Virus record (IMG/VR): IMGVR_UViG_3300025133_000115
Span: 1-59,184 of that record
Strand: one strand, 5' to 3'
Source: a virus
Lineage: Duplodnaviria > Caudoviricetes
Length of the DNA: 59,184 nucleotides
A model generated the notes under the pieces. That model ran no database searches. It was not told where the DNA came from and saw only the letters and a list, made by a program, of their open reading frames with translations. A program made the translations under genes and the position numbers. Position 1 is the stretch's first letter, and every line of letters starts with the position of its first letter. Positions 1 through 59,184 of this stretch are shown here, one piece after another.

Positions 1-395
1 TCGGTTTCGGTTCCTGTTTCGGTTCCTGTTTCCGCTCCTGTTTCCGCTCCTGTTTCGGTTTCGGTTGCTCCCGTTTCCGCTTCCGTTTCGGTCGCACGGG
101 TTTCGGCGGTTCGCGCGGTTCGCGCGTTCGGTGTCATCGGTCGCACGGTCCGCGCCATCGGTCGCGCGGTTCGCGCCATCGGTCGCGCGTTCGGTCTTGC
201 CCGTCGCACGGGTCGCACGGGTCGCACGGGTATCGGGGGTGACGTGCCAACCTGACACGCGCCACGCCACGCCACGCGCCACGCGCCCCGAAAAAAAGCC
301 GGGTCGGGCACAAATTCGCGGCAAAATATCACGCATGGGGGGGGGGAGAACCAAAATGAAAATGAAAAAAACATTGCGGGGGGGGATAACCAAAA
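1..395. repeat. Low-complexity GC-rich repeat tract ending in two G-runs; probable genome end/packaging region
   Basis: 12-bp units (TTCCTGTTTCGG/CTCCTGTTTCCG), 9-bp GGTCGCACG x3, GCCAC units; no A on + strand before position 96; G10 at 337-346 and G8 at 378-385. Confidence 0.75.
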
Positions 396-424
396 AGGTG
401 ATATACATCGATAAAGCAGCGATA

Positions 425-1261
425 TTACAGGTTATTCCTCATCATATCCATTAGTTCAAGCCACTCATCGGTGTGAACAGTTTTCCAGCCACGAATCGGA
501 TGCAAAGGCCATGGTGCAATATGTAAAGGAGATCGCCACGCTTCCCACCATCCAGATGTGTCGCTGTGTATATGCTGAGTCAAAGCACGAGTTCTGCCAG
601 GTATTGGCTCTCTCCAGCCTGGACAGTTCACAGCAGAAGCGCGTGGTGTTTGATTCATGTCCCCGTTGCGTTGGTGTAACCATTTCCGTCCTATCAGACG
701 GTGAATCCCCTTCGGTGCCATGCAATATGGTGCAAGACGAACACGGTCGTTTCGTGCCCCTCTCCAAAATCGGCAGGTAAAGCAGTTCTTTGCGCCTATT
801 GGTGACATCTCTCGCAGGTACTTGGTCCTACATGATGCGTTTGTCCACCATGCTTCGCCTGGTCTACCGAACTTTCGGGTCCGATCCTTCCCCAAATGGA
901 ACAGTCCTGCCGCCCAACGCCGCATTCGGAACGATTCGTACTCGTATCCGTCCCTCAAAAGGACCTCACACAGTGGTCCTATGCGTCTTTCCACCTCTTT
1001 GTTGCGCTCAACGGTCATAGATGGCACACCAATGACCCTTCTGGCCCTTGTTACGTCCGAGATAGGTACATTACAGCGCTTTGCGACCGCTAAATCCGGC
1101 CAAACACCCAATGCCCACAGGATTCCGGGCGCTTTTGCCTCTAAATCGTCTATTAGTTCCTGGTTTTTGCCGTAATGGTCGGCACTTACCCAGTCAACAG
1201 CCGGTCTGTCCGACCTAACGCGGCTTGCAATGAAGTTAAACCCAAGTGCTTTCCTCTTCAT
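425..1261 (-). CDS. Hypothetical protein with HTH-like segment and 4-Cys cluster
   Basis: GVWPDLAVAKRCNVPISDVTRARRVIGV resembles an HTH; CFTCRFW...YC...NCPGW cysteine motif; last gene of a coupled minus-strand run. Confidence 0.65.
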   Translation of the reverse strand: MKRKALGFNFIASRVRSDRPAVDWVSADHYGKNQELIDDLEAKAPGILWALGVWPDLAVAKRCNVPISDVTRARRVIGVPSMTVERNKEVERRIGPLCEVLLRDGYEYESFRMRRWAAGLFHLGKDRTRKFGRPGEAWWTNASCRTKYLREMSPIGAKNCFTCRFWRGARNDRVRLAPYCMAPKGIHRLIGRKWLHQRNGDMNQTPRASAVNCPGWREPIPGRTRALTQHIHSDTSGWWEAWRSPLHIAPWPLHPIRGWKTVHTDEWLELMDMMRNNL

Positions 1262-1442
1262 GGCGTGCCTCTAAGACTCTTACCTCCACAATCACCCTTC
1301 CACTGACTGATTTGAAGACTTTTGTCTGGTGTTTCACTGATTTAAGAGCTTTGCTGCGTAGCTCAGTGATGAGATCGTCGGTGACCTCATCATCTGAGTC
1401 TACTGTTGTGCATGCCATGTGGGTGTACCGTCTAAGCCTCAC
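1236..1442 (-). CDS. Hypothetical protein
   Basis: 68-aa ORF overlapping its neighbours in the minus-strand run. Confidence 0.55.
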   Translation of the reverse strand: MRLRRYTHMACTTVDSDDEVTDDLITELRSKALKSVKHQTKVFKSVSGRVIVEVRVLEARHEEESTWV

Positions 1443-1660
1443 GCTTCAATGCCGCCTTCCGGCAGAGCGCTCTCAACAACGCTCTGAGAGCACGCCATAA
1501 ACCTAAGCTTCATGCTTATCTCAACAGAGATGATAGCCTCAGCAATGGTTTGCCCCTTTGCAACGAACACGCCTTCTTCATCATAGAAGTAGTAGTGTCC
1601 TTCCTTCATCCTCATCGTCCACCCGCAGTCGAGCAGCGCTTCTCCGTCTCTTACTTTCAT
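1439..1660 (-). CDS. Hypothetical protein (start revised to MKVRDG)
   Basis: GAGGTAAAC RBS directly before the ATG at 1660. Confidence 0.6.
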   Translation of the reverse strand: MKVRDGEALLDCGWTMRMKEGHYYFYDEEGVFVAKGQTIAEAIISVEISMKLRFMACSQSVVESALPEGGIEA

Positions 1661-1667
1661 GTTTACC

Positions 1668-1922
1668 TCAATCGTGTCCGACTTCAGAAGTCCAGATAAA
1701 TGCCTCTGGATTGTCATCGTCGTCGTCCTTCTCCCATATGACTTCTGGTTCAAGGACGTCTTGTTCTTCACCCTTGGCGATCTTATTAAAGACGTATGCT
1801 AAGGCTTCATCCTCATCGTCACCGTATCCGACAGCAACGATTTGGAAGAAGTAGCGATCTGGTGGCTTGAAGTTTTGGTTTTCCATCAAGCTGATAATGT
1901 CCTGTCTATAGATTGTTGACAA
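1668..1922 (-). CDS. Acidic hypothetical protein
   Basis: Follows ssb; very D/E rich; true start may be 1886. Confidence 0.55.
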   Translation of the reverse strand: MSTIYRQDIISLMENQNFKPPDRYFFQIVAVGYGDDEDEALAYVFNKIAKGEEQDVLEPEVIWEKDDDDDNPEAFIWTSEVGHD

Positions 1923-1927
1923 GTTGT

Positions 1928-2335
1928 TTAGTAGAGAAGGTCTTGATCGTCTTGAAAGCTTCCCTGCTGTGGGCGCGAGCTTGTGCGACGAGGCTGCTGT
2001 TGTTCCGATCCGCCTTTGAGGAATCGGATACTGTCACCAATCACCTCTGTGCTGTACCGATTGTTTCCTTCCTTGTCTTGCCACTTGCGCGTTTGCATTC
2101 TTCCTTCGACGTAGATTTGTTTTCCCTTGTGACAATACTTGCCGACATTGTTCGCGGTCTTTCCGAAACACACGACGTTATGCCATTCTGTGTGATCGGC
2201 CCAGTCGCCAGTGTCTTTATCTTTCCGCCTATCTGTAGTTGCAAGGCGTAGTTTACAGACGTTGCTGCCTGATTTGGTTTCAATCATTTCTGGATCTGCA
2301 CCAAGATTTCCGATGAGCATTACTTTGTTGACCAT
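1928..2335 (-). CDS. ssb: Single-stranded DNA-binding protein
   Basis: MVNKVMLIGNLGADPE, TEWHNVV, VEGRMQTRKW OB-fold motifs; acidic tail DDQDLLY; AAGGAG RBS before ATG 2335. Confidence 0.97.
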   Translation of the reverse strand: MVNKVMLIGNLGADPEMIETKSGSNVCKLRLATTDRRKDKDTGDWADHTEWHNVVCFGKTANNVGKYCHKGKQIYVEGRMQTRKWQDKEGNNRYSTEVIGDSIRFLKGGSEQQQPRRTSSRPQQGSFQDDQDLLY

Positions 2336-2402
2336 GTTGTCTCCTTTGTGACCAAGCCAGAGTATCGGCTTCGGCTTGGAGCGCAAGATTTGAGCCCGAC
2401 CA

Positions 2403-2437
2403 GTGACAAATCGAGACATTCGCGGTAGTTTGAGAAT
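2403..2437 (+). promoter_or_regulatory. Sigma70-like promoter, probably giving a leaderless mRNA
   Basis: GTGACA-N17-TAGTTT-N6-ATG(2438), with no SD sequence. Confidence 0.5.
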
Positions 2438-2989
2438 ATGGACACTCCAAAAGAGCCGACGACCTTAACCGATCCGTTGATGTCGTTAATGCGTAATGAA
2501 GCGGAAGAAGCGACTCAGTTACCTGTTGTTCAGAACACTGGATTGAGTCTCTTTGAAAAGGAGGCGTTGAGTTTTGAAGCAACAGAAAGGCAAACGGCTT
2601 TCCAAGAGATGGCCATTGACATGGACGAAAAAGGGCTTGGCTATGTTCGAGACTGGCTCCGTGGTTCTCGTAGTAGTGATGTGTTCGCTGGTCCGCAGGT
2701 AAGTATGAAGGAATGGCGTGAGTGGTCGAAGCAATCGGGCTTTGTTTCCTGGTTCTACGATGGGTTTCCTCTTCCTCGCGAGATGTCTAAGGAAGACATT
2801 GATGGTTTGGACGTATTGTTTTGGGACGCTCTGAGAGAGATGATGCGTGACGGTGATCCCAAGGCATTGGATCTGTACTCAAAGATCACAGGCAAGGTTG
2901 GCGCTAAGGACGAAGGAGATCGCAAGACTGCTGTTGTTGAGTGGTTGCAGGTAAACACTGGCGCGATTGCTTGGCGTGGTGGTAAGTGA
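2438..2989 (+). CDS. Putative terminase small subunit
   Basis: Immediately upstream of and overlapping terL; helical protein with W..W...GF..W and GD.KA..LY motifs typical of this position. Confidence 0.6.
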   Translation: MDTPKEPTTLTDPLMSLMRNEAEEATQLPVVQNTGLSLFEKEALSFEATERQTAFQEMAIDMDEKGLGYVRDWLRGSRSSDVFAGPQVSMKEWREWSKQSGFVSWFYDGFPLPREMSKEDIDGLDVLFWDALREMMRDGDPKALDLYSKITGKVGAKDEGDRKTAVVEWLQVNTGAIAWRGGK

Positions 2990-4527
2990 CCGGCGTATCT
3001 GATGCTGTAGTTCAGCGATTGATGAATTTAGGCAAGGACCCTGTTGAGTTCATTAGTCGTCTGAAGATCATTGACGAGAAAGGAATAGAGCGTTTCTTTG
3101 ACAAGCCTTACGAGGAGCAGCGCATTGCATTGTCTGATTTCCTTGTAGGTTCGAAATCGATTGTCCACTGCAAGCCCCGTCAGATTGGAGACACGACAGT
3201 AGGTTGTGCTTGGAACTTTACTTATGGGTATTGGTGTCTTGATCCTGTTCGTACATTGATTGTAGCGAACGATAGTGATGCAACGGATTCAATCTTTAAG
3301 AAGTTGAAGTACTTCCACGACAGTCTGCCTACTGTTTTGCAGCGTCCTTTGGCCCGATCCAACCGTAAGGAGATGGAGTTCTCGGATACAGGAGTTGGGT
3401 TTCGTTGTCTGACTGCTGGTGGTCGTGGTCACGGTCGTTCTTACACCTTCCAGCGTCTACATGCTGATGAAGTTGCTTATTGGCCTAATGATGAAGCTGT
3501 TTGGGCGTCCATCACATCTACTTTGCACGATGGTCCACACAAGCAGATCTTTGTAACGAGTACTCCGAACGGCCCTGGCAACTTATTTCACCGCAAGGTT
3601 TTGGATGCTCAGCGTGATCCGAGTGCGGTGTTTCGGTTTTTCCGTTGGTCTGATCACCGTGCTTATCGTTTATCTGCGCCCCCGAAGTGGGAGCCGACTC
3701 AGGAAGAGTGGGATCTGAAGAACCTCTTTGACCTTAATATTGATCAACTGTATTGGCGACACCAGAAGATTAATGGTGCTGACGGTATTGGTGAAGCGCG
3801 GTTCCGTCGAGAGTACCCTTTGACGGTTGAAGAGGGTTTCATGGAGGTCGTTGGGTCATGGTTTGACCAGATGTATCTTAACGAGGTGATTGCAACGTTA
3901 CGTCCTCCTGACATGTCGAAGGAGTTGCGTATATACAAGCAGCCTGAGGCAGGAATGGCTTATGGTTTAGGTGTTGATCCCAGTTGGGGAACTGGCAATG
4001 ACTACTCAGTGGCGCAGGTTTTGAGCCGAGATGGCGAGCAAGTAGCTGTTTTTACTACGAACAAGAGGTCTCCTGAGGATTTTGCTATTCGTGTGGCCGA
4101 GTTGGCGTTCCGTTACAATGGTGCGCGAGTGCTTTGCGAGTGGAACACAGGTGGTGGTGGTCCTGTTGTGATCCACAGATTGCGTGAGATGGGTGTTCCG
4201 CTGTGGTACAACCCGGCGAACGGTGATCATTTCAAGATGACAGGTGGAAGAAATGGTCTTGGAAGAAAGGCCCAGGTGTATTCTCACTTGCGATACTTAG
4301 TTGACGGTGATTCTTTGACGCTTGTTGACCTTCCGACAGTGCAAGAGTTGATGCATGTGCGTGAAGAAGACGGGAAAGTAGAGGGTCGAGATGGATATCA
4401 TGACGACTTATCTGATGCTTTGGCCTTGGCTGCGTGGAACATGAAGACCCTTCCTGAGCCTCTGATGGGTCGAGCGTTCCCATTCAAGAGGAAGAGAAAG
4501 GCTATCCCACATCCGTTCGGTATGTGA
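2986..4527 (+). CDS. terL: Terminase large subunit
   Basis: Walker A KPRQIGDTT, Walker B LHADEVAYW, STPNG coupling motif, RNase H-like GVDPS...DYS and HDDLSDALALA. Confidence 0.97.
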   Translation: MTGVSDAVVQRLMNLGKDPVEFISRLKIIDEKGIERFFDKPYEEQRIALSDFLVGSKSIVHCKPRQIGDTTVGCAWNFTYGYWCLDPVRTLIVANDSDATDSIFKKLKYFHDSLPTVLQRPLARSNRKEMEFSDTGVGFRCLTAGGRGHGRSYTFQRLHADEVAYWPNDEAVWASITSTLHDGPHKQIFVTSTPNGPGNLFHRKVLDAQRDPSAVFRFFRWSDHRAYRLSAPPKWEPTQEEWDLKNLFDLNIDQLYWRHQKINGADGIGEARFRREYPLTVEEGFMEVVGSWFDQMYLNEVIATLRPPDMSKELRIYKQPEAGMAYGLGVDPSWGTGNDYSVAQVLSRDGEQVAVFTTNKRSPEDFAIRVAELAFRYNGARVLCEWNTGGGGPVVIHRLREMGVPLWYNPANGDHFKMTGGRNGLGRKAQVYSHLRYLVDGDSLTLVDLPTVQELMHVREEDGKVEGRDGYHDDLSDALALAAWNMKTLPEPLMGRAFPFKRKRKAIPHPFGM

Positions 4528-4556
4528 TAGTTTCTTTTGTAACTGAAGGAGCCGAT

Positions 4557-4946
4557 ATGGCAGATCCTATTAGGAAGCCCTACGAGCAAATGCTTACTGA
4601 AATGTCTGACGAAGAACTTCTAAGGCACAGAATGGGAGAAGCCTACGACCAAAGCGGTGGAGGTTGGAACATAAATAGAACCACGACCCAAGACCGTAGT
4701 CAGGTGGGCCTTCAGGGTGGGAATAACGCGCAGACCCAAATGGCTGCTTGGCAATCCGACCCTAACGATCCAAATTTCCAAGGAAAACTGCACTTGCAGT
4801 CCCGTAGTCAACAAGCTGGAACCGGGCTTGATCCGGTCAATGTAAGTCATGCATCAACCTGGGATACCAGAAAGAGAGCTTCATTCCCTGGTCTTCCAGG
4901 CGGCTTTCTTTTGGGGACCCCTTACTGGTCACAAGATAAAAAATAG
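4557..4946 (+). CDS. Disordered hypothetical protein (MADP start), putative internal virion protein
   Basis: AAGGAG RBS; 18-bp RBS/start block identical to that of the next gene. Confidence 0.7.
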   Translation: MADPIRKPYEQMLTEMSDEELLRHRMGEAYDQSGGGWNINRTTTQDRSQVGLQGGNNAQTQMAAWQSDPNDPNFQGKLHLQSRSQQAGTGLDPVNVSHASTWDTRKRASFPGLPGGFLLGTPYWSQDKK

Positions 4947-4954
4947 GAGCCGAT

Positions 4955-5362
4955 ATGGCAGACCCTGTCAAGACCCCAGCACCTCCTGGTGGATATAGTA
5001 AAGAAGAGCTAGGGTATTTAGAGGCTCTTCGCCAGCCATATGACACTATGGGCCGCAAAGTTGATCCAGAAGAAGAGCGCGTGGACGCTCTCATGAAGGA
5101 GATGCTCCTATTGATCGCGGGACCACAGGAGATTGGTCAACGAAACCGTGATGAATTGGCCCGCAAGCGTGATGAAGCGGTCGCCAAAATTGAAGAAGGA
5201 GAAGATCGAATGATTGCTGTGCCTCCTGAGGAAGAGCCCAGGCCCGATCCATTTAAATCTTTTTTGCCGCCTTCCAGAAGAAAGCGCCCAGTGCCAGCAC
5301 CCGCTGTGGTTGAAGTGTTACCTGAGGATGACGAGGACTTAATTCTCAGTAGATTGCCATAA
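4955..5362 (+). CDS. Hypothetical protein with C-terminal DDEDLILSRLP tag
   Basis: AGGAG RBS; coiled-coil plus Pro-rich tail. Confidence 0.75.
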   Translation: MADPVKTPAPPGGYSKEELGYLEALRQPYDTMGRKVDPEEERVDALMKEMLLLIAGPQEIGQRNRDELARKRDEAVAKIEEGEDRMIAVPPEEEPRPDPFKSFLPPSRRKRPVPAPAVVEVLPEDDEDLILSRLP

Positions 5363-5429
5363 GCGAAAGGATTACCACATAAGAGTGTGATACTGTTGTC
5401 TTACCCCGATACCTCTTTTAGGAGAACCC

Positions 5430-6317
5430 ATGGCTGAAATCAAAAAACACGTTTTACAACCAAGCCCTTTTCCACAACAACCAAATCCATTTCTTTTGCC
5501 GAGCCAACAGGGCGTCCACCCTATGTCTCCAGAAGCCCATCCTTATGTTCAAAGTACTTGGGAGCAAGGGACAGAAGCTGCTCTTGATCGAGGTGACTAT
5601 GGTGCATACAATGCAAGAGTAGATCAGTGGAACCGCCAAAACCCAGGGGTAGAGCCGATGGTGCATGTGTTCGCTGACCAGCGGCACCTGCACCGGCCAG
5701 ACCTCGACCTCGCGAAATTTGGCCCCATTGGCCCGTTCACCTCAAGGGGTCCCATTACGCCCCCCGCGAATACTGGTGGTGATCCTCGTGCTGTTTCTTC
5801 ATATCCGCACCTCAACCGGAATATGACGCGTGAGTCGCCAGAAGGTAGGGCACTTAGGGTCGTGCCTCCCGCGAATACTGGTGGTGATCCTCGTGCTGTT
5901 TCTTCGTATCCGCAAATCAACGAGTATATGACGCGAGACAGGTCTCAGGTGGGCGATTGGGACGAGTCACCAACGCGGTTGCGGGGTATGGACACCAGCG
6001 GCGAACAGGGCACGGCTGGACAACGGGGTGATTATGGGGACAAGGGCTTTGGATATTTTGGGCCTGATTCAACACCCCAGATGGTCGATCCCATTTTGAT
6101 TAAGCAGACACCAACGCCTCGCACCCCGGCACAGATAGGGGACTCGGTAAGAATGAAAGCGCAAACTGGTCAGCCCCTCGATGCAGAAGAGCGTCTGGCG
6201 TATAGCAATCATATTCGCAAAGGACTGCAAGACGCTGGGAAAACTGAAGAAGAGATTCAACGCGCATTGAGCCGTATTGATCCAGCAACGGGCATGATCC
6301 CCCCCTGGATTCGGTAA
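5430..6317 (+). CDS. Pro/Gly-rich hypothetical protein with internal duplication
   Basis: AGGAG RBS; PPANTGGDPRAVSSYP occurs twice. Confidence 0.75.
   Translation: MAEIKKHVLQPSPFPQQPNPFLLPSQQGVHPMSPEAHPYVQSTWEQGTEAALDRGDYGAYNARVDQWNRQNPGVEPMVHVFADQRHLHRPDLDLAKFGPIGPFTSRGPITPPANTGGDPRAVSSYPHLNRNMTRESPEGRALRVVPPANTGGDPRAVSSYPQINEYMTRDRSQVGDWDESPTRLRGMDTSGEQGTAGQRGDYGDKGFGYFGPDSTPQMVDPILIKQTPTPRTPAQIGDSVRMKAQTGQPLDAEERLAYSNHIRKGLQDAGKTEEEIQRALSRIDPATGMIPPWIR
5763..5914 (+). repeat. In-frame direct repeat, 105-bp period
   Basis: 38 bp identical at 5763-5800 and 5868-5905, extending to 47 bp with one mismatch. Confidence 0.9.
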
Positions 6318-6737
6318 GTGTCCGAATCGTTTCTCATCTCTAAGATCTACGAGTATAGCCGGAAAGGTATCAGCCCTTCCGAGTCGATCAGTATGGGAAT
6401 TTCTGAATCAATAACGACACCTGAGTTCGCTATGGCAAAGGAGATCTTCAAACCAAAAGAAGAGCGCGGAAGAGTAAAGTTTACTTCTTCTCAAATGAGG
6501 ACGATGCGCCTTCGCGATATTGATGATGTAATAGATCCTTTAAAAGGTAGGGCTAAATTTGGGCGGCCAGAGAAAGCTCTTTTCCGACCATATACGGAGG
6601 AGGAGGCACCGCCCGAGCCGATTCGGGTAGAGCCTAAAAAAATAGAAGAAGAAGAAGTTCAAGAACCAGAACCAGTTGTGGAAAAACCCAACCTTGATAC
6701 TATGTCGGATGAAGACATTATCTTCTCAAGACTTTAG
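6318..6737 (+). CDS. Hypothetical protein with C-terminal MSDEDIIFSRL tag
   Basis: Abuts the previous stop codon; Glu-rich tail. Confidence 0.7.
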   Translation: MSESFLISKIYEYSRKGISPSESISMGISESITTPEFAMAKEIFKPKEERGRVKFTSSQMRTMRLRDIDDVIDPLKGRAKFGRPEKALFRPYTEEEAPPEPIRVEPKKIEEEEVQEPEPVVEKPNLDTMSDEDIIFSRL

Positions 6738-6745
6738 GGGGAAGC

Positions 6746-7075
6746 ATGGCTTTTATACCTGGCATGCAAACTGCTGTAACTCAAGCGGCAACAGTGACCG
6801 AAAAAAGCGGAAAGCTTCCTGGTCTAATAGAAGAATATGACGCTGAGCAACAAGCGGACCTTGCAAAGAAAGCAAACCTTGGGGCGGGCGCTGTAGGAGC
6901 AGCAGTCGGCGTAATGAAGTCTATGCGCGAAAAGAAACGTAACCGTAGGATGGAAGAGGAACGTAACCGTCGTCAAGAAGACGCTCTGCAAATCGAAGGT
7001 GCGGGAAGTGACGTTGACATGTTAGCCGCTAATATGCCTGGGCATAATCCTTACGCTGAGAGGCCTATTTCGTAA
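6746..7075 (+). CDS. Hypothetical protein, possible ejection-type protein
   Basis: Gly/Ala hydrophobic segment (LGAGAVGAAVGVM) followed by a charged coil; coupled to the portal gene (TAATG). Confidence 0.7.
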   Translation: MAFIPGMQTAVTQAATVTEKSGKLPGLIEEYDAEQQADLAKKANLGAGAVGAAVGVMKSMREKKRNRRMEEERNRRQEDALQIEGAGSDVDMLAANMPGHNPYAERPIS

Positions 7076-9423
7076 TGGCTGAGAACGATATTCTAGACCC
7101 GAAGTTTATCCGTGAGCAGGTAGATGTTCACGATGGGCGCATGCGTGACGAGCGTAGGGACTGGCAAGTCTACAAAGCAGCCTATTTGACGCGCTTTTGG
7201 AAGGCACACGCAACCCAAAGCTTCCATTCTGTGCAGGAATCTCCCGCTCAGATTCAGATTGAGGTCAATCGTCTTTACGGAATCATCGAAAGTTACGTCT
7301 CAGCCTTGTATCCAAAGGCATCTCGGGTGGTTGTCGGGCCTGGTCCGACCCTTGGTGGCGACCCAAGAAAGGCTGAATTGGTCGCAAACAAGTGGCTTTT
7401 ACAGAACAGAACCCACCTGAGAGTGCTTAAAGCCATCCGGCAGGCCCTGATTTACCCTGGCGCAGGCGTTAAACTAGGCGTAGATGACACCGCTGTGGAC
7501 CCAGTTGACCGGGTTTGGTTCAGAGTTATCCCCTGGTGGGAGCTTTTGCTTGACTCCGACGTGTATGACGAGGAAGATGCCCGATTTGTTGGTCATATGT
7601 ACTATCGTCCCGTCGAAGAAGTGGAAGAACAGTACGGTTTAAGCGACTTAAGTGGCTCTCCGAGAGAGGATTTTCTTGATGAAACCAACTCTTTATTGAG
7701 CAAAAACTCCCGAAAAGGCCAGAAAACAGGCAAAAAGAAGGGCAATCAGGGGGACGAATCGGCCTTTGTTCGGGTTCTGGAGCTTTGTAACTTCGTTGAT
7801 AGCTTCCAAGGACCCAATGGAGCGATGCGTGGACGCATGGAAGTCTACCTTTTGGACCAAGGAAAGGAGTATGAGGACCCAGTTTGGATCGGCCCCATGC
7901 CTTTTTCGTCCAGAGATGGCGATCCAATACCCCATATCGCGCCTCTGATCTTCAATGAAGAGCCTGAATACCCCCTTAGAGGGGTTAGTCAGGCGTCTCG
8001 CGTCTATCCTCAGATCTCTGAGATCAATATTTTTAGAAGTTTCCGTGCGAATGCCGCCCGTAGAGACTCTCGACAGTACGTTTGTCTTGACGGTGTGCTC
8101 ACAGCAGACCAAATGTCACAGATTACAGCCGGTGTAGACGGCCTTGTGATCCCTGTAGAGGAGACAAGACTCCAGGGCCGCAGATTAGATGACATCATGG
8201 TTCCCATTCGGAGCAATCCGATCTCCCAAAACATCGATAACTACGAGGCTTTGGCTGATGCGGACCTACAACGTGCGTCTGGAACCAGCCCCAACGCCTA
8301 TGGTTCGGTGACTCAGGCGACAGCAACGGAGGTAATGAACCTTCGTGACTACACCGAAAGCGAGTTTGGTCGTCACGCAATGATTAAGGACGGCTGGATC
8401 GCACAGCTTGTCCGTATGTTTTACCGCGCTCTTATTGCTGCCATGGAAGCACCCGATGCGGGCGGCGGAATCGAAGAGCAAAACCAGATCCTCAATGGAA
8501 AAGACGAGGAGCTTGCGCCTCAACAAGCCATGGATGAGATGGAGAAGGTTGCAGACGATGTTGTTGAGGATGCGGAAGAGTTTATCGAGGAAGTTGAAGA
8601 GGAGGTTGAAGAGCAAGGTGGAGAGGTTGTTGGCGCAGTCGCTGGAGTCGAGGTCAAAGCGTCTATTCAGCCTGACCTTGTACGAATCAAAGACGGTTTG
8701 GAGATTCTCGAAATTACAGTTGAAGATCTCGACGGTGATTTCGCTGTCGAGGTAGTTGATTCAAGACGCACCCCGTTCTCAGAATCGGCAGTACGTCAGG
8801 CAATGATTACTCTTTTAGAACCATTGCAAATGCTTTGGGAGATAGTGTCCAAGGGTGGACCCGGTGCAAAACTTGCTCGCGCACAAATGGTAGCGCTCGT
8901 AGAGAAGTTCGATTTGCCAGGGGACATGCATCCAGACGCGCTTGAGGCAGCGATTGAATCTGAGGAAAAAGAAGCCAAGGAGAAAGCGGCAGCGGAAGGA
9001 CAGCCCCCATCGCCTCAAGAAAACAATATGCCTATAGGTGGGCCGCCCCCCGGTATGATGCCAGAAGGTGCAGCACCGCCACCTGGAATGCCGGTTCAGG
9101 GAGGACCACCGCCGGGAGGGCCGCCTCCAGCCCCACCCCCAGCCTCCCAGGCTATGGCGGCTCCTATGGCTCCTTCAACTGCCGCAGGACCACCACCGGG
9201 TCCAGGGGGCGCTCTCTCGGCCTTGCCTATTTCTCCTGAACTGGCACAGCAGATCATGGCGCTTCCGCCCGAGCAGGCGCTTGAGACGATCTTTGCTGCG
9301 CTAACGGAGATGGGTGCGCCTCCAGAACTTATTCAGCTTGTTCAGGAAGCTATGAACTATCCGTTAGAACAACAGGTTCAGTTCTTACAGGAACTTCTTG
9401 GTCAAGCAGGGAATGTGGGGTAA
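7075..9423 (+). CDS. Portal protein (podovirus-type)
   Basis: Position after terL; VNRLYGIIESYVSALYP and ATATEV motifs; long Pro/Gln-rich C-terminal extension. Confidence 0.85.
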   Translation: MAENDILDPKFIREQVDVHDGRMRDERRDWQVYKAAYLTRFWKAHATQSFHSVQESPAQIQIEVNRLYGIIESYVSALYPKASRVVVGPGPTLGGDPRKAELVANKWLLQNRTHLRVLKAIRQALIYPGAGVKLGVDDTAVDPVDRVWFRVIPWWELLLDSDVYDEEDARFVGHMYYRPVEEVEEQYGLSDLSGSPREDFLDETNSLLSKNSRKGQKTGKKKGNQGDESAFVRVLELCNFVDSFQGPNGAMRGRMEVYLLDQGKEYEDPVWIGPMPFSSRDGDPIPHIAPLIFNEEPEYPLRGVSQASRVYPQISEINIFRSFRANAARRDSRQYVCLDGVLTADQMSQITAGVDGLVIPVEETRLQGRRLDDIMVPIRSNPISQNIDNYEALADADLQRASGTSPNAYGSVTQATATEVMNLRDYTESEFGRHAMIKDGWIAQLVRMFYRALIAAMEAPDAGGGIEEQNQILNGKDEELAPQQAMDEMEKVADDVVEDAEEFIEEVEEEVEEQGGEVVGAVAGVEVKASIQPDLVRIKDGLEILEITVEDLDGDFAVEVVDSRRTPFSESAVRQAMITLLEPLQMLWEIVSKGGPGAKLARAQMVALVEKFDLPGDMHPDALEAAIESEEKEAKEKAAAEGQPPSPQENNMPIGGPPPGMMPEGAAPPPGMPVQGGPPPGGPPPAPPPASQAMAAPMAPSTAAGPPPGPGGALSALPISPELAQQIMALPPEQALETIFAALTEMGAPPELIQLVQEAMNYPLEQQVQFLQELLGQAGNVG

Positions 9424-9425
9424 CG

Positions 9426-10049
9426 ATGCCTATTTACACTTTTGATTGTGAGAAATGTGAGCACGAGACTGAGATCTTTACTAGCATTGCGTCACGCCCG
9501 GTAGAAATTGAGTGTGAGGAATGCGGCTCAAACGCTAAACACAGAAAGCTGAATTGGCGGCCACCACCAAAACGTAAGAACGGGCACACGGTTTATGGTT
9601 CTGGAACACCCGCTGAAGAGTTTTTGAAGAAAGAACGTCTTGTTCAATACAAATGCGCCACATGTAGCCATAGTAATTGGGAGTGGTTTACTGGAACAGC
9701 GCCTAAAGAAATCGAATGTGAGTTTGATTCTTGTGGTGGAAAGGCTTCTCGTGTTTGGAAAGTAAAACTTGATATGCATTGGGCCAGGTTCCCTTATTAT
9801 GATCGTGGCCTTGGGGTTACTCTCACGTCCGAAAACCATCGACGCGAGATCTGTAGGCAGCGCGGACTGACTCCAGTTGACGGAGACTGGGACATGGACT
9901 ACCACTTTGCCAAGGCCGATAAGAAGATTAATGAAGAAACAGAGGTCTATGACGATTATGTAGACCGACTTGAAAACGACCCAGCATACAAAGATTGGCG
10001 AAAAGCGCGTGACGATGGCCAAGTTCCTGATATGCTTCCAACAGATTGA
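9426..10049 (+). CDS. FmdB-like protein with tandem zinc ribbons
   Basis: MPIYTFDCEKC...CEECG and YKCATC...CEFDSCG; D.GLG....S...R...C motif. Confidence 0.8.
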   Translation: MPIYTFDCEKCEHETEIFTSIASRPVEIECEECGSNAKHRKLNWRPPPKRKNGHTVYGSGTPAEEFLKKERLVQYKCATCSHSNWEWFTGTAPKEIECEFDSCGGKASRVWKVKLDMHWARFPYYDRGLGVTLTSENHRREICRQRGLTPVDGDWDMDYHFAKADKKINEETEVYDDYVDRLENDPAYKDWRKARDDGQVPDMLPTD

Positions 10050-10067
10050 TTTAAAAGGAGATCTCAA

Positions 10068-10709
10068 ATGCCAGTCGATCCCGTAACAGGCGAACAGCTT
10101 CCATACCCAGGCGATCCTGGTTACGACCCCAACATGCCCATGCCGCCCGGTGCAGGCCAGATGCCGCCCCCTGGTGGAGAAGTAACACCAGAGATGGTTT
10201 CAGAGGCTGGTCAAGAAGTGGGTCAAGCACAAATGGACCAAGTAGGTGCGTTTGCGCCACCCCCCACCAAACCTTACTCCATCAAAATTGTTAAGTCTTT
10301 CGCTAGTGAACTAGACAAGACTATCGATTTTCTTGCTGGAGAAGACCTTCCCCTGCCCGAATGGCAACCAAACCCAGAAATGGTTGGAAAGGGAGACAAG
10401 TGGGACGCGCCACTTCCTCCTGAGGTCTTTGCCCCAGCGGCTGCTTTGTCTGAAGCTGTCCGCATGATTGACGCAGAGGGCAAGTTTGCTAGTCAAAACT
10501 TTGATGCAACAGAACTTGTTGATGATTCTTCCGTTCGGTCTGCCACTGCAAAATTAAAACTGATGGCAAAGAATCAAGAGCTTGCCAACCTTCTTCAGGA
10601 ACCTGCTGGCATGGCAGAAGGAGAAGGGGGCGCTCCAATGCCTCCTGGTGGGGAAGAAGAGCTTCCAATGGATGATGAAGAGGCAGATCTCTTGATGGAC
10701 AACATGTAG
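10068..10709 (+). CDS. Acidic Pro-rich head-module protein
   Basis: AAGGAG RBS; lies between portal and scaffold; ends MDDEEADLLMDNM. Confidence 0.75.
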   Translation: MPVDPVTGEQLPYPGDPGYDPNMPMPPGAGQMPPPGGEVTPEMVSEAGQEVGQAQMDQVGAFAPPPTKPYSIKIVKSFASELDKTIDFLAGEDLPLPEWQPNPEMVGKGDKWDAPLPPEVFAPAAALSEAVRMIDAEGKFASQNFDATELVDDSSVRSATAKLKLMAKNQELANLLQEPAGMAEGEGGAPMPPGGEEELPMDDEEADLLMDNM

Positions 10710-10738
10710 CTTTATCTTAGTTGATATATTACTGAACC

Positions 10739-10767
10739 TTGCAAAGCCAATAAGCGCATTGCATAAT
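10739..10767 (+). promoter_or_regulatory. Sigma70-like promoter for the scaffold/capsid operon
   Basis: TTGCAA-N17-CATAAT in an intergenic gap, followed by an ACAGGC/GCCTGT hairpin and an AGGAG RBS. Confidence 0.55.
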
Positions 10768-10807
10768 CAAACCCGACAGGCACCCTTTAGCCTGTTTAGG
10801 AGAAAAA

Positions 10808-11848
10808 ATGGCTGACACCGAACTGAGCAACCCGGTATCTAGCGCAGACGCTGGAGCACCTAACGACTCAGGATTCGCTACTTCTTCACCTTCTGAGGAT
10901 ACGACCACTCAAGCTTCCCCGGCTGAAGCGACAGGTCTTTCCGCAGCAAGTGAAGGCGGTATCGGTTCTGATCGAGGTGCGACAGCAGATGTAGCTGGTG
11001 CTTCTGGGACTCGGGGCGAGGTTGACGCAACAGATGGAGCCCAGGCGGCAAGTGAGAAGCCGCCCAAGGAGTTTGATCTGCTGACATCCGACCTACCCCG
11101 AGACGAAATTCTCGATCTGGACGGATTCTATAAAGGAATTAAGCCGGAGCACTTAGACAAACTCGACCCACTGTCGAAGCGCGTCATTCACAATCTCCGT
11201 CGTGATTACCACAACAAGCGTCAAAAAGATTCGCTTGCAGCACGAGAGCTTGAGGCAAAGTACCAAGAGCGAGGTAAACAACTGAAGGCGCAAGAACGAG
11301 AGTTCGTAAATCGCCAGAAGGCGTTCTCTGAGCTTTTGGATAACCCTCAACTCAAGTCTATTCTCAGCCAGCCCAAGGATAACCTTCCAGATATTAATAC
11401 ACCGGAAGGGCTTGAGGCTCGTATTGAGAGGGCCGCTGCTGAGAAGCTGCAATCACTGATCAACCCGGTGCATGAGATCACCCAGAGGGAGTCTAAAAAG
11501 GCTGCCTTGACTGATTTCGTCGCAAGCCATCCTGAAATGAAGGATAAGGCTTTCCAGAAGGAGATGGCTGATGTCATCCGCGACCGCCAAAAGATGGGTT
11601 ACTCGATCAGTACGCCAGACGCATATGAATTGGTAAGATCACGTCGCGGAGCTATTGCTGAAGATCGCACTCGTAAGCGGGATCGTCAAGCCAGAGCCGC
11701 ATCGGCCCGTCAAATCGGTCGTGGCAAGGGCAACGCGAAGGGTACGTCGGGTCCTCCGAAAGGAGCCAAGGCGCACGAGCTTTATGCTTGGGTCAAGGCA
11801 AACCCCGAAGAAGCCAAGCGATTACGCTCGGCGGGACTCAAACGTTAA
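10808..11848 (+). CDS. Capsid scaffolding protein
   Basis: Directly upstream of the MCP; disordered acidic N-terminus, coiled coil, DY..K.Q motif. Confidence 0.8.
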   Translation: MADTELSNPVSSADAGAPNDSGFATSSPSEDTTTQASPAEATGLSAASEGGIGSDRGATADVAGASGTRGEVDATDGAQAASEKPPKEFDLLTSDLPRDEILDLDGFYKGIKPEHLDKLDPLSKRVIHNLRRDYHNKRQKDSLAARELEAKYQERGKQLKAQEREFVNRQKAFSELLDNPQLKSILSQPKDNLPDINTPEGLEARIERAAAEKLQSLINPVHEITQRESKKAALTDFVASHPEMKDKAFQKEMADVIRDRQKMGYSISTPDAYELVRSRRGAIAEDRTRKRDRQARAASARQIGRGKGNAKGTSGPPKGAKAHELYAWVKANPEEAKRLRSAGLKR

Positions 11849-11867
11849 GCCCCTGAGGAAATAAACC

Positions 11868-12926
11868 ATGTCAATGGTACAAACTGATAGTCTAAACATT
11901 AGTGACGAGCTACTCTCGTCAACCCTATATCTACTTGCTGATGAGTTTCGCGACAACTTGGCACGGACGACCGCACTGATTGATGTGCATGAGGAAGTTC
12001 ACGGTAAAGGCAACCCCCGCGTTGAGGGAGGAACCCGTTACCTGGAGCCTCTCGGATTCGCAGAGCACAGTAGCGCGACCCGCATGCAGAGTGGATACGA
12101 GAAACTGAACCTTTCCGTTCAGGACGTTCTCATCCCAGCATCGTATGTTCCCGCTCATGTCACCATGCCAATCGCGATCTCAAAAGATGAAGAGATCAAG
12201 AACCGTGGTGAAGCCGCAGTGATTAGCATCCTTGATGCTCGCACCAAGGCTGTCATGGGAGCTATGCGCCGTAACCTTCTGCGCCGAATCGTTGAAGGTG
12301 TGGATGCCGGTGGCTTTGCTGACTGGAACACCCTGAATGGTGCTACCGCTGCTGGCTTTACTGGTTTCCTTGAGGAGAACGCAGTTGGGGCTCAAGGCAA
12401 TACCGTTGGTGGTATTAGCAAGGCTACCTACTCTGGCGTTCCCGGTTGGAACAACCAGCGTGCAAATATCAGCAACAGCTTTAACGCAAACGGACTTGCA
12501 GCATTGCAAGACCTCCGCGTCGAAACCGCCGCTGTTTCGCCTGGTGGCGACCCCCACATCTGGTTGGCTTCCCGTGAGGGAACCAAGAACCTCAAGCGTT
12601 CGCTCCGTGCATACGAGCGCTACGTTGACGAGGAGAAGCTGGACGGTGGTCGAATGGCACAGATGTGGGACGGTATCCGTATGGAAACCGAATACTACAT
12701 GCCTACCAACACTGCTACTCACTCTACAGCTACCATCAGCTTCTACTTGCTGAATCTTGATGATATTCACTTCATCTTTGATTCCGAAGGTTACTTTGAT
12801 GTCAGCCCGTTCGAGAAGATCTCGGGTGAGTACGATGTGCGTAGTGCAACTGTCCGTCTCTACGGTCAGCTTGTCGCCAAGCATCTCGGTTCTTCCGGTA
12901 TTGCTTATGACGGTGAAACGTTCTAA
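11868..12926 (+). CDS. Major capsid protein (HK97 fold)
   Basis: 352 aa; STL...D N-terminus, GG...P, IS..E...N.G, GGI....W.N motifs of podovirus-type MCPs; followed by a strong terminator. Confidence 0.88.
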   Translation: MSMVQTDSLNISDELLSSTLYLLADEFRDNLARTTALIDVHEEVHGKGNPRVEGGTRYLEPLGFAEHSSATRMQSGYEKLNLSVQDVLIPASYVPAHVTMPIAISKDEEIKNRGEAAVISILDARTKAVMGAMRRNLLRRIVEGVDAGGFADWNTLNGATAAGFTGFLEENAVGAQGNTVGGISKATYSGVPGWNNQRANISNSFNANGLAALQDLRVETAAVSPGGDPHIWLASREGTKNLKRSLRAYERYVDEEKLDGGRMAQMWDGIRMETEYYMPTNTATHSTATISFYLLNLDDIHFIFDSEGYFDVSPFEKISGEYDVRSATVRLYGQLVAKHLGSSGIAYDGETF

Positions 12927-12936
12927 AGTTGATTCT

Positions 12937-12965
12937 GAAGGGGGACATTCGTCCCCCTTCTTTTT
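12937..12965 (+). terminator. Intrinsic terminator
   Basis: Perfect 10-bp stem GAAGGGGGAC/GTCCCCCTTC, 4-nt loop, T5 tail. Confidence 0.9.
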
Positions 12966-12995
12966 AAAAACCTAAACTCGTGAGAGGATTAAGAA

Positions 12996-13448
12996 ATGAG
13001 TGTTTATAAACGCGGAGTTGGCGACCAAGGTCTAAGCCATTTTCCTAAGAAGTTCGTTACCCTTTATGCATCTGCTGCTACTGTGGCAGGACAATTTGTG
13101 GCGCTTACAGCGGACACCACCAATGGTCTTGGTGCATCGTGTTCCAACGCTGTGGTCGGCCTTGGTTCTACCCAACACAATGCGCTCACCTTTGGCATTG
13201 CGACTCAAACCGTTGCTGCTGGCGAAGACGTAGTTGTTCAGGTTGCTGGCAAGTATGAAAATGCCTATGTAGAGGCTGCTGTTGTTGCTGGCTCTGCCCT
13301 CTGTGGTCCGCTTAGTGGCGGAACAGCAGGAATGGCAGGCCTGTTGGCTGAAACGACTTTCGGTCCAACGGTTGCTATTGCTCTTGAGGATGACTCCGCC
13401 GTGACCAACTACGCAGACGTGATGATCATCAACCAGGGTTTATTCTAA
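12996..13448 (+). CDS. Capsid decoration/cement protein
   Basis: Ala/Gly/Val-rich 150-aa protein after the MCP; GIA...AAG...V.V.G pattern. Confidence 0.75.
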   Translation: MSVYKRGVGDQGLSHFPKKFVTLYASAATVAGQFVALTADTTNGLGASCSNAVVGLGSTQHNALTFGIATQTVAAGEDVVVQVAGKYENAYVEAAVVAGSALCGPLSGGTAGMAGLLAETTFGPTVAIALEDDSAVTNYADVMIINQGLF

Positions 13449-13470
13449 ACCGATAGTTGTTGATTACTTG

Positions 13471-13509
13471 AAAGCCCCTCGTGAGCTATACTTGCGAGGG
13501 GCTTTTTTA
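13471..13509 (+). terminator. Intrinsic terminator
   Basis: AAAGCCCCTCG...CGAGGGGCTTT stem running into a T-tract. Confidence 0.85.
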
Positions 13510-13520
13510 TTGGAGGCTGT

Positions 13521-14810
13521 ATGATTCTAAAGGATTTGATTGCTGAAGTGAACGGGTTGATCGATCACAACCCGAATATCAATACACACACCAACAGCAT
13601 TGTTCGTATTATCAATCGTCATTACGAAGAAATTGCCTCCGAATCACCCTGGCGCTTTCTAAGTAAGCGAACCCAACAGACTTTATACGCAGACATCGCA
13701 GGATCTGTGGACGTTACAGTAACCAACGGAAGTAAGATTGTTACGAGTAGCGCCTATACATTTGGAACCCACATGGAGGGGATGACCTTCAAGGGTCCAG
13801 ATGATGTAGAGCATCGAATTGCAAATGTCGATACCAGTGCATCGCCAAACGCGCTGATTTTGATGAGCCAATACGATGGCACCACGGCAACATCATCAAG
13901 CTGGTCGATTATTTTTGATATTGTTCGATTTCCCACGGACATGGTTGATTTTCTTGGGATCACAATCCGTGATGAGTTTACTTCTGGCACGAAAGATACC
14001 CGCCTGACCTACGTTGACCCAAGGCGGGAAGAGCAGTTTATCCTCGATAGGACAGTATCTGGTGATCCGATCATCGTTCTTGAGGACCAGGCAGACATGC
14101 TTTCGCTGAAAGAGCTTGAGCTTACAGTGAACCTTTCATCTAGCGGTACTCTTCGTAGCGGTTCAACATATGAATACTGTATTACCCTCGAATCTGAGGG
14201 CATGGAGTCGCCGCCGTCCGCTGTGGTTTCTGTTACCGCTACGACTGGCGGGCAAAGCGCTCGGTTATTCTGGGAAAACCCGCCAGGAACTTTCGATATT
14301 AGTACACGCAAGATCATCTATCGGAGAGATGCAACCAGAAATACTGGTTTCTTTAAGATTGGAGAGATCCCACCGAACAGCGGCGCTCTTACCATGGGAT
14401 GGCCTACGTCTGATCAGACCTTTGAGGACACAGGCGTTCAGGCTCAAGACGATGTTCCTCTGTTCGAGCAACTCCCCCGTGAGTGGCTAAGTGTTTATCG
14501 TCGTCCAGACTCCGACATTACCTGTGAGATCCGTTACCATGCAAGACCACACAGGCTTATCGGAGATACGGCTGCTCCGCAGTTTCCACCCCAGTATCAC
14601 ATGATCCTTGTCTACAAAACGGTGGCTGAACTTTATCGTCAGTATGGTCAGGCTCAGGTTGGGGAACTGTATGAGAAAATGGCAGTTGAACGGATTCTTC
14701 AGATGAAGAAGAAGTACCTTGATAGGGCGGATCGCATTTATCGAAGGCAGCCATTTAATGATATGTCGCGAGGTTTTGGATACCTATATGGCGCTCCCTC
14801 TAAAACGTGA
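13521..14810 (+). CDS. Head-tail adaptor (tail tubular protein A-like) with inserted beta domains
   Basis: IN...EI....W.FL N-terminus and P.FP..YH.ILVY C-terminus. Confidence 0.7.
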   Translation: MILKDLIAEVNGLIDHNPNINTHTNSIVRIINRHYEEIASESPWRFLSKRTQQTLYADIAGSVDVTVTNGSKIVTSSAYTFGTHMEGMTFKGPDDVEHRIANVDTSASPNALILMSQYDGTTATSSSWSIIFDIVRFPTDMVDFLGITIRDEFTSGTKDTRLTYVDPRREEQFILDRTVSGDPIIVLEDQADMLSLKELELTVNLSSSGTLRSGSTYEYCITLESEGMESPPSAVVSVTATTGGQSARLFWENPPGTFDISTRKIIYRRDATRNTGFFKIGEIPPNSGALTMGWPTSDQTFEDTGVQAQDDVPLFEQLPREWLSVYRRPDSDITCEIRYHARPHRLIGDTAAPQFPPQYHMILVYKTVAELYRQYGQAQVGELYEKMAVERILQMKKKYLDRADRIYRRQPFNDMSRGFGYLYGAPSKT

Positions 14811-14818
14811 GATGATTT

Positions 14819-15184
14819 ATGGCAGCGAAAGACCCTATGAAGGAGTTCGACGTATCCCCTATGACTAACAAGGACCCGTTTTCTCGAATGTCAAGAGAGG
14901 CCAGGGATAAAGGTATCCCCACTGTTCATGGCGTTGGGCCTGCACCTATTAAAAAGCAGGGTGCTGATACTGGCTCTATTCGTCGTCAGGCTCAAGCAGA
15001 AGCACTGCCGCCTTACGAACAAGAGATTGAAAACCTAAAGGCTATTGGTTCAGATTGGCCACGAATAGATCGTGAATATGGCCGTGTTTTCAACTACTTA
15101 GAGTCATTAGAGGAAGAGCCAGAACTTCAGAGGATGGAACAGAAGAGACAGGAAGACATGGTAACTTACGGCCAGATCGGGTGA
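14819..15184 (+). CDS. Hypothetical protein, putative internal virion protein
   Basis: Tightly packed in the late operon. Confidence 0.65.
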   Translation: MAAKDPMKEFDVSPMTNKDPFSRMSREARDKGIPTVHGVGPAPIKKQGADTGSIRRQAQAEALPPYEQEIENLKAIGSDWPRIDREYGRVFNYLESLEEEPELQRMEQKRQEDMVTYGQIG

Positions 15185-15187
15185 TTT

Positions 15188-15868
15188 GTGGGTTCGAGAA
15201 GCATATACGACATCATCCTTGGAAACGAAGACAACCAACCGGCTGTTTCTGAGGAAGTAATAAATCCATCCAACCCTGGAGAGGCTGAGCCTGAACCTCA
15301 GCCTTCGCCTGTATGGTCTGTTGTTGATTCGATGGAATCAGAAGAAACAGGAAGATATGCCTCGAACGTTTTTGATGGCGCGAAGGTAGCCTGGGGTGAG
15401 CACCGACAAAGCTTTGAAGAGTTTGGCGATGAATACAATGTTGATCCGTATATTCTAGCTGCTCTTGCTGGAAAGGAATCTGGCGGTAGAGCCGATGCGG
15501 TAGGGCCAACCAATGATCTTGGACTGATGCAGTTCACCCCTGCAACTTGGAATGAGGTCATGCCAGGGTACTCCTTGGATGAGCGCTTGAATCCAGAGTT
15601 GTCCATTCAAGCTGCGGCAAAGTATTTAGACAAACTCAGAACGTGGGCGGACGGTGATATCGACACTGCCGTTCAGTCTTACAATGCGGGCATTGGTAGA
15701 GTTAAAAAAGCCATACGAAACAAAGATCCGTTATCGGGTCATACAAGGTATTATTTACCATCTGTGATTTCTGGTCGTGATCAGCTTCAATCTTGGGCAG
15801 TAGAAAATACTACCAGCAAAGGATTTTGGGGTAGGGTTCTCCAAGAACTGGAGGAAGAAATTAAGTGA
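15188..15868 (+). CDS. Lytic transglycosylase (SLT domain)
   Basis: ES (catalytic Glu), GLMQFTPATW, AAAKYL and SYNAG motifs. Confidence 0.93.
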   Translation: MGSRSIYDIILGNEDNQPAVSEEVINPSNPGEAEPEPQPSPVWSVVDSMESEETGRYASNVFDGAKVAWGEHRQSFEEFGDEYNVDPYILAALAGKESGGRADAVGPTNDLGLMQFTPATWNEVMPGYSLDERLNPELSIQAAAKYLDKLRTWADGDIDTAVQSYNAGIGRVKKAIRNKDPLSGHTRYYLPSVISGRDQLQSWAVENTTSKGFWGRVLQELEEEIK

Positions 15869-18069
15869 AAGCAAAACTATTTGCAATACGTCCTCTAAGG
15901 ACGATGGACCAGCGCTGGCTCCCTGGCTCCGACGTTACTGCGCGTCGGATCAGCGATATGTATTACACCGTCAAGGATAGCTGGAAGGCCGCTGGTGGGT
16001 TTCAGCCCATAGTCCCAGACGGAGAGGTAACAACAACAAAAACAATCACAACTGGTATTGGAGATGACGCCACCACCACCACTACCACGGCAGTTAGGAC
16101 TGGCGCACACTTTCAGAACTTTGGTGAAATAGAAAGCATTCATTGGTTCTCACAGCAAGGCGGCTTGAGGCAGTTCTTAGTCTTTGAGTCGAATCACAAT
16201 AGCGAGGGACTTAAGTTTCATTTCTTCGATGGTAGTGATTCTGGGAATAAGTGGAGCACGTTTGTAGACGGCAAGAGTACTACGATGGAGTCTAGAATTG
16301 AAATTACAACTCCACATATTCGAACACAGTCCGTTGCCTGGAATGGACTCTTGTACCTTGTAAATGGCCGAGATATTCCAATGGTGTTCAATGGCCGTTA
16401 TGTCGAACGCGCAGGATTCGATGGCCCACCGGGCAATCCATCCGGTAGCGCAACGCGTGAGGCGTGTACGCTAACTCGTGGCCTTGGATTAGGAAGAACG
16501 GGCACAGAGACTGAGTTTGATGAAGATGATCCAAGACTTTTGTTTGGTTACAGATACCGAGTAAGCTTTGTAAACGAGCGAGGACAAGAATCTCCGCTCA
16601 GTCCAGCCTGTAATACGATCATTGGAAGGCAAAGCGCTAATGAAGACGAGACAGGCAACATTGTAAAAAACGATAAGCCAACCGATGGTGATCAGTACAG
16701 ATGGAGGAAGTTTGTTAGTCTTTCAATTCCAACTGGTGGCGACACGGTTGTGGCAAGGCGAATCTATAGAACCGTTAATATTCTAAATACGAACGGTGAC
16801 CCAGCGTCTCTTGCTGTAAGTGAAAGATTCTATTTTCTTGAAGAGATTCAAGACAATCGCACTACGACATACGTTGATGGGATTCCAGACGGGCTGTTGG
16901 GTCCACAGGTAGATCCATTGGATTTTGGTGCGTTTCCGCAAGGCGCTCACCTTATTGCTTCTCATCAAAATAGAATCTTTATCGCTAGCAGTGATGGAGA
17001 TGTCCGATATTCAGCGCCGCTTCAGCCTGAGGTCTTTCCGGTGGACAACTTGTTTACCTTTGGTGATGATGATGGCGGTGCGGTAATGGGCTTGTACCCC
17101 TCGCGAGGAGCGTTGTGGGTACTCAAGCGTAGGGGGATTCACTACATCTCACAGCGGTCTGACGGTTCGTTTAGTTCCGCTGTTTACACAAGAGATGTGG
17201 GGTGTTGCGCCCCGGATAGTATTGTTGAAATCCCGAACCTTGGCGTTATCTTTCTTAGCGATGGAGGGGTTTACCTGTTGAAAGGTGCCTTATCAGGGAG
17301 CGGCGAGACTTCTGGTCTAACCAAATTGTCCGATGCAATTCCTGATGAGTTCAAGAGAATCAACCGTTCAGCAGCGGTTCAAGCCGTTGGTACATGGTAT
17401 CCACAAGATTCAGAGTATTGGCTTTCTGTTCCCATTGATGGATCTGACAAGAACAACCACGTCTTTGTGTTCCATAGGGAAGTCGGAGGGTGGTCGTTCA
17501 GAGAAAACTACCCGATGGGTTGTGCGGTTGTTTCTTCAGATCATCGTCGATATTTTTTCTTTGGATCAAACGACACCACGTCTAATCCCGGTGTTCACGT
17601 TTACTCACATGGTTGGAGCACTAAGGGTTCCTATAGTATTTCCCCAATGTGGGAATCAATCGATATTAACTTTGGTGGAGTGTTTAATGCAGTAAATCCA
17701 AAGTATGTATTGGTTCATACGATTGGTTATGGGGACAATGACATTGAGTTAAAGTACAGGGTGAACCGACACATTTCGGACGTAGAGGTCGCCGCGAAAG
17801 GCCAAGACCAGCAGAACGTTGAGCACCGTTTGGGTGTGTATGGAACCCAAAGGTGGGGCAGCACCTCGGCAATCTGGAATGAATATGTCCCTGTGCCAGT
17901 AAGGTTTGACGTGTCCACATCATCTCAACCTGCTTGTCGTGAACTGCGGATTACCCTGGAGGCTGCTGGGCGACAGATTGAAGTTTTAGGGTTTGACCTT
18001 GGCTTGACTGCTGGCGCAATGGTTGAGCGTTTGCCCATTAACGAAGTACTTCTTCAGACGAGGCGCTAA
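15865..18069 (+). CDS. Tail nozzle/tubular protein B-like (beta-propeller)
   Basis: H.NR.F.A, YS....PE.F and VGC.AP.SI motifs; expected size and position. Confidence 0.75.
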   Translation: MKAKLFAIRPLRTMDQRWLPGSDVTARRISDMYYTVKDSWKAAGGFQPIVPDGEVTTTKTITTGIGDDATTTTTTAVRTGAHFQNFGEIESIHWFSQQGGLRQFLVFESNHNSEGLKFHFFDGSDSGNKWSTFVDGKSTTMESRIEITTPHIRTQSVAWNGLLYLVNGRDIPMVFNGRYVERAGFDGPPGNPSGSATREACTLTRGLGLGRTGTETEFDEDDPRLLFGYRYRVSFVNERGQESPLSPACNTIIGRQSANEDETGNIVKNDKPTDGDQYRWRKFVSLSIPTGGDTVVARRIYRTVNILNTNGDPASLAVSERFYFLEEIQDNRTTTYVDGIPDGLLGPQVDPLDFGAFPQGAHLIASHQNRIFIASSDGDVRYSAPLQPEVFPVDNLFTFGDDDGGAVMGLYPSRGALWVLKRRGIHYISQRSDGSFSSAVYTRDVGCCAPDSIVEIPNLGVIFLSDGGVYLLKGALSGSGETSGLTKLSDAIPDEFKRINRSAAVQAVGTWYPQDSEYWLSVPIDGSDKNNHVFVFHREVGGWSFRENYPMGCAVVSSDHRRYFFFGSNDTTSNPGVHVYSHGWSTKGSYSISPMWESIDINFGGVFNAVNPKYVLVHTIGYGDNDIELKYRVNRHISDVEVAAKGQDQQNVEHRLGVYGTQRWGSTSAIWNEYVPVPVRFDVSTSSQPACRELRITLEAAGRQIEVLGFDLGLTAGAMVERLPINEVLLQTRR

Positions 18070-18755
18070 TGGCTTGGAAATACCCAGTAAAAGACTTTCA
18101 GGATGGAGACATAGTTTCTGCTGATGATTGGAATTTGAACATTGCTCACTATGTTGAAGAGATCAACGGTGGCATGGATCGAGACAATCTGCCAGATTCG
18201 TGCGTTGTTGTTGGTTCAGAGGTTGGCGCGTCTATATTCAATACGTTTTCAACAACCCAGATAAATAGCCCGGTGGCAGTCAGCGCTATCGATTCCCAAT
18301 CGTGGGTAGACACACCGCTTACTAAGACAGATGTGGCTGCTAATGCTGACACTTTGCTGCTTGTAGAGGCTTCGATAAGTTGGGAAATCTACCCAAAGAT
18401 CGGAACTAATATTTCTTACGATGATGCTATCTCTGTAGACGCCACACAGAATGATTTTTCGGACCATATGAGAATGGAGTTTCAATTGGTGGTTGATGGG
18501 TTTCAAGTAGCATACGCTGGCCCACACACTAGGTATCTTACAAAGAACAATACGTTTCTTTGTGGAGTGTTGCCGGTTTCGGTTGGATCACATGAAGTGC
18601 GGCTTCTTGTGCGGTTCTATGAATCGTCTACATATGATCAGCATACAAGTGGCAGCAGCGATTTAGCCAAGTGGACTGACCAGTCGGATTTCTATGACTA
18701 TCCTTTCTTTCGGTGGATGGCTGGTGAGTTGATTATTACAAAGAGGACAAGATGA
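18069..18755 (+). CDS. Tail/fibre-associated structural protein
   Basis: F..G.....D.N N-terminal anchor followed by a beta-sandwich. Confidence 0.6.
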   Translation: MAWKYPVKDFQDGDIVSADDWNLNIAHYVEEINGGMDRDNLPDSCVVVGSEVGASIFNTFSTTQINSPVAVSAIDSQSWVDTPLTKTDVAANADTLLLVEASISWEIYPKIGTNISYDDAISVDATQNDFSDHMRMEFQLVVDGFQVAYAGPHTRYLTKNNTFLCGVLPVSVGSHEVRLLVRFYESSTYDQHTSGSSDLAKWTDQSDFYDYPFFRWMAGELIITKRTR

Positions 18756-19408
18756 GTCGAGTAACCCTGACTACAGTATCTCCGGGTGACGCAACCACCA
18801 TTACTGCGCCAAACGACCTTCAAGATGGTATCCAGTCTGCGCTTCTACAAGTGAACCAGGAGAACATTCGAGAGGGGGGCATTGATAAGCGGAACATTAG
18901 TTTCCCTGTATGTACGCAATCTGGTTCAGTGTATCACAATCAGCGAACTGCTGTTTCGTCAACGGCTGGAACATGGACGACGTTTCCGGCTACTGGCTTT
19001 TCGCTCTCAGTTAGCATGACTGATTGTCACGCTGCGATTGTGAGAGTCTCAGGCGAGGTTCGCCTTAACGGGACAGCACTAAAAACAACAACCACGGCAG
19101 GGTCTGAGCAGCCGCCGTGGATGGGCGTTCGTCTCTTAGAACGTGTAGACGGCGTCCCGGCTTCACTTCCACACACACAACGGCACTTCCAGCTTGGAAG
19201 AGATCCCGATGAGAGTGCGGCTCAGCTTCTGTTTCCATGTACGTTTGAATTTCATATTACCCATTTGATTGATAATCGAGCAATGACCGACACATCGAAT
19301 CGTACATTCAGTTTAGAATACAGAATGAAAGACCCGCCCAGTAAGAGCACAAGCGGTGGCGGAACGATTGGTTTTTTGAACGGGCACATTCAAAAGTACA
19401 AGGGGTAG
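18752..19408 (+). CDS. Tail/fibre-associated structural protein
   Basis: ENIR.GGID..N segment resembles the preceding gene; coupled. Confidence 0.6.
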   Translation: MSRVTLTTVSPGDATTITAPNDLQDGIQSALLQVNQENIREGGIDKRNISFPVCTQSGSVYHNQRTAVSSTAGTWTTFPATGFSLSVSMTDCHAAIVRVSGEVRLNGTALKTTTTAGSEQPPWMGVRLLERVDGVPASLPHTQRHFQLGRDPDESAAQLLFPCTFEFHITHLIDNRAMTDTSNRTFSLEYRMKDPPSKSTSGGGTIGFLNGHIQKYKG

Positions 19409-19410
19409 AG

Positions 19411-20154
19411 ATGGCATACACTAAGTCACACTTTGTGAACAACGCCATAATCAGCGCGGCTGACGTAAAGGCCCCGCTGGATAACGCGAGGACTGCGATT
19501 AATGGTGGTGTGGCGTCTGTTGATTTGGCATCAGGGAAGTGGGTTGAAAAATCACAGGTCTATGGCCCGAGCTTCTTTTTAAGTCCAGACCCAAGATCTG
19601 ATTTCACATCGGCCCAAACCCATTGGAGGATGCACTCGTCAGATGCGCCAAGGTCTGCCTTTTTCAATAAAGAATCAGCAAAAGAAAAAACATTTGTCCC
19701 TGGCCTGACGGCTACCGTAAAAGTAGAATCCACAAGCGATATCTTCATTGTGTCGAGTTGGTTTGCCCGAGAGTTCGAGAACAAGAACAAGGAAACCACA
19801 CAGGGCGGTGGCACTCATGGGGATGCTGATTTTGAAAGCTTCCACGTCGCTTCATTCAATCTCACAAGCCATACGGAAACCACGACAATAGACCATGTCG
19901 GAACATATAGGCGCTTGTACGGGACCTTGTTGGACATGAAGCCTGGGCCTGCTGCCGACGATTATGGCGGCACCCTTGGTTGGCTGGTCGGGTCTGGCAA
20001 GCAGTACAGCATGGCGTATAGGTTTACAGATGTGTCGCCTGGTATTTACACATATGGAATCCGAATAGCGATTTCTGGCGCGAGTCCTGGCCAAGTGCGA
20101 AACGTTCAAGTTTCTAATCGCAGTTTTATTGTAGATATTCACCCTTCGAGTTGA
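19411..20154 (+). CDS. Tail/fibre-associated structural protein
   Basis: Third member of a trio with similar N-termini (INGG...D). Confidence 0.6.
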   Translation: MAYTKSHFVNNAIISAADVKAPLDNARTAINGGVASVDLASGKWVEKSQVYGPSFFLSPDPRSDFTSAQTHWRMHSSDAPRSAFFNKESAKEKTFVPGLTATVKVESTSDIFIVSSWFAREFENKNKETTQGGGTHGDADFESFHVASFNLTSHTETTTIDHVGTYRRLYGTLLDMKPGPAADDYGGTLGWLVGSGKQYSMAYRFTDVSPGIYTYGIRIAISGASPGQVRNVQVSNRSFIVDIHPSS

Positions 20155-20810
20155 TTATGGCATTTCGTGGCGGCAGGTCCGTAAAAGAAAGTACTCAGAT
20201 TGATTGGTCAGAGATTCCTGATGAAGCCATCGATGCTTCAAAGATTCGAGATCTTTCGAATGCGGTGATCTCGGCTACTGCATCGAGCGCGTCGGTTTCG
20301 GAAGCGTCTGTCTCAAAGGCGTTGCGCTACAAGATTCAAACGGCAAAAGACCTTGCAGAGCACGCCGCTAACGGGGTGGCTTTCAAATTCCAACAGCAGA
20401 TTGAAAACATCGAGGGCGCACTTGCGGTAAAGATTGAACGCGCCGCAGCACTTGCTTCAAATGCGATTCAGCCGGGTGTTCGCGCATTCTTGCATTCGTT
20501 GAAGACCAGCACGATAGAGTTTGGTACTACAACCATAAATGCTGATGTGGCCATCTCTTCTACTCAGGCTACCTTCTACAAGGTCATTACAAGCGGAGGG
20601 GATGTCACCGTCACCTTGCCATCTGCTGGTACTTGTCCAGGCTTGATGCTTGGCTTCAAAAAGGCAGTGCCTGCAAACAGCATGATCATTGATGGTTCTG
20701 GATCGCAAACAATCAACGGAAGCACGACAAAAACGTTCACCGCTCAACATGATGCGATAATGATAGTATCGGATGGAAGCCACTGGTTTATTCTTTCAAA
20801 CTATTCTTGA
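20151..20810 (+). CDS. Short tail fibre-like protein
   Basis: C-terminal VTVTLPSA...KK...IDG...ING...SDG..W knob motif. Confidence 0.75.
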   Translation: MIMAFRGGRSVKESTQIDWSEIPDEAIDASKIRDLSNAVISATASSASVSEASVSKALRYKIQTAKDLAEHAANGVAFKFQQQIENIEGALAVKIERAAALASNAIQPGVRAFLHSLKTSTIEFGTTTINADVAISSTQATFYKVITSGGDVTVTLPSAGTCPGLMLGFKKAVPANSMIIDGSGSQTINGSTTKTFTAQHDAIMIVSDGSHWFILSNYS

Positions 20811-20862
20811 TGAGACATTTAGGCTTTTGTCTTATAGAATCAGACCGTGAGACGGAGGGCCT

Positions 20863-21222
20863 ATGGCTTACACTTCAGACCAGAAAAAAGAAATCGCAGG
20901 CGATGCTGCTCTTCAGGCGGCAGAAACAGGCGCAAAGTACGCAGCACTGGGGACAGCGGTCGCCCCAGGTCTCGGCACTGCTATCGGCGGGATTTTGGGC
21001 CTAACTCTTGGTACGGTTCAAGGAGTTACGGAAGGCATGGCAAACGTTGCAGAAGAGGAAGCCGAAAAAGAAAGCATGGATGCGGCAGAAGACGCTGCGA
21101 AAATACAGGGTGCGGGAACGCCTTCTGATTCAAAAGTATTAGAGACAAGCATGCCTGTTCAAGGCGGCGGGGCATCAAGCTCAAGCTATTTCAACTGGCG
21201 ACAAAACACACACGGCTACTAA
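20863..21222 (+). CDS. Small ejection protein (T7 gp14-like position)
   Basis: GTAVAPGLGTAIGGILG glycine zipper followed by an acidic coil; GGAGG RBS. Confidence 0.7.
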   Translation: MAYTSDQKKEIAGDAALQAAETGAKYAALGTAVAPGLGTAIGGILGLTLGTVQGVTEGMANVAEEEAEKESMDAAEDAAKIQGAGTPSDSKVLETSMPVQGGGASSSSYFNWRQNTHGY

Positions 21223-21231
21223 GGGGAAGAG

Positions 21232-22761
21232 ATGGCTACTGACGGACTATTTCCATCGCATGGATTAAGAGAACCACATTACGATCCGATTGCTCCCATT
21301 GAATTTATAAAACAAGCACAATGGGCGGCCAAAGGGCTAGGTAATCTTTCTGAGGCAGAACAGAAAAGTGCTTTGGCTGCTGCCGAGTTGGATGATGAGT
21401 TTTCTATCGAAAATTTTGATTCATCACAAGAGCTAGTTAAACCTACGATTAAGCTTACGGGTGCTCGGGCCACTCTGACAGACCCCACCTTGGCGACTCG
21501 TCAAGAAGAAGAAGCAAGACGCCCTGATATTCAAGAACAAGGCAGACAGAAGCTACAACAAGCTAACGAGCAGCGCCGTCAACGTCTTGGTGGAAGAATG
21601 CCTATAGAACAGGCAGAAGCAGGCACAAGGGCAGATGAGGGCATTGCTGCCGTTGGTGATCCGATGACTGCTCCTGAGGAGCGTGGGCAGACACCTGAAG
21701 AGCGTGATGCGGAAGCAAGGTGGAAACAAACCGCCAAGTTCTTTCGTACGGCTTCCGGTGGAACTTTGTTGCAGGGAGGTCTTTGGGCGGGCGCTACGGC
21801 TTTCAGTCCAGCCTTTGGTGCGGCATTAGACGAGTGGAAAACCTACAAAGACAAAAACGAGGCAGGCGCGTTGGGTCGTGATCGGGAAGAAGCAGCAAAA
21901 GGCTTGGTGTACCCGGCACTGTTTCGCGACCATGCTACCGCAATGCGGAACATGACAACGGCACTGTCTGGTGCTGGAGCAATGTCTGCCGGTCAGGTCG
22001 GACAGATCATGCGTGCGGGAGCCACGTCGCTTATGGAATCCTCTGTAAAAGCCGCCCAATATGTTGCGAGCGAACGCGCAAAAGGAATCAAAGACGACAA
22101 GACGCTTGGAATGGAGGCTGCCCAGACCCTTAACAATGTCATGAAGGAAGGCGTTGGCTTTGTTGATAAGTTCCTTGGTGATGTTGCTGTACAACAAGGA
22201 AGGAAAGACGCGGGCGAGGCTGTAGAGCAGGTTGCTCCTTCGTTGAATAAGATTCAAGATCCAAAGATCAGGAATCAGGCCTGGATTGCGATTCAAGCCG
22301 CTGAAGAGCGCGGAGACAAGCAGGCTATTCTTGACATTATGGCCAGGGCTTTGTCCACTAATCCAGCCGGGGCAACCCCCTCTGTAACGGAGTCGGTCCC
22401 TGAGCAGGGGGCGGCTGCCTCGGCACCTCCTGCTGGGCAACAGCCTGTTGCTCCTTCCCCTGCCTTAGCGGAACATCAGGCAAAGCTGTCGGAGAAGGGA
22501 CGCTGGAATACGATCACCCCAGATATGACCATTGAGGTTGATGAGTTTGAAAGTATTGCTCCAGCAGAACGAGCCAATCTTCCTACAAACGTTCTTGCGA
22601 TTCCTGATGACAAATGGACCGCTAGTAGCGCAACTCCCGGTTGGTTCATTTTAGAGCTTACAAACCGAGCTACAGGGTTAGTTGATAGCTATGTAAAAAG
22701 TCCAGACGGCAGGATCTGGGGCGACGATCAGGTTGAAGACGTTGTAGAAGGAATGCTCTAA
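21232..22761 (+). CDS. Putative internal virion/ejection protein
   Basis: Ala/Gln-rich helical protein between the tail genes and the giant gene. Confidence 0.65.
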   Translation: MATDGLFPSHGLREPHYDPIAPIEFIKQAQWAAKGLGNLSEAEQKSALAAAELDDEFSIENFDSSQELVKPTIKLTGARATLTDPTLATRQEEEARRPDIQEQGRQKLQQANEQRRQRLGGRMPIEQAEAGTRADEGIAAVGDPMTAPEERGQTPEERDAEARWKQTAKFFRTASGGTLLQGGLWAGATAFSPAFGAALDEWKTYKDKNEAGALGRDREEAAKGLVYPALFRDHATAMRNMTTALSGAGAMSAGQVGQIMRAGATSLMESSVKAAQYVASERAKGIKDDKTLGMEAAQTLNNVMKEGVGFVDKFLGDVAVQQGRKDAGEAVEQVAPSLNKIQDPKIRNQAWIAIQAAEERGDKQAILDIMARALSTNPAGATPSVTESVPEQGAAASAPPAGQQPVAPSPALAEHQAKLSEKGRWNTITPDMTIEVDEFESIAPAERANLPTNVLAIPDDKWTASSATPGWFILELTNRATGLVDSYVKSPDGRIWGDDQVEDVVEGML

Positions 22762-22779
22762 GCAAAGAAGGATTTACAG

Positions 22780-25347
22780 ATGGGTAAATATCAATCAATG
22801 TTTGATCTAATCGACGCTCCTGACAAGACTGTCTTCGGGCAGTACTTCAAGACGTTCACTGGATATCGAGACAAGGTGCTCTGGAAAGAGATTGAGAATC
22901 AGTTCAGGCAGAGGAACTTTGACCAAAAAGAACTTTCACGTCTATACAGAGATCTTGTAAAACAAAAGAACGATCTTATTCGTGAGCAAAGCCTTTTGGT
23001 TGTTACCGGGCAGCGAAGTGAGGACAGTCGAAAGCGTGCGCTTGCGGCGAGTTCTCAAGGCGCTGTGTCTGCTGTCACTCGACACAATAACGAAATGGAG
23101 AGGATTAGGCTCGAAGCAACTTCTCGAATCCAAAAAGAGGAGAATGCTCGTTACACTAAAGCCACGGAAGATCACCAAAAGATTTTTAACAACAGCCAGA
23201 TTACGCGGGCTATTCAAGTATCGACCAATCAACTTGCAAGTCAGCGTAACTTTACTGAAAATACAGCAAGAAGTAATGCGCGTGTTTTCAAAGGAACGAT
23301 TGCAGCAGGCGCTCCACTAAACTCCGCAGAAGGCGCTGCGGCAATTGATCTTATGTACAGGGCGCTTGCCGGTAGCGAGGGTGGTGTTGAGTATGCTGAC
23401 ATGTGGTATCAGCAATTGCGAAAGCAAAACCCAGGCGAGATTGGTGGGATTCCCAATATTGATAAACTCAGGTACAAGCACTATCTAGATAGCAGTGCTG
23501 GTCCAGGCTTTCAAAAGCAAGACGATGAAACAGCCAGACGACTTCGAGGAATACAGAGTGGAAGCCCTTCAGCCATTATTGGATCGGGAGTGCCTCCAGA
23601 AAGGGAAGGCATAACAAAGATGCTTGCTGAGGGTTCAAAGGACCCCATTAGGAAGCAGTACGATAATCTACAAGATAGACTCAACGATCTTGATGCAGAA
23701 ATTAAAAAAGTAGAGGAAAAAAGAGAAGCCTTAGGCTCGACAGGAGGTCTGCTCAATTTAGGTAATGGCGATTTTGCCCAGAACTGGATTACAGATAACC
23801 CTTTCACAAGGGCTCCCGCATGGGTTGAGGCTTTTTCGAACACCGTCGCTGGTGCGATTGAAACACCAAGAGGCAAGCGCCAAGTCAACGAGATGTTTGA
23901 CATTCTGTCTGAGCATGAGAACCCATCTGAAGCTCTTGAGTGGTCCATTAACAATCAATGGCCACCCCCTCCTGGCATTACCGAAGATCTTGAGCCCGAC
24001 CGAGCAGAAGGCATTTTAGAAGAAAGCGCTATTGCAGAAGAAGCCGACCAACCAACAGCGCTTGTTGCTTATGGGGACACTGAGAGTGCTCGTGGTATTA
24101 GGGACTTTCTCGCAAAGTTTGAACAGGATGTGGATAGCGGCACCGGGCTTCCGTGGAATGAGCTTTCACAGAAGATCGATGAGCTAAAAGAAAGCGGCAA
24201 TGAGATTGGAGTTGGTATTGCAAACTCCATTGAGCGCTCGCTTATAAACCTTGATCAAACCGGCGACATGAATCGGTTTATGAATGACTTAAGTAACGTT
24301 AGTTCATCTCAGGCCGAAACTTTGGTAGAAGAACAAAGGGTTAGCCGTGAGCGCAAAGAGGTTGAACAGGCTGGCGAACAGGTTGAAATCCCAAGCTTCA
24401 TCAAGTCTAAGCTTGGCCTTCCTGGTGCTGGCAACAACCTTCAAGACACCGTTGAAGATCTTGACTCTCTTCTTAGAAGGTTCAATCTCTTGCAAGCAGA
24501 CCCTAACCAGAACAACCCTGGGAGAGAGGCTGCGATTGCACGACTTACCGACTTTAGATCAGAGTTTGAAGCAATGGGTAAGCTTAGGGACCCGCTGTTA
24601 GGTTGGCGCACCATGTCGTTTGATGAGCGTAAGGACTTTGCGGACAATCTCCTGTTTCTTACTCAGGTGAGACACGAGGATTCCCGCAGAAATATTTCTG
24701 AATTGAGAGAAGATATTGAGTTGTCGGTCGATTTGCCTGTAGAAAGGCGTGGCTTAGAGGATCGGCTAAGGGGTGCCGTTCTTGAGGAAGATCAGCTTGT
24801 TCGTGAGCTTTCGGAAGCACGAGATGCGGTTGAGGTCCTTGGCGGTATTGCAGAGTCATTCGCCCAAGTTGGACAGCGACCGATTCCAGGTGGCGGCGAT
24901 GTTGCTGATTTGGCTGAAGAAAGGCGAGTAGAAGTCGAGAAAGCCGTAGAGCCGGTACAGCCGGTAGAGCCGCCCCCCAGTGTTGTTAATGACATTTTCG
25001 ACGCTTATGTAACGTCTGGTACGATCCCAGAAGGATATCATGAAACTTCTGCTGGAATTTTATGGTCCTCGATTGAACTTCAACAAAAAAATATAGCTGA
25101 TTTACAGAAAAAATTGGATGAAGGGACTGGTGATCCTCAGGCACTGGAGTCGGCTAAAAAAACTTTACAAAATATGGAAGGTTTATACAGAACAGAAAGC
25201 GCACGGGTAGAAGCTACGTCAGGAATCGGCCCTGCTGATTTATCGTTTTTCCTCGAACAAAAGCCAATAACGAATCCAGAACTTCTAAGGGATAAGCCTT
25301 TGGTGCGGCCCTTTAGCGATGACGATCTGTTATTAAACAGTATGTAA
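22780..25347 (+). CDS. Putative internal virion/ejection protein
   Basis: 855-aa coiled-coil-rich protein; ends FSDDDLLLNSM. Confidence 0.7.
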   Translation: MGKYQSMFDLIDAPDKTVFGQYFKTFTGYRDKVLWKEIENQFRQRNFDQKELSRLYRDLVKQKNDLIREQSLLVVTGQRSEDSRKRALAASSQGAVSAVTRHNNEMERIRLEATSRIQKEENARYTKATEDHQKIFNNSQITRAIQVSTNQLASQRNFTENTARSNARVFKGTIAAGAPLNSAEGAAAIDLMYRALAGSEGGVEYADMWYQQLRKQNPGEIGGIPNIDKLRYKHYLDSSAGPGFQKQDDETARRLRGIQSGSPSAIIGSGVPPEREGITKMLAEGSKDPIRKQYDNLQDRLNDLDAEIKKVEEKREALGSTGGLLNLGNGDFAQNWITDNPFTRAPAWVEAFSNTVAGAIETPRGKRQVNEMFDILSEHENPSEALEWSINNQWPPPPGITEDLEPDRAEGILEESAIAEEADQPTALVAYGDTESARGIRDFLAKFEQDVDSGTGLPWNELSQKIDELKESGNEIGVGIANSIERSLINLDQTGDMNRFMNDLSNVSSSQAETLVEEQRVSRERKEVEQAGEQVEIPSFIKSKLGLPGAGNNLQDTVEDLDSLLRRFNLLQADPNQNNPGREAAIARLTDFRSEFEAMGKLRDPLLGWRTMSFDERKDFADNLLFLTQVRHEDSRRNISELREDIELSVDLPVERRGLEDRLRGAVLEEDQLVRELSEARDAVEVLGGIAESFAQVGQRPIPGGGDVADLAEERRVEVEKAVEPVQPVEPPPSVVNDIFDAYVTSGTIPEGYHETSAGILWSSIELQQKNIADLQKKLDEGTGDPQALESAKKTLQNMEGLYRTESARVEATSGIGPADLSFFLEQKPITNPELLRDKPLVRPFSDDDLLLNSM

Positions 25348-25356
25348 GGATATAAA

Positions 25357-28300
25357 ATGGCTGATCCTAATGGACCCACCGAAGAAGACAGGGCGTATGA
25401 AGATGCCCTTATACAAGCGATAAAAGACGCCAATGCCGCTGACAATGAAGAGCCTCTTAAGCGTAACGCTGGAGTATCCTCTGAGGTTGACGATTTTACC
25501 TTGGAGTTGACGGGGGCTATTGAGGAAGACCGGCGGGAGCAAAAGAAGGCCGAGCAAAAGGAAGAGCGTGAATTCAACAGCGTATTCCAACGCGAGATCG
25601 ATAATGGCACCCTGGAGTTGGAAGAACTACAGTCTGAAAATCTGTTCAATGCAGAAATCTTGCTTGAAGATCAAGGGATGAGCAGGGAGGAAATCCGAGA
25701 GAAAATCTTGGATATGATTAATGCCCAGAGCGTTCTTGGCCCTGATTTAGTCGCTGAAACAACGATTGGGGCATACGAGGCAGAGGGCAAGCCTCACGAC
25801 AATATAAATCACCAAGTCATTCGAGTCCTCAATCGAGGTTTAGTTAAAATTCCAATGCCTGGAACCCTGCCTCCTGATTCCCAGGAGATGCGTACAGCAG
25901 CCGACAGGGCAACTGCTATCCGAGCAGATATCCAATCTCAGATTGAGGACATGGGCCGGTGGAATGCCTTCCTAAACAACATGGGAAAATCAGAGGCTTT
26001 TAACGAAACAGATCTTATTGAAGTACGAAAAGAGCTTTGGTCGAATGTTCGTCGGGGGAGTGGGCAGCTTATTCGAGACGAGGCGTATCAGTCAGTGGAA
26101 TCATTAGACAGGCAAGTCAAAAGAATCCCGCTTGTGGGTGACGTGTATGGCGGCCTGACAGGTATCGTTACATCACTTATCGGCACAAAAGGTGCGCCTA
26201 GTAATCTTGATAAGTGGGAGTGGGACACATTCGCTCAGACACAACAATCTTGGATGCCTCCAGGGATTCATTTGTTCCTGTACAAAGGCAGCCCTCATGC
26301 AAACGAAGAGGAGCTTGGGGAAGAGTGGTGGATCAGAGAGTATGACGAGAATTCGTATAATTTTAAAAGACACGGAACAAAAAAACAGCCCAAAACAGGA
26401 GACCTTACTGACGGTGAAGTAGCCCAGATGAGAAGGCTGTCGCGCATGTTGGATGATATGTTGGCCGACGATTGGAATCCGAACGTTGCTCAATGGCATG
26501 GTTGGAAAAACGAAGGCCACAGAGCGTTGGCCTATGTTGAAGCTTACGAGGGGGCAAGAACAGCTTGGGCCGATGGTAAATACCAGTGGCTTCAGGATTA
26601 CATCGAGGGTGAAAGGGTAGAGGACAACGTACAACTAGCCAAGCGTTTGGTTCATAAGGTTGAATACGACACGAGGGATTATTCGCCTAATTATATGTGG
26701 GTAGGCTCGAAGAGTTTTCCAGGCATTCGGATGCCGAAGGATAGCCAGACACATGGTGTGTATAAAGCCCTGGTTAGAATGTTGCGCCACAAAGATCCGC
26801 TTCAATTCTCAGATGATGACCTTGTAATCGCATTGCAGAATCTTCATGCTGACATGCTTCCAGATCATTCTCTTCGTGATGTATACGTCCGTTACATGGG
26901 TGGTGACGCTACATGGGGCGCAACAATGTCCCATTATGCTGATAGCGACATCATGCGGGGGCTTTCTAAGTTTGAGCCGTTTAGTAGTACCGCTGAAGCT
27001 GTTTTAGACAGAGGCCATTTCTCTGATAATCCTCGTGGAGTTCGAGCATCGGATTGGGGTTATGGTGCTTTTAAAGGACTTACTTCTCCCATTGTTCAAA
27101 CTCAAAGGCTTGGCTCTACAATTGCCACCCCTTTCTATGAAGAGTTGGACAACATACTTTTTGATATTCTTCCTGATCAGGGAATCGAAGACGCAAGGGG
27201 TACTGATTCGATCAAAGCTCTGTGGTCTGTAGTAAGTACAAATGTTGGCCCCTCTGGTTTTAGAACTGAAGAGGAGAAAGAAGAGTATTTGAGAAAAGCT
27301 TGGCTCAACTTCAGCAGGGATGACCTCCATTTTAGATGGATGCACATGTATGAGTTCACCACTGACGATTTGATAGCTGGGCTGTCTGTTCCTCAGGCTC
27401 AGTGGACACCGGAATGGAAATCTGTCGTTAGTAGCCTGACCGCCGTAGCACGCCAAAATGACCCAAAATTAGTAGTGGTTGAACCAAAGATAGGAAGGAT
27501 TCTTATCGATCACATTAAGTACGCACAAAGGCAGGGAGATCGCGATGCTGTTTTCGATCAAGACAACGATTGGCTAAAAGATTTGTTCTATGTTTTGAAT
27601 AGAACACCTATTGGTCAATTGCCAGAACCTCTTTTTGAGAAAGTTGACAGGACAAACGAAAAGATCACCACGGCTGTTAATGCTTGGCGAGGGGCACACA
27701 AAAGGATTTTCGGTGGCGGTAGGTCCGCTGCACTAGGTCTAACAGAAAGTGCTTTTCAGGATAAAAGATTTGATGTAGATGAAAATGGGGTTCCATCCTT
27801 TTGGCATCAGGAATCTACGCTTGCCTATAATTTAAGAATATTTGGCGGCATTGCTGAGCTTGGGACTACAACCATTGCTAGATACGGTCTGGACCCTCTT
27901 GGTGAGGTCTTGACGTTAGGCAGCTACGATAGAGAGGAAAGGGGTGATTCTTTTCTTGCAGAGGTTCTGTACAATTTGCACCCAGAATCAGAAAGTTGGG
28001 GCATGCAGGGGGCAATGTCTGGGTGGGCTGTAGGCATGGGCGCAGACCCCAATGGTAAGATTGTTCGTTCAATGCGTGGCGCTGGGTTTGCTGCTGACAT
28101 TTTTGTTCCGTGGGAAACGGGCATATTCAAAGGTGCCAAGACGATTGTCGCGTCTCCGTTTAGATATGCAGGCGCTTCAAAGCGGTTACCGGGGGCTAGT
28201 AGAGGTGCAAGAGCCCTCTATGCCTTGTCGCCCAAATGGGCATGGGATTCCATTGCTCCAACGGTGACCCCTGCTCAGAGGCAGGCAAGAGCCTTAGAAA

Positions 28301-31300
28301 TATTCGATGCCAATGCAAATGCGTTGCTTGCCAAGAAAATGGACGCCAGGAGAAAGAAAGTTGGCGGCCCTTCTGAAGTGATAACTCTCGACGATTTGTC
28401 TGACGCAGAAGTCAACAGTCTTTGGAAGCGCACCAGGAAAAGCCTTGAGGCGGAATTTAGGCAGTCAACAGCCTATAAAACTAGGATGTCGCATGGCGAT
28501 GTTCGTAGAGCACGGGGTCTTGAGGGTGATGAAGGTAGCTTCCGGTTTGGAAGACCCAAGGATGTAAAAGCGCCATTCCCTGGAGTAGGAGCAACCTGGG
28601 GCGAAATGGCACTCAGGATTTATGAAGACAACATTGCTAAAGGCAGGAACCCTTTTCAAGGTCTTCCTCGGGCTCACTGGACAGAGATTTATGATGCGCT
28701 TGAGGTTGTCGGGCTGTCTGTTCGTGAGGTTCGTAGCATCATCCATGCAACAGCAGAAGCGCGTGGACGTAAGTTTGTTTCAAGGCTCGGATTAGAAGCC
28801 AGTCGATATTATGAAGGGGTTGAGGAACTTCAACAATCCGAAGTCTTTAGACGAATGAAGAAACGTCTGGAAGAAATGGCGGAAAAAGGTGAACTCCAAG
28901 GTGTTGACGATGGCCTTGATGCGATCAAAGTACAGATGAAGCTTGTTGAAAGAGTGTACTTTGCAGCGCTACGAAAAACTGGAAGCGCAGAAGACGCGCT
29001 TGAAATTGTTGCTGGCTTTGAGGCAAAGCTATTCGGAATCGAACGGGGAGGGGGACTCAAGGGCTATGCAGTAGAAGACTTGTTATTAAAGTCTTTCGGA
29101 CTAAAGCTTGATGATGCTGGCAAAGCAATCTTTAGTGATATTGACATCGCTGATGACTTGATAGATGAGCTAAAGCTATCAGATAAAGACGGTTGGAATA
29201 GCGCACGGCTCAGGTCTGTCTCTTCTGTTGATTTAGAAGGAAAGCTTCTTGAGGAGCTAACAGCAGGTGAGCTTGTGGTGCTTGCTGCCAAGCTTGCCGA
29301 CCCGGAGCTTGCACACCAAGCAGTAGTTACTGTGCTTCTTCGGCGGCTAATGAAGGCGATTGCAGACAATGACGACGCAGCCGTCAGCGAGATTCGTGCA
29401 GCGCTAAGCAAGTACACCAACATGGTAAAGGGCGAGACTGGTTTTAGTAAGAGGATCAAGTCCCTGCGTGACAGCATCGCTGAGGCACAGGCTGAAATAA
29501 AACGGACTGTAAAGTCAACATCTGCTGAAGTAACTCCCGGCTTTGGTAAGCAAGCACTTCTAAGCAAGCTTGATGATCTAAAGGAAAGGGGTCTTCCAGA
29601 CGATGTGTACGTCTTCTTGTATTCGATGGTTCACGCGATGCCTTCTCGTGTTCTTAGAGACATCGGGCTTGAAGACTGGATTGACACCGCTGTTGGAAAG
29701 TTTGCAGATGATCTGGAAGATCCGGTTCTGAACGAACTTCGTCGTCTTGATGAAGAGTTAGGCAGAGCCCCTCTCGACAGTGCAGGGACTACCTCTGTTG
29801 TAAAACTTGAGGGCACCGCTAAGAAGTTTCCCGGTGATCGTGTGTATTCGTTTATCGAGCTTTTTGATATGCAAGGAGATGTTGCGGGAACAATGGACCC
29901 AATGCGTATTCTTGAGAACGAAAAGCTTGGAAAGCTTACGTTTGAAGAGCTTTTAACAAAATTAGATGGCGGCGATATATCGGATCTGGAGGGAGCAACA
30001 TTAACCCAGATTATTCGTAAGATCGCGCACAGCAGACTTGAGGATGGCCTAAACCTAAGAGAGAAAAGGTTTATTGATTCTTTAGTCGCAAACAGAGATG
30101 CTTTGCTTGGCAGCAGAAACATTGACCCAAGCATCAAGGATTTCATTAGCGACTTTATAGATCATGCAGATGAAGGAAAGATCTCCTTAGCGCAAGTAGA
30201 AGACTTTCTTACCAATCGAGTAGACACTCATGTTGAGGGGCTTCAGTCTCTTGACCATATGACTTATACGTTTGCCCATGAAATGGGACATGCGGTCATG
30301 ATGTCGTTTCTTTCGGATAGTGAGGTAGCGAATCTTAGACGTGTATATTTCGATGAACTTAAGCGTACTGGGTTGGTGGATGAAACCCCCTATACAAGAT
30401 GGAATCTTGAAAACCAAGGGAAAAACATTGGCTTCTTAGAGTGGTACGCTGAGAAGTTTGCTGAATACGTTGTCTACAACAAGATGCCAGAGGTGATCAG
30501 CAGAAGCGATTTTGCTCCTTCTGTAAGGAAAATTTTCAACCGGCTTATTGTTCGTCTGAAAAAACTTTTTAGGGCAATGAGCCGAAAAAACCCTCGTTCT
30601 TTTGAAGAATTTCATCCGATGTTTCTTAGTCATATGAAGCGTCTTTTTGATGGTAAAGCATCTGAAATTTCAGATGCTTCTGAGATTAACAGAAGAAGAC
30701 TTCAAGGGTGGAAAGCGTTTGACGTTGGTGTAGACCATTTAGATAATATTGGAAGACCGATTGACGATGTCATTGACGAACTTCGTCGTCTTGATGAAGA
30801 GTTAGTTGGAAAGTTTGCAGATGATCTGGAAGATCCGGTTCTGATTGAAGATGTTCCCTTTGGGGAAAGAGAAGCAGCGGCCAGCTTTGTTGGGATTCGT
30901 GAACGTCAGGTCGCCGCGCTTCCAGAGATTAAAAAAACGAAATATCGGCCCGATGCTAGCGCTGAAATAATCGAGCGTCACGCCAGGTTGGCAGCAAGAG
31001 AGGACTACGTTCTTGGCGAGAAGTCTACGCACGCTACCTTTTCTCCATTCAAAGAGACTTGGGATCTAAATCGTGGCTACGAGTCTATTGACGGTGGTAG
31101 TTTTAAATTTAGTAAAACCTCAGAGGGTAGGGGCTCTGATTGGCAGTCAATATACACCGATGAGTTTATGAACTTGGTTCGCGGGTACGAAGCGAAGCGT
31201 GCTGAGTTTGATGAGCCTGATTTCAATGTTGGTGATCGAGTCAACTATGTTGAGACGGGACTTCGTGATGGAGAATCAGTAGAAACCATTGTTGATGGGT

Positions 31301-34300
31301 ATGTTGCCAATGTGTTCTTGCCTGGTTCAGCAAAGTTTGATGAAGGCTACAGGTATAGAGTTCGCACAGTAGTAGAGGCAGGAAGATATCCGCAGACGTT
31401 TATGGTGGATGATGCTGACATTGTTAAAATGTCAGACGCGCCTACCCAGCCTGTACGATCAAGGGGACGGGAGATGTATGGCCCTCCGAGAGGCAGGCAA
31501 ATGTCTGGTCCTCCGTCCCCTGGGAACCAGATTCCTCGTAAGGATTGGAACGAAAACTGGCAAAACAAACCCGCTAAAGAATCTGCACGGTGGTTGAGGG
31601 ATCAACTTACTGATGAGTTTGACAGAACTGTTCTCGATAGAGTCATTGAAACTCTGGATGAATCAGGAACAGCTAAATGGAGCACATCCGTAAAGACGTA
31701 CTTGTCAGACACGCCTGGTAGGGCCGGTGAGTATTGGGATGACAAGGGCCACGTTGTTCTCGACCCAGCGCGATCATCGTATCAACCGGGTGGCATGGTC
31801 CGGGCAGCAATTCATGAATTGGTTCATGCTGCTACCGTGGGCAAAATGGAAATGAATCCAAGATCTATTGAGGTAGATCGATTGAATCGTCTTTTCGAGG
31901 AGGCGAAATCACAAACGACCAATGCGAATCTTTATGGATACAACAACACGAGAGAGTTTTTAGCAGAGGCCCTTTCAAATTCTAAGTTCCAAGATGATCT
32001 TCGAGCAATCAAGATTAGTGATGAACTCGCTGAAGAACTAGGTATTACCGATCCCAACCTTTGGGAGGGTTTCGTTGCTGTTGCTCGTCAGTTGCTCGGT
32101 CTTTCTGTTGGGGATCAATCGGCACTTTCGGCTGCTTTGAAAGTAGCAGAAGACATTGGTGAGTTGAGCATTGAGCCAACACGGTCGTTGCCGTTTTTCG
32201 AGCGGGCCGAGGCACTGCGTGGTCCTGCACTGCTTCCAGATCGCACAGTAGCACCACCGACTTCATCTGCGGAGTTCAAGTCCTGGTTCAAAGATTCCAA
32301 GGCGGTAGATGGCGAAGAAAAACCTCTTCAGGTTTGGCACGGAAGCCCGTTTAGCTTTGATGAGTTCCAGCCTGGAAATGTAGAGGCATATTTTGGGTCT
32401 GCTGTTTACTTTACGGATTCAGCGTATGACCTTGCGGAACACTACGCATTTTCTTCTTTAGATCCACTGTTTATGGAGAAAGGAACTGAGTGGTTCAAGG
32501 CGTTTAATGAATACAAATCAAACATATACGTTGAGTTTGATGGCTACACAGACGTTGACATCGTCAATGTGGCAAAAGACTTTGTTAAAACTGATGCCTT
32601 TTCCAAGATATCTGACGCCGCTCAAAAAAGATTGAAAAATGCTATTGAAGACTCGAACGTAAAAATCATAAGAGACGAGTTCAAAGACGTTGTGGTTGAT
32701 GCCATGGCAAGAATTGACTTTGAAACAGACGGTGCAATGCAGGCTTACCCTGTGTACTTGAGCATCCAAAACCCGCTGATTTTAGATGAATACGGCAAGA
32801 TGAAAGACGTTGCCCATTCATTCAGGTGGGCAGACGACGGCACTGGCGAAGCGCTTATGGATGCTATCGATACGGTTGCTGCTCGTCTTACAAAAGAAGG
32901 GGTGGTTGTAGATCAGGTTGAGCGACTAAAAGAGTTTGTTTTAGATTCAAGGGAAACCAAGGGTGGCGTAACTCAAATCCCAGCGCATAAAGCATGGGAC
33001 ACGATGATAGACAAAAGGTTTGATAGCTCAGGCCCAGAAGGGCTTCATTTTCAGAATGAATTCGCTAGACAGGTAGTAGAACAGCTTGGCTACGATGGCA
33101 TCATTGCCAACGCTCATCGCTTCTTTTCAGACAAGTATGACCCACAGACTAGAGTGCTTACACCAGGACAAAGGCTTCCGCTTGCAGCAACTCACTACAT
33201 GGTGTTTGAGCCAACACAAGCAAAGAGCGTAACGAACAAAGGAACCTGGGCTCCAACTGATCGCCGCATGATGTACGGCCCTCCAAGGCCGACTGCTGTT
33301 GGTAATGAGCCTCTTTTTGCCCCCGACTATACAGATAGAGGCAAAATACCCTTCAGGCCCGCAATGCAACCAAAGCCGGATGATTTGATTGTTGTAGAGC
33401 ACACCACGCGGGCCAAGTATTTAGACATTTTCATGGATGAAGGAATCGATGCAACGATTTCACCCCCGACACGCGGGATTGGCAGGCTTACCTTCCAAGC
33501 AGATGGCACTGCTCGCACTAGCTCAATTAAGGAGCCGGGTCTTTATGTTGCGCCAGCAGACAGCCTAAGCTCCAAAGAGCGAGTCATAATTGTCGTTCCG
33601 GCAAAAAGTATTGGGCTAACTGTTGAGTCGGAGGGTCTAGGGTACAAGAGCGGAATTGAGGGGCTTTATGGTGCCAGTGACGCCGTTATTCGTAGCAAAA
33701 TATCCCCTGAAAATGTCGCTGGCAAAATGATTTATGACCCGACTCAACAAGAATGGAAGTGGGTTGCAAACCCTAAAAGTCCGTATGGAGACAGATTTGA
33801 GGTAGACGGGTCGAACTTAAGAACAAGGCAACCTGAACCGCCTACTCGTTCTGATTTCAAGACAGTTTCTGATGCAATGTGGGATCTCCTCGACGCCACC
33901 ATGTCTCCAGACCCCGCCCAACGGAAACCACTGTCAGCAGCCGACAGACGGTCGCTGAACGCTCGCAGAGTGGTAGGGCCTAGGCGCTTTGCTGAGCAGC
34001 TTTTAGACCAGATGAACGTGTCGGACGAGGTGGTTGGAGGCAAACCCCATGAAGCTATTGATGAGCACATTGCGTCAGGGCTTTCGGGGCAAATCTCGAC
34101 ATCCCAGCTTACTGGTAGTCAGGTCAATAGGGTCCGCGAATCGCTTGGAAGCGCTTCTGAGCTTGCTGATGTGTCGGGCACAATCAAGGTGAAGGTCAAG
34201 GTTGCTGGTGTCGATAAGCCTGTTGATCTGACCATTACTGTTGTTCCGGTAACCAAAGAACTCAAACCGGCTTTGATTCCTGGTGGTTTAGACGGTGAGT

Positions 34301-37300
34301 TTTCCTTCCATGATCTGACGTATTTATCAATGCGCCCGGTAGAGTTGAACTACGCAAGGCTTCCAGAGCCCAAGCTTCCCGATGTAGAGATCACGGTTGA
34401 TGGCCAAACCAGAAAGATTTCCTGGTCCGATATTACAAATCCACAAGAGGTTATCAATAGGTATATTGATGAATACGATTCAATCGTAAGCAAGCTTTAC
34501 GATAAGAAGCAAAGAAGCGCTGACGTTGATGTGTTTAGGCCCGATCCTGCCGAGTACTTTGACGGTAGCGGCAATGTCATTCCATCTAAGCTTGTAGAGT
34601 ATCAACAGCGACTTGATTTGTATCTTACCGGGCTGGCTTCTCGCTCAATGCATAGCCTCCTCGACCCGACATCAAGAGTGTTTGAAAATCAGGTGTTTAC
34701 GTCTGTAACTCAGCCACGAAATCTAAAAGATTTGTTTGAAATGGGCGACAGGTATATGACTGCTCTTTCGAATAAGGGCGCTAATCTTACAAGAAACGAA
34801 ATCATCTACATCATGAGGTTCTACGCACAAGCCAATGAGAGGTTTAAGAATTCTTATCGTGGTTCCTTGATTAGCCTCGATGTGGCCCCTGAGTTGCTGG
34901 ACTCTATTACGGCTCGTGACTGGCAAAAGCCAAACGCTCCGATCATGGATATTGATACAATCGAAATGTCTCAAGTCGGGGCAGCCAGGATCTTAGATAC
35001 TAAGCAATGGTTGCGGCTGCGCGAATCAGAACTGGTGGATATGCTGGAGAATGTAGACTCTCCAGAACTTCGTGGAAAAATCCTGGCTGATCTTGAGAAC
35101 ATTAGAGTGGAAAGGCTTCGTGTAGATTCGATAGCGTCTACTCCTTCTCCAACAGCTTTGGCTCAAGATTTGGCTGAGTCATCTGATTCGATTGGCAGAA
35201 CAGCAGACAACACTGTCATGAGAACACTGACCCTTATGACAAAGGACTTTGATGATCTTCTCAATGGAAGAAAGAAGCACTCTTGGTTCGAGCGCCATCC
35301 CGACGAATCATGGCTGGAGTTTTCAGATAGGTTTGTTGCCCTTACAAAGGGTCTCGCACCAGACGCCCCGGTAATCACTGGTTCAAAGATTGATGAGTTC
35401 TACGGCGCAGGAAAGCCTGGTCATAGCGATGCTCTTTTGTGGTTCTCCGAGTGGAAGCACGTCAATGCAAAGGCTGATTACAACCGAATTATCTTTGATG
35501 TGATGGCTTCAAAAGGATTTAAAGACCTTAGATCAAGATTTGAAGCGGGCGAGATAGACCGGGCAGGTTTTGATCTTGCTTTCAAGAAAGCGGTCGATGA
35601 AAAGCGGGTATCTGTTTTTCAGCAAAGAGCCGATGTTGAGTTCGATTCTTGGATGTCAGACCCTGATACTCGTCCTTATTTGGTTGAGCGTGCAAATGCT
35701 TTTGCGACCAAACCAGAACTGGTTGAGTTGTTTCCGACCGAAATACGAAATGCACTGGGGAACACTAGGCGTATTGATTCAAGCCTTGTGTCTCGGGAAA
35801 TCAACAGAGTAAAGTCGAGTTACTCCAACAACCCCGGAAGATTGGCGGCCCTAGACAAAACATTAGAAGCCCACAAAACAATCGAGGGTTGGGTCAAGAG
35901 GTTTGGCCGAGAAGATTCAATGCTAAATCTCCTTATCAAAAGCATTGAGAGCGGACGCCTCTCCAATATTAATCGACTCGATGCGAACTATCGCAAGCTT
36001 GTTGGAGATGTTTCGTCTGAGCTTCATGGCCCTTTAATGGCGCAAACAGAGCGAATGGCAGACATGCTTGAGGGCGGGTTTGCCTCCGATGCATTTAGCC
36101 ATCCTGGTGCTTCTTTCTTACCAAACATGAGAACGTTTGCGTTTGATGCTGCTTTAGATTCTGTCATGGACACCGCCCCATGGTTGAAGCAATCACAAGC
36201 CCGCGATGCCTTAAGAGGAAAGGGAAGAACCCCGTCCGCATCTATCGGGCCTGCATCGAGGGGTGTGTTTTCGCGCACCTTGACGGATTCCGACCAAGTT
36301 TCAGGCCCTGGTAGTGCTGGTAGGGGATCTAAGGCGAGGGGTCGTGTGATGTATGGCCCCCCCGCAGATTCATTCAAACCTCTGCGAGAGTTCTCGCCCG
36401 ATGATTTCGATGCTTCCACGCTTCATACCAAGATGTTTTTCGAAACTGGCGACGTAAGACACCTGTTTGCTGAAAGCGGCAGAATGCTTGCCAGTCTTAT
36501 GATGGACGAGTTTGATGACGTAGCCGAGTTTATGTACAAGAACTTTGATAGCGAGGTTCTTGGAGATGGGACACGTCGGTTGACAACGAAGGGTTGGGAT
36601 GAGCTTTCGTCGTCATTTGCCTACTATTTCAGCACAAGACATGCAGAGGATGGCGCTACACACAACCTCTTTCGGAAGATCAAGAGAGCCCTTCATCATC
36701 TTTGGAAGATGATCAGAGCCGACAGAACTCACGAGCTAAGCCCAGAGTCCATCGCGTTCTTTGATGAGCAACTTGCTGTTGGTATTGATATTTCTGAAAG
36801 AGCCAAGGTGGCTGTATTAGACGACGCAGATTTAAAGAATTTCTATACAGTTAGGCTTAAAGAGTTGCGCGGCGGGGAAGAAGTAGCGAGTGCTGGTAAG
36901 CGTAGAGAGGCCGCCCGTATCGAGTCAAGAAGAAGACAGCTTCAGCGCATTCTTGAGGTAACTGATGAAACAACAGAAGTAGACGCCGTAGAGATCGTCG
37001 GTCTTGCCGTCCGTCATGTTTTCGCAGAAGTAGCAAGAAAGAAATGGGGAGCAGAGAGAACTGTCAGATTGACAGGGCAAACAATGGTTCCTGTTATTCG
37101 GGCTGAGCGGATTCGAGAAAGAGTTGCCACTAAAATGTTGGATGTGTTTGGCGACCCACAGCATCTAGCAGACGCGAAGGTAACGATAAAGCTTCAAGAG
37201 CGAATGACCGATGACGTTGGAAGTTGGCTGCGTGATCCAGAAACCGGAAAGGTTAGGACCAGGACTGTCATCGATGACGCCACAGGAAAGCCCGCAGAGG

Positions 37301-40300
37301 TTTCTGTATTCAACTTGAGTCGTCCGCAGCAAGTAAGACTCAAGGTTCTTGTGCAAGAGCTTGGCGCTAATCCGCTGGCTAGAGATACTATTCCAACATG
37401 GATGTTTGAAGCGGATGCTGATTTCTCTAAGCTGTCAGTTATTGAGTACAACCGGATTCATGAAGCGCTAACCGACATGGAAGCGGGTGTTGGGGGGACA
37501 CGAAGCAGACTTGCGGAAAGCGTTTCGCCAAATCTTGCGAAGCGAACCTGGGCCTCAATCATTGACGCTGGTGGGAATGTTCCTTTCTTGGGAGGAATGA
37601 TCGCAGGGTTCCGTGAAAGGTTTAAGGTCTTTGAGCCCTTTGAGGTCGCAGGGATATTAGAGGGAGATAGCGCTAAAAGAGCCTGGAGCAGGACTGGCTA
37701 CGTTACGCCCGAAGTTGTAGAAGCTAAAAAGATGATGGATCAAGAGGTCAACGACATTCCAAACTGGTTGTTGCGGGTACAGCTTAGGCTCCAAAAGGAA
37801 GGTTCTAAGGGCAGTATTCTTGAGGTTATCCAGTCTCTTACGAGAATGCTTACCCCTCCTCTTGATGTTCGACAAGCCGAGAATGCGTGGAGGCTTAGGA
37901 AAGTATTTTCTAACTTGGGTAAACAACCTCTGACAATTGAATTGCTTGATGCAAAGCTCGATGCGGTCACTGCTTTGTTTGCCTCAAGCGGTAGGATGAC
38001 AGACGCGGAGCGTGGTGCGATTATTGCGCTGCGTGATTTAATAGACAACTCTAAACAAGCCGACACCATTGAACTTTCAAAGGATCAGGTCAAGGCATTT
38101 AGAGACACTATCGAAATTATTGAACGAGGTCTTCACGACAGGTACAACCTTTTAGATCAACGAGTCAACGATATTGTTGAGTGCATTTCTGGTAGTCAGG
38201 CTCAAGCAAGAGCCGCCATGGCAGGAATGGACGATCTAACTAAATCTCGACTGTACTCCAGCTTCTATGGTAACGACTGGCCGGATCTGTTTGAATGGGC
38301 CTCCCAACACGGCCTTACAATTGGAACACGCCCAGATGTGATGCCCGCATATGATGCGCGACACGCTGCGATCCAACTGATCGTTCGAATGAGGGCCAGG
38401 GAGATCCAGGCAAAGTTTATTGATAAGTTGGTAGAGGTTGGGGTTACCGCGAGAGTAGACGGCCTTGCTGATAAATATGCACAAGGCAAAAACACGACTC
38501 GGTTTATGGAGCGCGTAAAGCACTACATTAATCTTGAGCTTCGTCCAGGTGGCGCTGCGATTGTTCGAGATGCGGAAGGGCGAGTCATTCAAGCTCCGTC
38601 TGGATTCAGATCAGGAAGGCGTGGCGATATTGGTGAGATTGTTGAGCCTGCTGAGCCTGGCGCTGTTGTTGATGGAAAGCCAATCTATCCATCTCAAGAC
38701 TGGGATGAAGCAACAAGGCGGATACCGTATCTAGATTTAAAAGCACCGGAAGGCGCACAGCAGACCTATACCAGACATGACATGGCCGCCTATACAGCAG
38801 CCCATGAAATCCTGAATGCATGGGGCTTTAAGTATGGTGCAGCCACTGAAGATTGGGTCGATTGGGTTGCTCCTGATGGTTCAAGGACTCTAGTCCCTAA
38901 AATGGTTCTTGATGAACTAAATGCTGCTATTGATAGGGTCAGTGGCCAGGGAGCTTTTGGTAAGGGCGCAAAAGGCAAAGCGGCAGAAGCAATCGAAAGA
39001 GGAAGACCCCGCTCTGGAGATCTTGGGAAAGAGTTTCTCTTTGGAGAAGACGCTCTAGATCCAGCGTGGAAAATGACACCTGGAGTTGCCGCAAAGGTCC
39101 TAATCGCAGACACTCTTGACTACACGCTTAGGCTCTACGGGTTTACCTACTCATTGCTCCGTCAGGGCGTAACGGTTGGTATTGGTCAGCCAAACATTCA
39201 TTACTACCAAGGCATCACCATTGGTGCGTTGCTTCAGATCTATCAGAAATCAGGTCTTGGTCTGAAGATTGGAAGAGATGGCGTTCGTGTTGAAGGCGGC
39301 GTCTTAGGGGCGCTTTCTCACCCCAAGTTGTCTGGCGTCTTGGCTGCTAGACTTTGGGGTGAAGCGCCAAACCCCAAGAGCGTTGCAGGGGCTAGAGCCT
39401 TGGTTTGCAAAGACGGTCGAATCTTTACTGTTGAGATGCTTCTTGAGGGAATGTTGCTTTACAAGCTGAATACCTCTTTTGTGAAAAGCGGAAACGCGGC
39501 ACACATGCTCCGTGACTTGGAGAAAAATGAAAATGCGTGGCACAAGATTGTCTCTGAATCTCCCGGTAGAGCCCAGCGCTTATTGGTAGAGGCCGCTACT
39601 TCTGTTGATAACTACTTCAGATCAGGCGTTTTTGTTGATGAGCTTTACAACGGTCGTTCAATGGCTCATGCGGCACAGATCGCCACAGATGCCATGTTCG
39701 ATTATTCGAAGCTGACCGATTGGGAGAAAGCTGTTTTCAGAAGAACATTCATGTTCTACTCATACACCAGGAACAACCTGAATCTTTTCTATGACACCCT
39801 GTTGGAGAACCCAAGTCGCATCATGGGCCAGGTTCGGCTTATGCGTGGGTTGAGAGAACAGAACACCGAGGGAAGCAATGTCATTATAGAGACTGATTAC
39901 ACTTCTCAAAGACTTGGTGTTTTTTATAGAAATGCATATGCAAACACAAGTATTTATCAGGGTGTAAGATTTTTAGCAGCACCGCTGCCCATTATGGACG
40001 CGATCAACTTACATAGAGAGATTGCCGCATTTATTAGTGGTGGGTTTGATCGTACAGCCTCAGTCGAAAAGCGAGAACAGGGGCTTCGTTTCCTTGCCCG
40101 CATGAACCCGCTTTTTCAGCAACCATTAGTGTTCCAATTTGACGAGGAGATTTTTAGAACGCGCCCGCTTACTGGAGACGTGATCCCAACCAGCATTGTT
40201 GAGTTGGATGTGTTGATGACTGGCGGCGTGTTTGTCCTGAACTTTCTTGGTGCCACTCCGGTTCCAGTTTCGACAGCCATGAAAAAAGAATACCCAGGAC

Positions 40301-40857
40301 AAGAGTATGTTTGGGTTGCCAAAAACTCGCGAAATTATTGGATTTGGAAAAACACGCTTCAAATGCCGTTCCCTGTCATCGATATGCCAGAAGGCAAAAG
40401 TCTTTTGAGCCAGACCGTTCCAGGTATTTTGTATCGTGCCATTCCGCAGATACCCAAAGCAATCAAAGAAGGAAGGCTCGGGCTCATGATGGGTGGTCGT
40501 AGTGTCGATAGCTGGGTTCAGTTTGATAGAGCCGATGTTGGCTACGTTGAGAGCGTTCTAACCATTGGTCACAAGATGCGCGAGTATCGCAAACATCATG
40601 GGTACTTGGAAGACGACCCGTTTGATCCTGCTACTACGGTAGACAAGCCCTTGGTAGACAAGATAGAGGATGGGACATATTGGACACGAGGGGCTCCCCC
40701 GCGCCCCGAATTGGGTAAATGGGGCGAGCGGGCTGGCATATTCTCCAGGCCCAAGCTTGTTCCTACAGAAGAGCAACGAATAGTAGAACTAAAAGAGCAA
40801 TTATTGAGAGAAGAAGAAGACAGGGCGAAGGAAATTAAGCCTCCTCGCGAACGATAG
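25357..40857 (+). CDS. Giant polyvalent virion/ejection protein (zincin peptidases, ART-like domains, conserved ejection-type C-terminus)
   Basis: 5166 aa; HEMGH (30277) and HELVH (31813); FKSWF...WHGS...YFT...VYL...GYDG...YMVF.PTQ.KS (ART-PolyVal-like, 32260-33270); second ART-like domain 33385-33725; AMFDYS..T..E...FYSY..NN near the C-terminus. Confidence 0.88.
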   Translation: MADPNGPTEEDRAYEDALIQAIKDANAADNEEPLKRNAGVSSEVDDFTLELTGAIEEDRREQKKAEQKEEREFNSVFQREIDNGTLELEELQSENLFNAEILLEDQGMSREEIREKILDMINAQSVLGPDLVAETTIGAYEAEGKPHDNINHQVIRVLNRGLVKIPMPGTLPPDSQEMRTAADRATAIRADIQSQIEDMGRWNAFLNNMGKSEAFNETDLIEVRKELWSNVRRGSGQLIRDEAYQSVESLDRQVKRIPLVGDVYGGLTGIVTSLIGTKGAPSNLDKWEWDTFAQTQQSWMPPGIHLFLYKGSPHANEEELGEEWWIREYDENSYNFKRHGTKKQPKTGDLTDGEVAQMRRLSRMLDDMLADDWNPNVAQWHGWKNEGHRALAYVEAYEGARTAWADGKYQWLQDYIEGERVEDNVQLAKRLVHKVEYDTRDYSPNYMWVGSKSFPGIRMPKDSQTHGVYKALVRMLRHKDPLQFSDDDLVIALQNLHADMLPDHSLRDVYVRYMGGDATWGATMSHYADSDIMRGLSKFEPFSSTAEAVLDRGHFSDNPRGVRASDWGYGAFKGLTSPIVQTQRLGSTIATPFYEELDNILFDILPDQGIEDARGTDSIKALWSVVSTNVGPSGFRTEEEKEEYLRKAWLNFSRDDLHFRWMHMYEFTTDDLIAGLSVPQAQWTPEWKSVVSSLTAVARQNDPKLVVVEPKIGRILIDHIKYAQRQGDRDAVFDQDNDWLKDLFYVLNRTPIGQLPEPLFEKVDRTNEKITTAVNAWRGAHKRIFGGGRSAALGLTESAFQDKRFDVDENGVPSFWHQESTLAYNLRIFGGIAELGTTTIARYGLDPLGEVLTLGSYDREERGDSFLAEVLYNLHPESESWGMQGAMSGWAVGMGADPNGKIVRSMRGAGFAADIFVPWETGIFKGAKTIVASPFRYAGASKRLPGASRGARALYALSPKWAWDSIAPTVTPAQRQARALEIFDANANALLAKKMDARRKKVGGPSEVITLDDLSDAEVNSLWKRTRKSLEAEFRQSTAYKTRMSHGDVRRARGLEGDEGSFRFGRPKDVKAPFPGVGATWGEMALRIYEDNIAKGRNPFQGLPRAHWTEIYDALEVVGLSVREVRSIIHATAEARGRKFVSRLGLEASRYYEGVEELQQSEVFRRMKKRLEEMAEKGELQGVDDGLDAIKVQMKLVERVYFAALRKTGSAEDALEIVAGFEAKLFGIERGGGLKGYAVEDLLLKSFGLKLDDAGKAIFSDIDIADDLIDELKLSDKDGWNSARLRSVSSVDLEGKLLEELTAGELVVLAAKLADPELAHQAVVTVLLRRLMKAIADNDDAAVSEIRAALSKYTNMVKGETGFSKRIKSLRDSIAEAQAEIKRTVKSTSAEVTPGFGKQALLSKLDDLKERGLPDDVYVFLYSMVHAMPSRVLRDIGLEDWIDTAVGKFADDLEDPVLNELRRLDEELGRAPLDSAGTTSVVKLEGTAKKFPGDRVYSFIELFDMQGDVAGTMDPMRILENEKLGKLTFEELLTKLDGGDISDLEGATLTQIIRKIAHSRLEDGLNLREKRFIDSLVANRDALLGSRNIDPSIKDFISDFIDHADEGKISLAQVEDFLTNRVDTHVEGLQSLDHMTYTFAHEMGHAVMMSFLSDSEVANLRRVYFDELKRTGLVDETPYTRWNLENQGKNIGFLEWYAEKFAEYVVYNKMPEVISRSDFAPSVRKIFNRLIVRLKKLFRAMSRKNPRSFEEFHPMFLSHMKRLFDGKASEISDASEINRRRLQGWKAFDVGVDHLDNIGRPIDDVIDELRRLDEELVGKFADDLEDPVLIEDVPFGEREAAASFVGIRERQVAALPEIKKTKYRPDASAEIIERHARLAAREDYVLGEKSTHATFSPFKETWDLNRGYESIDGGSFKFSKTSEGRGSDWQSIYTDEFMNLVRGYEAKRAEFDEPDFNVGDRVNYVETGLRDGESVETIVDGYVANVFLPGSAKFDEGYRYRVRTVVEAGRYPQTFMVDDADIVKMSDAPTQPVRSRGREMYGPPRGRQMSGPPSPGNQIPRKDWNENWQNKPAKESARWLRDQLTDEFDRTVLDRVIETLDESGTAKWSTSVKTYLSDTPGRAGEYWDDKGHVVLDPARSSYQPGGMVRAAIHELVHAATVGKMEMNPRSIEVDRLNRLFEEAKSQTTNANLYGYNNTREFLAEALSNSKFQDDLRAIKISDELAEELGITDPNLWEGFVAVARQLLGLSVGDQSALSAALKVAEDIGELSIEPTRSLPFFERAEALRGPALLPDRTVAPPTSSAEFKSWFKDSKAVDGEEKPLQVWHGSPFSFDEFQPGNVEAYFGSAVYFTDSAYDLAEHYAFSSLDPLFMEKGTEWFKAFNEYKSNIYVEFDGYTDVDIVNVAKDFVKTDAFSKISDAAQKRLKNAIEDSNVKIIRDEFKDVVVDAMARIDFETDGAMQAYPVYLSIQNPLILDEYGKMKDVAHSFRWADDGTGEALMDAIDTVAARLTKEGVVVDQVERLKEFVLDSRETKGGVTQIPAHKAWDTMIDKRFDSSGPEGLHFQNEFARQVVEQLGYDGIIANAHRFFSDKYDPQTRVLTPGQRLPLAATHYMVFEPTQAKSVTNKGTWAPTDRRMMYGPPRPTAVGNEPLFAPDYTDRGKIPFRPAMQPKPDDLIVVEHTTRAKYLDIFMDEGIDATISPPTRGIGRLTFQADGTARTSSIKEPGLYVAPADSLSSKERVIIVVPAKSIGLTVESEGLGYKSGIEGLYGASDAVIRSKISPENVAGKMIYDPTQQEWKWVANPKSPYGDRFEVDGSNLRTRQPEPPTRSDFKTVSDAMWDLLDATMSPDPAQRKPLSAADRRSLNARRVVGPRRFAEQLLDQMNVSDEVVGGKPHEAIDEHIASGLSGQISTSQLTGSQVNRVRESLGSASELADVSGTIKVKVKVAGVDKPVDLTITVVPVTKELKPALIPGGLDGEFSFHDLTYLSMRPVELNYARLPEPKLPDVEITVDGQTRKISWSDITNPQEVINRYIDEYDSIVSKLYDKKQRSADVDVFRPDPAEYFDGSGNVIPSKLVEYQQRLDLYLTGLASRSMHSLLDPTSRVFENQVFTSVTQPRNLKDLFEMGDRYMTALSNKGANLTRNEIIYIMRFYAQANERFKNSYRGSLISLDVAPELLDSITARDWQKPNAPIMDIDTIEMSQVGAARILDTKQWLRLRESELVDMLENVDSPELRGKILADLENIRVERLRVDSIASTPSPTALAQDLAESSDSIGRTADNTVMRTLTLMTKDFDDLLNGRKKHSWFERHPDESWLEFSDRFVALTKGLAPDAPVITGSKIDEFYGAGKPGHSDALLWFSEWKHVNAKADYNRIIFDVMASKGFKDLRSRFEAGEIDRAGFDLAFKKAVDEKRVSVFQQRADVEFDSWMSDPDTRPYLVERANAFATKPELVELFPTEIRNALGNTRRIDSSLVSREINRVKSSYSNNPGRLAALDKTLEAHKTIEGWVKRFGREDSMLNLLIKSIESGRLSNINRLDANYRKLVGDVSSELHGPLMAQTERMADMLEGGFASDAFSHPGASFLPNMRTFAFDAALDSVMDTAPWLKQSQARDALRGKGRTPSASIGPASRGVFSRTLTDSDQVSGPGSAGRGSKARGRVMYGPPADSFKPLREFSPDDFDASTLHTKMFFETGDVRHLFAESGRMLASLMMDEFDDVAEFMYKNFDSEVLGDGTRRLTTKGWDELSSSFAYYFSTRHAEDGATHNLFRKIKRALHHLWKMIRADRTHELSPESIAFFDEQLAVGIDISERAKVAVLDDADLKNFYTVRLKELRGGEEVASAGKRREAARIESRRRQLQRILEVTDETTEVDAVEIVGLAVRHVFAEVARKKWGAERTVRLTGQTMVPVIRAERIRERVATKMLDVFGDPQHLADAKVTIKLQERMTDDVGSWLRDPETGKVRTRTVIDDATGKPAEVSVFNLSRPQQVRLKVLVQELGANPLARDTIPTWMFEADADFSKLSVIEYNRIHEALTDMEAGVGGTRSRLAESVSPNLAKRTWASIIDAGGNVPFLGGMIAGFRERFKVFEPFEVAGILEGDSAKRAWSRTGYVTPEVVEAKKMMDQEVNDIPNWLLRVQLRLQKEGSKGSILEVIQSLTRMLTPPLDVRQAENAWRLRKVFSNLGKQPLTIELLDAKLDAVTALFASSGRMTDAERGAIIALRDLIDNSKQADTIELSKDQVKAFRDTIEIIERGLHDRYNLLDQRVNDIVECISGSQAQARAAMAGMDDLTKSRLYSSFYGNDWPDLFEWASQHGLTIGTRPDVMPAYDARHAAIQLIVRMRAREIQAKFIDKLVEVGVTARVDGLADKYAQGKNTTRFMERVKHYINLELRPGGAAIVRDAEGRVIQAPSGFRSGRRGDIGEIVEPAEPGAVVDGKPIYPSQDWDEATRRIPYLDLKAPEGAQQTYTRHDMAAYTAAHEILNAWGFKYGAATEDWVDWVAPDGSRTLVPKMVLDELNAAIDRVSGQGAFGKGAKGKAAEAIERGRPRSGDLGKEFLFGEDALDPAWKMTPGVAAKVLIADTLDYTLRLYGFTYSLLRQGVTVGIGQPNIHYYQGITIGALLQIYQKSGLGLKIGRDGVRVEGGVLGALSHPKLSGVLAARLWGEAPNPKSVAGARALVCKDGRIFTVEMLLEGMLLYKLNTSFVKSGNAAHMLRDLEKNENAWHKIVSESPGRAQRLLVEAATSVDNYFRSGVFVDELYNGRSMAHAAQIATDAMFDYSKLTDWEKAVFRRTFMFYSYTRNNLNLFYDTLLENPSRIMGQVRLMRGLREQNTEGSNVIIETDYTSQRLGVFYRNAYANTSIYQGVRFLAAPLPIMDAINLHREIAAFISGGFDRTASVEKREQGLRFLARMNPLFQQPLVFQFDEEIFRTRPLTGDVIPTSIVELDVLMTGGVFVLNFLGATPVPVSTAMKKEYPGQEYVWVAKNSRNYWIWKNTLQMPFPVIDMPEGKSLLSQTVPGILYRAIPQIPKAIKEGRLGLMMGGRSVDSWVQFDRADVGYVESVLTIGHKMREYRKHHGYLEDDPFDPATTVDKPLVDKIEDGTYWTRGAPPRPELGKWGERAGIFSRPKLVPTEEQRIVELKEQLLREEEDRAKEIKPPRER
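29692..30843 (+). repeat. Order-swapped direct repeat (A-B ... B-A) inside the giant gene
   Basis: A=39 bp at 29692-29730 and 30805-30843; B=27 bp at 29734-29760 and 30778-30804; 100% identical and in frame. Confidence 0.95.
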
Positions 40858-40928
40858 CGTTCCCGTATTGCGTTTATCGTGTTAGCATTTATCAGATTTA
40901 TACTAAACTTCTCTTAAGGAGAGAACAA

Positions 40929-41675
40929 ATGTCACAACTTGCAGAACTCGTAGGCGGACTTCGCCTTCAACACGATGCCGTCAGCGATAAAGGTTGGTAT
41001 ACAACCGGAGTAGGCGACAAAGTTCAAATCTTTTCAGATTTTCTAGGCAGTGGGGCGCTTCCGCTTGACACCGCTGGTGGAGCAGGATTCGTGAATCACG
41101 ACACGTCAAGCGCCGGTGCGCCTACTTTTGCTCATCAGTCCTCAGCAAACGGCATCTACCTAATGCAATTCCACAGTACTGATGAAGCTGAGTACTTGGC
41201 CACCTATCTTGGTGACGAGTGCTGCATTCCCCCTACCGCGAGCGCAATTTTTGAATGCCGCGTTTCAATTACCGGCACATTCAGTGGTGATGACCGCGTT
41301 GTGTTTGGCCTTGCATCCGCTCGAAACAACACGCTTGACAACATTGCTGACCACGTTTGGTTCCGCATGGAGGGTGCCAACAACAACATCCTGATTGAGG
41401 GTGACGACGGCACAAACAACAATGACGACAACGACACTGGCGTTGATTGGGTTAGCGGGACCCCCCTCAAGCTCAGGATCGACATGTCCAACACAAGCGA
41501 TGTCAAGTTCTACATTGATGATGTCATGATAACGTTGGCTGACGGGGAAACGATTGACGTTTCCAATGCCGTTGCTGGCGATGTTCTTCAACCGTATATC
41601 GAAATGCAGAAAGATGCGGGCGCTGTCACACACGGTGTAGCTATCGACTACATTTCTGTGCTTTGGGACCGCTGA
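40929..41675 (+). CDS. Virion protein with lectin/concanavalin-like fold
   Basis: FSDFLG, FECRV, LRID...VKFYIDD and IDYI pattern. Confidence 0.65.
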   Translation: MSQLAELVGGLRLQHDAVSDKGWYTTGVGDKVQIFSDFLGSGALPLDTAGGAGFVNHDTSSAGAPTFAHQSSANGIYLMQFHSTDEAEYLATYLGDECCIPPTASAIFECRVSITGTFSGDDRVVFGLASARNNTLDNIADHVWFRMEGANNNILIEGDDGTNNNDDNDTGVDWVSGTPLKLRIDMSNTSDVKFYIDDVMITLADGETIDVSNAVAGDVLQPYIEMQKDAGAVTHGVAIDYISVLWDR

Positions 41676-41700
41676 TCCATCCTCTTCTAACTAGGAGGCC

Positions 41701-42135
41701 GTGATGGCTGATCAGGGGTTCATCGTCAATGATGCAGAAGTAACAGTCATTGGCACAAGCTTTGCGCTTGGCAAGGCTATCTTGCTGCATGAGGACTCTG
41801 CTTTGGATGCAAACTCCAAGGCTTTGCCTCAAGCCTGCTACTTATCTCATCTGGAGCTTCAACTCGATGGTACATCGGGAACTCCTACTGAGGTTAGTGC
41901 GTTCTTAACTTATGACTCTGCCGGGGATGACCCGTTGACTGCCGAGGCCAGCGGCAATTCTCTGCACGCTGGTCTTACAGATACCAGTCTTGTGAGCACG
42001 GCTATTTCTATGAATGTGTTTTTCAGCGCTCCTGCTTCTCAAACTACAGCAGGTAAGCTCTACTTGTTTATCAAAGTAGATGCTGGGCAAGTCACCGTCA
42101 AGAAAGCCCGTCTTCATTGGGCGGTAAGGGATTAG
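41701..42135 (+). CDS. Putative virion structural protein
   Basis: Beta-rich ORF with GGAGG RBS in the late region. Confidence 0.65.
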   Translation: MMADQGFIVNDAEVTVIGTSFALGKAILLHEDSALDANSKALPQACYLSHLELQLDGTSGTPTEVSAFLTYDSAGDDPLTAEASGNSLHAGLTDTSLVSTAISMNVFFSAPASQTTAGKLYLFIKVDAGQVTVKKARLHWAVRD

Positions 42136-42137
42136 GG

Positions 42138-42644
42138 ATGCCGTTTTTCAATAGGTTTGGCGTAAAGAATCTTGTTGTTAATGATCTTGAGGTAGGCGAT
42201 GACATCGCTGTCTCAAATGACAACGGGATTGTCGATAGCAACGGCAACTCAATGTTGTTGTTCAGCGAGGTTGGAAGCGCTGTTAATTATGTCGATATTC
42301 AAAATGCGGCGAGCGGGTCTGCGCCAGCCATTAGTGTTCTTGGTGCGACCGCGAATATTACGATGTCATTGAAGCCCAAAGGTACGGGTGGGCTGCGGAT
42401 CTTTGGTTCAACAGCGGGTGCTGCCAACATTATGTTGAACGAAGATCAAGACAACGGCACGAACTTTACGAAGATTCAAGCCGCTGCCAACATTGCCTCT
42501 AATCACACCTACACGCTTCCGGCGGCTTTGCCTTCCGTAGACAAGATCATGAAATCTGACAGTTCAGGAAACCTTTCGTGGGTTGATGATTCGCCACCGG
42601 CAAACGACTTGAATGTTATTCTCCACAACCAAATTTTTTCATAG
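42138..42644 (+). CDS. Tail fibre-like protein
   Basis: L.PKGTG, YTLP..LP and SDSSGNLSW fibre motifs; ends VILHNQIFS; start revised to MPFF. Confidence 0.7.
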   Translation: MPFFNRFGVKNLVVNDLEVGDDIAVSNDNGIVDSNGNSMLLFSEVGSAVNYVDIQNAASGSAPAISVLGATANITMSLKPKGTGGLRIFGSTAGAANIMLNEDQDNGTNFTKIQAAANIASNHTYTLPAALPSVDKIMKSDSSGNLSWVDDSPPANDLNVILHNQIFS

Positions 42645-42653
42645 GAATATCAA

Positions 42654-43007
42654 ATGGCCACAATGAGCAAGGTGCTTCTTAGTGGAAGCACAAACGGAAA
42701 GGCGATTAAGGTCGCACAGACCGCAACAGCAGGGGACACTATTCACACTGCCGTCAGCGGAGCGAGCGACTTAGATGAGATTTGGCTTTGGGCCGTCAAC
42801 TCATCGGGGTCCGATGTCAAGCTTACGCTTGAGTGGGGTGAGGCGACAGCACCAGACGGCAACATCGAAGTTACCATTGAAGCGGAGTCGGGGTTGGTTC
42901 AGGTTGCTCCTGGCCTATTGCTCCAAAATGGACTGATCGTTAAGGCTTTTGCTGCCACCACCAACGTCATTCTTCTTCACGGTTTCGTCAATCGGATTTC
43001 GACATAA
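42654..43007 (+). CDS. Fibre adaptor-like beta protein (paralog 1)
   Basis: IH...DEIWLWA.N...AFA...NVI...GFVNRI. Confidence 0.75.
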   Translation: MATMSKVLLSGSTNGKAIKVAQTATAGDTIHTAVSGASDLDEIWLWAVNSSGSDVKLTLEWGEATAPDGNIEVTIEAESGLVQVAPGLLLQNGLIVKAFAATTNVILLHGFVNRIST

Positions 43008-44002
43008 TGCCTCGTCGCAGTAGGGAAAACCTTGGTTTATATCGTCGCAGAGCGACACAAAACCCTTCGGTTAAGGCAGAGCGTGGGCCAAATACGCCTA
43101 GTGCAGGCGGCGGCGGGAACGAGTGGAAAGAGTGGATTGATCTGCCCTTAGACCCCGATGATGGGTGGACCATCAGCACAGGAAGCGGCGCGGCAGCCGT
43201 TGGCTCTACGCTTTCAAAAGTAGGCGATGAGCTTCATTTTGTGACGGCCAATGCGGGCATGCGAATCCAGGGCTCACAGATGAAAGGTCTTTTCATGGCT
43301 CGCGACATCCACATTAAGCCGTGGGAAGATGCTGGAATTACGAAACCAGCCGGGGCCACCGACAACCAGTTCGAGCCGGAAGCAGTCCAGTTTAAAATAG
43401 AGGTAGAATTTGCGACATCTAATGGCGGGCCAATTTCCGGCGGATCAGTACCGGGTGCCGAAGGCACATACCTGACATGTCTTGCAGGGCTGGCAGGCTT
43501 TCCGAGTGATCAAGGCGGAAACCCCGTACATTCCTCCAGTGTGAAATGGTCTGCTGCCCAAGTGGCTAAAAATTATGGTGGAGATCCGGCAACGTCTACC
43601 CGCACCAATATGTACACATCCGGATATAAATCCTACGATACGAATTCCGGAATGCAAGGGACCTCGATGTGGAAGAATCAATCTGGCGGTGGCGGCGCCG
43701 GGGCACACAACGCTATTGTGTATGCCACCTCGCCATTGCGAAAAGAAGCAGGCTCTGGGCCTTACGGGCGATGCAACATCCAGGCGGGTAGCTATGACAA
43801 CACCACTCCATTCGCAGGAATGTGTATGTTGAATCAGCAAATGTTTGATAACTCTACAAAATTTAGTGATCAGACCCTGACTCCTTTCTGGCATGTGGCG
43901 CTTTGGTTCGGCACGCATACCAACACGGCCGGTAAGGGCGAGATTCGGATTAAGAAGATCCGCATGTATCTTCAGCCTGTACAACACAGGGCAACGCTAT
44001 GA
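43007..44002 (+). CDS. Putative receptor-binding/lectin-like protein
   Basis: Coupled to the adaptor; short basic N-terminus, GGGG linker, beta-rich body. Confidence 0.55.
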   Translation: MPRRSRENLGLYRRRATQNPSVKAERGPNTPSAGGGGNEWKEWIDLPLDPDDGWTISTGSGAAAVGSTLSKVGDELHFVTANAGMRIQGSQMKGLFMARDIHIKPWEDAGITKPAGATDNQFEPEAVQFKIEVEFATSNGGPISGGSVPGAEGTYLTCLAGLAGFPSDQGGNPVHSSSVKWSAAQVAKNYGGDPATSTRTNMYTSGYKSYDTNSGMQGTSMWKNQSGGGGAGAHNAIVYATSPLRKEAGSGPYGRCNIQAGSYDNTTPFAGMCMLNQQMFDNSTKFSDQTLTPFWHVALWFGTHTNTAGKGEIRIKKIRMYLQPVQHRATL

Positions 44003-44283
44003 CTATTATTACTATTGACTGTAGCAGCCCGACAACGGCGGAGACTATTGTTTCAGCCGTCCAGGCAGGTGAGCTTTGGGGCGTGGACATGGGCACGACC
44101 TCGCGGGCATCGACTTATTCTGATCATGTTTTGATTGAATGCACGAACACCAGAAATCTTGCCCTGATCGACGCCTGTCCAGCGGGTGAAACCTACAATA
44201 TAGGCTATAGCATTTCAACGCCTGATTCGTTTACTGAAGCGGGAGCGATCGAAAAGGCTTGGTTTCTTCGGGGGAAACTGTAG
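43999..44283 (+). CDS. Hypothetical protein
   Basis: ATGA coupling to the previous gene. Confidence 0.6.
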   Translation: MTIITIDCSSPTTAETIVSAVQAGELWGVDMGTTSRASTYSDHVLIECTNTRNLALIDACPAGETYNIGYSISTPDSFTEAGAIEKAWFLRGKL

Positions 44284-44284
44284 A

Positions 44285-44494
44285 ATGGAGGCACGGGTAT
44301 CAAAATTAGAGGAACGGACATCTGACTTAGACGTTCGCACAGCCGTACTTGAAAACAAAGGTAAGGTTAGCGAGAACCGGATTGCAGATTTGGAGGTAGA
44401 AGTGAAGTATCATTCGCGAATTCTCTTCAAGATGCAGGGTGCTACCCTGGTGCTGGTCGTTGTGATGCCATTGCTCATTGAGTTCTTGAGTTAG
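44285..44494 (+). CDS. Coiled-coil plus C-terminal TM protein (XhlA/holin-like)
   Basis: RVSKLEER heptads followed by LVLVVVMPLLIEFL. Confidence 0.65.
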   Translation: MEARVSKLEERTSDLDVRTAVLENKGKVSENRIADLEVEVKYHSRILFKMQGATLVLVVVMPLLIEFLS

Positions 44495-44526
44495 GTCAGT
44501 GTAGGCAAGAACAATAGGAGGCAGCC

Positions 44527-44910
44527 TTGGCAACATATACAAAGATTAACTTGTCCCCTGGTGGCACTGAAGGTGACGGAAATCCAGTCTCAGTTACAGA
44601 CACCAGCGGGAATGGCAGCTTTATTCATGACACAAGCGCCGTAGAGACCAACCAAGACGAGGTCTGGCTCTGGGCAACAAACATTCATACATCTGACGTT
44701 CAAGTCACGCTTCATGTTGGATACCTTAACTCTGGTTCTGCTGCTGCTACTGAGCGGATGATTGTTACACTGCCATCCAAGTCTGGGTGGACACTGTTGT
44801 TGCAGGGAGTCCCCCTACGATCAAGCGGATCTACTCCGCGCCGAGTTGCTGCCTTTGCAGGCACTGCAAATGTTATTAATATTGTAGGATATGTGAACAG
44901 GATCTCATAG
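44527..44910 (+). CDS. Fibre adaptor-like beta protein (paralog 2)
   Basis: IH...DEVWLWA.N...AFA...NVI...GYVNRI; GGAGG RBS, TTG start. Confidence 0.75.
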   Translation: MATYTKINLSPGGTEGDGNPVSVTDTSGNGSFIHDTSAVETNQDEVWLWATNIHTSDVQVTLHVGYLNSGSAAATERMIVTLPSKSGWTLLLQGVPLRSSGSTPRRVAAFAGTANVINIVGYVNRIS

Positions 44911-44993
44911 TTAAGATGGGTGGTTTGCTAAAAAGCGAAATACTGCTAAGATTTCCATACCTTTCAACTCCTGCGACAAGGAAGATATAAACA

Positions 44994-45371
44994 ATGGCGA
45001 CATTAACTAGCAAAAACTCAGCCGTTATTACCGATTTTCTTCTTTCGGATACCGACGTAGATGCAGATGTCAACGGGACCGGCTCCGCAGGGGATGCCGT
45101 AGATGACATATTCGGTGGCTCGGCAACGATCCACAGCATCTTTCTTGATGCCCCATCAGGTACAAGCTATTTGAAACTTTATGATGCTACGGACCCTACT
45201 ATAGGAACCGATGCTCCAGACATTATTCTGATGGTTAAAGAGCCGAATATGTGGACCATCATCGATGGGCTCGAAGTTACTAATCTTAGCTACGGCGCTA
45301 CCAATGCGGCGGGCACGGCTGGAAACACAGGCCCTGGTGTAACAGTCAAACTCTTCTTGGTTGTGAGGTAG
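44994..45371 (+). CDS. Small beta-sandwich virion protein (paralog of next gene)
   Basis: YLKLYD...TIGT..PD and GTAGNTGP. Confidence 0.7.
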   Translation: MATLTSKNSAVITDFLLSDTDVDADVNGTGSAGDAVDDIFGGSATIHSIFLDAPSGTSYLKLYDATDPTIGTDAPDIILMVKEPNMWTIIDGLEVTNLSYGATNAAGTAGNTGPGVTVKLFLVVR

Positions 45372-45373
45372 AT

Positions 45374-45742
45374 ATGGCATTTTCTAAATCTAATATTGTT
45401 GCTAGCCCTGGTGCATTTAACTGCGTTCAAACAGATGCTACATCTACCGTGGACATTTTGAAGGGAGCCGCTGGAGAAATCTTAAAAGTAGAAATCGACA
45501 ATACAGGCAACAGCGTTGCTGTCTACCTCAAAGCTTGGGACACGACCGGCTCTGTCACTGTCGGGACCACTGCTAACGACTTTGCTTTCAAGTGCCCCGC
45601 GTCTTCGCTTCGTGTTTACTCATGCCCTAACGGCGCAGCCTTCGCTAACGGCCTCAAGGTTGCATGTGTCACGGAAGGTGGCGGGACAGCGGGCAATACC
45701 AGCCCCACCGCTGACGTTATTTACCGCATCTTGGTGGGTTAA
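45374..45742 (+). CDS. Small beta-sandwich virion protein
   Basis: YLKAWD...TVGT..ND and GTAGNTSP. Confidence 0.7.
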   Translation: MAFSKSNIVASPGAFNCVQTDATSTVDILKGAAGEILKVEIDNTGNSVAVYLKAWDTTGSVTVGTTANDFAFKCPASSLRVYSCPNGAAFANGLKVACVTEGGGTAGNTSPTADVIYRILVG

Positions 45743-45744
45743 TC

Positions 45745-45969
45745 ATGGCAAAGCTCAAATTCAACCGTGGAAAAGTCCTTAAGCAAGCAATCCTCATGGC
45801 TGAGGACCTCTTTCCTGAGCCCAAGTCAGGCAAGAAGAAGCGGAAGTGGGTTGTTGACTTTATCAACGAGCACGTCAACGTGCCGATCCTTAATGAACGA
45901 CAAGAGGCCAAAGCCATAGGCTTTGCAGTAGACATGGTCTGTGACTTGCTTGATTCGCTGAAGAAATGA
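45745..45969 (+). CDS. Lysis-region protein resembling the soluble part of LL-H-type holins
   Basis: AE..F....SG..K...V motif; upstream of the endolysin; no TM segment. Confidence 0.5.
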   Translation: MAKLKFNRGKVLKQAILMAEDLFPEPKSGKKKRKWVVDFINEHVNVPILNERQEAKAIGFAVDMVCDLLDSLKK

Positions 45970-46069
45970 AGACTTCTAAAACACAATCGTTTCGCCACAC
46001 TTCATTGGAAGTAAAAAAAGTAAACAAGTCTTCTGTGACTATTGTTCGAACAAGCGTTAAGACCATGAA

Positions 46070-46129
46070 GCCTCCTGTTCAGGACCCCGCCGGAAAGGGA
46101 TCGTTCGGATCTCTGTCTTTACAGGAGGC
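46070..46129 (+). promoter_or_regulatory. Structured leader sequestering the endolysin SD
   Basis: GCCTCCTGT (46070-78) pairs perfectly with ACAGGAGGC (46121-29); inner stems present. Confidence 0.65.
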
Positions 46130-46134
46130 CACTT

Positions 46135-46941
46135 ATGCTTCTCCGAAAAGGAAGTAGAGGCGACGACGTAAAAGAGGTCCAGAAGCTTCTGAACGACAAG
46201 GGCTATGGCCAGATTGGCGTTGATGGGATCTTTGGCAGCGGGACAGCAAAGGCCGTGAAGCGCTTCCAGGCCGCGTCTGGCCTTGGTGTGGACGGCATCG
46301 TTGGTCCAAACACCCTGGACACGCTCAGGACTGAGGAGGAGGCCAAACAGCCGGAGGTTTCGGATGATCCTCCACCTATTATCGGTGTGCTGAAAGCCAA
46401 GGGTTATGATGTCTATACTGATGGTCAGATCAACATCATCGGTGTCCGCTCTAACAACCCCATTTCCAACAGCTTTGATGACGAGATGCATTTGGTGTGG
46501 GTGAAGAACGGATTGTGGCAGCACAAGAAGTACCGGATCACAACTGATCCTGGGACGTATTGTTTGCAGCATCCAGAAGTCTACGGTCGTGCAGCAGGCA
46601 CAGCTATCATGGTTCCAGGCCAGTACCGTGCATACAAGTGGGACATGCACCGTGGAAAATACGAAACGCTATGTCAAAGAGCCTCGACGATACGAGTATG
46701 GCGCGACGGGAATCGCGATAATATACTTGACTTTGGTCATAATGATGACCTTGGTGTTGAAGGCTGGTACGGGGTGAATTTGCACCACGCAGGGACTAAT
46801 TCAACACGGGTAGACAAGTGGTCTGCTGGCTGCCAAGTTTTTGCACGCCTCGCAGATTGGTCTGAAGCTGTTAGAATCTGGAAAGCGTCCGGTGCGGAGC
46901 TATTTACTTATACGCTCATCACCGAGGACGATATTTCTTAG
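46135..46941 (+). CDS. Endolysin: peptidoglycan-binding domain plus L,D-transpeptidase(YkuD)-like catalytic domain
   Basis: LRKGSRG..V..VQ..L...DGIFG..T..AV..FQ...DGIVG..T; catalytic-type H...SAGC motif (NLHHAG...WSAGCQ). Confidence 0.8.
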   Translation: MLLRKGSRGDDVKEVQKLLNDKGYGQIGVDGIFGSGTAKAVKRFQAASGLGVDGIVGPNTLDTLRTEEEAKQPEVSDDPPPIIGVLKAKGYDVYTDGQINIIGVRSNNPISNSFDDEMHLVWVKNGLWQHKKYRITTDPGTYCLQHPEVYGRAAGTAIMVPGQYRAYKWDMHRGKYETLCQRASTIRVWRDGNRDNILDFGHNDDLGVEGWYGVNLHHAGTNSTRVDKWSAGCQVFARLADWSEAVRIWKASGAELFTYTLITEDDIS

Positions 46942-46949
46942 GAGTTAGA

Positions 46950-47177
46950 ATGGAAAAGCTAAAAGAACTGTGGAAGAAGCTCAATCCAAGAGTTGCACTG
47001 ATTGGTGGGGTTGTCGTTGTCTCGACCAGCTTAGGCACTTGTCACCTTATGGATGATGCTGAAGAAATCCCTAACGCCGTTGAGGAAGCACCCGCAGAGG
47101 AGGCTCCCGCCCCAAAAGAAGAAACGGCCCCATCCGAAGATGAAGCCGCTCCAAGTGACGAGGCTGAGCCAGCCTAA
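46950..47177 (+). CDS. Membrane-anchored or lipoprotein-like small protein
   Basis: Basic N-terminus, hydrophobic stretch ending LGTC, acidic disordered tail. Confidence 0.65.
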   Translation: MEKLKELWKKLNPRVALIGGVVVVSTSLGTCHLMDDAEEIPNAVEEAPAEEAPAPKEETAPSEDEAAPSDEAEPA

Positions 47178-48007
47178 CTTTCTGCTGGCTCTTCATTAAG
47201 TAGGACTGTTCTAAGTCCGTCCATGCCATCCGATGCGTGTGCTGTTGTCGGGGAACCACTTGTTGAAACAGTGGCCTCGATAATGTCAGTGTTGTAGTGC
47301 GGGTTGTCCCCATCGATCTCAATAGCTGTTGCCATTTCGACAGACATTGGGACCGCTCCACCATTGAACAGGGCGCGGATAGCGCTCTTACGCGCCATTC
47401 TGGCATAGTCGTCAACCCATGGTCCAGTTCGCCCGCCTCGTGAGCGCTTCTTGATTCGATCAATGTCGTTCTTCCACAGCACTTCAAAGTACTGGCCACC
47501 ATCTTTAAGAACAACAACGGCATAGGCGGCAACAACGTTCTTGTCTTCACGGTCAACCTCTCCACGAACCACATGGGTAATGTCAGGTTGTAGCCCAGCG
47601 GTTACGGCAAAGGGTTCTCCTTGGTACACAACGCGAGCATCAAGCCACTTGACTTGACCGCTACGTCGCGCAAGCTCAAGCATTCCCTTGTAGCCAATGA
47701 TTGGAGTACAGGTCTTTCCTCCTGCTCGTTTGTCATTGAATGGAATGAAATACATGTGCCCAAGCATTCCGCCTGGTTCCAGGCCGATCTGCGCTGACAG
47801 CATGACTGATTGAGCGATTGATTTGAACGAGCACTCCAGCAACGCTGGCGTGTTGTGTGCTTCAATCATCAATACCTTCGCCATTCGTTCTGATGTTAGG
47901 TGTTTTGGTAGCACCTCCATCAACTCTGGCTTCATCTTTTCGACCAAATCTTTAAACTTGACCATTGGTGTAGATTCTTTCTTCTGGATTTCCTTACTAA
48001 TTGGCAC
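47174..48007 (-). CDS. recT: RecT-family single-strand annealing protein
   Basis: LPKHL..ERM, L.EC...S, GLEP...G..Y.IP, IIGYKG..ELARRSG, PW......MARKS. Confidence 0.95.
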   Translation of the reverse strand: MPISKEIQKKESTPMVKFKDLVEKMKPELMEVLPKHLTSERMAKVLMIEAHNTPALLECSFKSIAQSVMLSAQIGLEPGGMLGHMYFIPFNDKRAGGKTCTPIIGYKGMLELARRSGQVKWLDARVVYQGEPFAVTAGLQPDITHVVRGEVDREDKNVVAAYAVVVLKDGGQYFEVLWKNDIDRIKKRSRGGRTGPWVDDYARMARKSAIRALFNGGAVPMSVEMATAIEIDGDNPHYNTDIIEATVSTSGSPTTAHASDGMDGLRTVLLNEEPAES

Positions 48008-48009
48008 GG

Positions 48010-48945
48010 TTACCTCTTTTTGTGTTTGATGTCTAAGCGAAACATACGCTTAGGATTGGAGTGTTTGGTTAGCTTCTTTGCGATCTCTGGAAACTCTTCT
48101 TTCAATCTCTTGGTATCAATGGACGCCCGCCCTTTTTGGAGCTTCCAAGTTGCTTTTCCGCTGCCGGTGTAGAGCCCTGCTGACTCTCCGATACAGGCTT
48201 TTATTTCGTTCTGCAACTTCGACTTTGTCGATTCCAATTGCTTGAGCTTAGACTGGACAATGTCCAACTCAAGCATCAAGTCTTCCTCGTCGATGGTAGC
48301 GCTTCTCATCTCAATTGCATCTTTAGGAAACTTGTCCTGTAGATACTTTGATGCCGCGTTGGAACCATCCATGTCGGGTTGTTCACCTTTTACTATGTGC
48401 TTCTGCCACCAGTCTCCAGCAACCTCAAGGAGACGGTTCTCCACAGACATATCCCTATGCACTGTGTACATTCTAAACTCGTCATTAATCATAAACAGGG
48501 CAGCATAATCACAACGATCCATGTTCTTACATGCCATGTACCAAGCGCCTTGGGTGGCGTAGTAGACCGGGACTTTAGCTGTTCCCATTGCGCCCCAGTC
48601 ATCTGCGGAGCGGGCGCTCTTGACTTCCAATATAAATCGGGATACGTCGTCATCGACGTATCGATCAGGTGATGCCAACATCCAGGGATGTTTTCCCTCA
48701 ATCGGCATTTCTTCACCTGGGTGAAGATCGAAACCAGTGAACTCGCCGTACCATTGTGCGATGGCGTCTTCTAGAATCCTTCCACGCATCATGGCGTAGC
48801 TCTCTTCGCTCGGCTCTACAAGCCCCATCTTCTCAACCCAGACATCCATGGGTGTTCGCCATTTAGAAATACCAAGGATGGCCGCGATGTCCGACCCTCC
48901 AAGACCTTTACGTCTGGCTTTATGCCAGTCTATACTGTGGGACAT
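48010..48945 (-). CDS. YqaJ-like viral recombinase exonuclease
   Basis: W...RR.GLGGSD.AAILG.S.W.TP, ASPD, LEVKS, Y..Q..WYM. Confidence 0.95.
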   Translation of the reverse strand: MSHSIDWHKARRKGLGGSDIAAILGISKWRTPMDVWVEKMGLVEPSEESYAMMRGRILEDAIAQWYGEFTGFDLHPGEEMPIEGKHPWMLASPDRYVDDDVSRFILEVKSARSADDWGAMGTAKVPVYYATQGAWYMACKNMDRCDYAALFMINDEFRMYTVHRDMSVENRLLEVAGDWWQKHIVKGEQPDMDGSNAASKYLQDKFPKDAIEMRSATIDEEDLMLELDIVQSKLKQLESTKSKLQNEIKACIGESAGLYTGSGKATWKLQKGRASIDTKRLKEEFPEIAKKLTKHSNPKRMFRLDIKHKKR

Positions 48946-48966
48946 AGGTTGCCTCCTAATCTGCTA

Positions 48967-49167
48967 ATGGGCTATGATGTTTTCATGGTAAGGAAACTTG
49001 GAAATGCGGGCATTGCCCGTGCGGCAAAATATGTGAAGCGCCAGATTGATAACGGGGAAGACCCCCGGCAAGCCCTCGACAGAGGGCGAAGACTTGCCGA
49101 GGCTGGTCGCCTCTCGAAGACGGGCGATGTCATCCCTACTCATCCCGACGAGCATACTAAGACTTAG
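48967..49167 (+). CDS. Small basic hypothetical protein
   Basis: Fills the gap between two minus-strand genes; start uncertain. Confidence 0.45.
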   Translation: MGYDVFMVRKLGNAGIARAAKYVKRQIDNGEDPRQALDRGRRLAEAGRLSKTGDVIPTHPDEHTKT

Positions 49168-49738
49168 CCTTGGCTTTGCGGCCCTTGGTTGACTCTGGTT
49201 CGGTAACCTCGTCCTTGGCTTTGAGGCTAGCAAGCGTCTCGTTCACAGACATTTGTCCCTGTGCGAGAAGGGTGAGCAGTTCTGAAATCTGTGGATTGTC
49301 TTGCGGTGCCTCAGTCTTTACGTTCACGTTCACAACTGGCGCACCATTTTGGTATAGCAAATCCTCTCCTCCATTTTGGTCTCCCCAGCGGACACCCATA
49401 ACGAGCAGTGGGACTCCACTATCTTCCCGTTTTTCAAACTCAAAGCCGCATGGCTGCCAATCACCATTAGGTTGCTGATTAACAAGGGTTTTTTTCTGGC
49501 CATCAAGACATGCAGAAATCATGTTGAACCATGTCGATTCGTCCACTGCATTCAAGATGTTTGGAATGCGCCAACTCGAAATCATATCCTTTGTTCGAAA
49601 GGCTGGGTCAATTTCCTGAAGCGTCTTGGTAACCATTCGGCTTCCGATAGATTCAAGTAAAGACACATCGATAATTTTCTTTGTGGACTGAGGGCCGCCA
49701 GCTTTTAGGCTTTGCTGTTCTTCTGGAATGATATTCAT
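49157..49738 (-). CDS. Hypothetical protein
   Basis: 193-aa ORF downstream of a sigma70-like promoter. Confidence 0.7.
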   Translation of the reverse strand: MNIIPEEQQSLKAGGPQSTKKIIDVSLLESIGSRMVTKTLQEIDPAFRTKDMISSWRIPNILNAVDESTWFNMISACLDGQKKTLVNQQPNGDWQPCGFEFEKREDSGVPLLVMGVRWGDQNGGEDLLYQNGAPVVNVNVKTEAPQDNPQISELLTLLAQGQMSVNETLASLKAKDEVTEPESTKGRKAKAKS

Positions 49739-49787
49739 GATGTCACCATTGTATTAGATTAAAGGGACTAAAATTGTCCGCACCACA

Positions 49788-49816
49788 AACATGGTTCATT
49801 TTATGAGCCCTGTCAA
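49788..49816 (-). promoter_or_regulatory. Sigma70-like leftward promoter
   Basis: TTGACA-N17-CATGTT in the divergent gap. Confidence 0.5.
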
Positions 49817-49860
49817 TGGTGGGATTAGCTTTTGCGCCCACTACATGGTAGGTAACACAC

Positions 49861-50100
49861 ATGCAAGACAGGTCAAAGATTTTCGGTCAGAACCTACATT
49901 GGCTTATTGCCGTGTCTGGTAAGGGCATGCGAGAATTCTCTCGTGAGCACGGTATCAGCTATTCATTACTTAAGAAGTACACGTCCGGTTCAGTTCTTCC
50001 GAGACACAATCGAGTTGTATATCTATCGAATGTTCTTGGTGTTTCTCCGGGTTCGATGTTGTTCGATGATCTTGTTCCAGACATTGAGGAGGCTGTATGA
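49861..50100 (+). CDS. XRE/Cro-type HTH regulator
   Basis: F..NL...MREFS..HGIS...L.KY.SG...P......L...LGVS. Confidence 0.88.
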   Translation: MQDRSKIFGQNLHWLIAVSGKGMREFSREHGISYSLLKKYTSGSVLPRHNRVVYLSNVLGVSPGSMLFDDLVPDIEEAV

Positions 50101-50597
50101 TCTATCTTGGAGTGGACCCCGGCAAGGACGGCGCAATCGTCGCGCTTGATGAAAACGGAAAGGTCCACGCTTCTTGGATGACTAAACCCGAATTTACAGT
50201 TCGAGTTGGTAAGGGTTCCAAGCGTGAGTATGCCGAGTACCGAATGGCTGAGGCTATTCAAAGCTTGGTAGACAAGGACAGAGTATACGCGGTTGTCGAA
50301 AAGCAAGGTGCTCGTCCTGGCCAGGGGTCCGTAAGCATGTTGTCTATTGGATTAGGATGGGGCTTATGGCGGGGAATATTGGCCAGCCACGAGGTGCCAG
50401 TTATTAGCGTACACCCCAAGACATGGGTGAGTCGAATCCTCCGCGATGCTCCAGGTGTAGGAAAGAGCCGCTCGATACTAGTTTGCGAGCAGCGCGTACC
50501 TGATTTGGATCTACGGCCTGGACGAAGAACAAAGGCACATGATGGTTTAGCGGATGCTGCGTGCTTGGCGCTATTTGCACTGATGGAAATGCGATAA
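50097..50597 (+). CDS. RuvC-like Holliday junction resolvase
   Basis: YLGVDPG..GA, VVEK, V.P..W and DGLADA..LA motifs. Confidence 0.88.
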   Translation: MIYLGVDPGKDGAIVALDENGKVHASWMTKPEFTVRVGKGSKREYAEYRMAEAIQSLVDKDRVYAVVEKQGARPGQGSVSMLSIGLGWGLWRGILASHEVPVISVHPKTWVSRILRDAPGVGKSRSILVCEQRVPDLDLRPGRRTKAHDGLADAACLALFALMEMR

Positions 50598-50627
50598 CAA
50601 TCGGATTGTCACCGTTTGTCATCGCCC

Positions 50628-50655
50628 TTGACAGGTCTTTGTGCTCCGCTATTCT
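50628..50655 (+). promoter_or_regulatory. Sigma70-like promoter for the replication genes
   Basis: TTGACA-N16-TATTCT. Confidence 0.6.
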
Positions 50656-50657
50656 GA

Positions 50658-51629
50658 ATGCACTTTACTTTGGGATCGGCAAAAATGGTGGGCGAAACGG
50701 TTGATAAAACGTCGGGATTTGTTTGTGAGTCTGATGCGTGGCAAGTGCTCGCCAAGACTCTTTCAAAGCCGTGGATTGAAGAAGCTGTATCGATTGATCT
50801 ATCGTGGTGGCGCTCGCGGGAAGACCTAAAGATAGGTGCTCGTCCTGGTCGTCGTCGTTTGGCTAATCGGTGGGGATGGGCAGAGAGAAAAGCTCGACAG
50901 TTTATAGAGCAACACGACAACAAGCGTCCCACTTCTGTCCCAGTTTTGTCCCAGAAGAACAAGGTTCAAGATACGCAAGTACTTGAAATCACTAAGAGTG
51001 CGCGTCCCGCTCCCGTCCCAGTTTCGTCCCACCAAATGAATATTAAAGAGGTCTTTGATCTGTGGCACACGCTTCAAAGAAAGCGATCTGGAAGAACCAA
51101 CAAGATGACCGCTGGTCGTAAGCGCGTGTTGAGCGCAGCCTTGAAGGGAGGACACACGGCACAGGATTTGATGCTTGTGATTCACATGGCATTTGAGTAC
51201 CCAGATGGAGACTTCCTCGTCGATAGCTGGAGAAAGGGCGGGTACATGGACATCTCTAATCTTCTCAATCGAGAGAAGGTGGATCGTAATGTGACTCTTG
51301 CCAATGAAAGATGGGATGGGTCGGCATGGATTTCAGAGAGTCAAGACGACCATGAGCGCGACAAGTTGGGTGAGCGTGCATGGTCATCCTTGCTTCAAGC
51401 GGTTGGAGAGTGCGGCCAGGAGCCATCGAGGTTTAGTCGTAATGATCGTACCAATGAGGCAATCCTTGCAGGATTAGATTCAATCGGTGGCTGGTGCTCT
51501 CTTGGAGACGCTGCTGGAGAATATGCACGGTCTAAAATGAAGACCACATTCTGCGCCGCATTCAGAAAAGAACACAAGAACTTTAGGCAACCAATTCAAT
51601 TGATAAACGAGGCAACCATTGGGAAATAA
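50658..51629 (+). CDS. Replication initiator (lambda O-like organisation)
   Basis: N-terminal wHTH (R.LA.RWGW...K...F), iteron-bearing linker, VF..W...T..R..L C-terminal domain; directly upstream of dnaB; true start may be 50685. Confidence 0.75.
   Translation: MHFTLGSAKMVGETVDKTSGFVCESDAWQVLAKTLSKPWIEEAVSIDLSWWRSREDLKIGARPGRRRLANRWGWAERKARQFIEQHDNKRPTSVPVLSQKNKVQDTQVLEITKSARPAPVPVSSHQMNIKEVFDLWHTLQRKRSGRTNKMTAGRKRVLSAALKGGHTAQDLMLVIHMAFEYPDGDFLVDSWRKGGYMDISNLLNREKVDRNVTLANERWDGSAWISESQDDHERDKLGERAWSSLLQAVGECGQEPSRFSRNDRTNEAILAGLDSIGGWCSLGDAAGEYARSKMKTTFCAAFRKEHKNFRQPIQLINEATIGK
50924..51050. promoter_or_regulatory. Putative replication origin (iterons, IHF-like site, AT-rich flank)
   Basis: GTCCC at 50926/50937/50948 and 51004/51015/51026; CAAGTACTTGAAA at 50976-88. 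Confidence 0.7.
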
Positions 51630-53013
51630 AAAACCACCACTAACAGTCGAAATAGAACGATCATTGTTGGGTGCGATACTCTTAAACCATTCGCTTATGG
51701 ATGAAGTTGACGGGGTCCTATCGCATGATGATTTCTCTGTTTATTCCCACTGCAATTTATTTTCTTTATTCAAGAGCTTTTATAGACAGGATAAGTATTT
51801 TGATGCTTTGGTCGTCTGTCAGTTCGTTATTGATTCAAAAGAACCTAAGTATGGGAGCATAAGCTTGATCACCTCTTTGGGTGATATTGCTTGCGTGTCC
51901 GCAGTCATTCCTGAATACGCACGGATGATAAAGGAATATTCGATTCGCCGTAAGATGATGGTTGCGTCTGAGACGCTAATCGATAACTCGTCTGATCCAT
52001 CACTTGAACTCGATGAACTAATCGAATCGGCGCAGAACAACCTGTTGAACATCGCTGGAAACCAGTCTCAAACAGACTGGCATACCGGATCGGACATGGC
52101 GCTCGATGCGCAGAACAGGTGGGAGTCTCGTGTTGAGCAACACAAGAACCCAAGCACTATAAAACTGAAGACAGGGATACCTGATCTTGACAGAAAGCTT
52201 TGCAGTATCGAGCCTGGACTTATTCTGTTGGCGGCTCGCCCTTCAATGGGCAAGACAGCAATGGCTTTAAACATCGCTGTTGAGGCCCTGCGCTCCGACA
52301 TTCCCGTTGGGTTCTTCTCGCTTGAGATGGACAGGGGGGCGCTTATTGATCGCGTTGCTTCATCCTTATCTGGTGTTGATTCGAGCAAGATCAGAAGCGG
52401 TTCATTGAACTTGAACGACTGGAACAATTTAGACAGTAGCGCATTAGACTTTATACACAAGGCTCCCTTCTTTGTTCATGATGAAGCGGGCATCAGCGTT
52501 GCCAAGATTTCTGCTAAAGCGCGACGTCTCAAGTCATTGCGGCCAGATCTTGGCCTGATCATTGTGGACTACCTTCAGCTAATCAAACAGCCAAATGCGG
52601 AGAGTGCTGAACAGTCAGTGGCTCAAATCTCTACGTCAATGAAGATCCTTTCGAGGAACCTTTCCATTCCTGTTCTGTGTCTCGCACAGTTGAACAGGGG
52701 CTGTGAGGCACGAACCAACAAACGACCTAAGCTTTCAGACCTAAGAGGTTCAGGCTCATTGGAGCAGGATGCTGACGTGGCCATCTTTCTATACAGACAT
52801 CACTACTATGACCCAAAGGCAAGCGCAAATCATGCCGAAGCAATCATAGCAAAGCATCGAAACGGCCCTACTGGAACCGTTCTCCTTGACTGGGATGCCC
52901 AACACCAGAAGTTTTCTGATCGGATTGAAAGGATTGATTCGTACATAAAGCAGTCAGCTATGAGAAAGCGTGCAGACATTGATGATATTGGCGAAAGTGG
53001 ACATGATTGGTGA
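51619..53013 (+). CDS. dnaB: Replicative DNA helicase
   Basis: AARPSMGKT, FSLEM, VDYLQL, AQLNR, RP.LSDLR.SG.LEQDAD, KHRNGPTG. Confidence 0.97.
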   Translation: MGNKKPPLTVEIERSLLGAILLNHSLMDEVDGVLSHDDFSVYSHCNLFSLFKSFYRQDKYFDALVVCQFVIDSKEPKYGSISLITSLGDIACVSAVIPEYARMIKEYSIRRKMMVASETLIDNSSDPSLELDELIESAQNNLLNIAGNQSQTDWHTGSDMALDAQNRWESRVEQHKNPSTIKLKTGIPDLDRKLCSIEPGLILLAARPSMGKTAMALNIAVEALRSDIPVGFFSLEMDRGALIDRVASSLSGVDSSKIRSGSLNLNDWNNLDSSALDFIHKAPFFVHDEAGISVAKISAKARRLKSLRPDLGLIIVDYLQLIKQPNAESAEQSVAQISTSMKILSRNLSIPVLCLAQLNRGCEARTNKRPKLSDLRGSGSLEQDADVAIFLYRHHYYDPKASANHAEAIIAKHRNGPTGTVLLDWDAQHQKFSDRIERIDSYIKQSAMRKRADIDDIGESGHDW

Positions 53014-53042
53014 TACACTTTACTCCCACTTAGGAGTAAGTA

Positions 53043-53417
53043 ATGCCATTGAAACCATCCCTTCTTTCAAAGAGTCAAATTGAACAGTACCAGAAACAGG
53101 CTAAAAGTCCTGAGGCTGGTGAATACAATACCGGATCTCGTTGCTTACACAACAACAAAGGTGCTTGTCGCCACTGTAAACCCATTCGTGATTTGTTGGG
53201 CCATATCTATGCATTAGAGCTTAGTGGTACATCCGGCAGCGCGAAGGCGCTTGTAGGGTTTATTGATGTTGAAATCAAGCCTGGTGCTGACGGAAAGCTT
53301 GGCACCCCAGATGACATTGTAATAAAGAAGGCAGTTAAGAAAAAGCCTAAGAAGAAAGCAGCGCCTAAGAAGAAAGCAGCGCCTAAGAAGAAAGCAGCGC
53401 CTAAGAAGAAGGGCTAA
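53043..53417 (+). CDS. Protein with Cys/His cluster and histone H1-like PKKKAA tail
   Basis: C.H....C..C motif, GADGKLGTPDD motif, Lys/Ala/Pro repeats. Confidence 0.75.
   Translation: MPLKPSLLSKSQIEQYQKQAKSPEAGEYNTGSRCLHNNKGACRHCKPIRDLLGHIYALELSGTSGSAKALVGFIDVEIKPGADGKLGTPDDIVIKKAVKKKPKKKAAPKKKAAPKKKAAPKKKG
53345..53410 (+). repeat. 18-bp perfect tandem repeat (about 3.7 copies)
   Basis: GCCTAAGAAGAAAGCAGC. Confidence 0.95.
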
Positions 53418-53441
53418 GACTGGGAACCTACACCCAAAAAG

Positions 53442-53477
53442 CATGACACCCAGAGAGAAAAACCCTCTGGGTGCATG
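53442..53477. terminator. Hairpin between convergent transcription units
   Basis: CACCCAGAG/CTCTGGGTG stem. Confidence 0.5.
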
Positions 53478-53531
53478 TACACAAAGTCGTTAATTTAGAG
53501 GCAACCAAACTATCGACATTATTATTCTAAT

Positions 53532-53738
53532 CTAAATATTGTCGGTGTCAATCCATTTCCCCTCATCCTCCTTCTGGTTTGGGGAGTCCATTCTTGCGCA
53601 AAGGTGCCGAATCTCTTTCCACTTTGCCCACCATGCCTCGGCGTCTGCACGATCCTGCTCGTGCTTGCCATGCCCTTGTTGGCGGTAGACATGTGGCATC
53701 GCCTCAAGGATGCACCTCAGAAGTTCTTTTTCAGCCAT
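53532..53738 (-). CDS. Hypothetical protein
   Basis: Overlaps the FmdB gene stop; AGGT RBS. Confidence 0.6.
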   Translation of the reverse strand: MAEKELLRCILEAMPHVYRQQGHGKHEQDRADAEAWWAKWKEIRHLCARMDSPNQKEDEGKWIDTDNI

Positions 53739-53934
53739 GAGGTTTACCTGTTGGGGGGCTGGAGTTTAGCCCATAGCCGTCCCTGTACCAACCCTTTCCT
53801 TTGAGAGAGAAGGAGGTCTTAGAGATCTTCTTACGGGTCAACTTGCCGCAGCACTTAGGGGGAGGGTCCATGTGGCTTTGAATGACCTCAGTCTGTTCAC
53901 CGCATAGCGTGCATTCGTAATCATATATGGGCAT
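53731..53934 (-). CDS. FmdB-family zinc-ribbon protein
   Basis: MPIYDYEC..CG...IS...F.LKG.GWY..GY; AAGGAG RBS. Confidence 0.9.
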   Translation of the reverse strand: MPIYDYECTLCGEQTEVIQSHMDPPPKCCGKLTRKKISKTSFSLKGKGWYRDGYGLNSSPPTGKPHG

Positions 53935-54328
53935 TAGATTCTCCTTCAGATTCAAGGTATGGGTTTGACGGCATGGGCACAACGGGCCTACCAGGCAGCC
54001 AACACGTTACAAACGCACCACACTCTCGTGGCCACCGCCCCCAAACAAGTCCCACCTTTGGTGCTCTTGATCTAATTGATCGCTTTGGTGAGGTGATGTT
54101 TAGCAACGGGACGCCTGTATCCGAGACACCAATAACAGATAGACGTGCGCCTAACGCGCTTTCAAATGAGGCGACTACGCCGGAAAGCTTCGGGTCTTCT
54201 TGCCATGCTGACCAATACTTTGGCCGTGTTTTACGATTTTCTATACCCCTCTTAGCGAGTCGATCTGATATAAAGAAACCACGCCCGCCTGTTCTATCCT
54301 GCCTGCTTTCTTTGTTGCTCATGGTCAT
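53921..54328 (-). CDS. Hypothetical protein
   Basis: Start revised to MTMSNKE; ends overlapping the FmdB start. Confidence 0.55.
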   Translation of the reverse strand: MTMSNKESRQDRTGGRGFFISDRLAKRGIENRKTRPKYWSAWQEDPKLSGVVASFESALGARLSVIGVSDTGVPLLNITSPKRSIRSRAPKVGLVWGRWPRECGAFVTCWLPGRPVVPMPSNPYLESEGESNAHI

Positions 54329-54569
54329 CTCACTCTTTCCACAGATAAACACGACTGAACCCCTTAGGCAATCCTTTAGCGTGGGAAGTCGTGTAATGCT
54401 TGACGGACGACTAGGGGTAGTGCTGGATGCTGTTTGCCCTGTGTGCATGAGCATGGGCGCACCGTTCCCTCCATACATCCGGGTAATTTCTGGAACGTTT
54501 AAAGGGGCAACTTGGTGCAGTCGTTGTCAGTGGGTAAACATTGCAAGAGGAGGCAGGGCGGCGAACTAA
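54321..54569 (+). CDS. Possible small zinc-ribbon protein
   Basis: CPVC...CSRC and VGSRV.LDG..GVV in the 3' part of ORF 53973-54569. Confidence 0.45.
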   Translation: MVISLFPQINTTEPLRQSFSVGSRVMLDGRLGVVLDAVCPVCMSMGAPFPPYIRVISGTFKGATWCSRCQWVNIARGGRAAN

Positions 54570-54784
54570 TCCATCAAGCATAAGGAAACGATCCCCCCAA
54601 AAAAGTACGTTGCGTGGAACGTTATGCCAAAGCCTACTCCCATCGCTTGACTGTACTCCAAGCTGGGTTCCTTTCTTAAAAGAAGGTGACCTATGACCCG
54701 AGACATTAGCATAAAGGTGAGGATCGATAGTGGAAAGTAGAGTGCGCTTTGTGGAACACCTATCATTTGTTCATGCATTTTCAT
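54566..54784 (-). CDS. Small two-TM membrane protein
   Basis: Two hydrophobic helices; AGGAG RBS. Confidence 0.65.
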   Translation of the reverse strand: MKMHEQMIGVPQSALYFPLSILTFMLMSRVIGHLLLRKEPSLEYSQAMGVGFGITFHATYFFGGIVSLCLMD

Positions 54785-55175
54785 TCTCCTGGTTGAGTTT
54801 TCTTGGTATTACAGTTCCTGTCCCGTCTGGGCGAACAACAATCCAAAGTTCGTAACGAACGCCACGGTCTTTCCATGCGTCCGAGATCGCTCTTGCCCAC
54901 CGAATCACACCGTTCATCGTGAACTTCTGGCTGTTGATTGTTCCGGTTAATGATGATGTTACTTCACGGGCTGTCGCGTTACAATCAGCAGCAAACGTAA
55001 CGATGTTAGTGTCGTCTTGTATCTCGTACTGGACCATTCTCCAGGCTAACCAAAGCTGAACAACGATATAGTGAGTGGGTGTTATCGGAACGGCTTTGCC
55101 TTCCGCAACATCTAATGCTTTGCGCCAGGTAGGCGCGGAGGGGTTTCCAAATGGCATCGAAGGATAATCAGACAT
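54771..55175 (-). CDS. Hypothetical protein, possible HTH
   Basis: IVTFAADCNATAREVTSSLTG. Confidence 0.6.
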   Translation of the reverse strand: MSDYPSMPFGNPSAPTWRKALDVAEGKAVPITPTHYIVVQLWLAWRMVQYEIQDDTNIVTFAADCNATAREVTSSLTGTINSQKFTMNGVIRWARAISDAWKDRGVRYELWIVVRPDGTGTVIPRKLNQENENA

Positions 55176-55186
55176 ACGAAGGTCCT

Positions 55187-55711
55187 ATGGCTAAAGTTTG
55201 CCGTAATGCTGAGGAGCGCGTGGACGTAGCAAGTCGAATGATCAATGAAAGATTCACCGATAAAGAGGTTCGTCGAGCTTTACAAGATCGGTTCGGTGTG
55301 ACCAGGACGACAGCTTGGCGTGATGTCCGCGTCGTGTATGGCGGCAGAAGGACTGACAGGAAGCAGAACTCAATCAGAACTGAGTTCTTTCCTGAGCCTG
55401 AGCAGGCTGACCTTGATGTGGCTTTGGACGTTGACATGCTTGATATTGAGATGTGCGAGCAGGCAATGGAGGATAACGATCCGGCTGTTGTTCTTGTGGC
55501 ATCACAACTGAAGCAACGAACCGGAACAGCGTTCCGTATTCTGCTCGCTGACAGCGAGGCAAGGACTGCGATTAGGATCTACTTGGAACACAAGAAGAAA
55601 GATAACCGCAGGCTTGCCCGCGCTGTGGAGATAGGAGTTCCAACGACAGAGTCGGACAAGAAGGAAGTCATGGCTCGTCTTCGAGATTACTCGCGTCTCC
55701 GTATGACCTGA
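55187..55711 (+). CDS. HTH-containing protein
   Basis: EVRRALQDRFGVTRTTAWRDV. Confidence 0.65.
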   Translation: MAKVCRNAEERVDVASRMINERFTDKEVRRALQDRFGVTRTTAWRDVRVVYGGRRTDRKQNSIRTEFFPEPEQADLDVALDVDMLDIEMCEQAMEDNDPAVVLVASQLKQRTGTAFRILLADSEARTAIRIYLEHKKKDNRRLARAVEIGVPTTESDKKEVMARLRDYSRLRMT

Positions 55712-55910
55712 TTCCACCAGGCAACGGAAGTCCGGTTGTAGCCTCGTAGACTTTACTCTTCTCTTCTTCTGCAATGTCCCAGCTTTCATTCACCGACTTG
55801 CCCTCAACGAAGGCACGGTAGAATGCTCGCCGTGATGCTGTATTACTTTTATCTAAAGCATCCTCATCAAACTCTGAGCGCTTTGGGAACTTCCTATTTG
55901 GAGTTGTCAT
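55668..55910 (-). CDS. Hypothetical protein
   Basis: Overlaps the upstream gene end; convergent overlap with the + gene. Confidence 0.5.
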   Translation of the reverse strand: MTTPNRKFPKRSEFDEDALDKSNTASRRAFYRAFVEGKSVNESWDIAEEEKSKVYEATTGLPLPGGIRSYGDASNLEDEP

Positions 55911-56175
55911 TGAAAGACTCGGCGTATTTTGCAAGCGACTTCCAATCTAATGCTTTCTTTCTACCGCTTGCAAACGCTGGAAACTTTTTGAGTTCGACTC
56001 CTTTAGACCGCATGCGCCGTGCGACATGGTACATGTCTTGGCGAATTACCTTTGTGTCAGCGAATCCAAGCGCATTGATTACTTGTCTAACGTTGTCCGA
56101 GCCCTGCCAGATATGAACAAACCGGCTGGCTGCACCAGGCTTTCCTTGAAGCCACTCTCTTATATCATTGGTCAT
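55894..56175 (-). CDS. Small HTH-like DNA-binding protein (paralog B)
   Basis: F...WQ.SDN..QV...LG...RSKGV.LK.F...LDW..L..AE. Confidence 0.75.
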   Translation of the reverse strand: MTNDIREWLQGKPGAASRFVHIWQGSDNVRQVINALGFADTKVIRQDMYHVARRMRSKGVELKKFPAFASGRKKALDWKSLAKYAESFNDNSK

Positions 56176-56413
56176 TGTACATCTCCGCTACTCCTGACAG
56201 GTTATCCCAGTCGAGTTTAATACTTGGCCTACGTCCCTTTCCAAAGTTCTTCAGGGCTACACCCTTAGACCGATAGAAGCAGGCCCTTGAGCCAAGCTTA
56301 GACGCAGCATTCTGACACCACTCAAGCCCGAGCGTCTCAGCTACTTGCTTTGTGTTGTCGGACGTTTGCCATGCCTCGATAAATTTACGGGCATCAATCT
56401 TGTTAATTTTCAT
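56165..56413 (-). CDS. Small HTH-like DNA-binding protein (paralog A)
   Basis: Same motif as the neighbouring gene; GGAGG RBS. Confidence 0.75.
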   Translation of the reverse strand: MKINKIDARKFIEAWQTSDNTKQVAETLGLEWCQNAASKLGSRACFYRSKGVALKNFGKGRRPSIKLDWDNLSGVAEMYNDQ

Positions 56414-56634
56414 TGGTTACCTCCTGCTTGTTGTTCCGCATTAGTCACGGCATTTTCTCCAAAGATGAAGACCTTCACTTTCCTGTTGAGAATTCTGATT
56501 TCTTCTATTTTTTCTGCCGGATATGGCGGGATGTCCCTCTTACTATAGAAATACATCGCGTGTTGAAGTCCCGATATAACCATCAGGGCTTCGTGAACGC
56601 TCAGATCCATCTCAACGCGGTCGCTAACTTTCAT
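56410..56634 (-). CDS. Hypothetical protein (start revised to MKVSDR)
   Basis: GGAGGT RBS; coupled on both sides. Confidence 0.6.
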   Translation of the reverse strand: MKVSDRVEMDLSVHEALMVISGLQHAMYFYSKRDIPPYPAEKIEEIRILNRKVKVFIFGENAVTNAEQQAGGNQ

Positions 56635-57160
56635 CAGCCACCTCCCCTTGCCCGCCTTGTGGGCTATCGCCTGGGAACAATAGCTCCGCTTCCGGCCTTG
56701 TGAGCCTACGCTCTTGAGCAACCAACCCAACACTCGACACTTTGGTTGCACCCTTGCATTGGATTGGAGGAAGCGAGTCAGCCACTATCTTCTGAACTGT
56801 GGTCAAGGTTTCAGTGAGTCCACACTCCTGCATAAGGTGCTTGGCTGCGTCCTTGTCCATCGCGTGAGCTTCACGAAAAAGCTTAGTGAGCGTTCGCACT
56901 GAGGACTTCTTGGTGTAGCCAGCATGCTTGAGAAGCAATGCAATGACGACGGTGTAAGGGATACGGCTTGTTCCCTTGCGGCTGTAGTCCTCCTTCACTT
57001 CCAACTGAAGCTGACCTACAAGCAGCAAGTCAACGATGTGAGTGCCGGGATCGATTGATTGCCGTGCTGCGGTGAGCTTGGCTTTATCTACAAGCTTGGA
57101 GATAGCCACCAAGGTTTCGTGGGATAGGTCTTCAAGACCATTCTGGATTTCTCTTTTCAT
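56624..57160 (-). CDS. Hypothetical protein
   Basis: First gene after the TTGACA promoter; GAGG RBS. Confidence 0.7.
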   Translation of the reverse strand: MKREIQNGLEDLSHETLVAISKLVDKAKLTAARQSIDPGTHIVDLLLVGQLQLEVKEDYSRKGTSRIPYTVVIALLLKHAGYTKKSSVRTLTKLFREAHAMDKDAAKHLMQECGLTETLTTVQKIVADSLPPIQCKGATKVSSVGLVAQERRLTRPEAELLFPGDSPQGGQGEVADES

Positions 57161-57199
57161 GTTTAGTTGCCTCTTTGTTTTATCCTTATCGGATGTTGT

Positions 57200-57229
57200 T
57201 GTGTATCATTTTACTATACTACTTGTCAA
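57200..57229 (-). promoter_or_regulatory. Sigma70-like early promoter
   Basis: TTGACA (57229-57224), N18, TACACA with extended TG, in an AT-rich gap. Confidence 0.55.
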
Positions 57230-57235
57230 GAAAAT

Positions 57236-57349
57236 AAGGCATCTATTCGACCGCTGACATGCCTTCCTGCTCAGCCGTTTCGCTCTTTAAATAAGAGCCA
57301 GGTCTACTTTTTTTGGGATGAGGCATCTCTTATCTCGTCGCCATGCCTC
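57236..57349. repeat. Twin palindromes AGGCAT-N16-ATGCCT, 84 bp apart
   Basis: 57237-57264 and 57321-57348. Confidence 0.85.
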
Positions 57350-57370
57350 CCTGTGCGACCCCAACCAACC

Positions 57371-57637
57371 TTAGGCTCGTTTATCAGACCACCATGCATG
57401 GAGTCCTGATAGGAACTTCAGTGCATGACGGACATCCTCTCGCTCTTTAGTTGTAGCCCCGTCGTTGTTTGCCAAGAATGCTTTGTAAAGACAGCCTGTG
57501 TCCTTACATAAAGCTTCCATACCACGGTTCACTTTGATTGTGTGTGCAGGTTTACGCGCCATTTGACCTCTCCTTTCTGGGTTAGTAGCCACTATAGCTA
57601 CCATCTTTACTACATTGCGGTCAATCTTGTTTCGCAA
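57371..57637 (-). CDS. Hypothetical protein
   Basis: Likely start at MARKPA after an AGGAGAGG RBS. Confidence 0.55.
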   Translation of the reverse strand: MRNKIDRNVVKMVAIVATNPERRGQMARKPAHTIKVNRGMEALCKDTGCLYKAFLANNDGATTKEREDVRHALKFLSGLHAWWSDKRA

Positions 57638-58071
57638 TCTGTCAGATCCAGTTCGTTGAATGCCTGCGCTCTATACTTCCCAATGTTCTCAAACATTGGA
57701 ACGCCTTGCTCATATGCTCTTATGTCTGGAATGTTCCTTGAAAGATACCCAGTCCTGTCGCAATGCACATGGTACTCGTAAAAGCATTTCTGATCTGCTT
57801 CTACAAACTCAACGCCAGTGAAGTTCATGGGCAGTTCTTCCCACTCTTCTGCGAAAAGCTCAGCCAAGTACACAATGTACCTCGCCGCTAACAGTCTTGG
57901 CTCATCAAGAGCGGGCCTGGTCATCGGCCCAAGCGGCACCTTGATTTCCAGTTCCACTAAGAAGCGAACCAAGTCAGCCATCGCTATCTTTGGATCTCCG
58001 TCCCAGTGTCTGTATATAGCGCAGACCGGCTCGCCTCCTTCACAAAATTTAGTAATACATCTCGTTTCCAT
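57610..58071 (-). CDS. Conserved phage hypothetical protein (M.TR...IY.HWDG.P family)
   Basis: Motif common in phage early regions; GGAGG RBS. Confidence 0.7.
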   Translation of the reverse strand: METRCITKFCEGGEPVCAIYRHWDGDPKIAMADLVRFLVELEIKVPLGPMTRPALDEPRLLAARYIVYLAELFAEEWEELPMNFTGVEFVEADQKCFYEYHVHCDRTGYLSRNIPDIRAYEQGVPMFENIGKYRAQAFNELDLTDCETRLTAM

Positions 58072-58086
58072 TGGTTGCCTCCATGT

Positions 58087-58260
58087 TTATGTTTTTTTTA
58101 TTACTGCGATCACCTGATCGATAAGCTTCATCTTTTGTGAGCACTTTGGTTGATCGTCCTCGTCATACGTCTTGATTCGATGTTGAAGCTCAGCACCAAA
58201 GAAGTGCAGTGCTTCCATAAGAACTGGTAGTTCTTCTTCCATCACTCTCAATGTGATCAT
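58087..58260 (-). CDS. 57-aa hypothetical protein (not in the ORF track)
   Basis: MITLRVMEEELPVLMEALHFF...; AAGGAGAGG RBS; ATGA coupling. Confidence 0.6.
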   Translation of the reverse strand: MITLRVMEEELPVLMEALHFFGAELQHRIKTYDEDDQPKCSQKMKLIDQVIAVIKKT

Positions 58261-58394
58261 TCAGCCTCTCCTTTGTCTACAAGCTCGATGCCTTCTCGTT
58301 GTAGAGAGAAGTAGATGATGCGCCTCTCGATCCTCTGTCCTACGATGAAGCCACACACGAACAGTGCGACTCCAAGTATTAGTTGTTCAACCAT
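58257..58394 (-). CDS. 45-aa single-TM protein (not in the ORF track)
   Basis: MVEQLILGVALFVCGFIVG...; GGAGGTGA RBS. Confidence 0.6.
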   Translation of the reverse strand: MVEQLILGVALFVCGFIVGQRIERRIIYFSLQREGIELVDKGEAE

Positions 58395-58680
58395 CACTCA
58401 CCTCCCAGTCAGGATGCAATGAAGTTTCAGTAGACTCGACGAGCTTGTCTGTGTACTTCTGAGCCATTTCGTTCAATGCATCCATTGATATTGTATTTGT
58501 ATTCGGTATGTGCATACGTCCTGAATGCATCTTGGTACTCCACTTGCCGGTATTTGCATCCCTGCTTTGCACTGTTGTTCGGACGTAATTGTCCTTGACT
58601 TCAAGACGACATCGAATGGGGAGCAAGAACACCTTGCCCCCCTCCTCGACCTCGGTCTCAATCCATTTGCTTCTCTTCAT
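58387..58680 (-). CDS. Hypothetical protein
   Basis: AGGAGG RBS. Confidence 0.65.
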   Translation of the reverse strand: MKRSKWIETEVEEGGKVFLLPIRCRLEVKDNYVRTTVQSRDANTGKWSTKMHSGRMHIPNTNTISMDALNEMAQKYTDKLVESTETSLHPDWEVSDG

Positions 58681-58747
58681 CCGTACCTCCTGTTAGTAGT
58701 GCCCAGTTTCTTTTGAAGTCGAATCCGAGATGGGGTTCTAAACTTCA

Positions 58748-59119
58748 TCACTCCTCCCAGGACTTCCAGCCCAGCGATTCGGGACTGAGGGGCCTTGGCC
58801 TTGTGCAGTCGCGACCGACTGGATGTCCATGATAAACGTCATCGTAATTGTCAGAACAAACGTGGCAGTACACTTCACAATCGCACTTTTCTTTGAGAAG
58901 ATTACACTCCTCACAACACCCACCACAACCCCCGCCCTCGTTGTATTCTCCACACTGTGTGCAGGACTCATTGTCCAGGCCACAACCACTACCCTGTAGC
59001 GCATGCCAAGCCTGGGCAGCGCACTTTATGGAGCAGGAGCTTTCAAAGGCTGCTGGTCTTTTCAGGGCGTTGCCGCATGACGCACAGTAACCGTGCTTTG
59101 GTCTACGTTTAGCCATCAC
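58748..59119 (-). CDS. Cys-rich hypothetical protein
   Basis: Multiple CxxC pairs; AAGGAGG RBS. Confidence 0.65.
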   Translation of the reverse strand: MMAKRRPKHGYCASCGNALKRPAAFESSCSIKCAAQAWHALQGSGCGLDNESCTQCGEYNEGGGCGGCCEECNLLKEKCDCEVYCHVCSDNYDDVYHGHPVGRDCTRPRPLSPESLGWKSWEE

Positions 59120-59184
59120 TCGCCTCCTTCTAAGATGGCGGTCAACCCTTGAAGGTGCGCCAGCATGTTGTTGGCCCTTTCGGC

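Follow-up and report, generated by a model that had tools for sequence, protein, structure and literature searches.

What does a short peptide do that recurs at the module ends of a giant phage protein? The question is raised by R-x-M-[YS]-G-P-P, four copies of which are encoded in a single open reading frame (ORF) of a virus (Table 1). In the original prediction these copies were taken for cleavage sites of the protein's own zincins, or else for joints of an exchangeable payload. The DNA analysed, here called the window, comprises 59,184 nucleotides and is an IMG/VR virus record (IMGVR_UViG_3300025133_000115; Caudoviricetes) that is 80% complete. Upstream of the ORF lie genes for a terminase (PF17289), a major head protein (phrog_9953), an SU10-type adaptor and an internal virion protein (phrog_511). 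Judging from the sequence, the source is best explained as an uncultured marine podovirus and the ORF product as a giant polyvalent ejection protein; the position of the gene, and the homology of one of its domains with ejection proteins of solved structure, suggest that the product is probably packaged in the virion and ejected. Similar to the polyvalent proteins of Iyer et al. (2017), it is a large protein encoded in a phage late or structural locus, and at least two unrelated activities are united in one chain (ART-PolyVal, two HExxH domains, an ejection-protein-like domain and module X).

Table 1. Features of the giant protein, with positions in the window.
Feature	Position (nt)	Strand	Remarks
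Giant polyvalent protein ORF	25357..40857	+	single ORF, 5,166 aa
Zincin 1	30127..30669	+	HEMGH at aa 1641 (nt 30277-30291), E-W-x-A motif downstream
Motif 1, RGREMYGPP	31462..31488	+	kept as RGREMYGPP in P0002/L001, TGRELYGPP in L002
Motif 2, RGRQMSGPP	31489..31515	+	header at the N-terminal end of the zincin-2 cassette; the counterpart in P0003 is RRTGPP
Zincin-2 cassette	31489..32247	+	~246 aa, with HELVH at aa 2153; missing in P0002, in L002 and in the near-identical strains
ART-1, ART-PolyVal ADP-ribosyltransferase domain	32311..33243	+	aa 2319-2629; PF18760, 48.3 bits
Motif 3, DRRMMYGPP	33259..33285	+	lineage form of the general ART-PolyVal C-terminal tail
Module X cassette	33286..33838	+	~184 aa; absent from P0002, L002 and near-identical strains
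Motif 4, RGRVMYGPP	36337..36363	+	island in a Gly/Ser/Arg-rich stretch; conserved C-terminal scaffold starts 16 residues on
C-terminal scaffold	36409..40854	+	~1,480 aa; best-conserved part of the family; 11 sequences aligned, many invariant columns

The four copies (aa 2040, 2049, 2639 and 3665; M codons at nt 31474, 31501, 33271 and 36349) match the original prediction in sequence and position, and the motif was not found elsewhere in the window outside this ORF. From the composition, 0.0018 copies of M[YS]GPP would be expected against the four seen, and in 2000 shuffles of the sequence one copy appeared in nine and more than one in none. Each of the four GPP tripeptides in the 5,166 residues falls within a motif copy (0.78 predicted from composition), while PP dipeptides across the protein are at expectation (12 seen, 10.7 expected). 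As predicted, motif 1 precedes zincin 2 and motif 3 stands at the end of ART-1. Motif 4 had been placed before a 'degenerate zincin', and this did not hold: the region that follows is the start of the conserved C-terminal scaffold, and profile-profile comparison with the zincin-1 profile gave a probability of only 0.3%. The claim that every copy lies in a linker found modest support, since AlphaFold2 puts the ART-1 tail outside the confident fold (pLDDT <50) and gives values of ~27-34 around motifs 1 and 2, in a model that is poor overall. Motifs 1, 2 and 4 are not preceded by an ART domain, and stand free in low-confidence, linker-like stretches.

The motif is not a product of chance, and its peptide sequence is under purifying selection. 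Orthologues at 65-76% identity (P0002/L001 and L002) retain three of the copies with synonymous codon changes, and these sites hold the same seven residues while their flanks diverge. Codon differences between the copies, already pointed out in the original prediction, were confirmed (TAT/TAC; CCT/CCG/CCA/CCC), and the kept sites together use CGA/CGG/AGG/AGA/CGT for R, TAT/TAC for Y, GGC/GGT/GGG for G and CCT/CCG/CCA/CCC for P. In L002, Leu has taken the place of Met at each of the three sites, with a different codon every time (CTC, CTT and CTA); this parallel change argues for one shared reader and against gene conversion. The strict motif is restricted to one small clade: YGPP was counted once in 150 other polyvalent proteins, and an IMG/VR search returned only the lineage of this protein and two chance hits. 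In the more distant P0003, RWRVFY is found at the place that matches motif 4.

The copy behind ART-1 is not a private invention of the lineage, a possibility that was ruled out when it proved to be a version of the widespread ART-PolyVal tail. ART-1, which scores above the curated PF18760 cut-off of 31.2 bits, found 3001 library proteins at E<=0.001 when used as a query. Counted along the aligned segment, H44 and Y79 are (nearly) invariant; the active-site residues of ART-PolyVal are given as H-Y-D in the text consulted of PMC5512222. A general tail, D-P-x-[DN]-P-[DR]-I-[RL]-[FY]-[SQ], ends 405 ART-PolyVal domains in 145 of the 150 other polyvalent proteins, where it comes after N-x-G-x-[FWY]; motif 3 aligns with it. 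Among the 405 tails, I is found at +7 in 323, F/Y at +9 in 191 and S/Q at +10 in 225, and there is no PP in the general tail of the other polyvalent proteins. The tail lies outside the Pfam model, and the ART-1 match stops at model position 137 of 140, ~10 residues before it. Whereas the tail elsewhere reads I-[RL]-[FY]-[SQ], the form in this lineage is M-[ML]-Y-G-P-P, and its core is used here at two or three more sites that have no ART, unlike the ART-PolyVal tail. Zincin-2 modules end in EPRTLHS (L009), ESRLLFS (L011) and EPRMLFS (L015). Stand-alone ART-PolyVal proteins retain the tail and continue for only 15-36 residues, so the tail may serve the ART domain itself.

The sequence directly C-terminal to YGPP is variable. 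The protein (P0001) and its nearest orthologue, P0002, differ by five indel rows of at least 6 aa, and both differences of more than 100 aa start 0-3 residues after YGPP: a 246-aa indel begins with the final Pro of motif 1 (aa 2044), and a 20+188-aa indel at aa 2647, three residues past motif 3. Two payload cassettes, the ejection-protein-like zincin-2 domain and the 184-aa module X, occur in some strains and not in others; the reading frame is kept, and the breakpoints lie at GPP codons. Four metagenome runs from four studies were compared; two (X3 and X4) contain the cassette-bearing form, and in the other two (X5 and X11, independent marine metagenomes) both cassettes are missing in frame, with flanks that are 97-99% identical. 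The junctions (31484 to 32248; 33285 to 33839 or 33926) fall within motif 1 and exactly at the end of motif 3, and the net changes are, by arithmetic, 246, 184 and 208 codons. Both cassettes are bordered by short direct repeats (GGYCCT around zincin 2, CCN-ACT around module X). Any linker can be expected to take up insertions, so the position of the motif is a weaker argument than its raw odds would imply; in a related family, one cassette sits in a Pro/Glu-rich linker without the motif.

Transfer of a cassette is indicated for zincin 2, which is 61% identical to that of P0003 as against 24-27% for the scaffold, and the block of high identity starts directly after the GPP of motif 2. Together with the indels and the cassette-less strains, this supports the earlier proposal of joints for an exchangeable payload, at which homologs would gain or lose domains precisely at the motif. 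Module X, which has no Pfam hit, is found also in the unrelated polyvalent proteins P0004, P0060 and P0101.

Zincin 1 is the conserved candidate protease: no family member that extends over this region lacks it, and HExxH together with E156/W157/A159 is invariant in all seven aligned giant proteins. In zincin 2, HExxH and a downstream Glu are invariant in five of five. Neither has a Pfam peptidase match above threshold, zincin 1 giving sub-threshold metallopeptidase hits only, and the AlphaFold2 model of the zincin region is poor and too weak for a fold match. HExxH was counted 106 times in the 150 polyvalent proteins, where 9.2 are expected. Among the structural genes scanned, no further protease came to light. 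Zincin 2 was ruled out as a required reader of the motif, since orthologues hold three motifs without it.

The zincin-2 cassette matches three PDB entries, 9sfn_G (E 1e-17), 8vb2_A (3.5e-4) and 23sg_S (1.8e-3), all of which keep HExxH. It is homologous to ~130-190 aa of podovirus ejectosome proteins, namely PhiM1 gp48 (8vb2; PMC11440229), the internal virion protein 9sfn_G and gp10 in 23sg_S, and the gene order is also as in ejectosome proteins, the 5,166-aa gene sitting after internal-virion-protein genes. The ejectosome proteins, however, have 1,240-1,340 aa and no ART, and the homology does not run along a whole protein of the T7 gp16 or PhiM1 gp48 type but is limited to this cassette, which some strains lack. 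T7 gp16 is named as the counterpart of the tetrameric ejection protein PhiM1 gp48 in the available text of PMC11440229, in which neither peptidase nor HExxH occurs. Neither the C-terminal scaffold nor the remaining regions searched outside the cassette gave a PDB match. A likeness by description is encountered in phi24B gp47, a 2,811-aa podovirus polyvalent protein that has a metallopeptidase domain, was found in virions, is packaged in the head and is proposed to be an ejection protein (bioRxiv 10.64898/2026.04.10.717836). Its domains differ (LPD1, LPD5, LPD38 and MuF-C), and the part of that account available reports no processing sites.

Autoprocessing of polyvalent proteins by zincins has already been proposed (Iyer, Burroughs, Anand, de Souza and Aravind 2017; PMC5512222). 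The present protein resembles those described there in being giant, multi-domain and encoded in a phage structural module, with a polyvalent-type ART, HExxH domains, mosaic content and a proposed release by zincins. It differs in its defined punctuation motif and strain-level cassette polymorphism, and in that neither zincin matches the Pfam models. No description of the motif or of the polymorphism was found in the main text of that paper, where 'linker', 'boundar', 'conserved motif' and 'C-terminal extension' have no occurrences; its supplementary alignments may show the ART tail.

The best explanation, which we hold tentatively and at somewhat less than an even chance, is that the motif is a short linear end-of-module signal read by one factor, likely a protease. 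One common factor would read all copies through the R-x-[ML]-Y-G-P-P residues on the N-terminal side of the junction, and whichever cassette is placed behind the tag would then be handled alike. The reader would most likely be a protease, with the invariant zincin 1 of the same protein as the best candidate, acting in the capsid or after ejection. Cuts would yield the N-terminal part, an optional zincin-2 domain, ART-1, the middle part and the C-terminal scaffold. In MARTX toxins and RNA-virus polyproteins, effector modules are carried on one chain and freed by an embedded protease at short linker sites, and the set of modules varies between strains by recombination. The protein studied here likewise has a repeated conserved site motif at module boundaries; this would be an analogy of working only, as the proteins, proteases and delivery routes are unrelated. 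The Pro-Pro endopeptidases PPEP-1 to -4 are described, in the accounts available, as HExxH zincins that cut between two prolines at sites centred on P-P. The invariant G-P-P would suit such a P|P cut, a lead drawn from the likeness of the sites.

The considerations counted for this signal were the chance odds, conservation, the parallel Met-to-Leu change, the indels, the strains, cassette transfer, the general tail, low pLDDT, the candidate protease and the autoprocessing hypothesis already published. Those counted against it were the sub-threshold zincins, the uncut polyvalent proteins, the tails of stand-alone ART proteins, the cassette in a motif-free linker and the restriction of the motif to one clade.

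Conservation, the Met-to-Leu change and a low-confidence (disordered) context would also fit if the copies were docking peptides that are never cut, binding one partner (portal, capsid interior, an ejectosome protein or a host factor) and organising the giant chain inside the head or once it has been ejected. The presence of several copies in one protein would be in keeping with an oligomeric partner, stand-alone ART proteins keep the tail, and the text consulted of PMC5512222 describes polyvalent proteins (N4 virion RNA polymerase, ArdC and TraC1) that remain uncut on packaging or transfer despite having a peptidase domain of this kind. Docking leaves the start of variable cassettes exactly behind the motif without explanation, and no other protein of the window contains the motif; we regard it as rather unlikely. 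Slightly less probable still is that the motif marks a boundary passively, as the upstream module's conserved C-terminal cap copied by duplication, with cassettes gathering where a linker tolerates insertions and no dedicated reader. Motif 3 is clearly the ART-PolyVal tail, the direct repeats fit illegitimate recombination anywhere in Pro-rich linkers, and the cassette of the related family lies in a different linker. Against this stand the copies that have no preceding ART, motif 4 being an island in Gly/Ser/Arg-rich sequence; the seven residues held at three sites despite drifting flanks, with Met changed to Leu in parallel through different codons; and the tail, which is modelled outside the confident fold.

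The confinement of all four GPP to the motif while PP is at expectation, and the location of every copy at a module end, are also what a translational pause would predict. G-P-P slows the ribosome through EF-P-dependent stalling, and each domain of the 5,166-aa chain could thus fold before the next. The conserved R-x-[ML]-Y and the parallel Met-to-Leu change would remain unexplained, and the general tail of other polyvalent proteins has no PP, which makes a pause very unlikely. Purine-rich Arg/Gly codons might finally act as ribosome-binding sites for internal ATG starts that give nested shorter products, with AGGGGACGGGAG before the ATG of motif 1 and AGAGGCAGG upstream of that of motif 2. 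This is contradicted by L002, which has CTC, CTT and CTA for ATG and no ATG at all in two of the three sites; moreover, the Arg codons vary freely and motif 3 lacks a purine-rich leader. Internal starts are therefore extremely improbable.

An end-of-module signal also admits a wider version, which we consider unlikely: the module-end tail (R-x-[ML]-Y-G-P-P here; D-P-x-N-P-D-I-R-F-S and variants elsewhere) would be a universal, portable 'cut here, insert behind' tag for an embedded zincin that reads only upstream residues, perhaps with a P-P cut, the effectors being released in the host. If so, polyvalent proteins would be plug-and-play arrays of effectors, with turnover of the payload among co-occurring strains.

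Polyvalent proteins rank with the largest and commonest proteins of phages and plasmids, and whether they are processed, and at which sites, has stood as a prediction since 2017. This locus supplies a concrete candidate, a tag of seven residues that is conserved at three to four sites, together with evidence from nature that near-identical marine phage strains exchange entire effector modules exactly behind the tag. Even if the protein stays uncut, the tag is a clear instance of a linear motif setting joints at which recombination is tolerated. Should it be a cleavage signal, it would account for the evolution of new payloads without loss of delivery, provide a rule to parse thousands of unannotated giant phage proteins into units, and offer a handle for engineering phage-delivered cargo.

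The giant polyvalent protein P0001 carries a conserved, repeated peptide tag at module ends, and variable content and mobile cassettes lie directly behind this tag. The IMG/VR record of the window is 59,184 bases long, with a completeness estimate of 80%. Upstream of the giant ORF are genes for the terminase large subunit, the major head protein, an SU10-type adaptor and an internal virion protein, and the position of the giant gene is that of podovirus ejection or internal-core proteins. A close relative is absent from the Phage GenBank collection, in which the central region had seven weak matches and the C-terminal region had none. The C-terminal scaffold is conserved in 11 giant proteins (contigs L001, L002, L007-L016), with numerous invariant columns of Gly, Pro, Trp and Arg, and has no matches in Pfam, PHROGs or PDB. 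No prohead protease was recognised among the structural genes scanned in the window.

Coordinates of the giant ORF, its modules and motif copies, its indels against the orthologue P0002, and other features of the window
Feature	Window (nt)	Giant protein (aa)	Remark
Giant ORF	25357-40857, + strand	5,166 residues
Zincin 1	30127-30669	HExxH at 1641
Direct repeats around zincin 1	29692-29761 and 30776-30849		~1.1 kb apart
Motif 1, RGREMYGPP	31462-31488	M[YS]GPP at 2040
Motif 2, RGRQMSGPP	31489-31515	M[YS]GPP at 2049
Zincin 2 (cassette)	31489-32247	HExxH at 2153
Domain common to zincin 2 and ejection proteins	31800-32230
ART-1 (ART-PolyVal)	32311-33243	2319-2629	Pfam 48.3 bits, cut-off 31.2; sole Pfam-recognised domain of the ORF
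Motif 3, DRRMMYGPP	33259-33285	M[YS]GPP at 2639
Module X (cassette)	33286-33838		~184 aa
Motif 4, RGRVMYGPP	36337-36363	M[YS]GPP at 3665
C-terminal scaffold	36409-40854		~1,480 aa
Indel, 15 aa		1446
Indel, 246 aa		2044	last Pro of motif 1; zincin-2 module and motif 2
Indel, 20 and 188 aa (208-aa piece)		2647-2857	starts three residues after motif 3; module X
Indel, 10 aa		5016
ORF of 207 aa	9426-10049		N-terminal Zn-ribbon_8 domain (E 3e-13); between putative portal and head genes

All four GPP tripeptides of the protein lie within copies of M[YS]GPP. Composition alone predicts 0.0018 copies of this five-residue core, and among 2000 shuffles one copy appeared in nine and two copies in none. 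The four copies and nucleotide positions named in the original prediction are therefore confirmed and are not due to chance. A scan of the whole window found the motif in the giant ORF only. Three copies (RGREMYGPP, DRRMMYGPP, RGRVMYGPP) are kept by P0002, a protein of 4,704 aa that is 65% identical to the window protein in the central region and is the product of one gene, present on contigs L001 and L004-L006. A second orthologue, on contig L002 (70% identical in the C-terminal part), also keeps three (TGRELYGPP, DARMLYGPP, RGRELYGPP); further orthologue searches returned only the P0002 type. The residues are kept while codons differ freely between orthologues and the flanks diverge, as expected from the selection on the peptide that had been proposed. 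In L002, each of the three sites has Leu instead of Met, with a different codon every time (CTC, CTT and CTA). Three independent changes of this kind are expected if all sites share one reader, while gene conversion is disfavoured because it would have copied the codon.

A back-translated IMG/VR scan for RGRxMYGPP returned the known relative and two matches in short Arg/Cys-rich frames, which were taken as chance. Protein P0089 begins VYGPPAPP, and was rejected as kin since it is not a scaffold relative. A literature search for the strings MYGPP, YGPP and LYGPP gave no phage-protein paper among the matches listed. AAA+ ATPases also have such strings in and around Walker A; these are unrelated to the phage motif.

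In the alignment of P0001 and P0002 there are five indel rows of at least 6 aa, and both large indels begin 0-3 residues after a YGPP. The inserted modules have relatives elsewhere. Zincin 2 is 61% identical to that of the relative P0003 (3,491 aa), against only 24-27% for zincin 1 and the scaffold, and the block of high identity begins directly after the GPP of motif 2. Module X is also found in the otherwise unrelated proteins P0004 (identity at least 44%), P0060 (at the N-terminus) and P0101. This contrast in identity and this recurrence indicate that both are mobile cassettes. Their GC and GC3 do not differ from the rest of the ORF, and short direct repeats are present at the flanks of both (GGYCCT for zincin 2, CCN-ACT for module X). 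Module X has no Pfam or PDB match, and may be the counterpart of a module termed 'ART-2' in the original prediction.

The same cassettes vary between natural strains. The stretch 30800-34800 is partly present in 20 public marine runs from 13 studies, and contigs were compared over it in four runs from four studies (X3, X4, X5 and X11), none of which is flagged as a possible source of the record. Runs X3 and X4 hold the cassette-bearing form at an identity of at least 99%. Contigs from X5 and X11 have flanks that are 97-99% identical and skip from 31484 to 32248, and at this joint both runs have an identical stretch of 25 other letters; a second skip leads from 33285 to 33839 in X11, and from 33285 or 33294 to 33926 in X5. 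Position 31484 is within the first Pro codon of motif 1, from where the replacing letters continue as P-P-A-P-L-P-E-K-T, and the GPP of motif 3 ends with base 33285. By arithmetic, the skips amount to a net 738 bases (246 codons), 552 bases (184 codons) and 624 bases (208 codons), and each keeps the reading frame; those of 246 and 208 codons equal the P0002 indels in size. A single 2,631-base contig from X11 spans the two joints, and X5 is mixed for both forms (depth ~5.8 in the cassette versus ~65 in the flanks). Domain gain or loss exactly at the motif, which the original prediction had set out as a check, is thus found both against P0002 and in strains, whose breakpoints fall at GPP codons. 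The more distant P0002 and L002 are also without both cassettes, so the simplest history is a recent gain of both in the window lineage, each directly behind a YGPP.

A little past the module X joint, the cassette-less X11 strain has 175 other letters in place of 31 bases at 33887-33919, again in frame, which adds a further variable piece behind motif 3.

Because it is chiefly linkers that tolerate insertions, the odds are properly judged against a null of 'any linker' rather than 'any residue'. In the L011/L015 pair of related giant proteins, a cassette of ~110 aa lies in a Pro/Glu-rich linker without a YGPP-type motif. Given this null and this counter-case, the position of the motif alone is suggestive; the weight for the motif comes from position, sequence conservation and the parallel Met-to-Leu change together. 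The L011 cassette, at aa ~1330-1440 of its giant ORF and missing from L015, sits in a Pro/Glu/Val-rich linker between EEVP-x-P repeats, and has a DGRHR motif reminiscent of ParB-type domains.

ART-1 with its tail, searched against 1.84 billion representative proteins, gave 3001 matches at E<=0.001, and the best 150 of these were surveyed for tails. They are mostly polyvalent proteins several thousand residues long, in which up to 18 stretches matched. ART C-termini of the form Q-x-K-S...N-x-G-x-[FWY] number 408, in 145 of the 150 proteins. The next ten residues, compared over 405 tails, give the consensus D-P-x-[DN]-P-[DR]-I-[RL]-[FY]-[SQ] (I at +7 in 323, F/Y at +9 in 191, S/Q at +10 in 225). 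The window has A-P-T-D-R-R-M-M-Y-G at these positions, and motif 3, the ART-1 copy, is by sequence a known kind of tail. Y-G-P-P itself is lineage-specific, with one occurrence in the best 150 of the 3001 matches. The tail falls past the end of the Pfam model, and its pLDDT is below 50 when ART-1 is modelled with AlphaFold2 from 14 alignment rows (mean pLDDT 62.8); the peptide tag is probably unstructured. Similar tails are found on non-ART modules, the zincin-2 modules of L009, L011 and L015 ending EPRTLHS, ESRLLFS and EPRMLFS, and other proteins have a few free-standing copies of DDPRILFQ ahead of the following module header. Stand-alone ART-PolyVal proteins keep the tail, with only 15-36 residues after it (17-28, then a stop, in P0023, P0032, P0044 and P0131). 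In P0023 and P0032 these residues are hydrophobic and rich in Gly and Ala, and end in acidic sequence (e.g., IGGAAALPTAGALMADDDDDL). The post-tail stretch may be a removable targeting peptide.

Zincin 1 has an HExxH and, further downstream, an E-W-x-A, both unchanged throughout the seven aligned giant proteins, and the domain scores below every threshold of the Pfam peptidase families. An AlphaFold2 model of aa 1540-2300, covering both candidate zincins, was poor (mean pLDDT 48.4), and with it Foldseek found no match in PDB at E<=0.001. The ESM Atlas returned only unnamed clusters for both, with weak leads to LPD23 and LPD1, and a 'shorter' search for zincin 2 gave two distant proteins, both without the motif. 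In the best 150 of the 3001 ART-1 matches, 106 HExxH were seen versus 9.2 expected, and 73 of the 110 proteins of at least 1,500 aa carry one. A degenerate zincin, which had been placed after motif 4, was not borne out: this region has no profile similarity to zincin 1 (hhalign probability 0.3%).

The direct repeats around zincin 1 are in swapped order and near-identical, with units of 45 nt (96% identical) and 30 nt (100% identical) that are translated as VGKFADDLEDPVL and (D)ELRRLDEEL. The 15-aa indel against P0002 corresponds to the first copy of the 45-nt unit, and metagenome contigs end at these repeats (loose ends 30805 and 30844).

Zincin 2 shares a domain with solved podovirus ejection proteins, all keeping HExxH: the 'internal virion protein' 9sfn_G (E 1e-17; HEAVHAAT), the tetrameric ejection protein gp48 of PhiM1, 8vb2_A (E 3.5e-4; HEAAHAKT), and gp10, 23sg_S (E 1.8e-3; HELIHAAT). 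The PhiM1 ejectosome paper (PMC11440229) makes no mention of a peptidase or metallopeptidase motif, and tetrameric ejection proteins may have a conserved zinc site that has escaped notice.

The polyvalent protein class and the idea of its self-processing are already known (Iyer et al., PMC5512222). In the main text of that paper no description was found of a specific punctuation motif, of a relation of the motif to the general ART-PolyVal tail, or of in-frame cassette variation between strains exactly at the tag; the words 'linker' and 'conserved motif' and the stem 'boundar' are absent from it.

One factor would read all copies of the motif through residues upstream of the junction. That the motif might be an internal translation start is rejected as highly improbable, since L002 has Leu codons in place of the Met codon at its three sites. 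A translational pause site is very unlikely. Two rivals stay live, though each is less probable than cleavage: an uncut docking motif, also raised in the original prediction, and, slightly behind it, a passive module cap. Our best guess, a tentative one, is proteolysis by zincin 1. Self-processing by zincins was proposed for polyvalent proteins in general in the main text of Iyer et al. (PMC5512222), which also gives uncut precedents (N4 vRNAP, ArdC and TraC1) that count against cleavage, as does the persistence of the tail in stand-alone ART proteins with so few residues behind it. Modelling zincin 1 (aa 1540-1800, 2 rows) with Zn and a motif-4 peptide (51 aa, 3 rows) gave 0.00 versus a mark of 0.32; run without controls, it counts neither way. 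P0002, L002 and the cassette-less strains keep motifs without zincin 2, which makes zincin 1 the candidate if the protein cuts itself. Such cleavage by zincin 1 would release ART-1 and other pieces of the giant protein, in the capsid or in the host.
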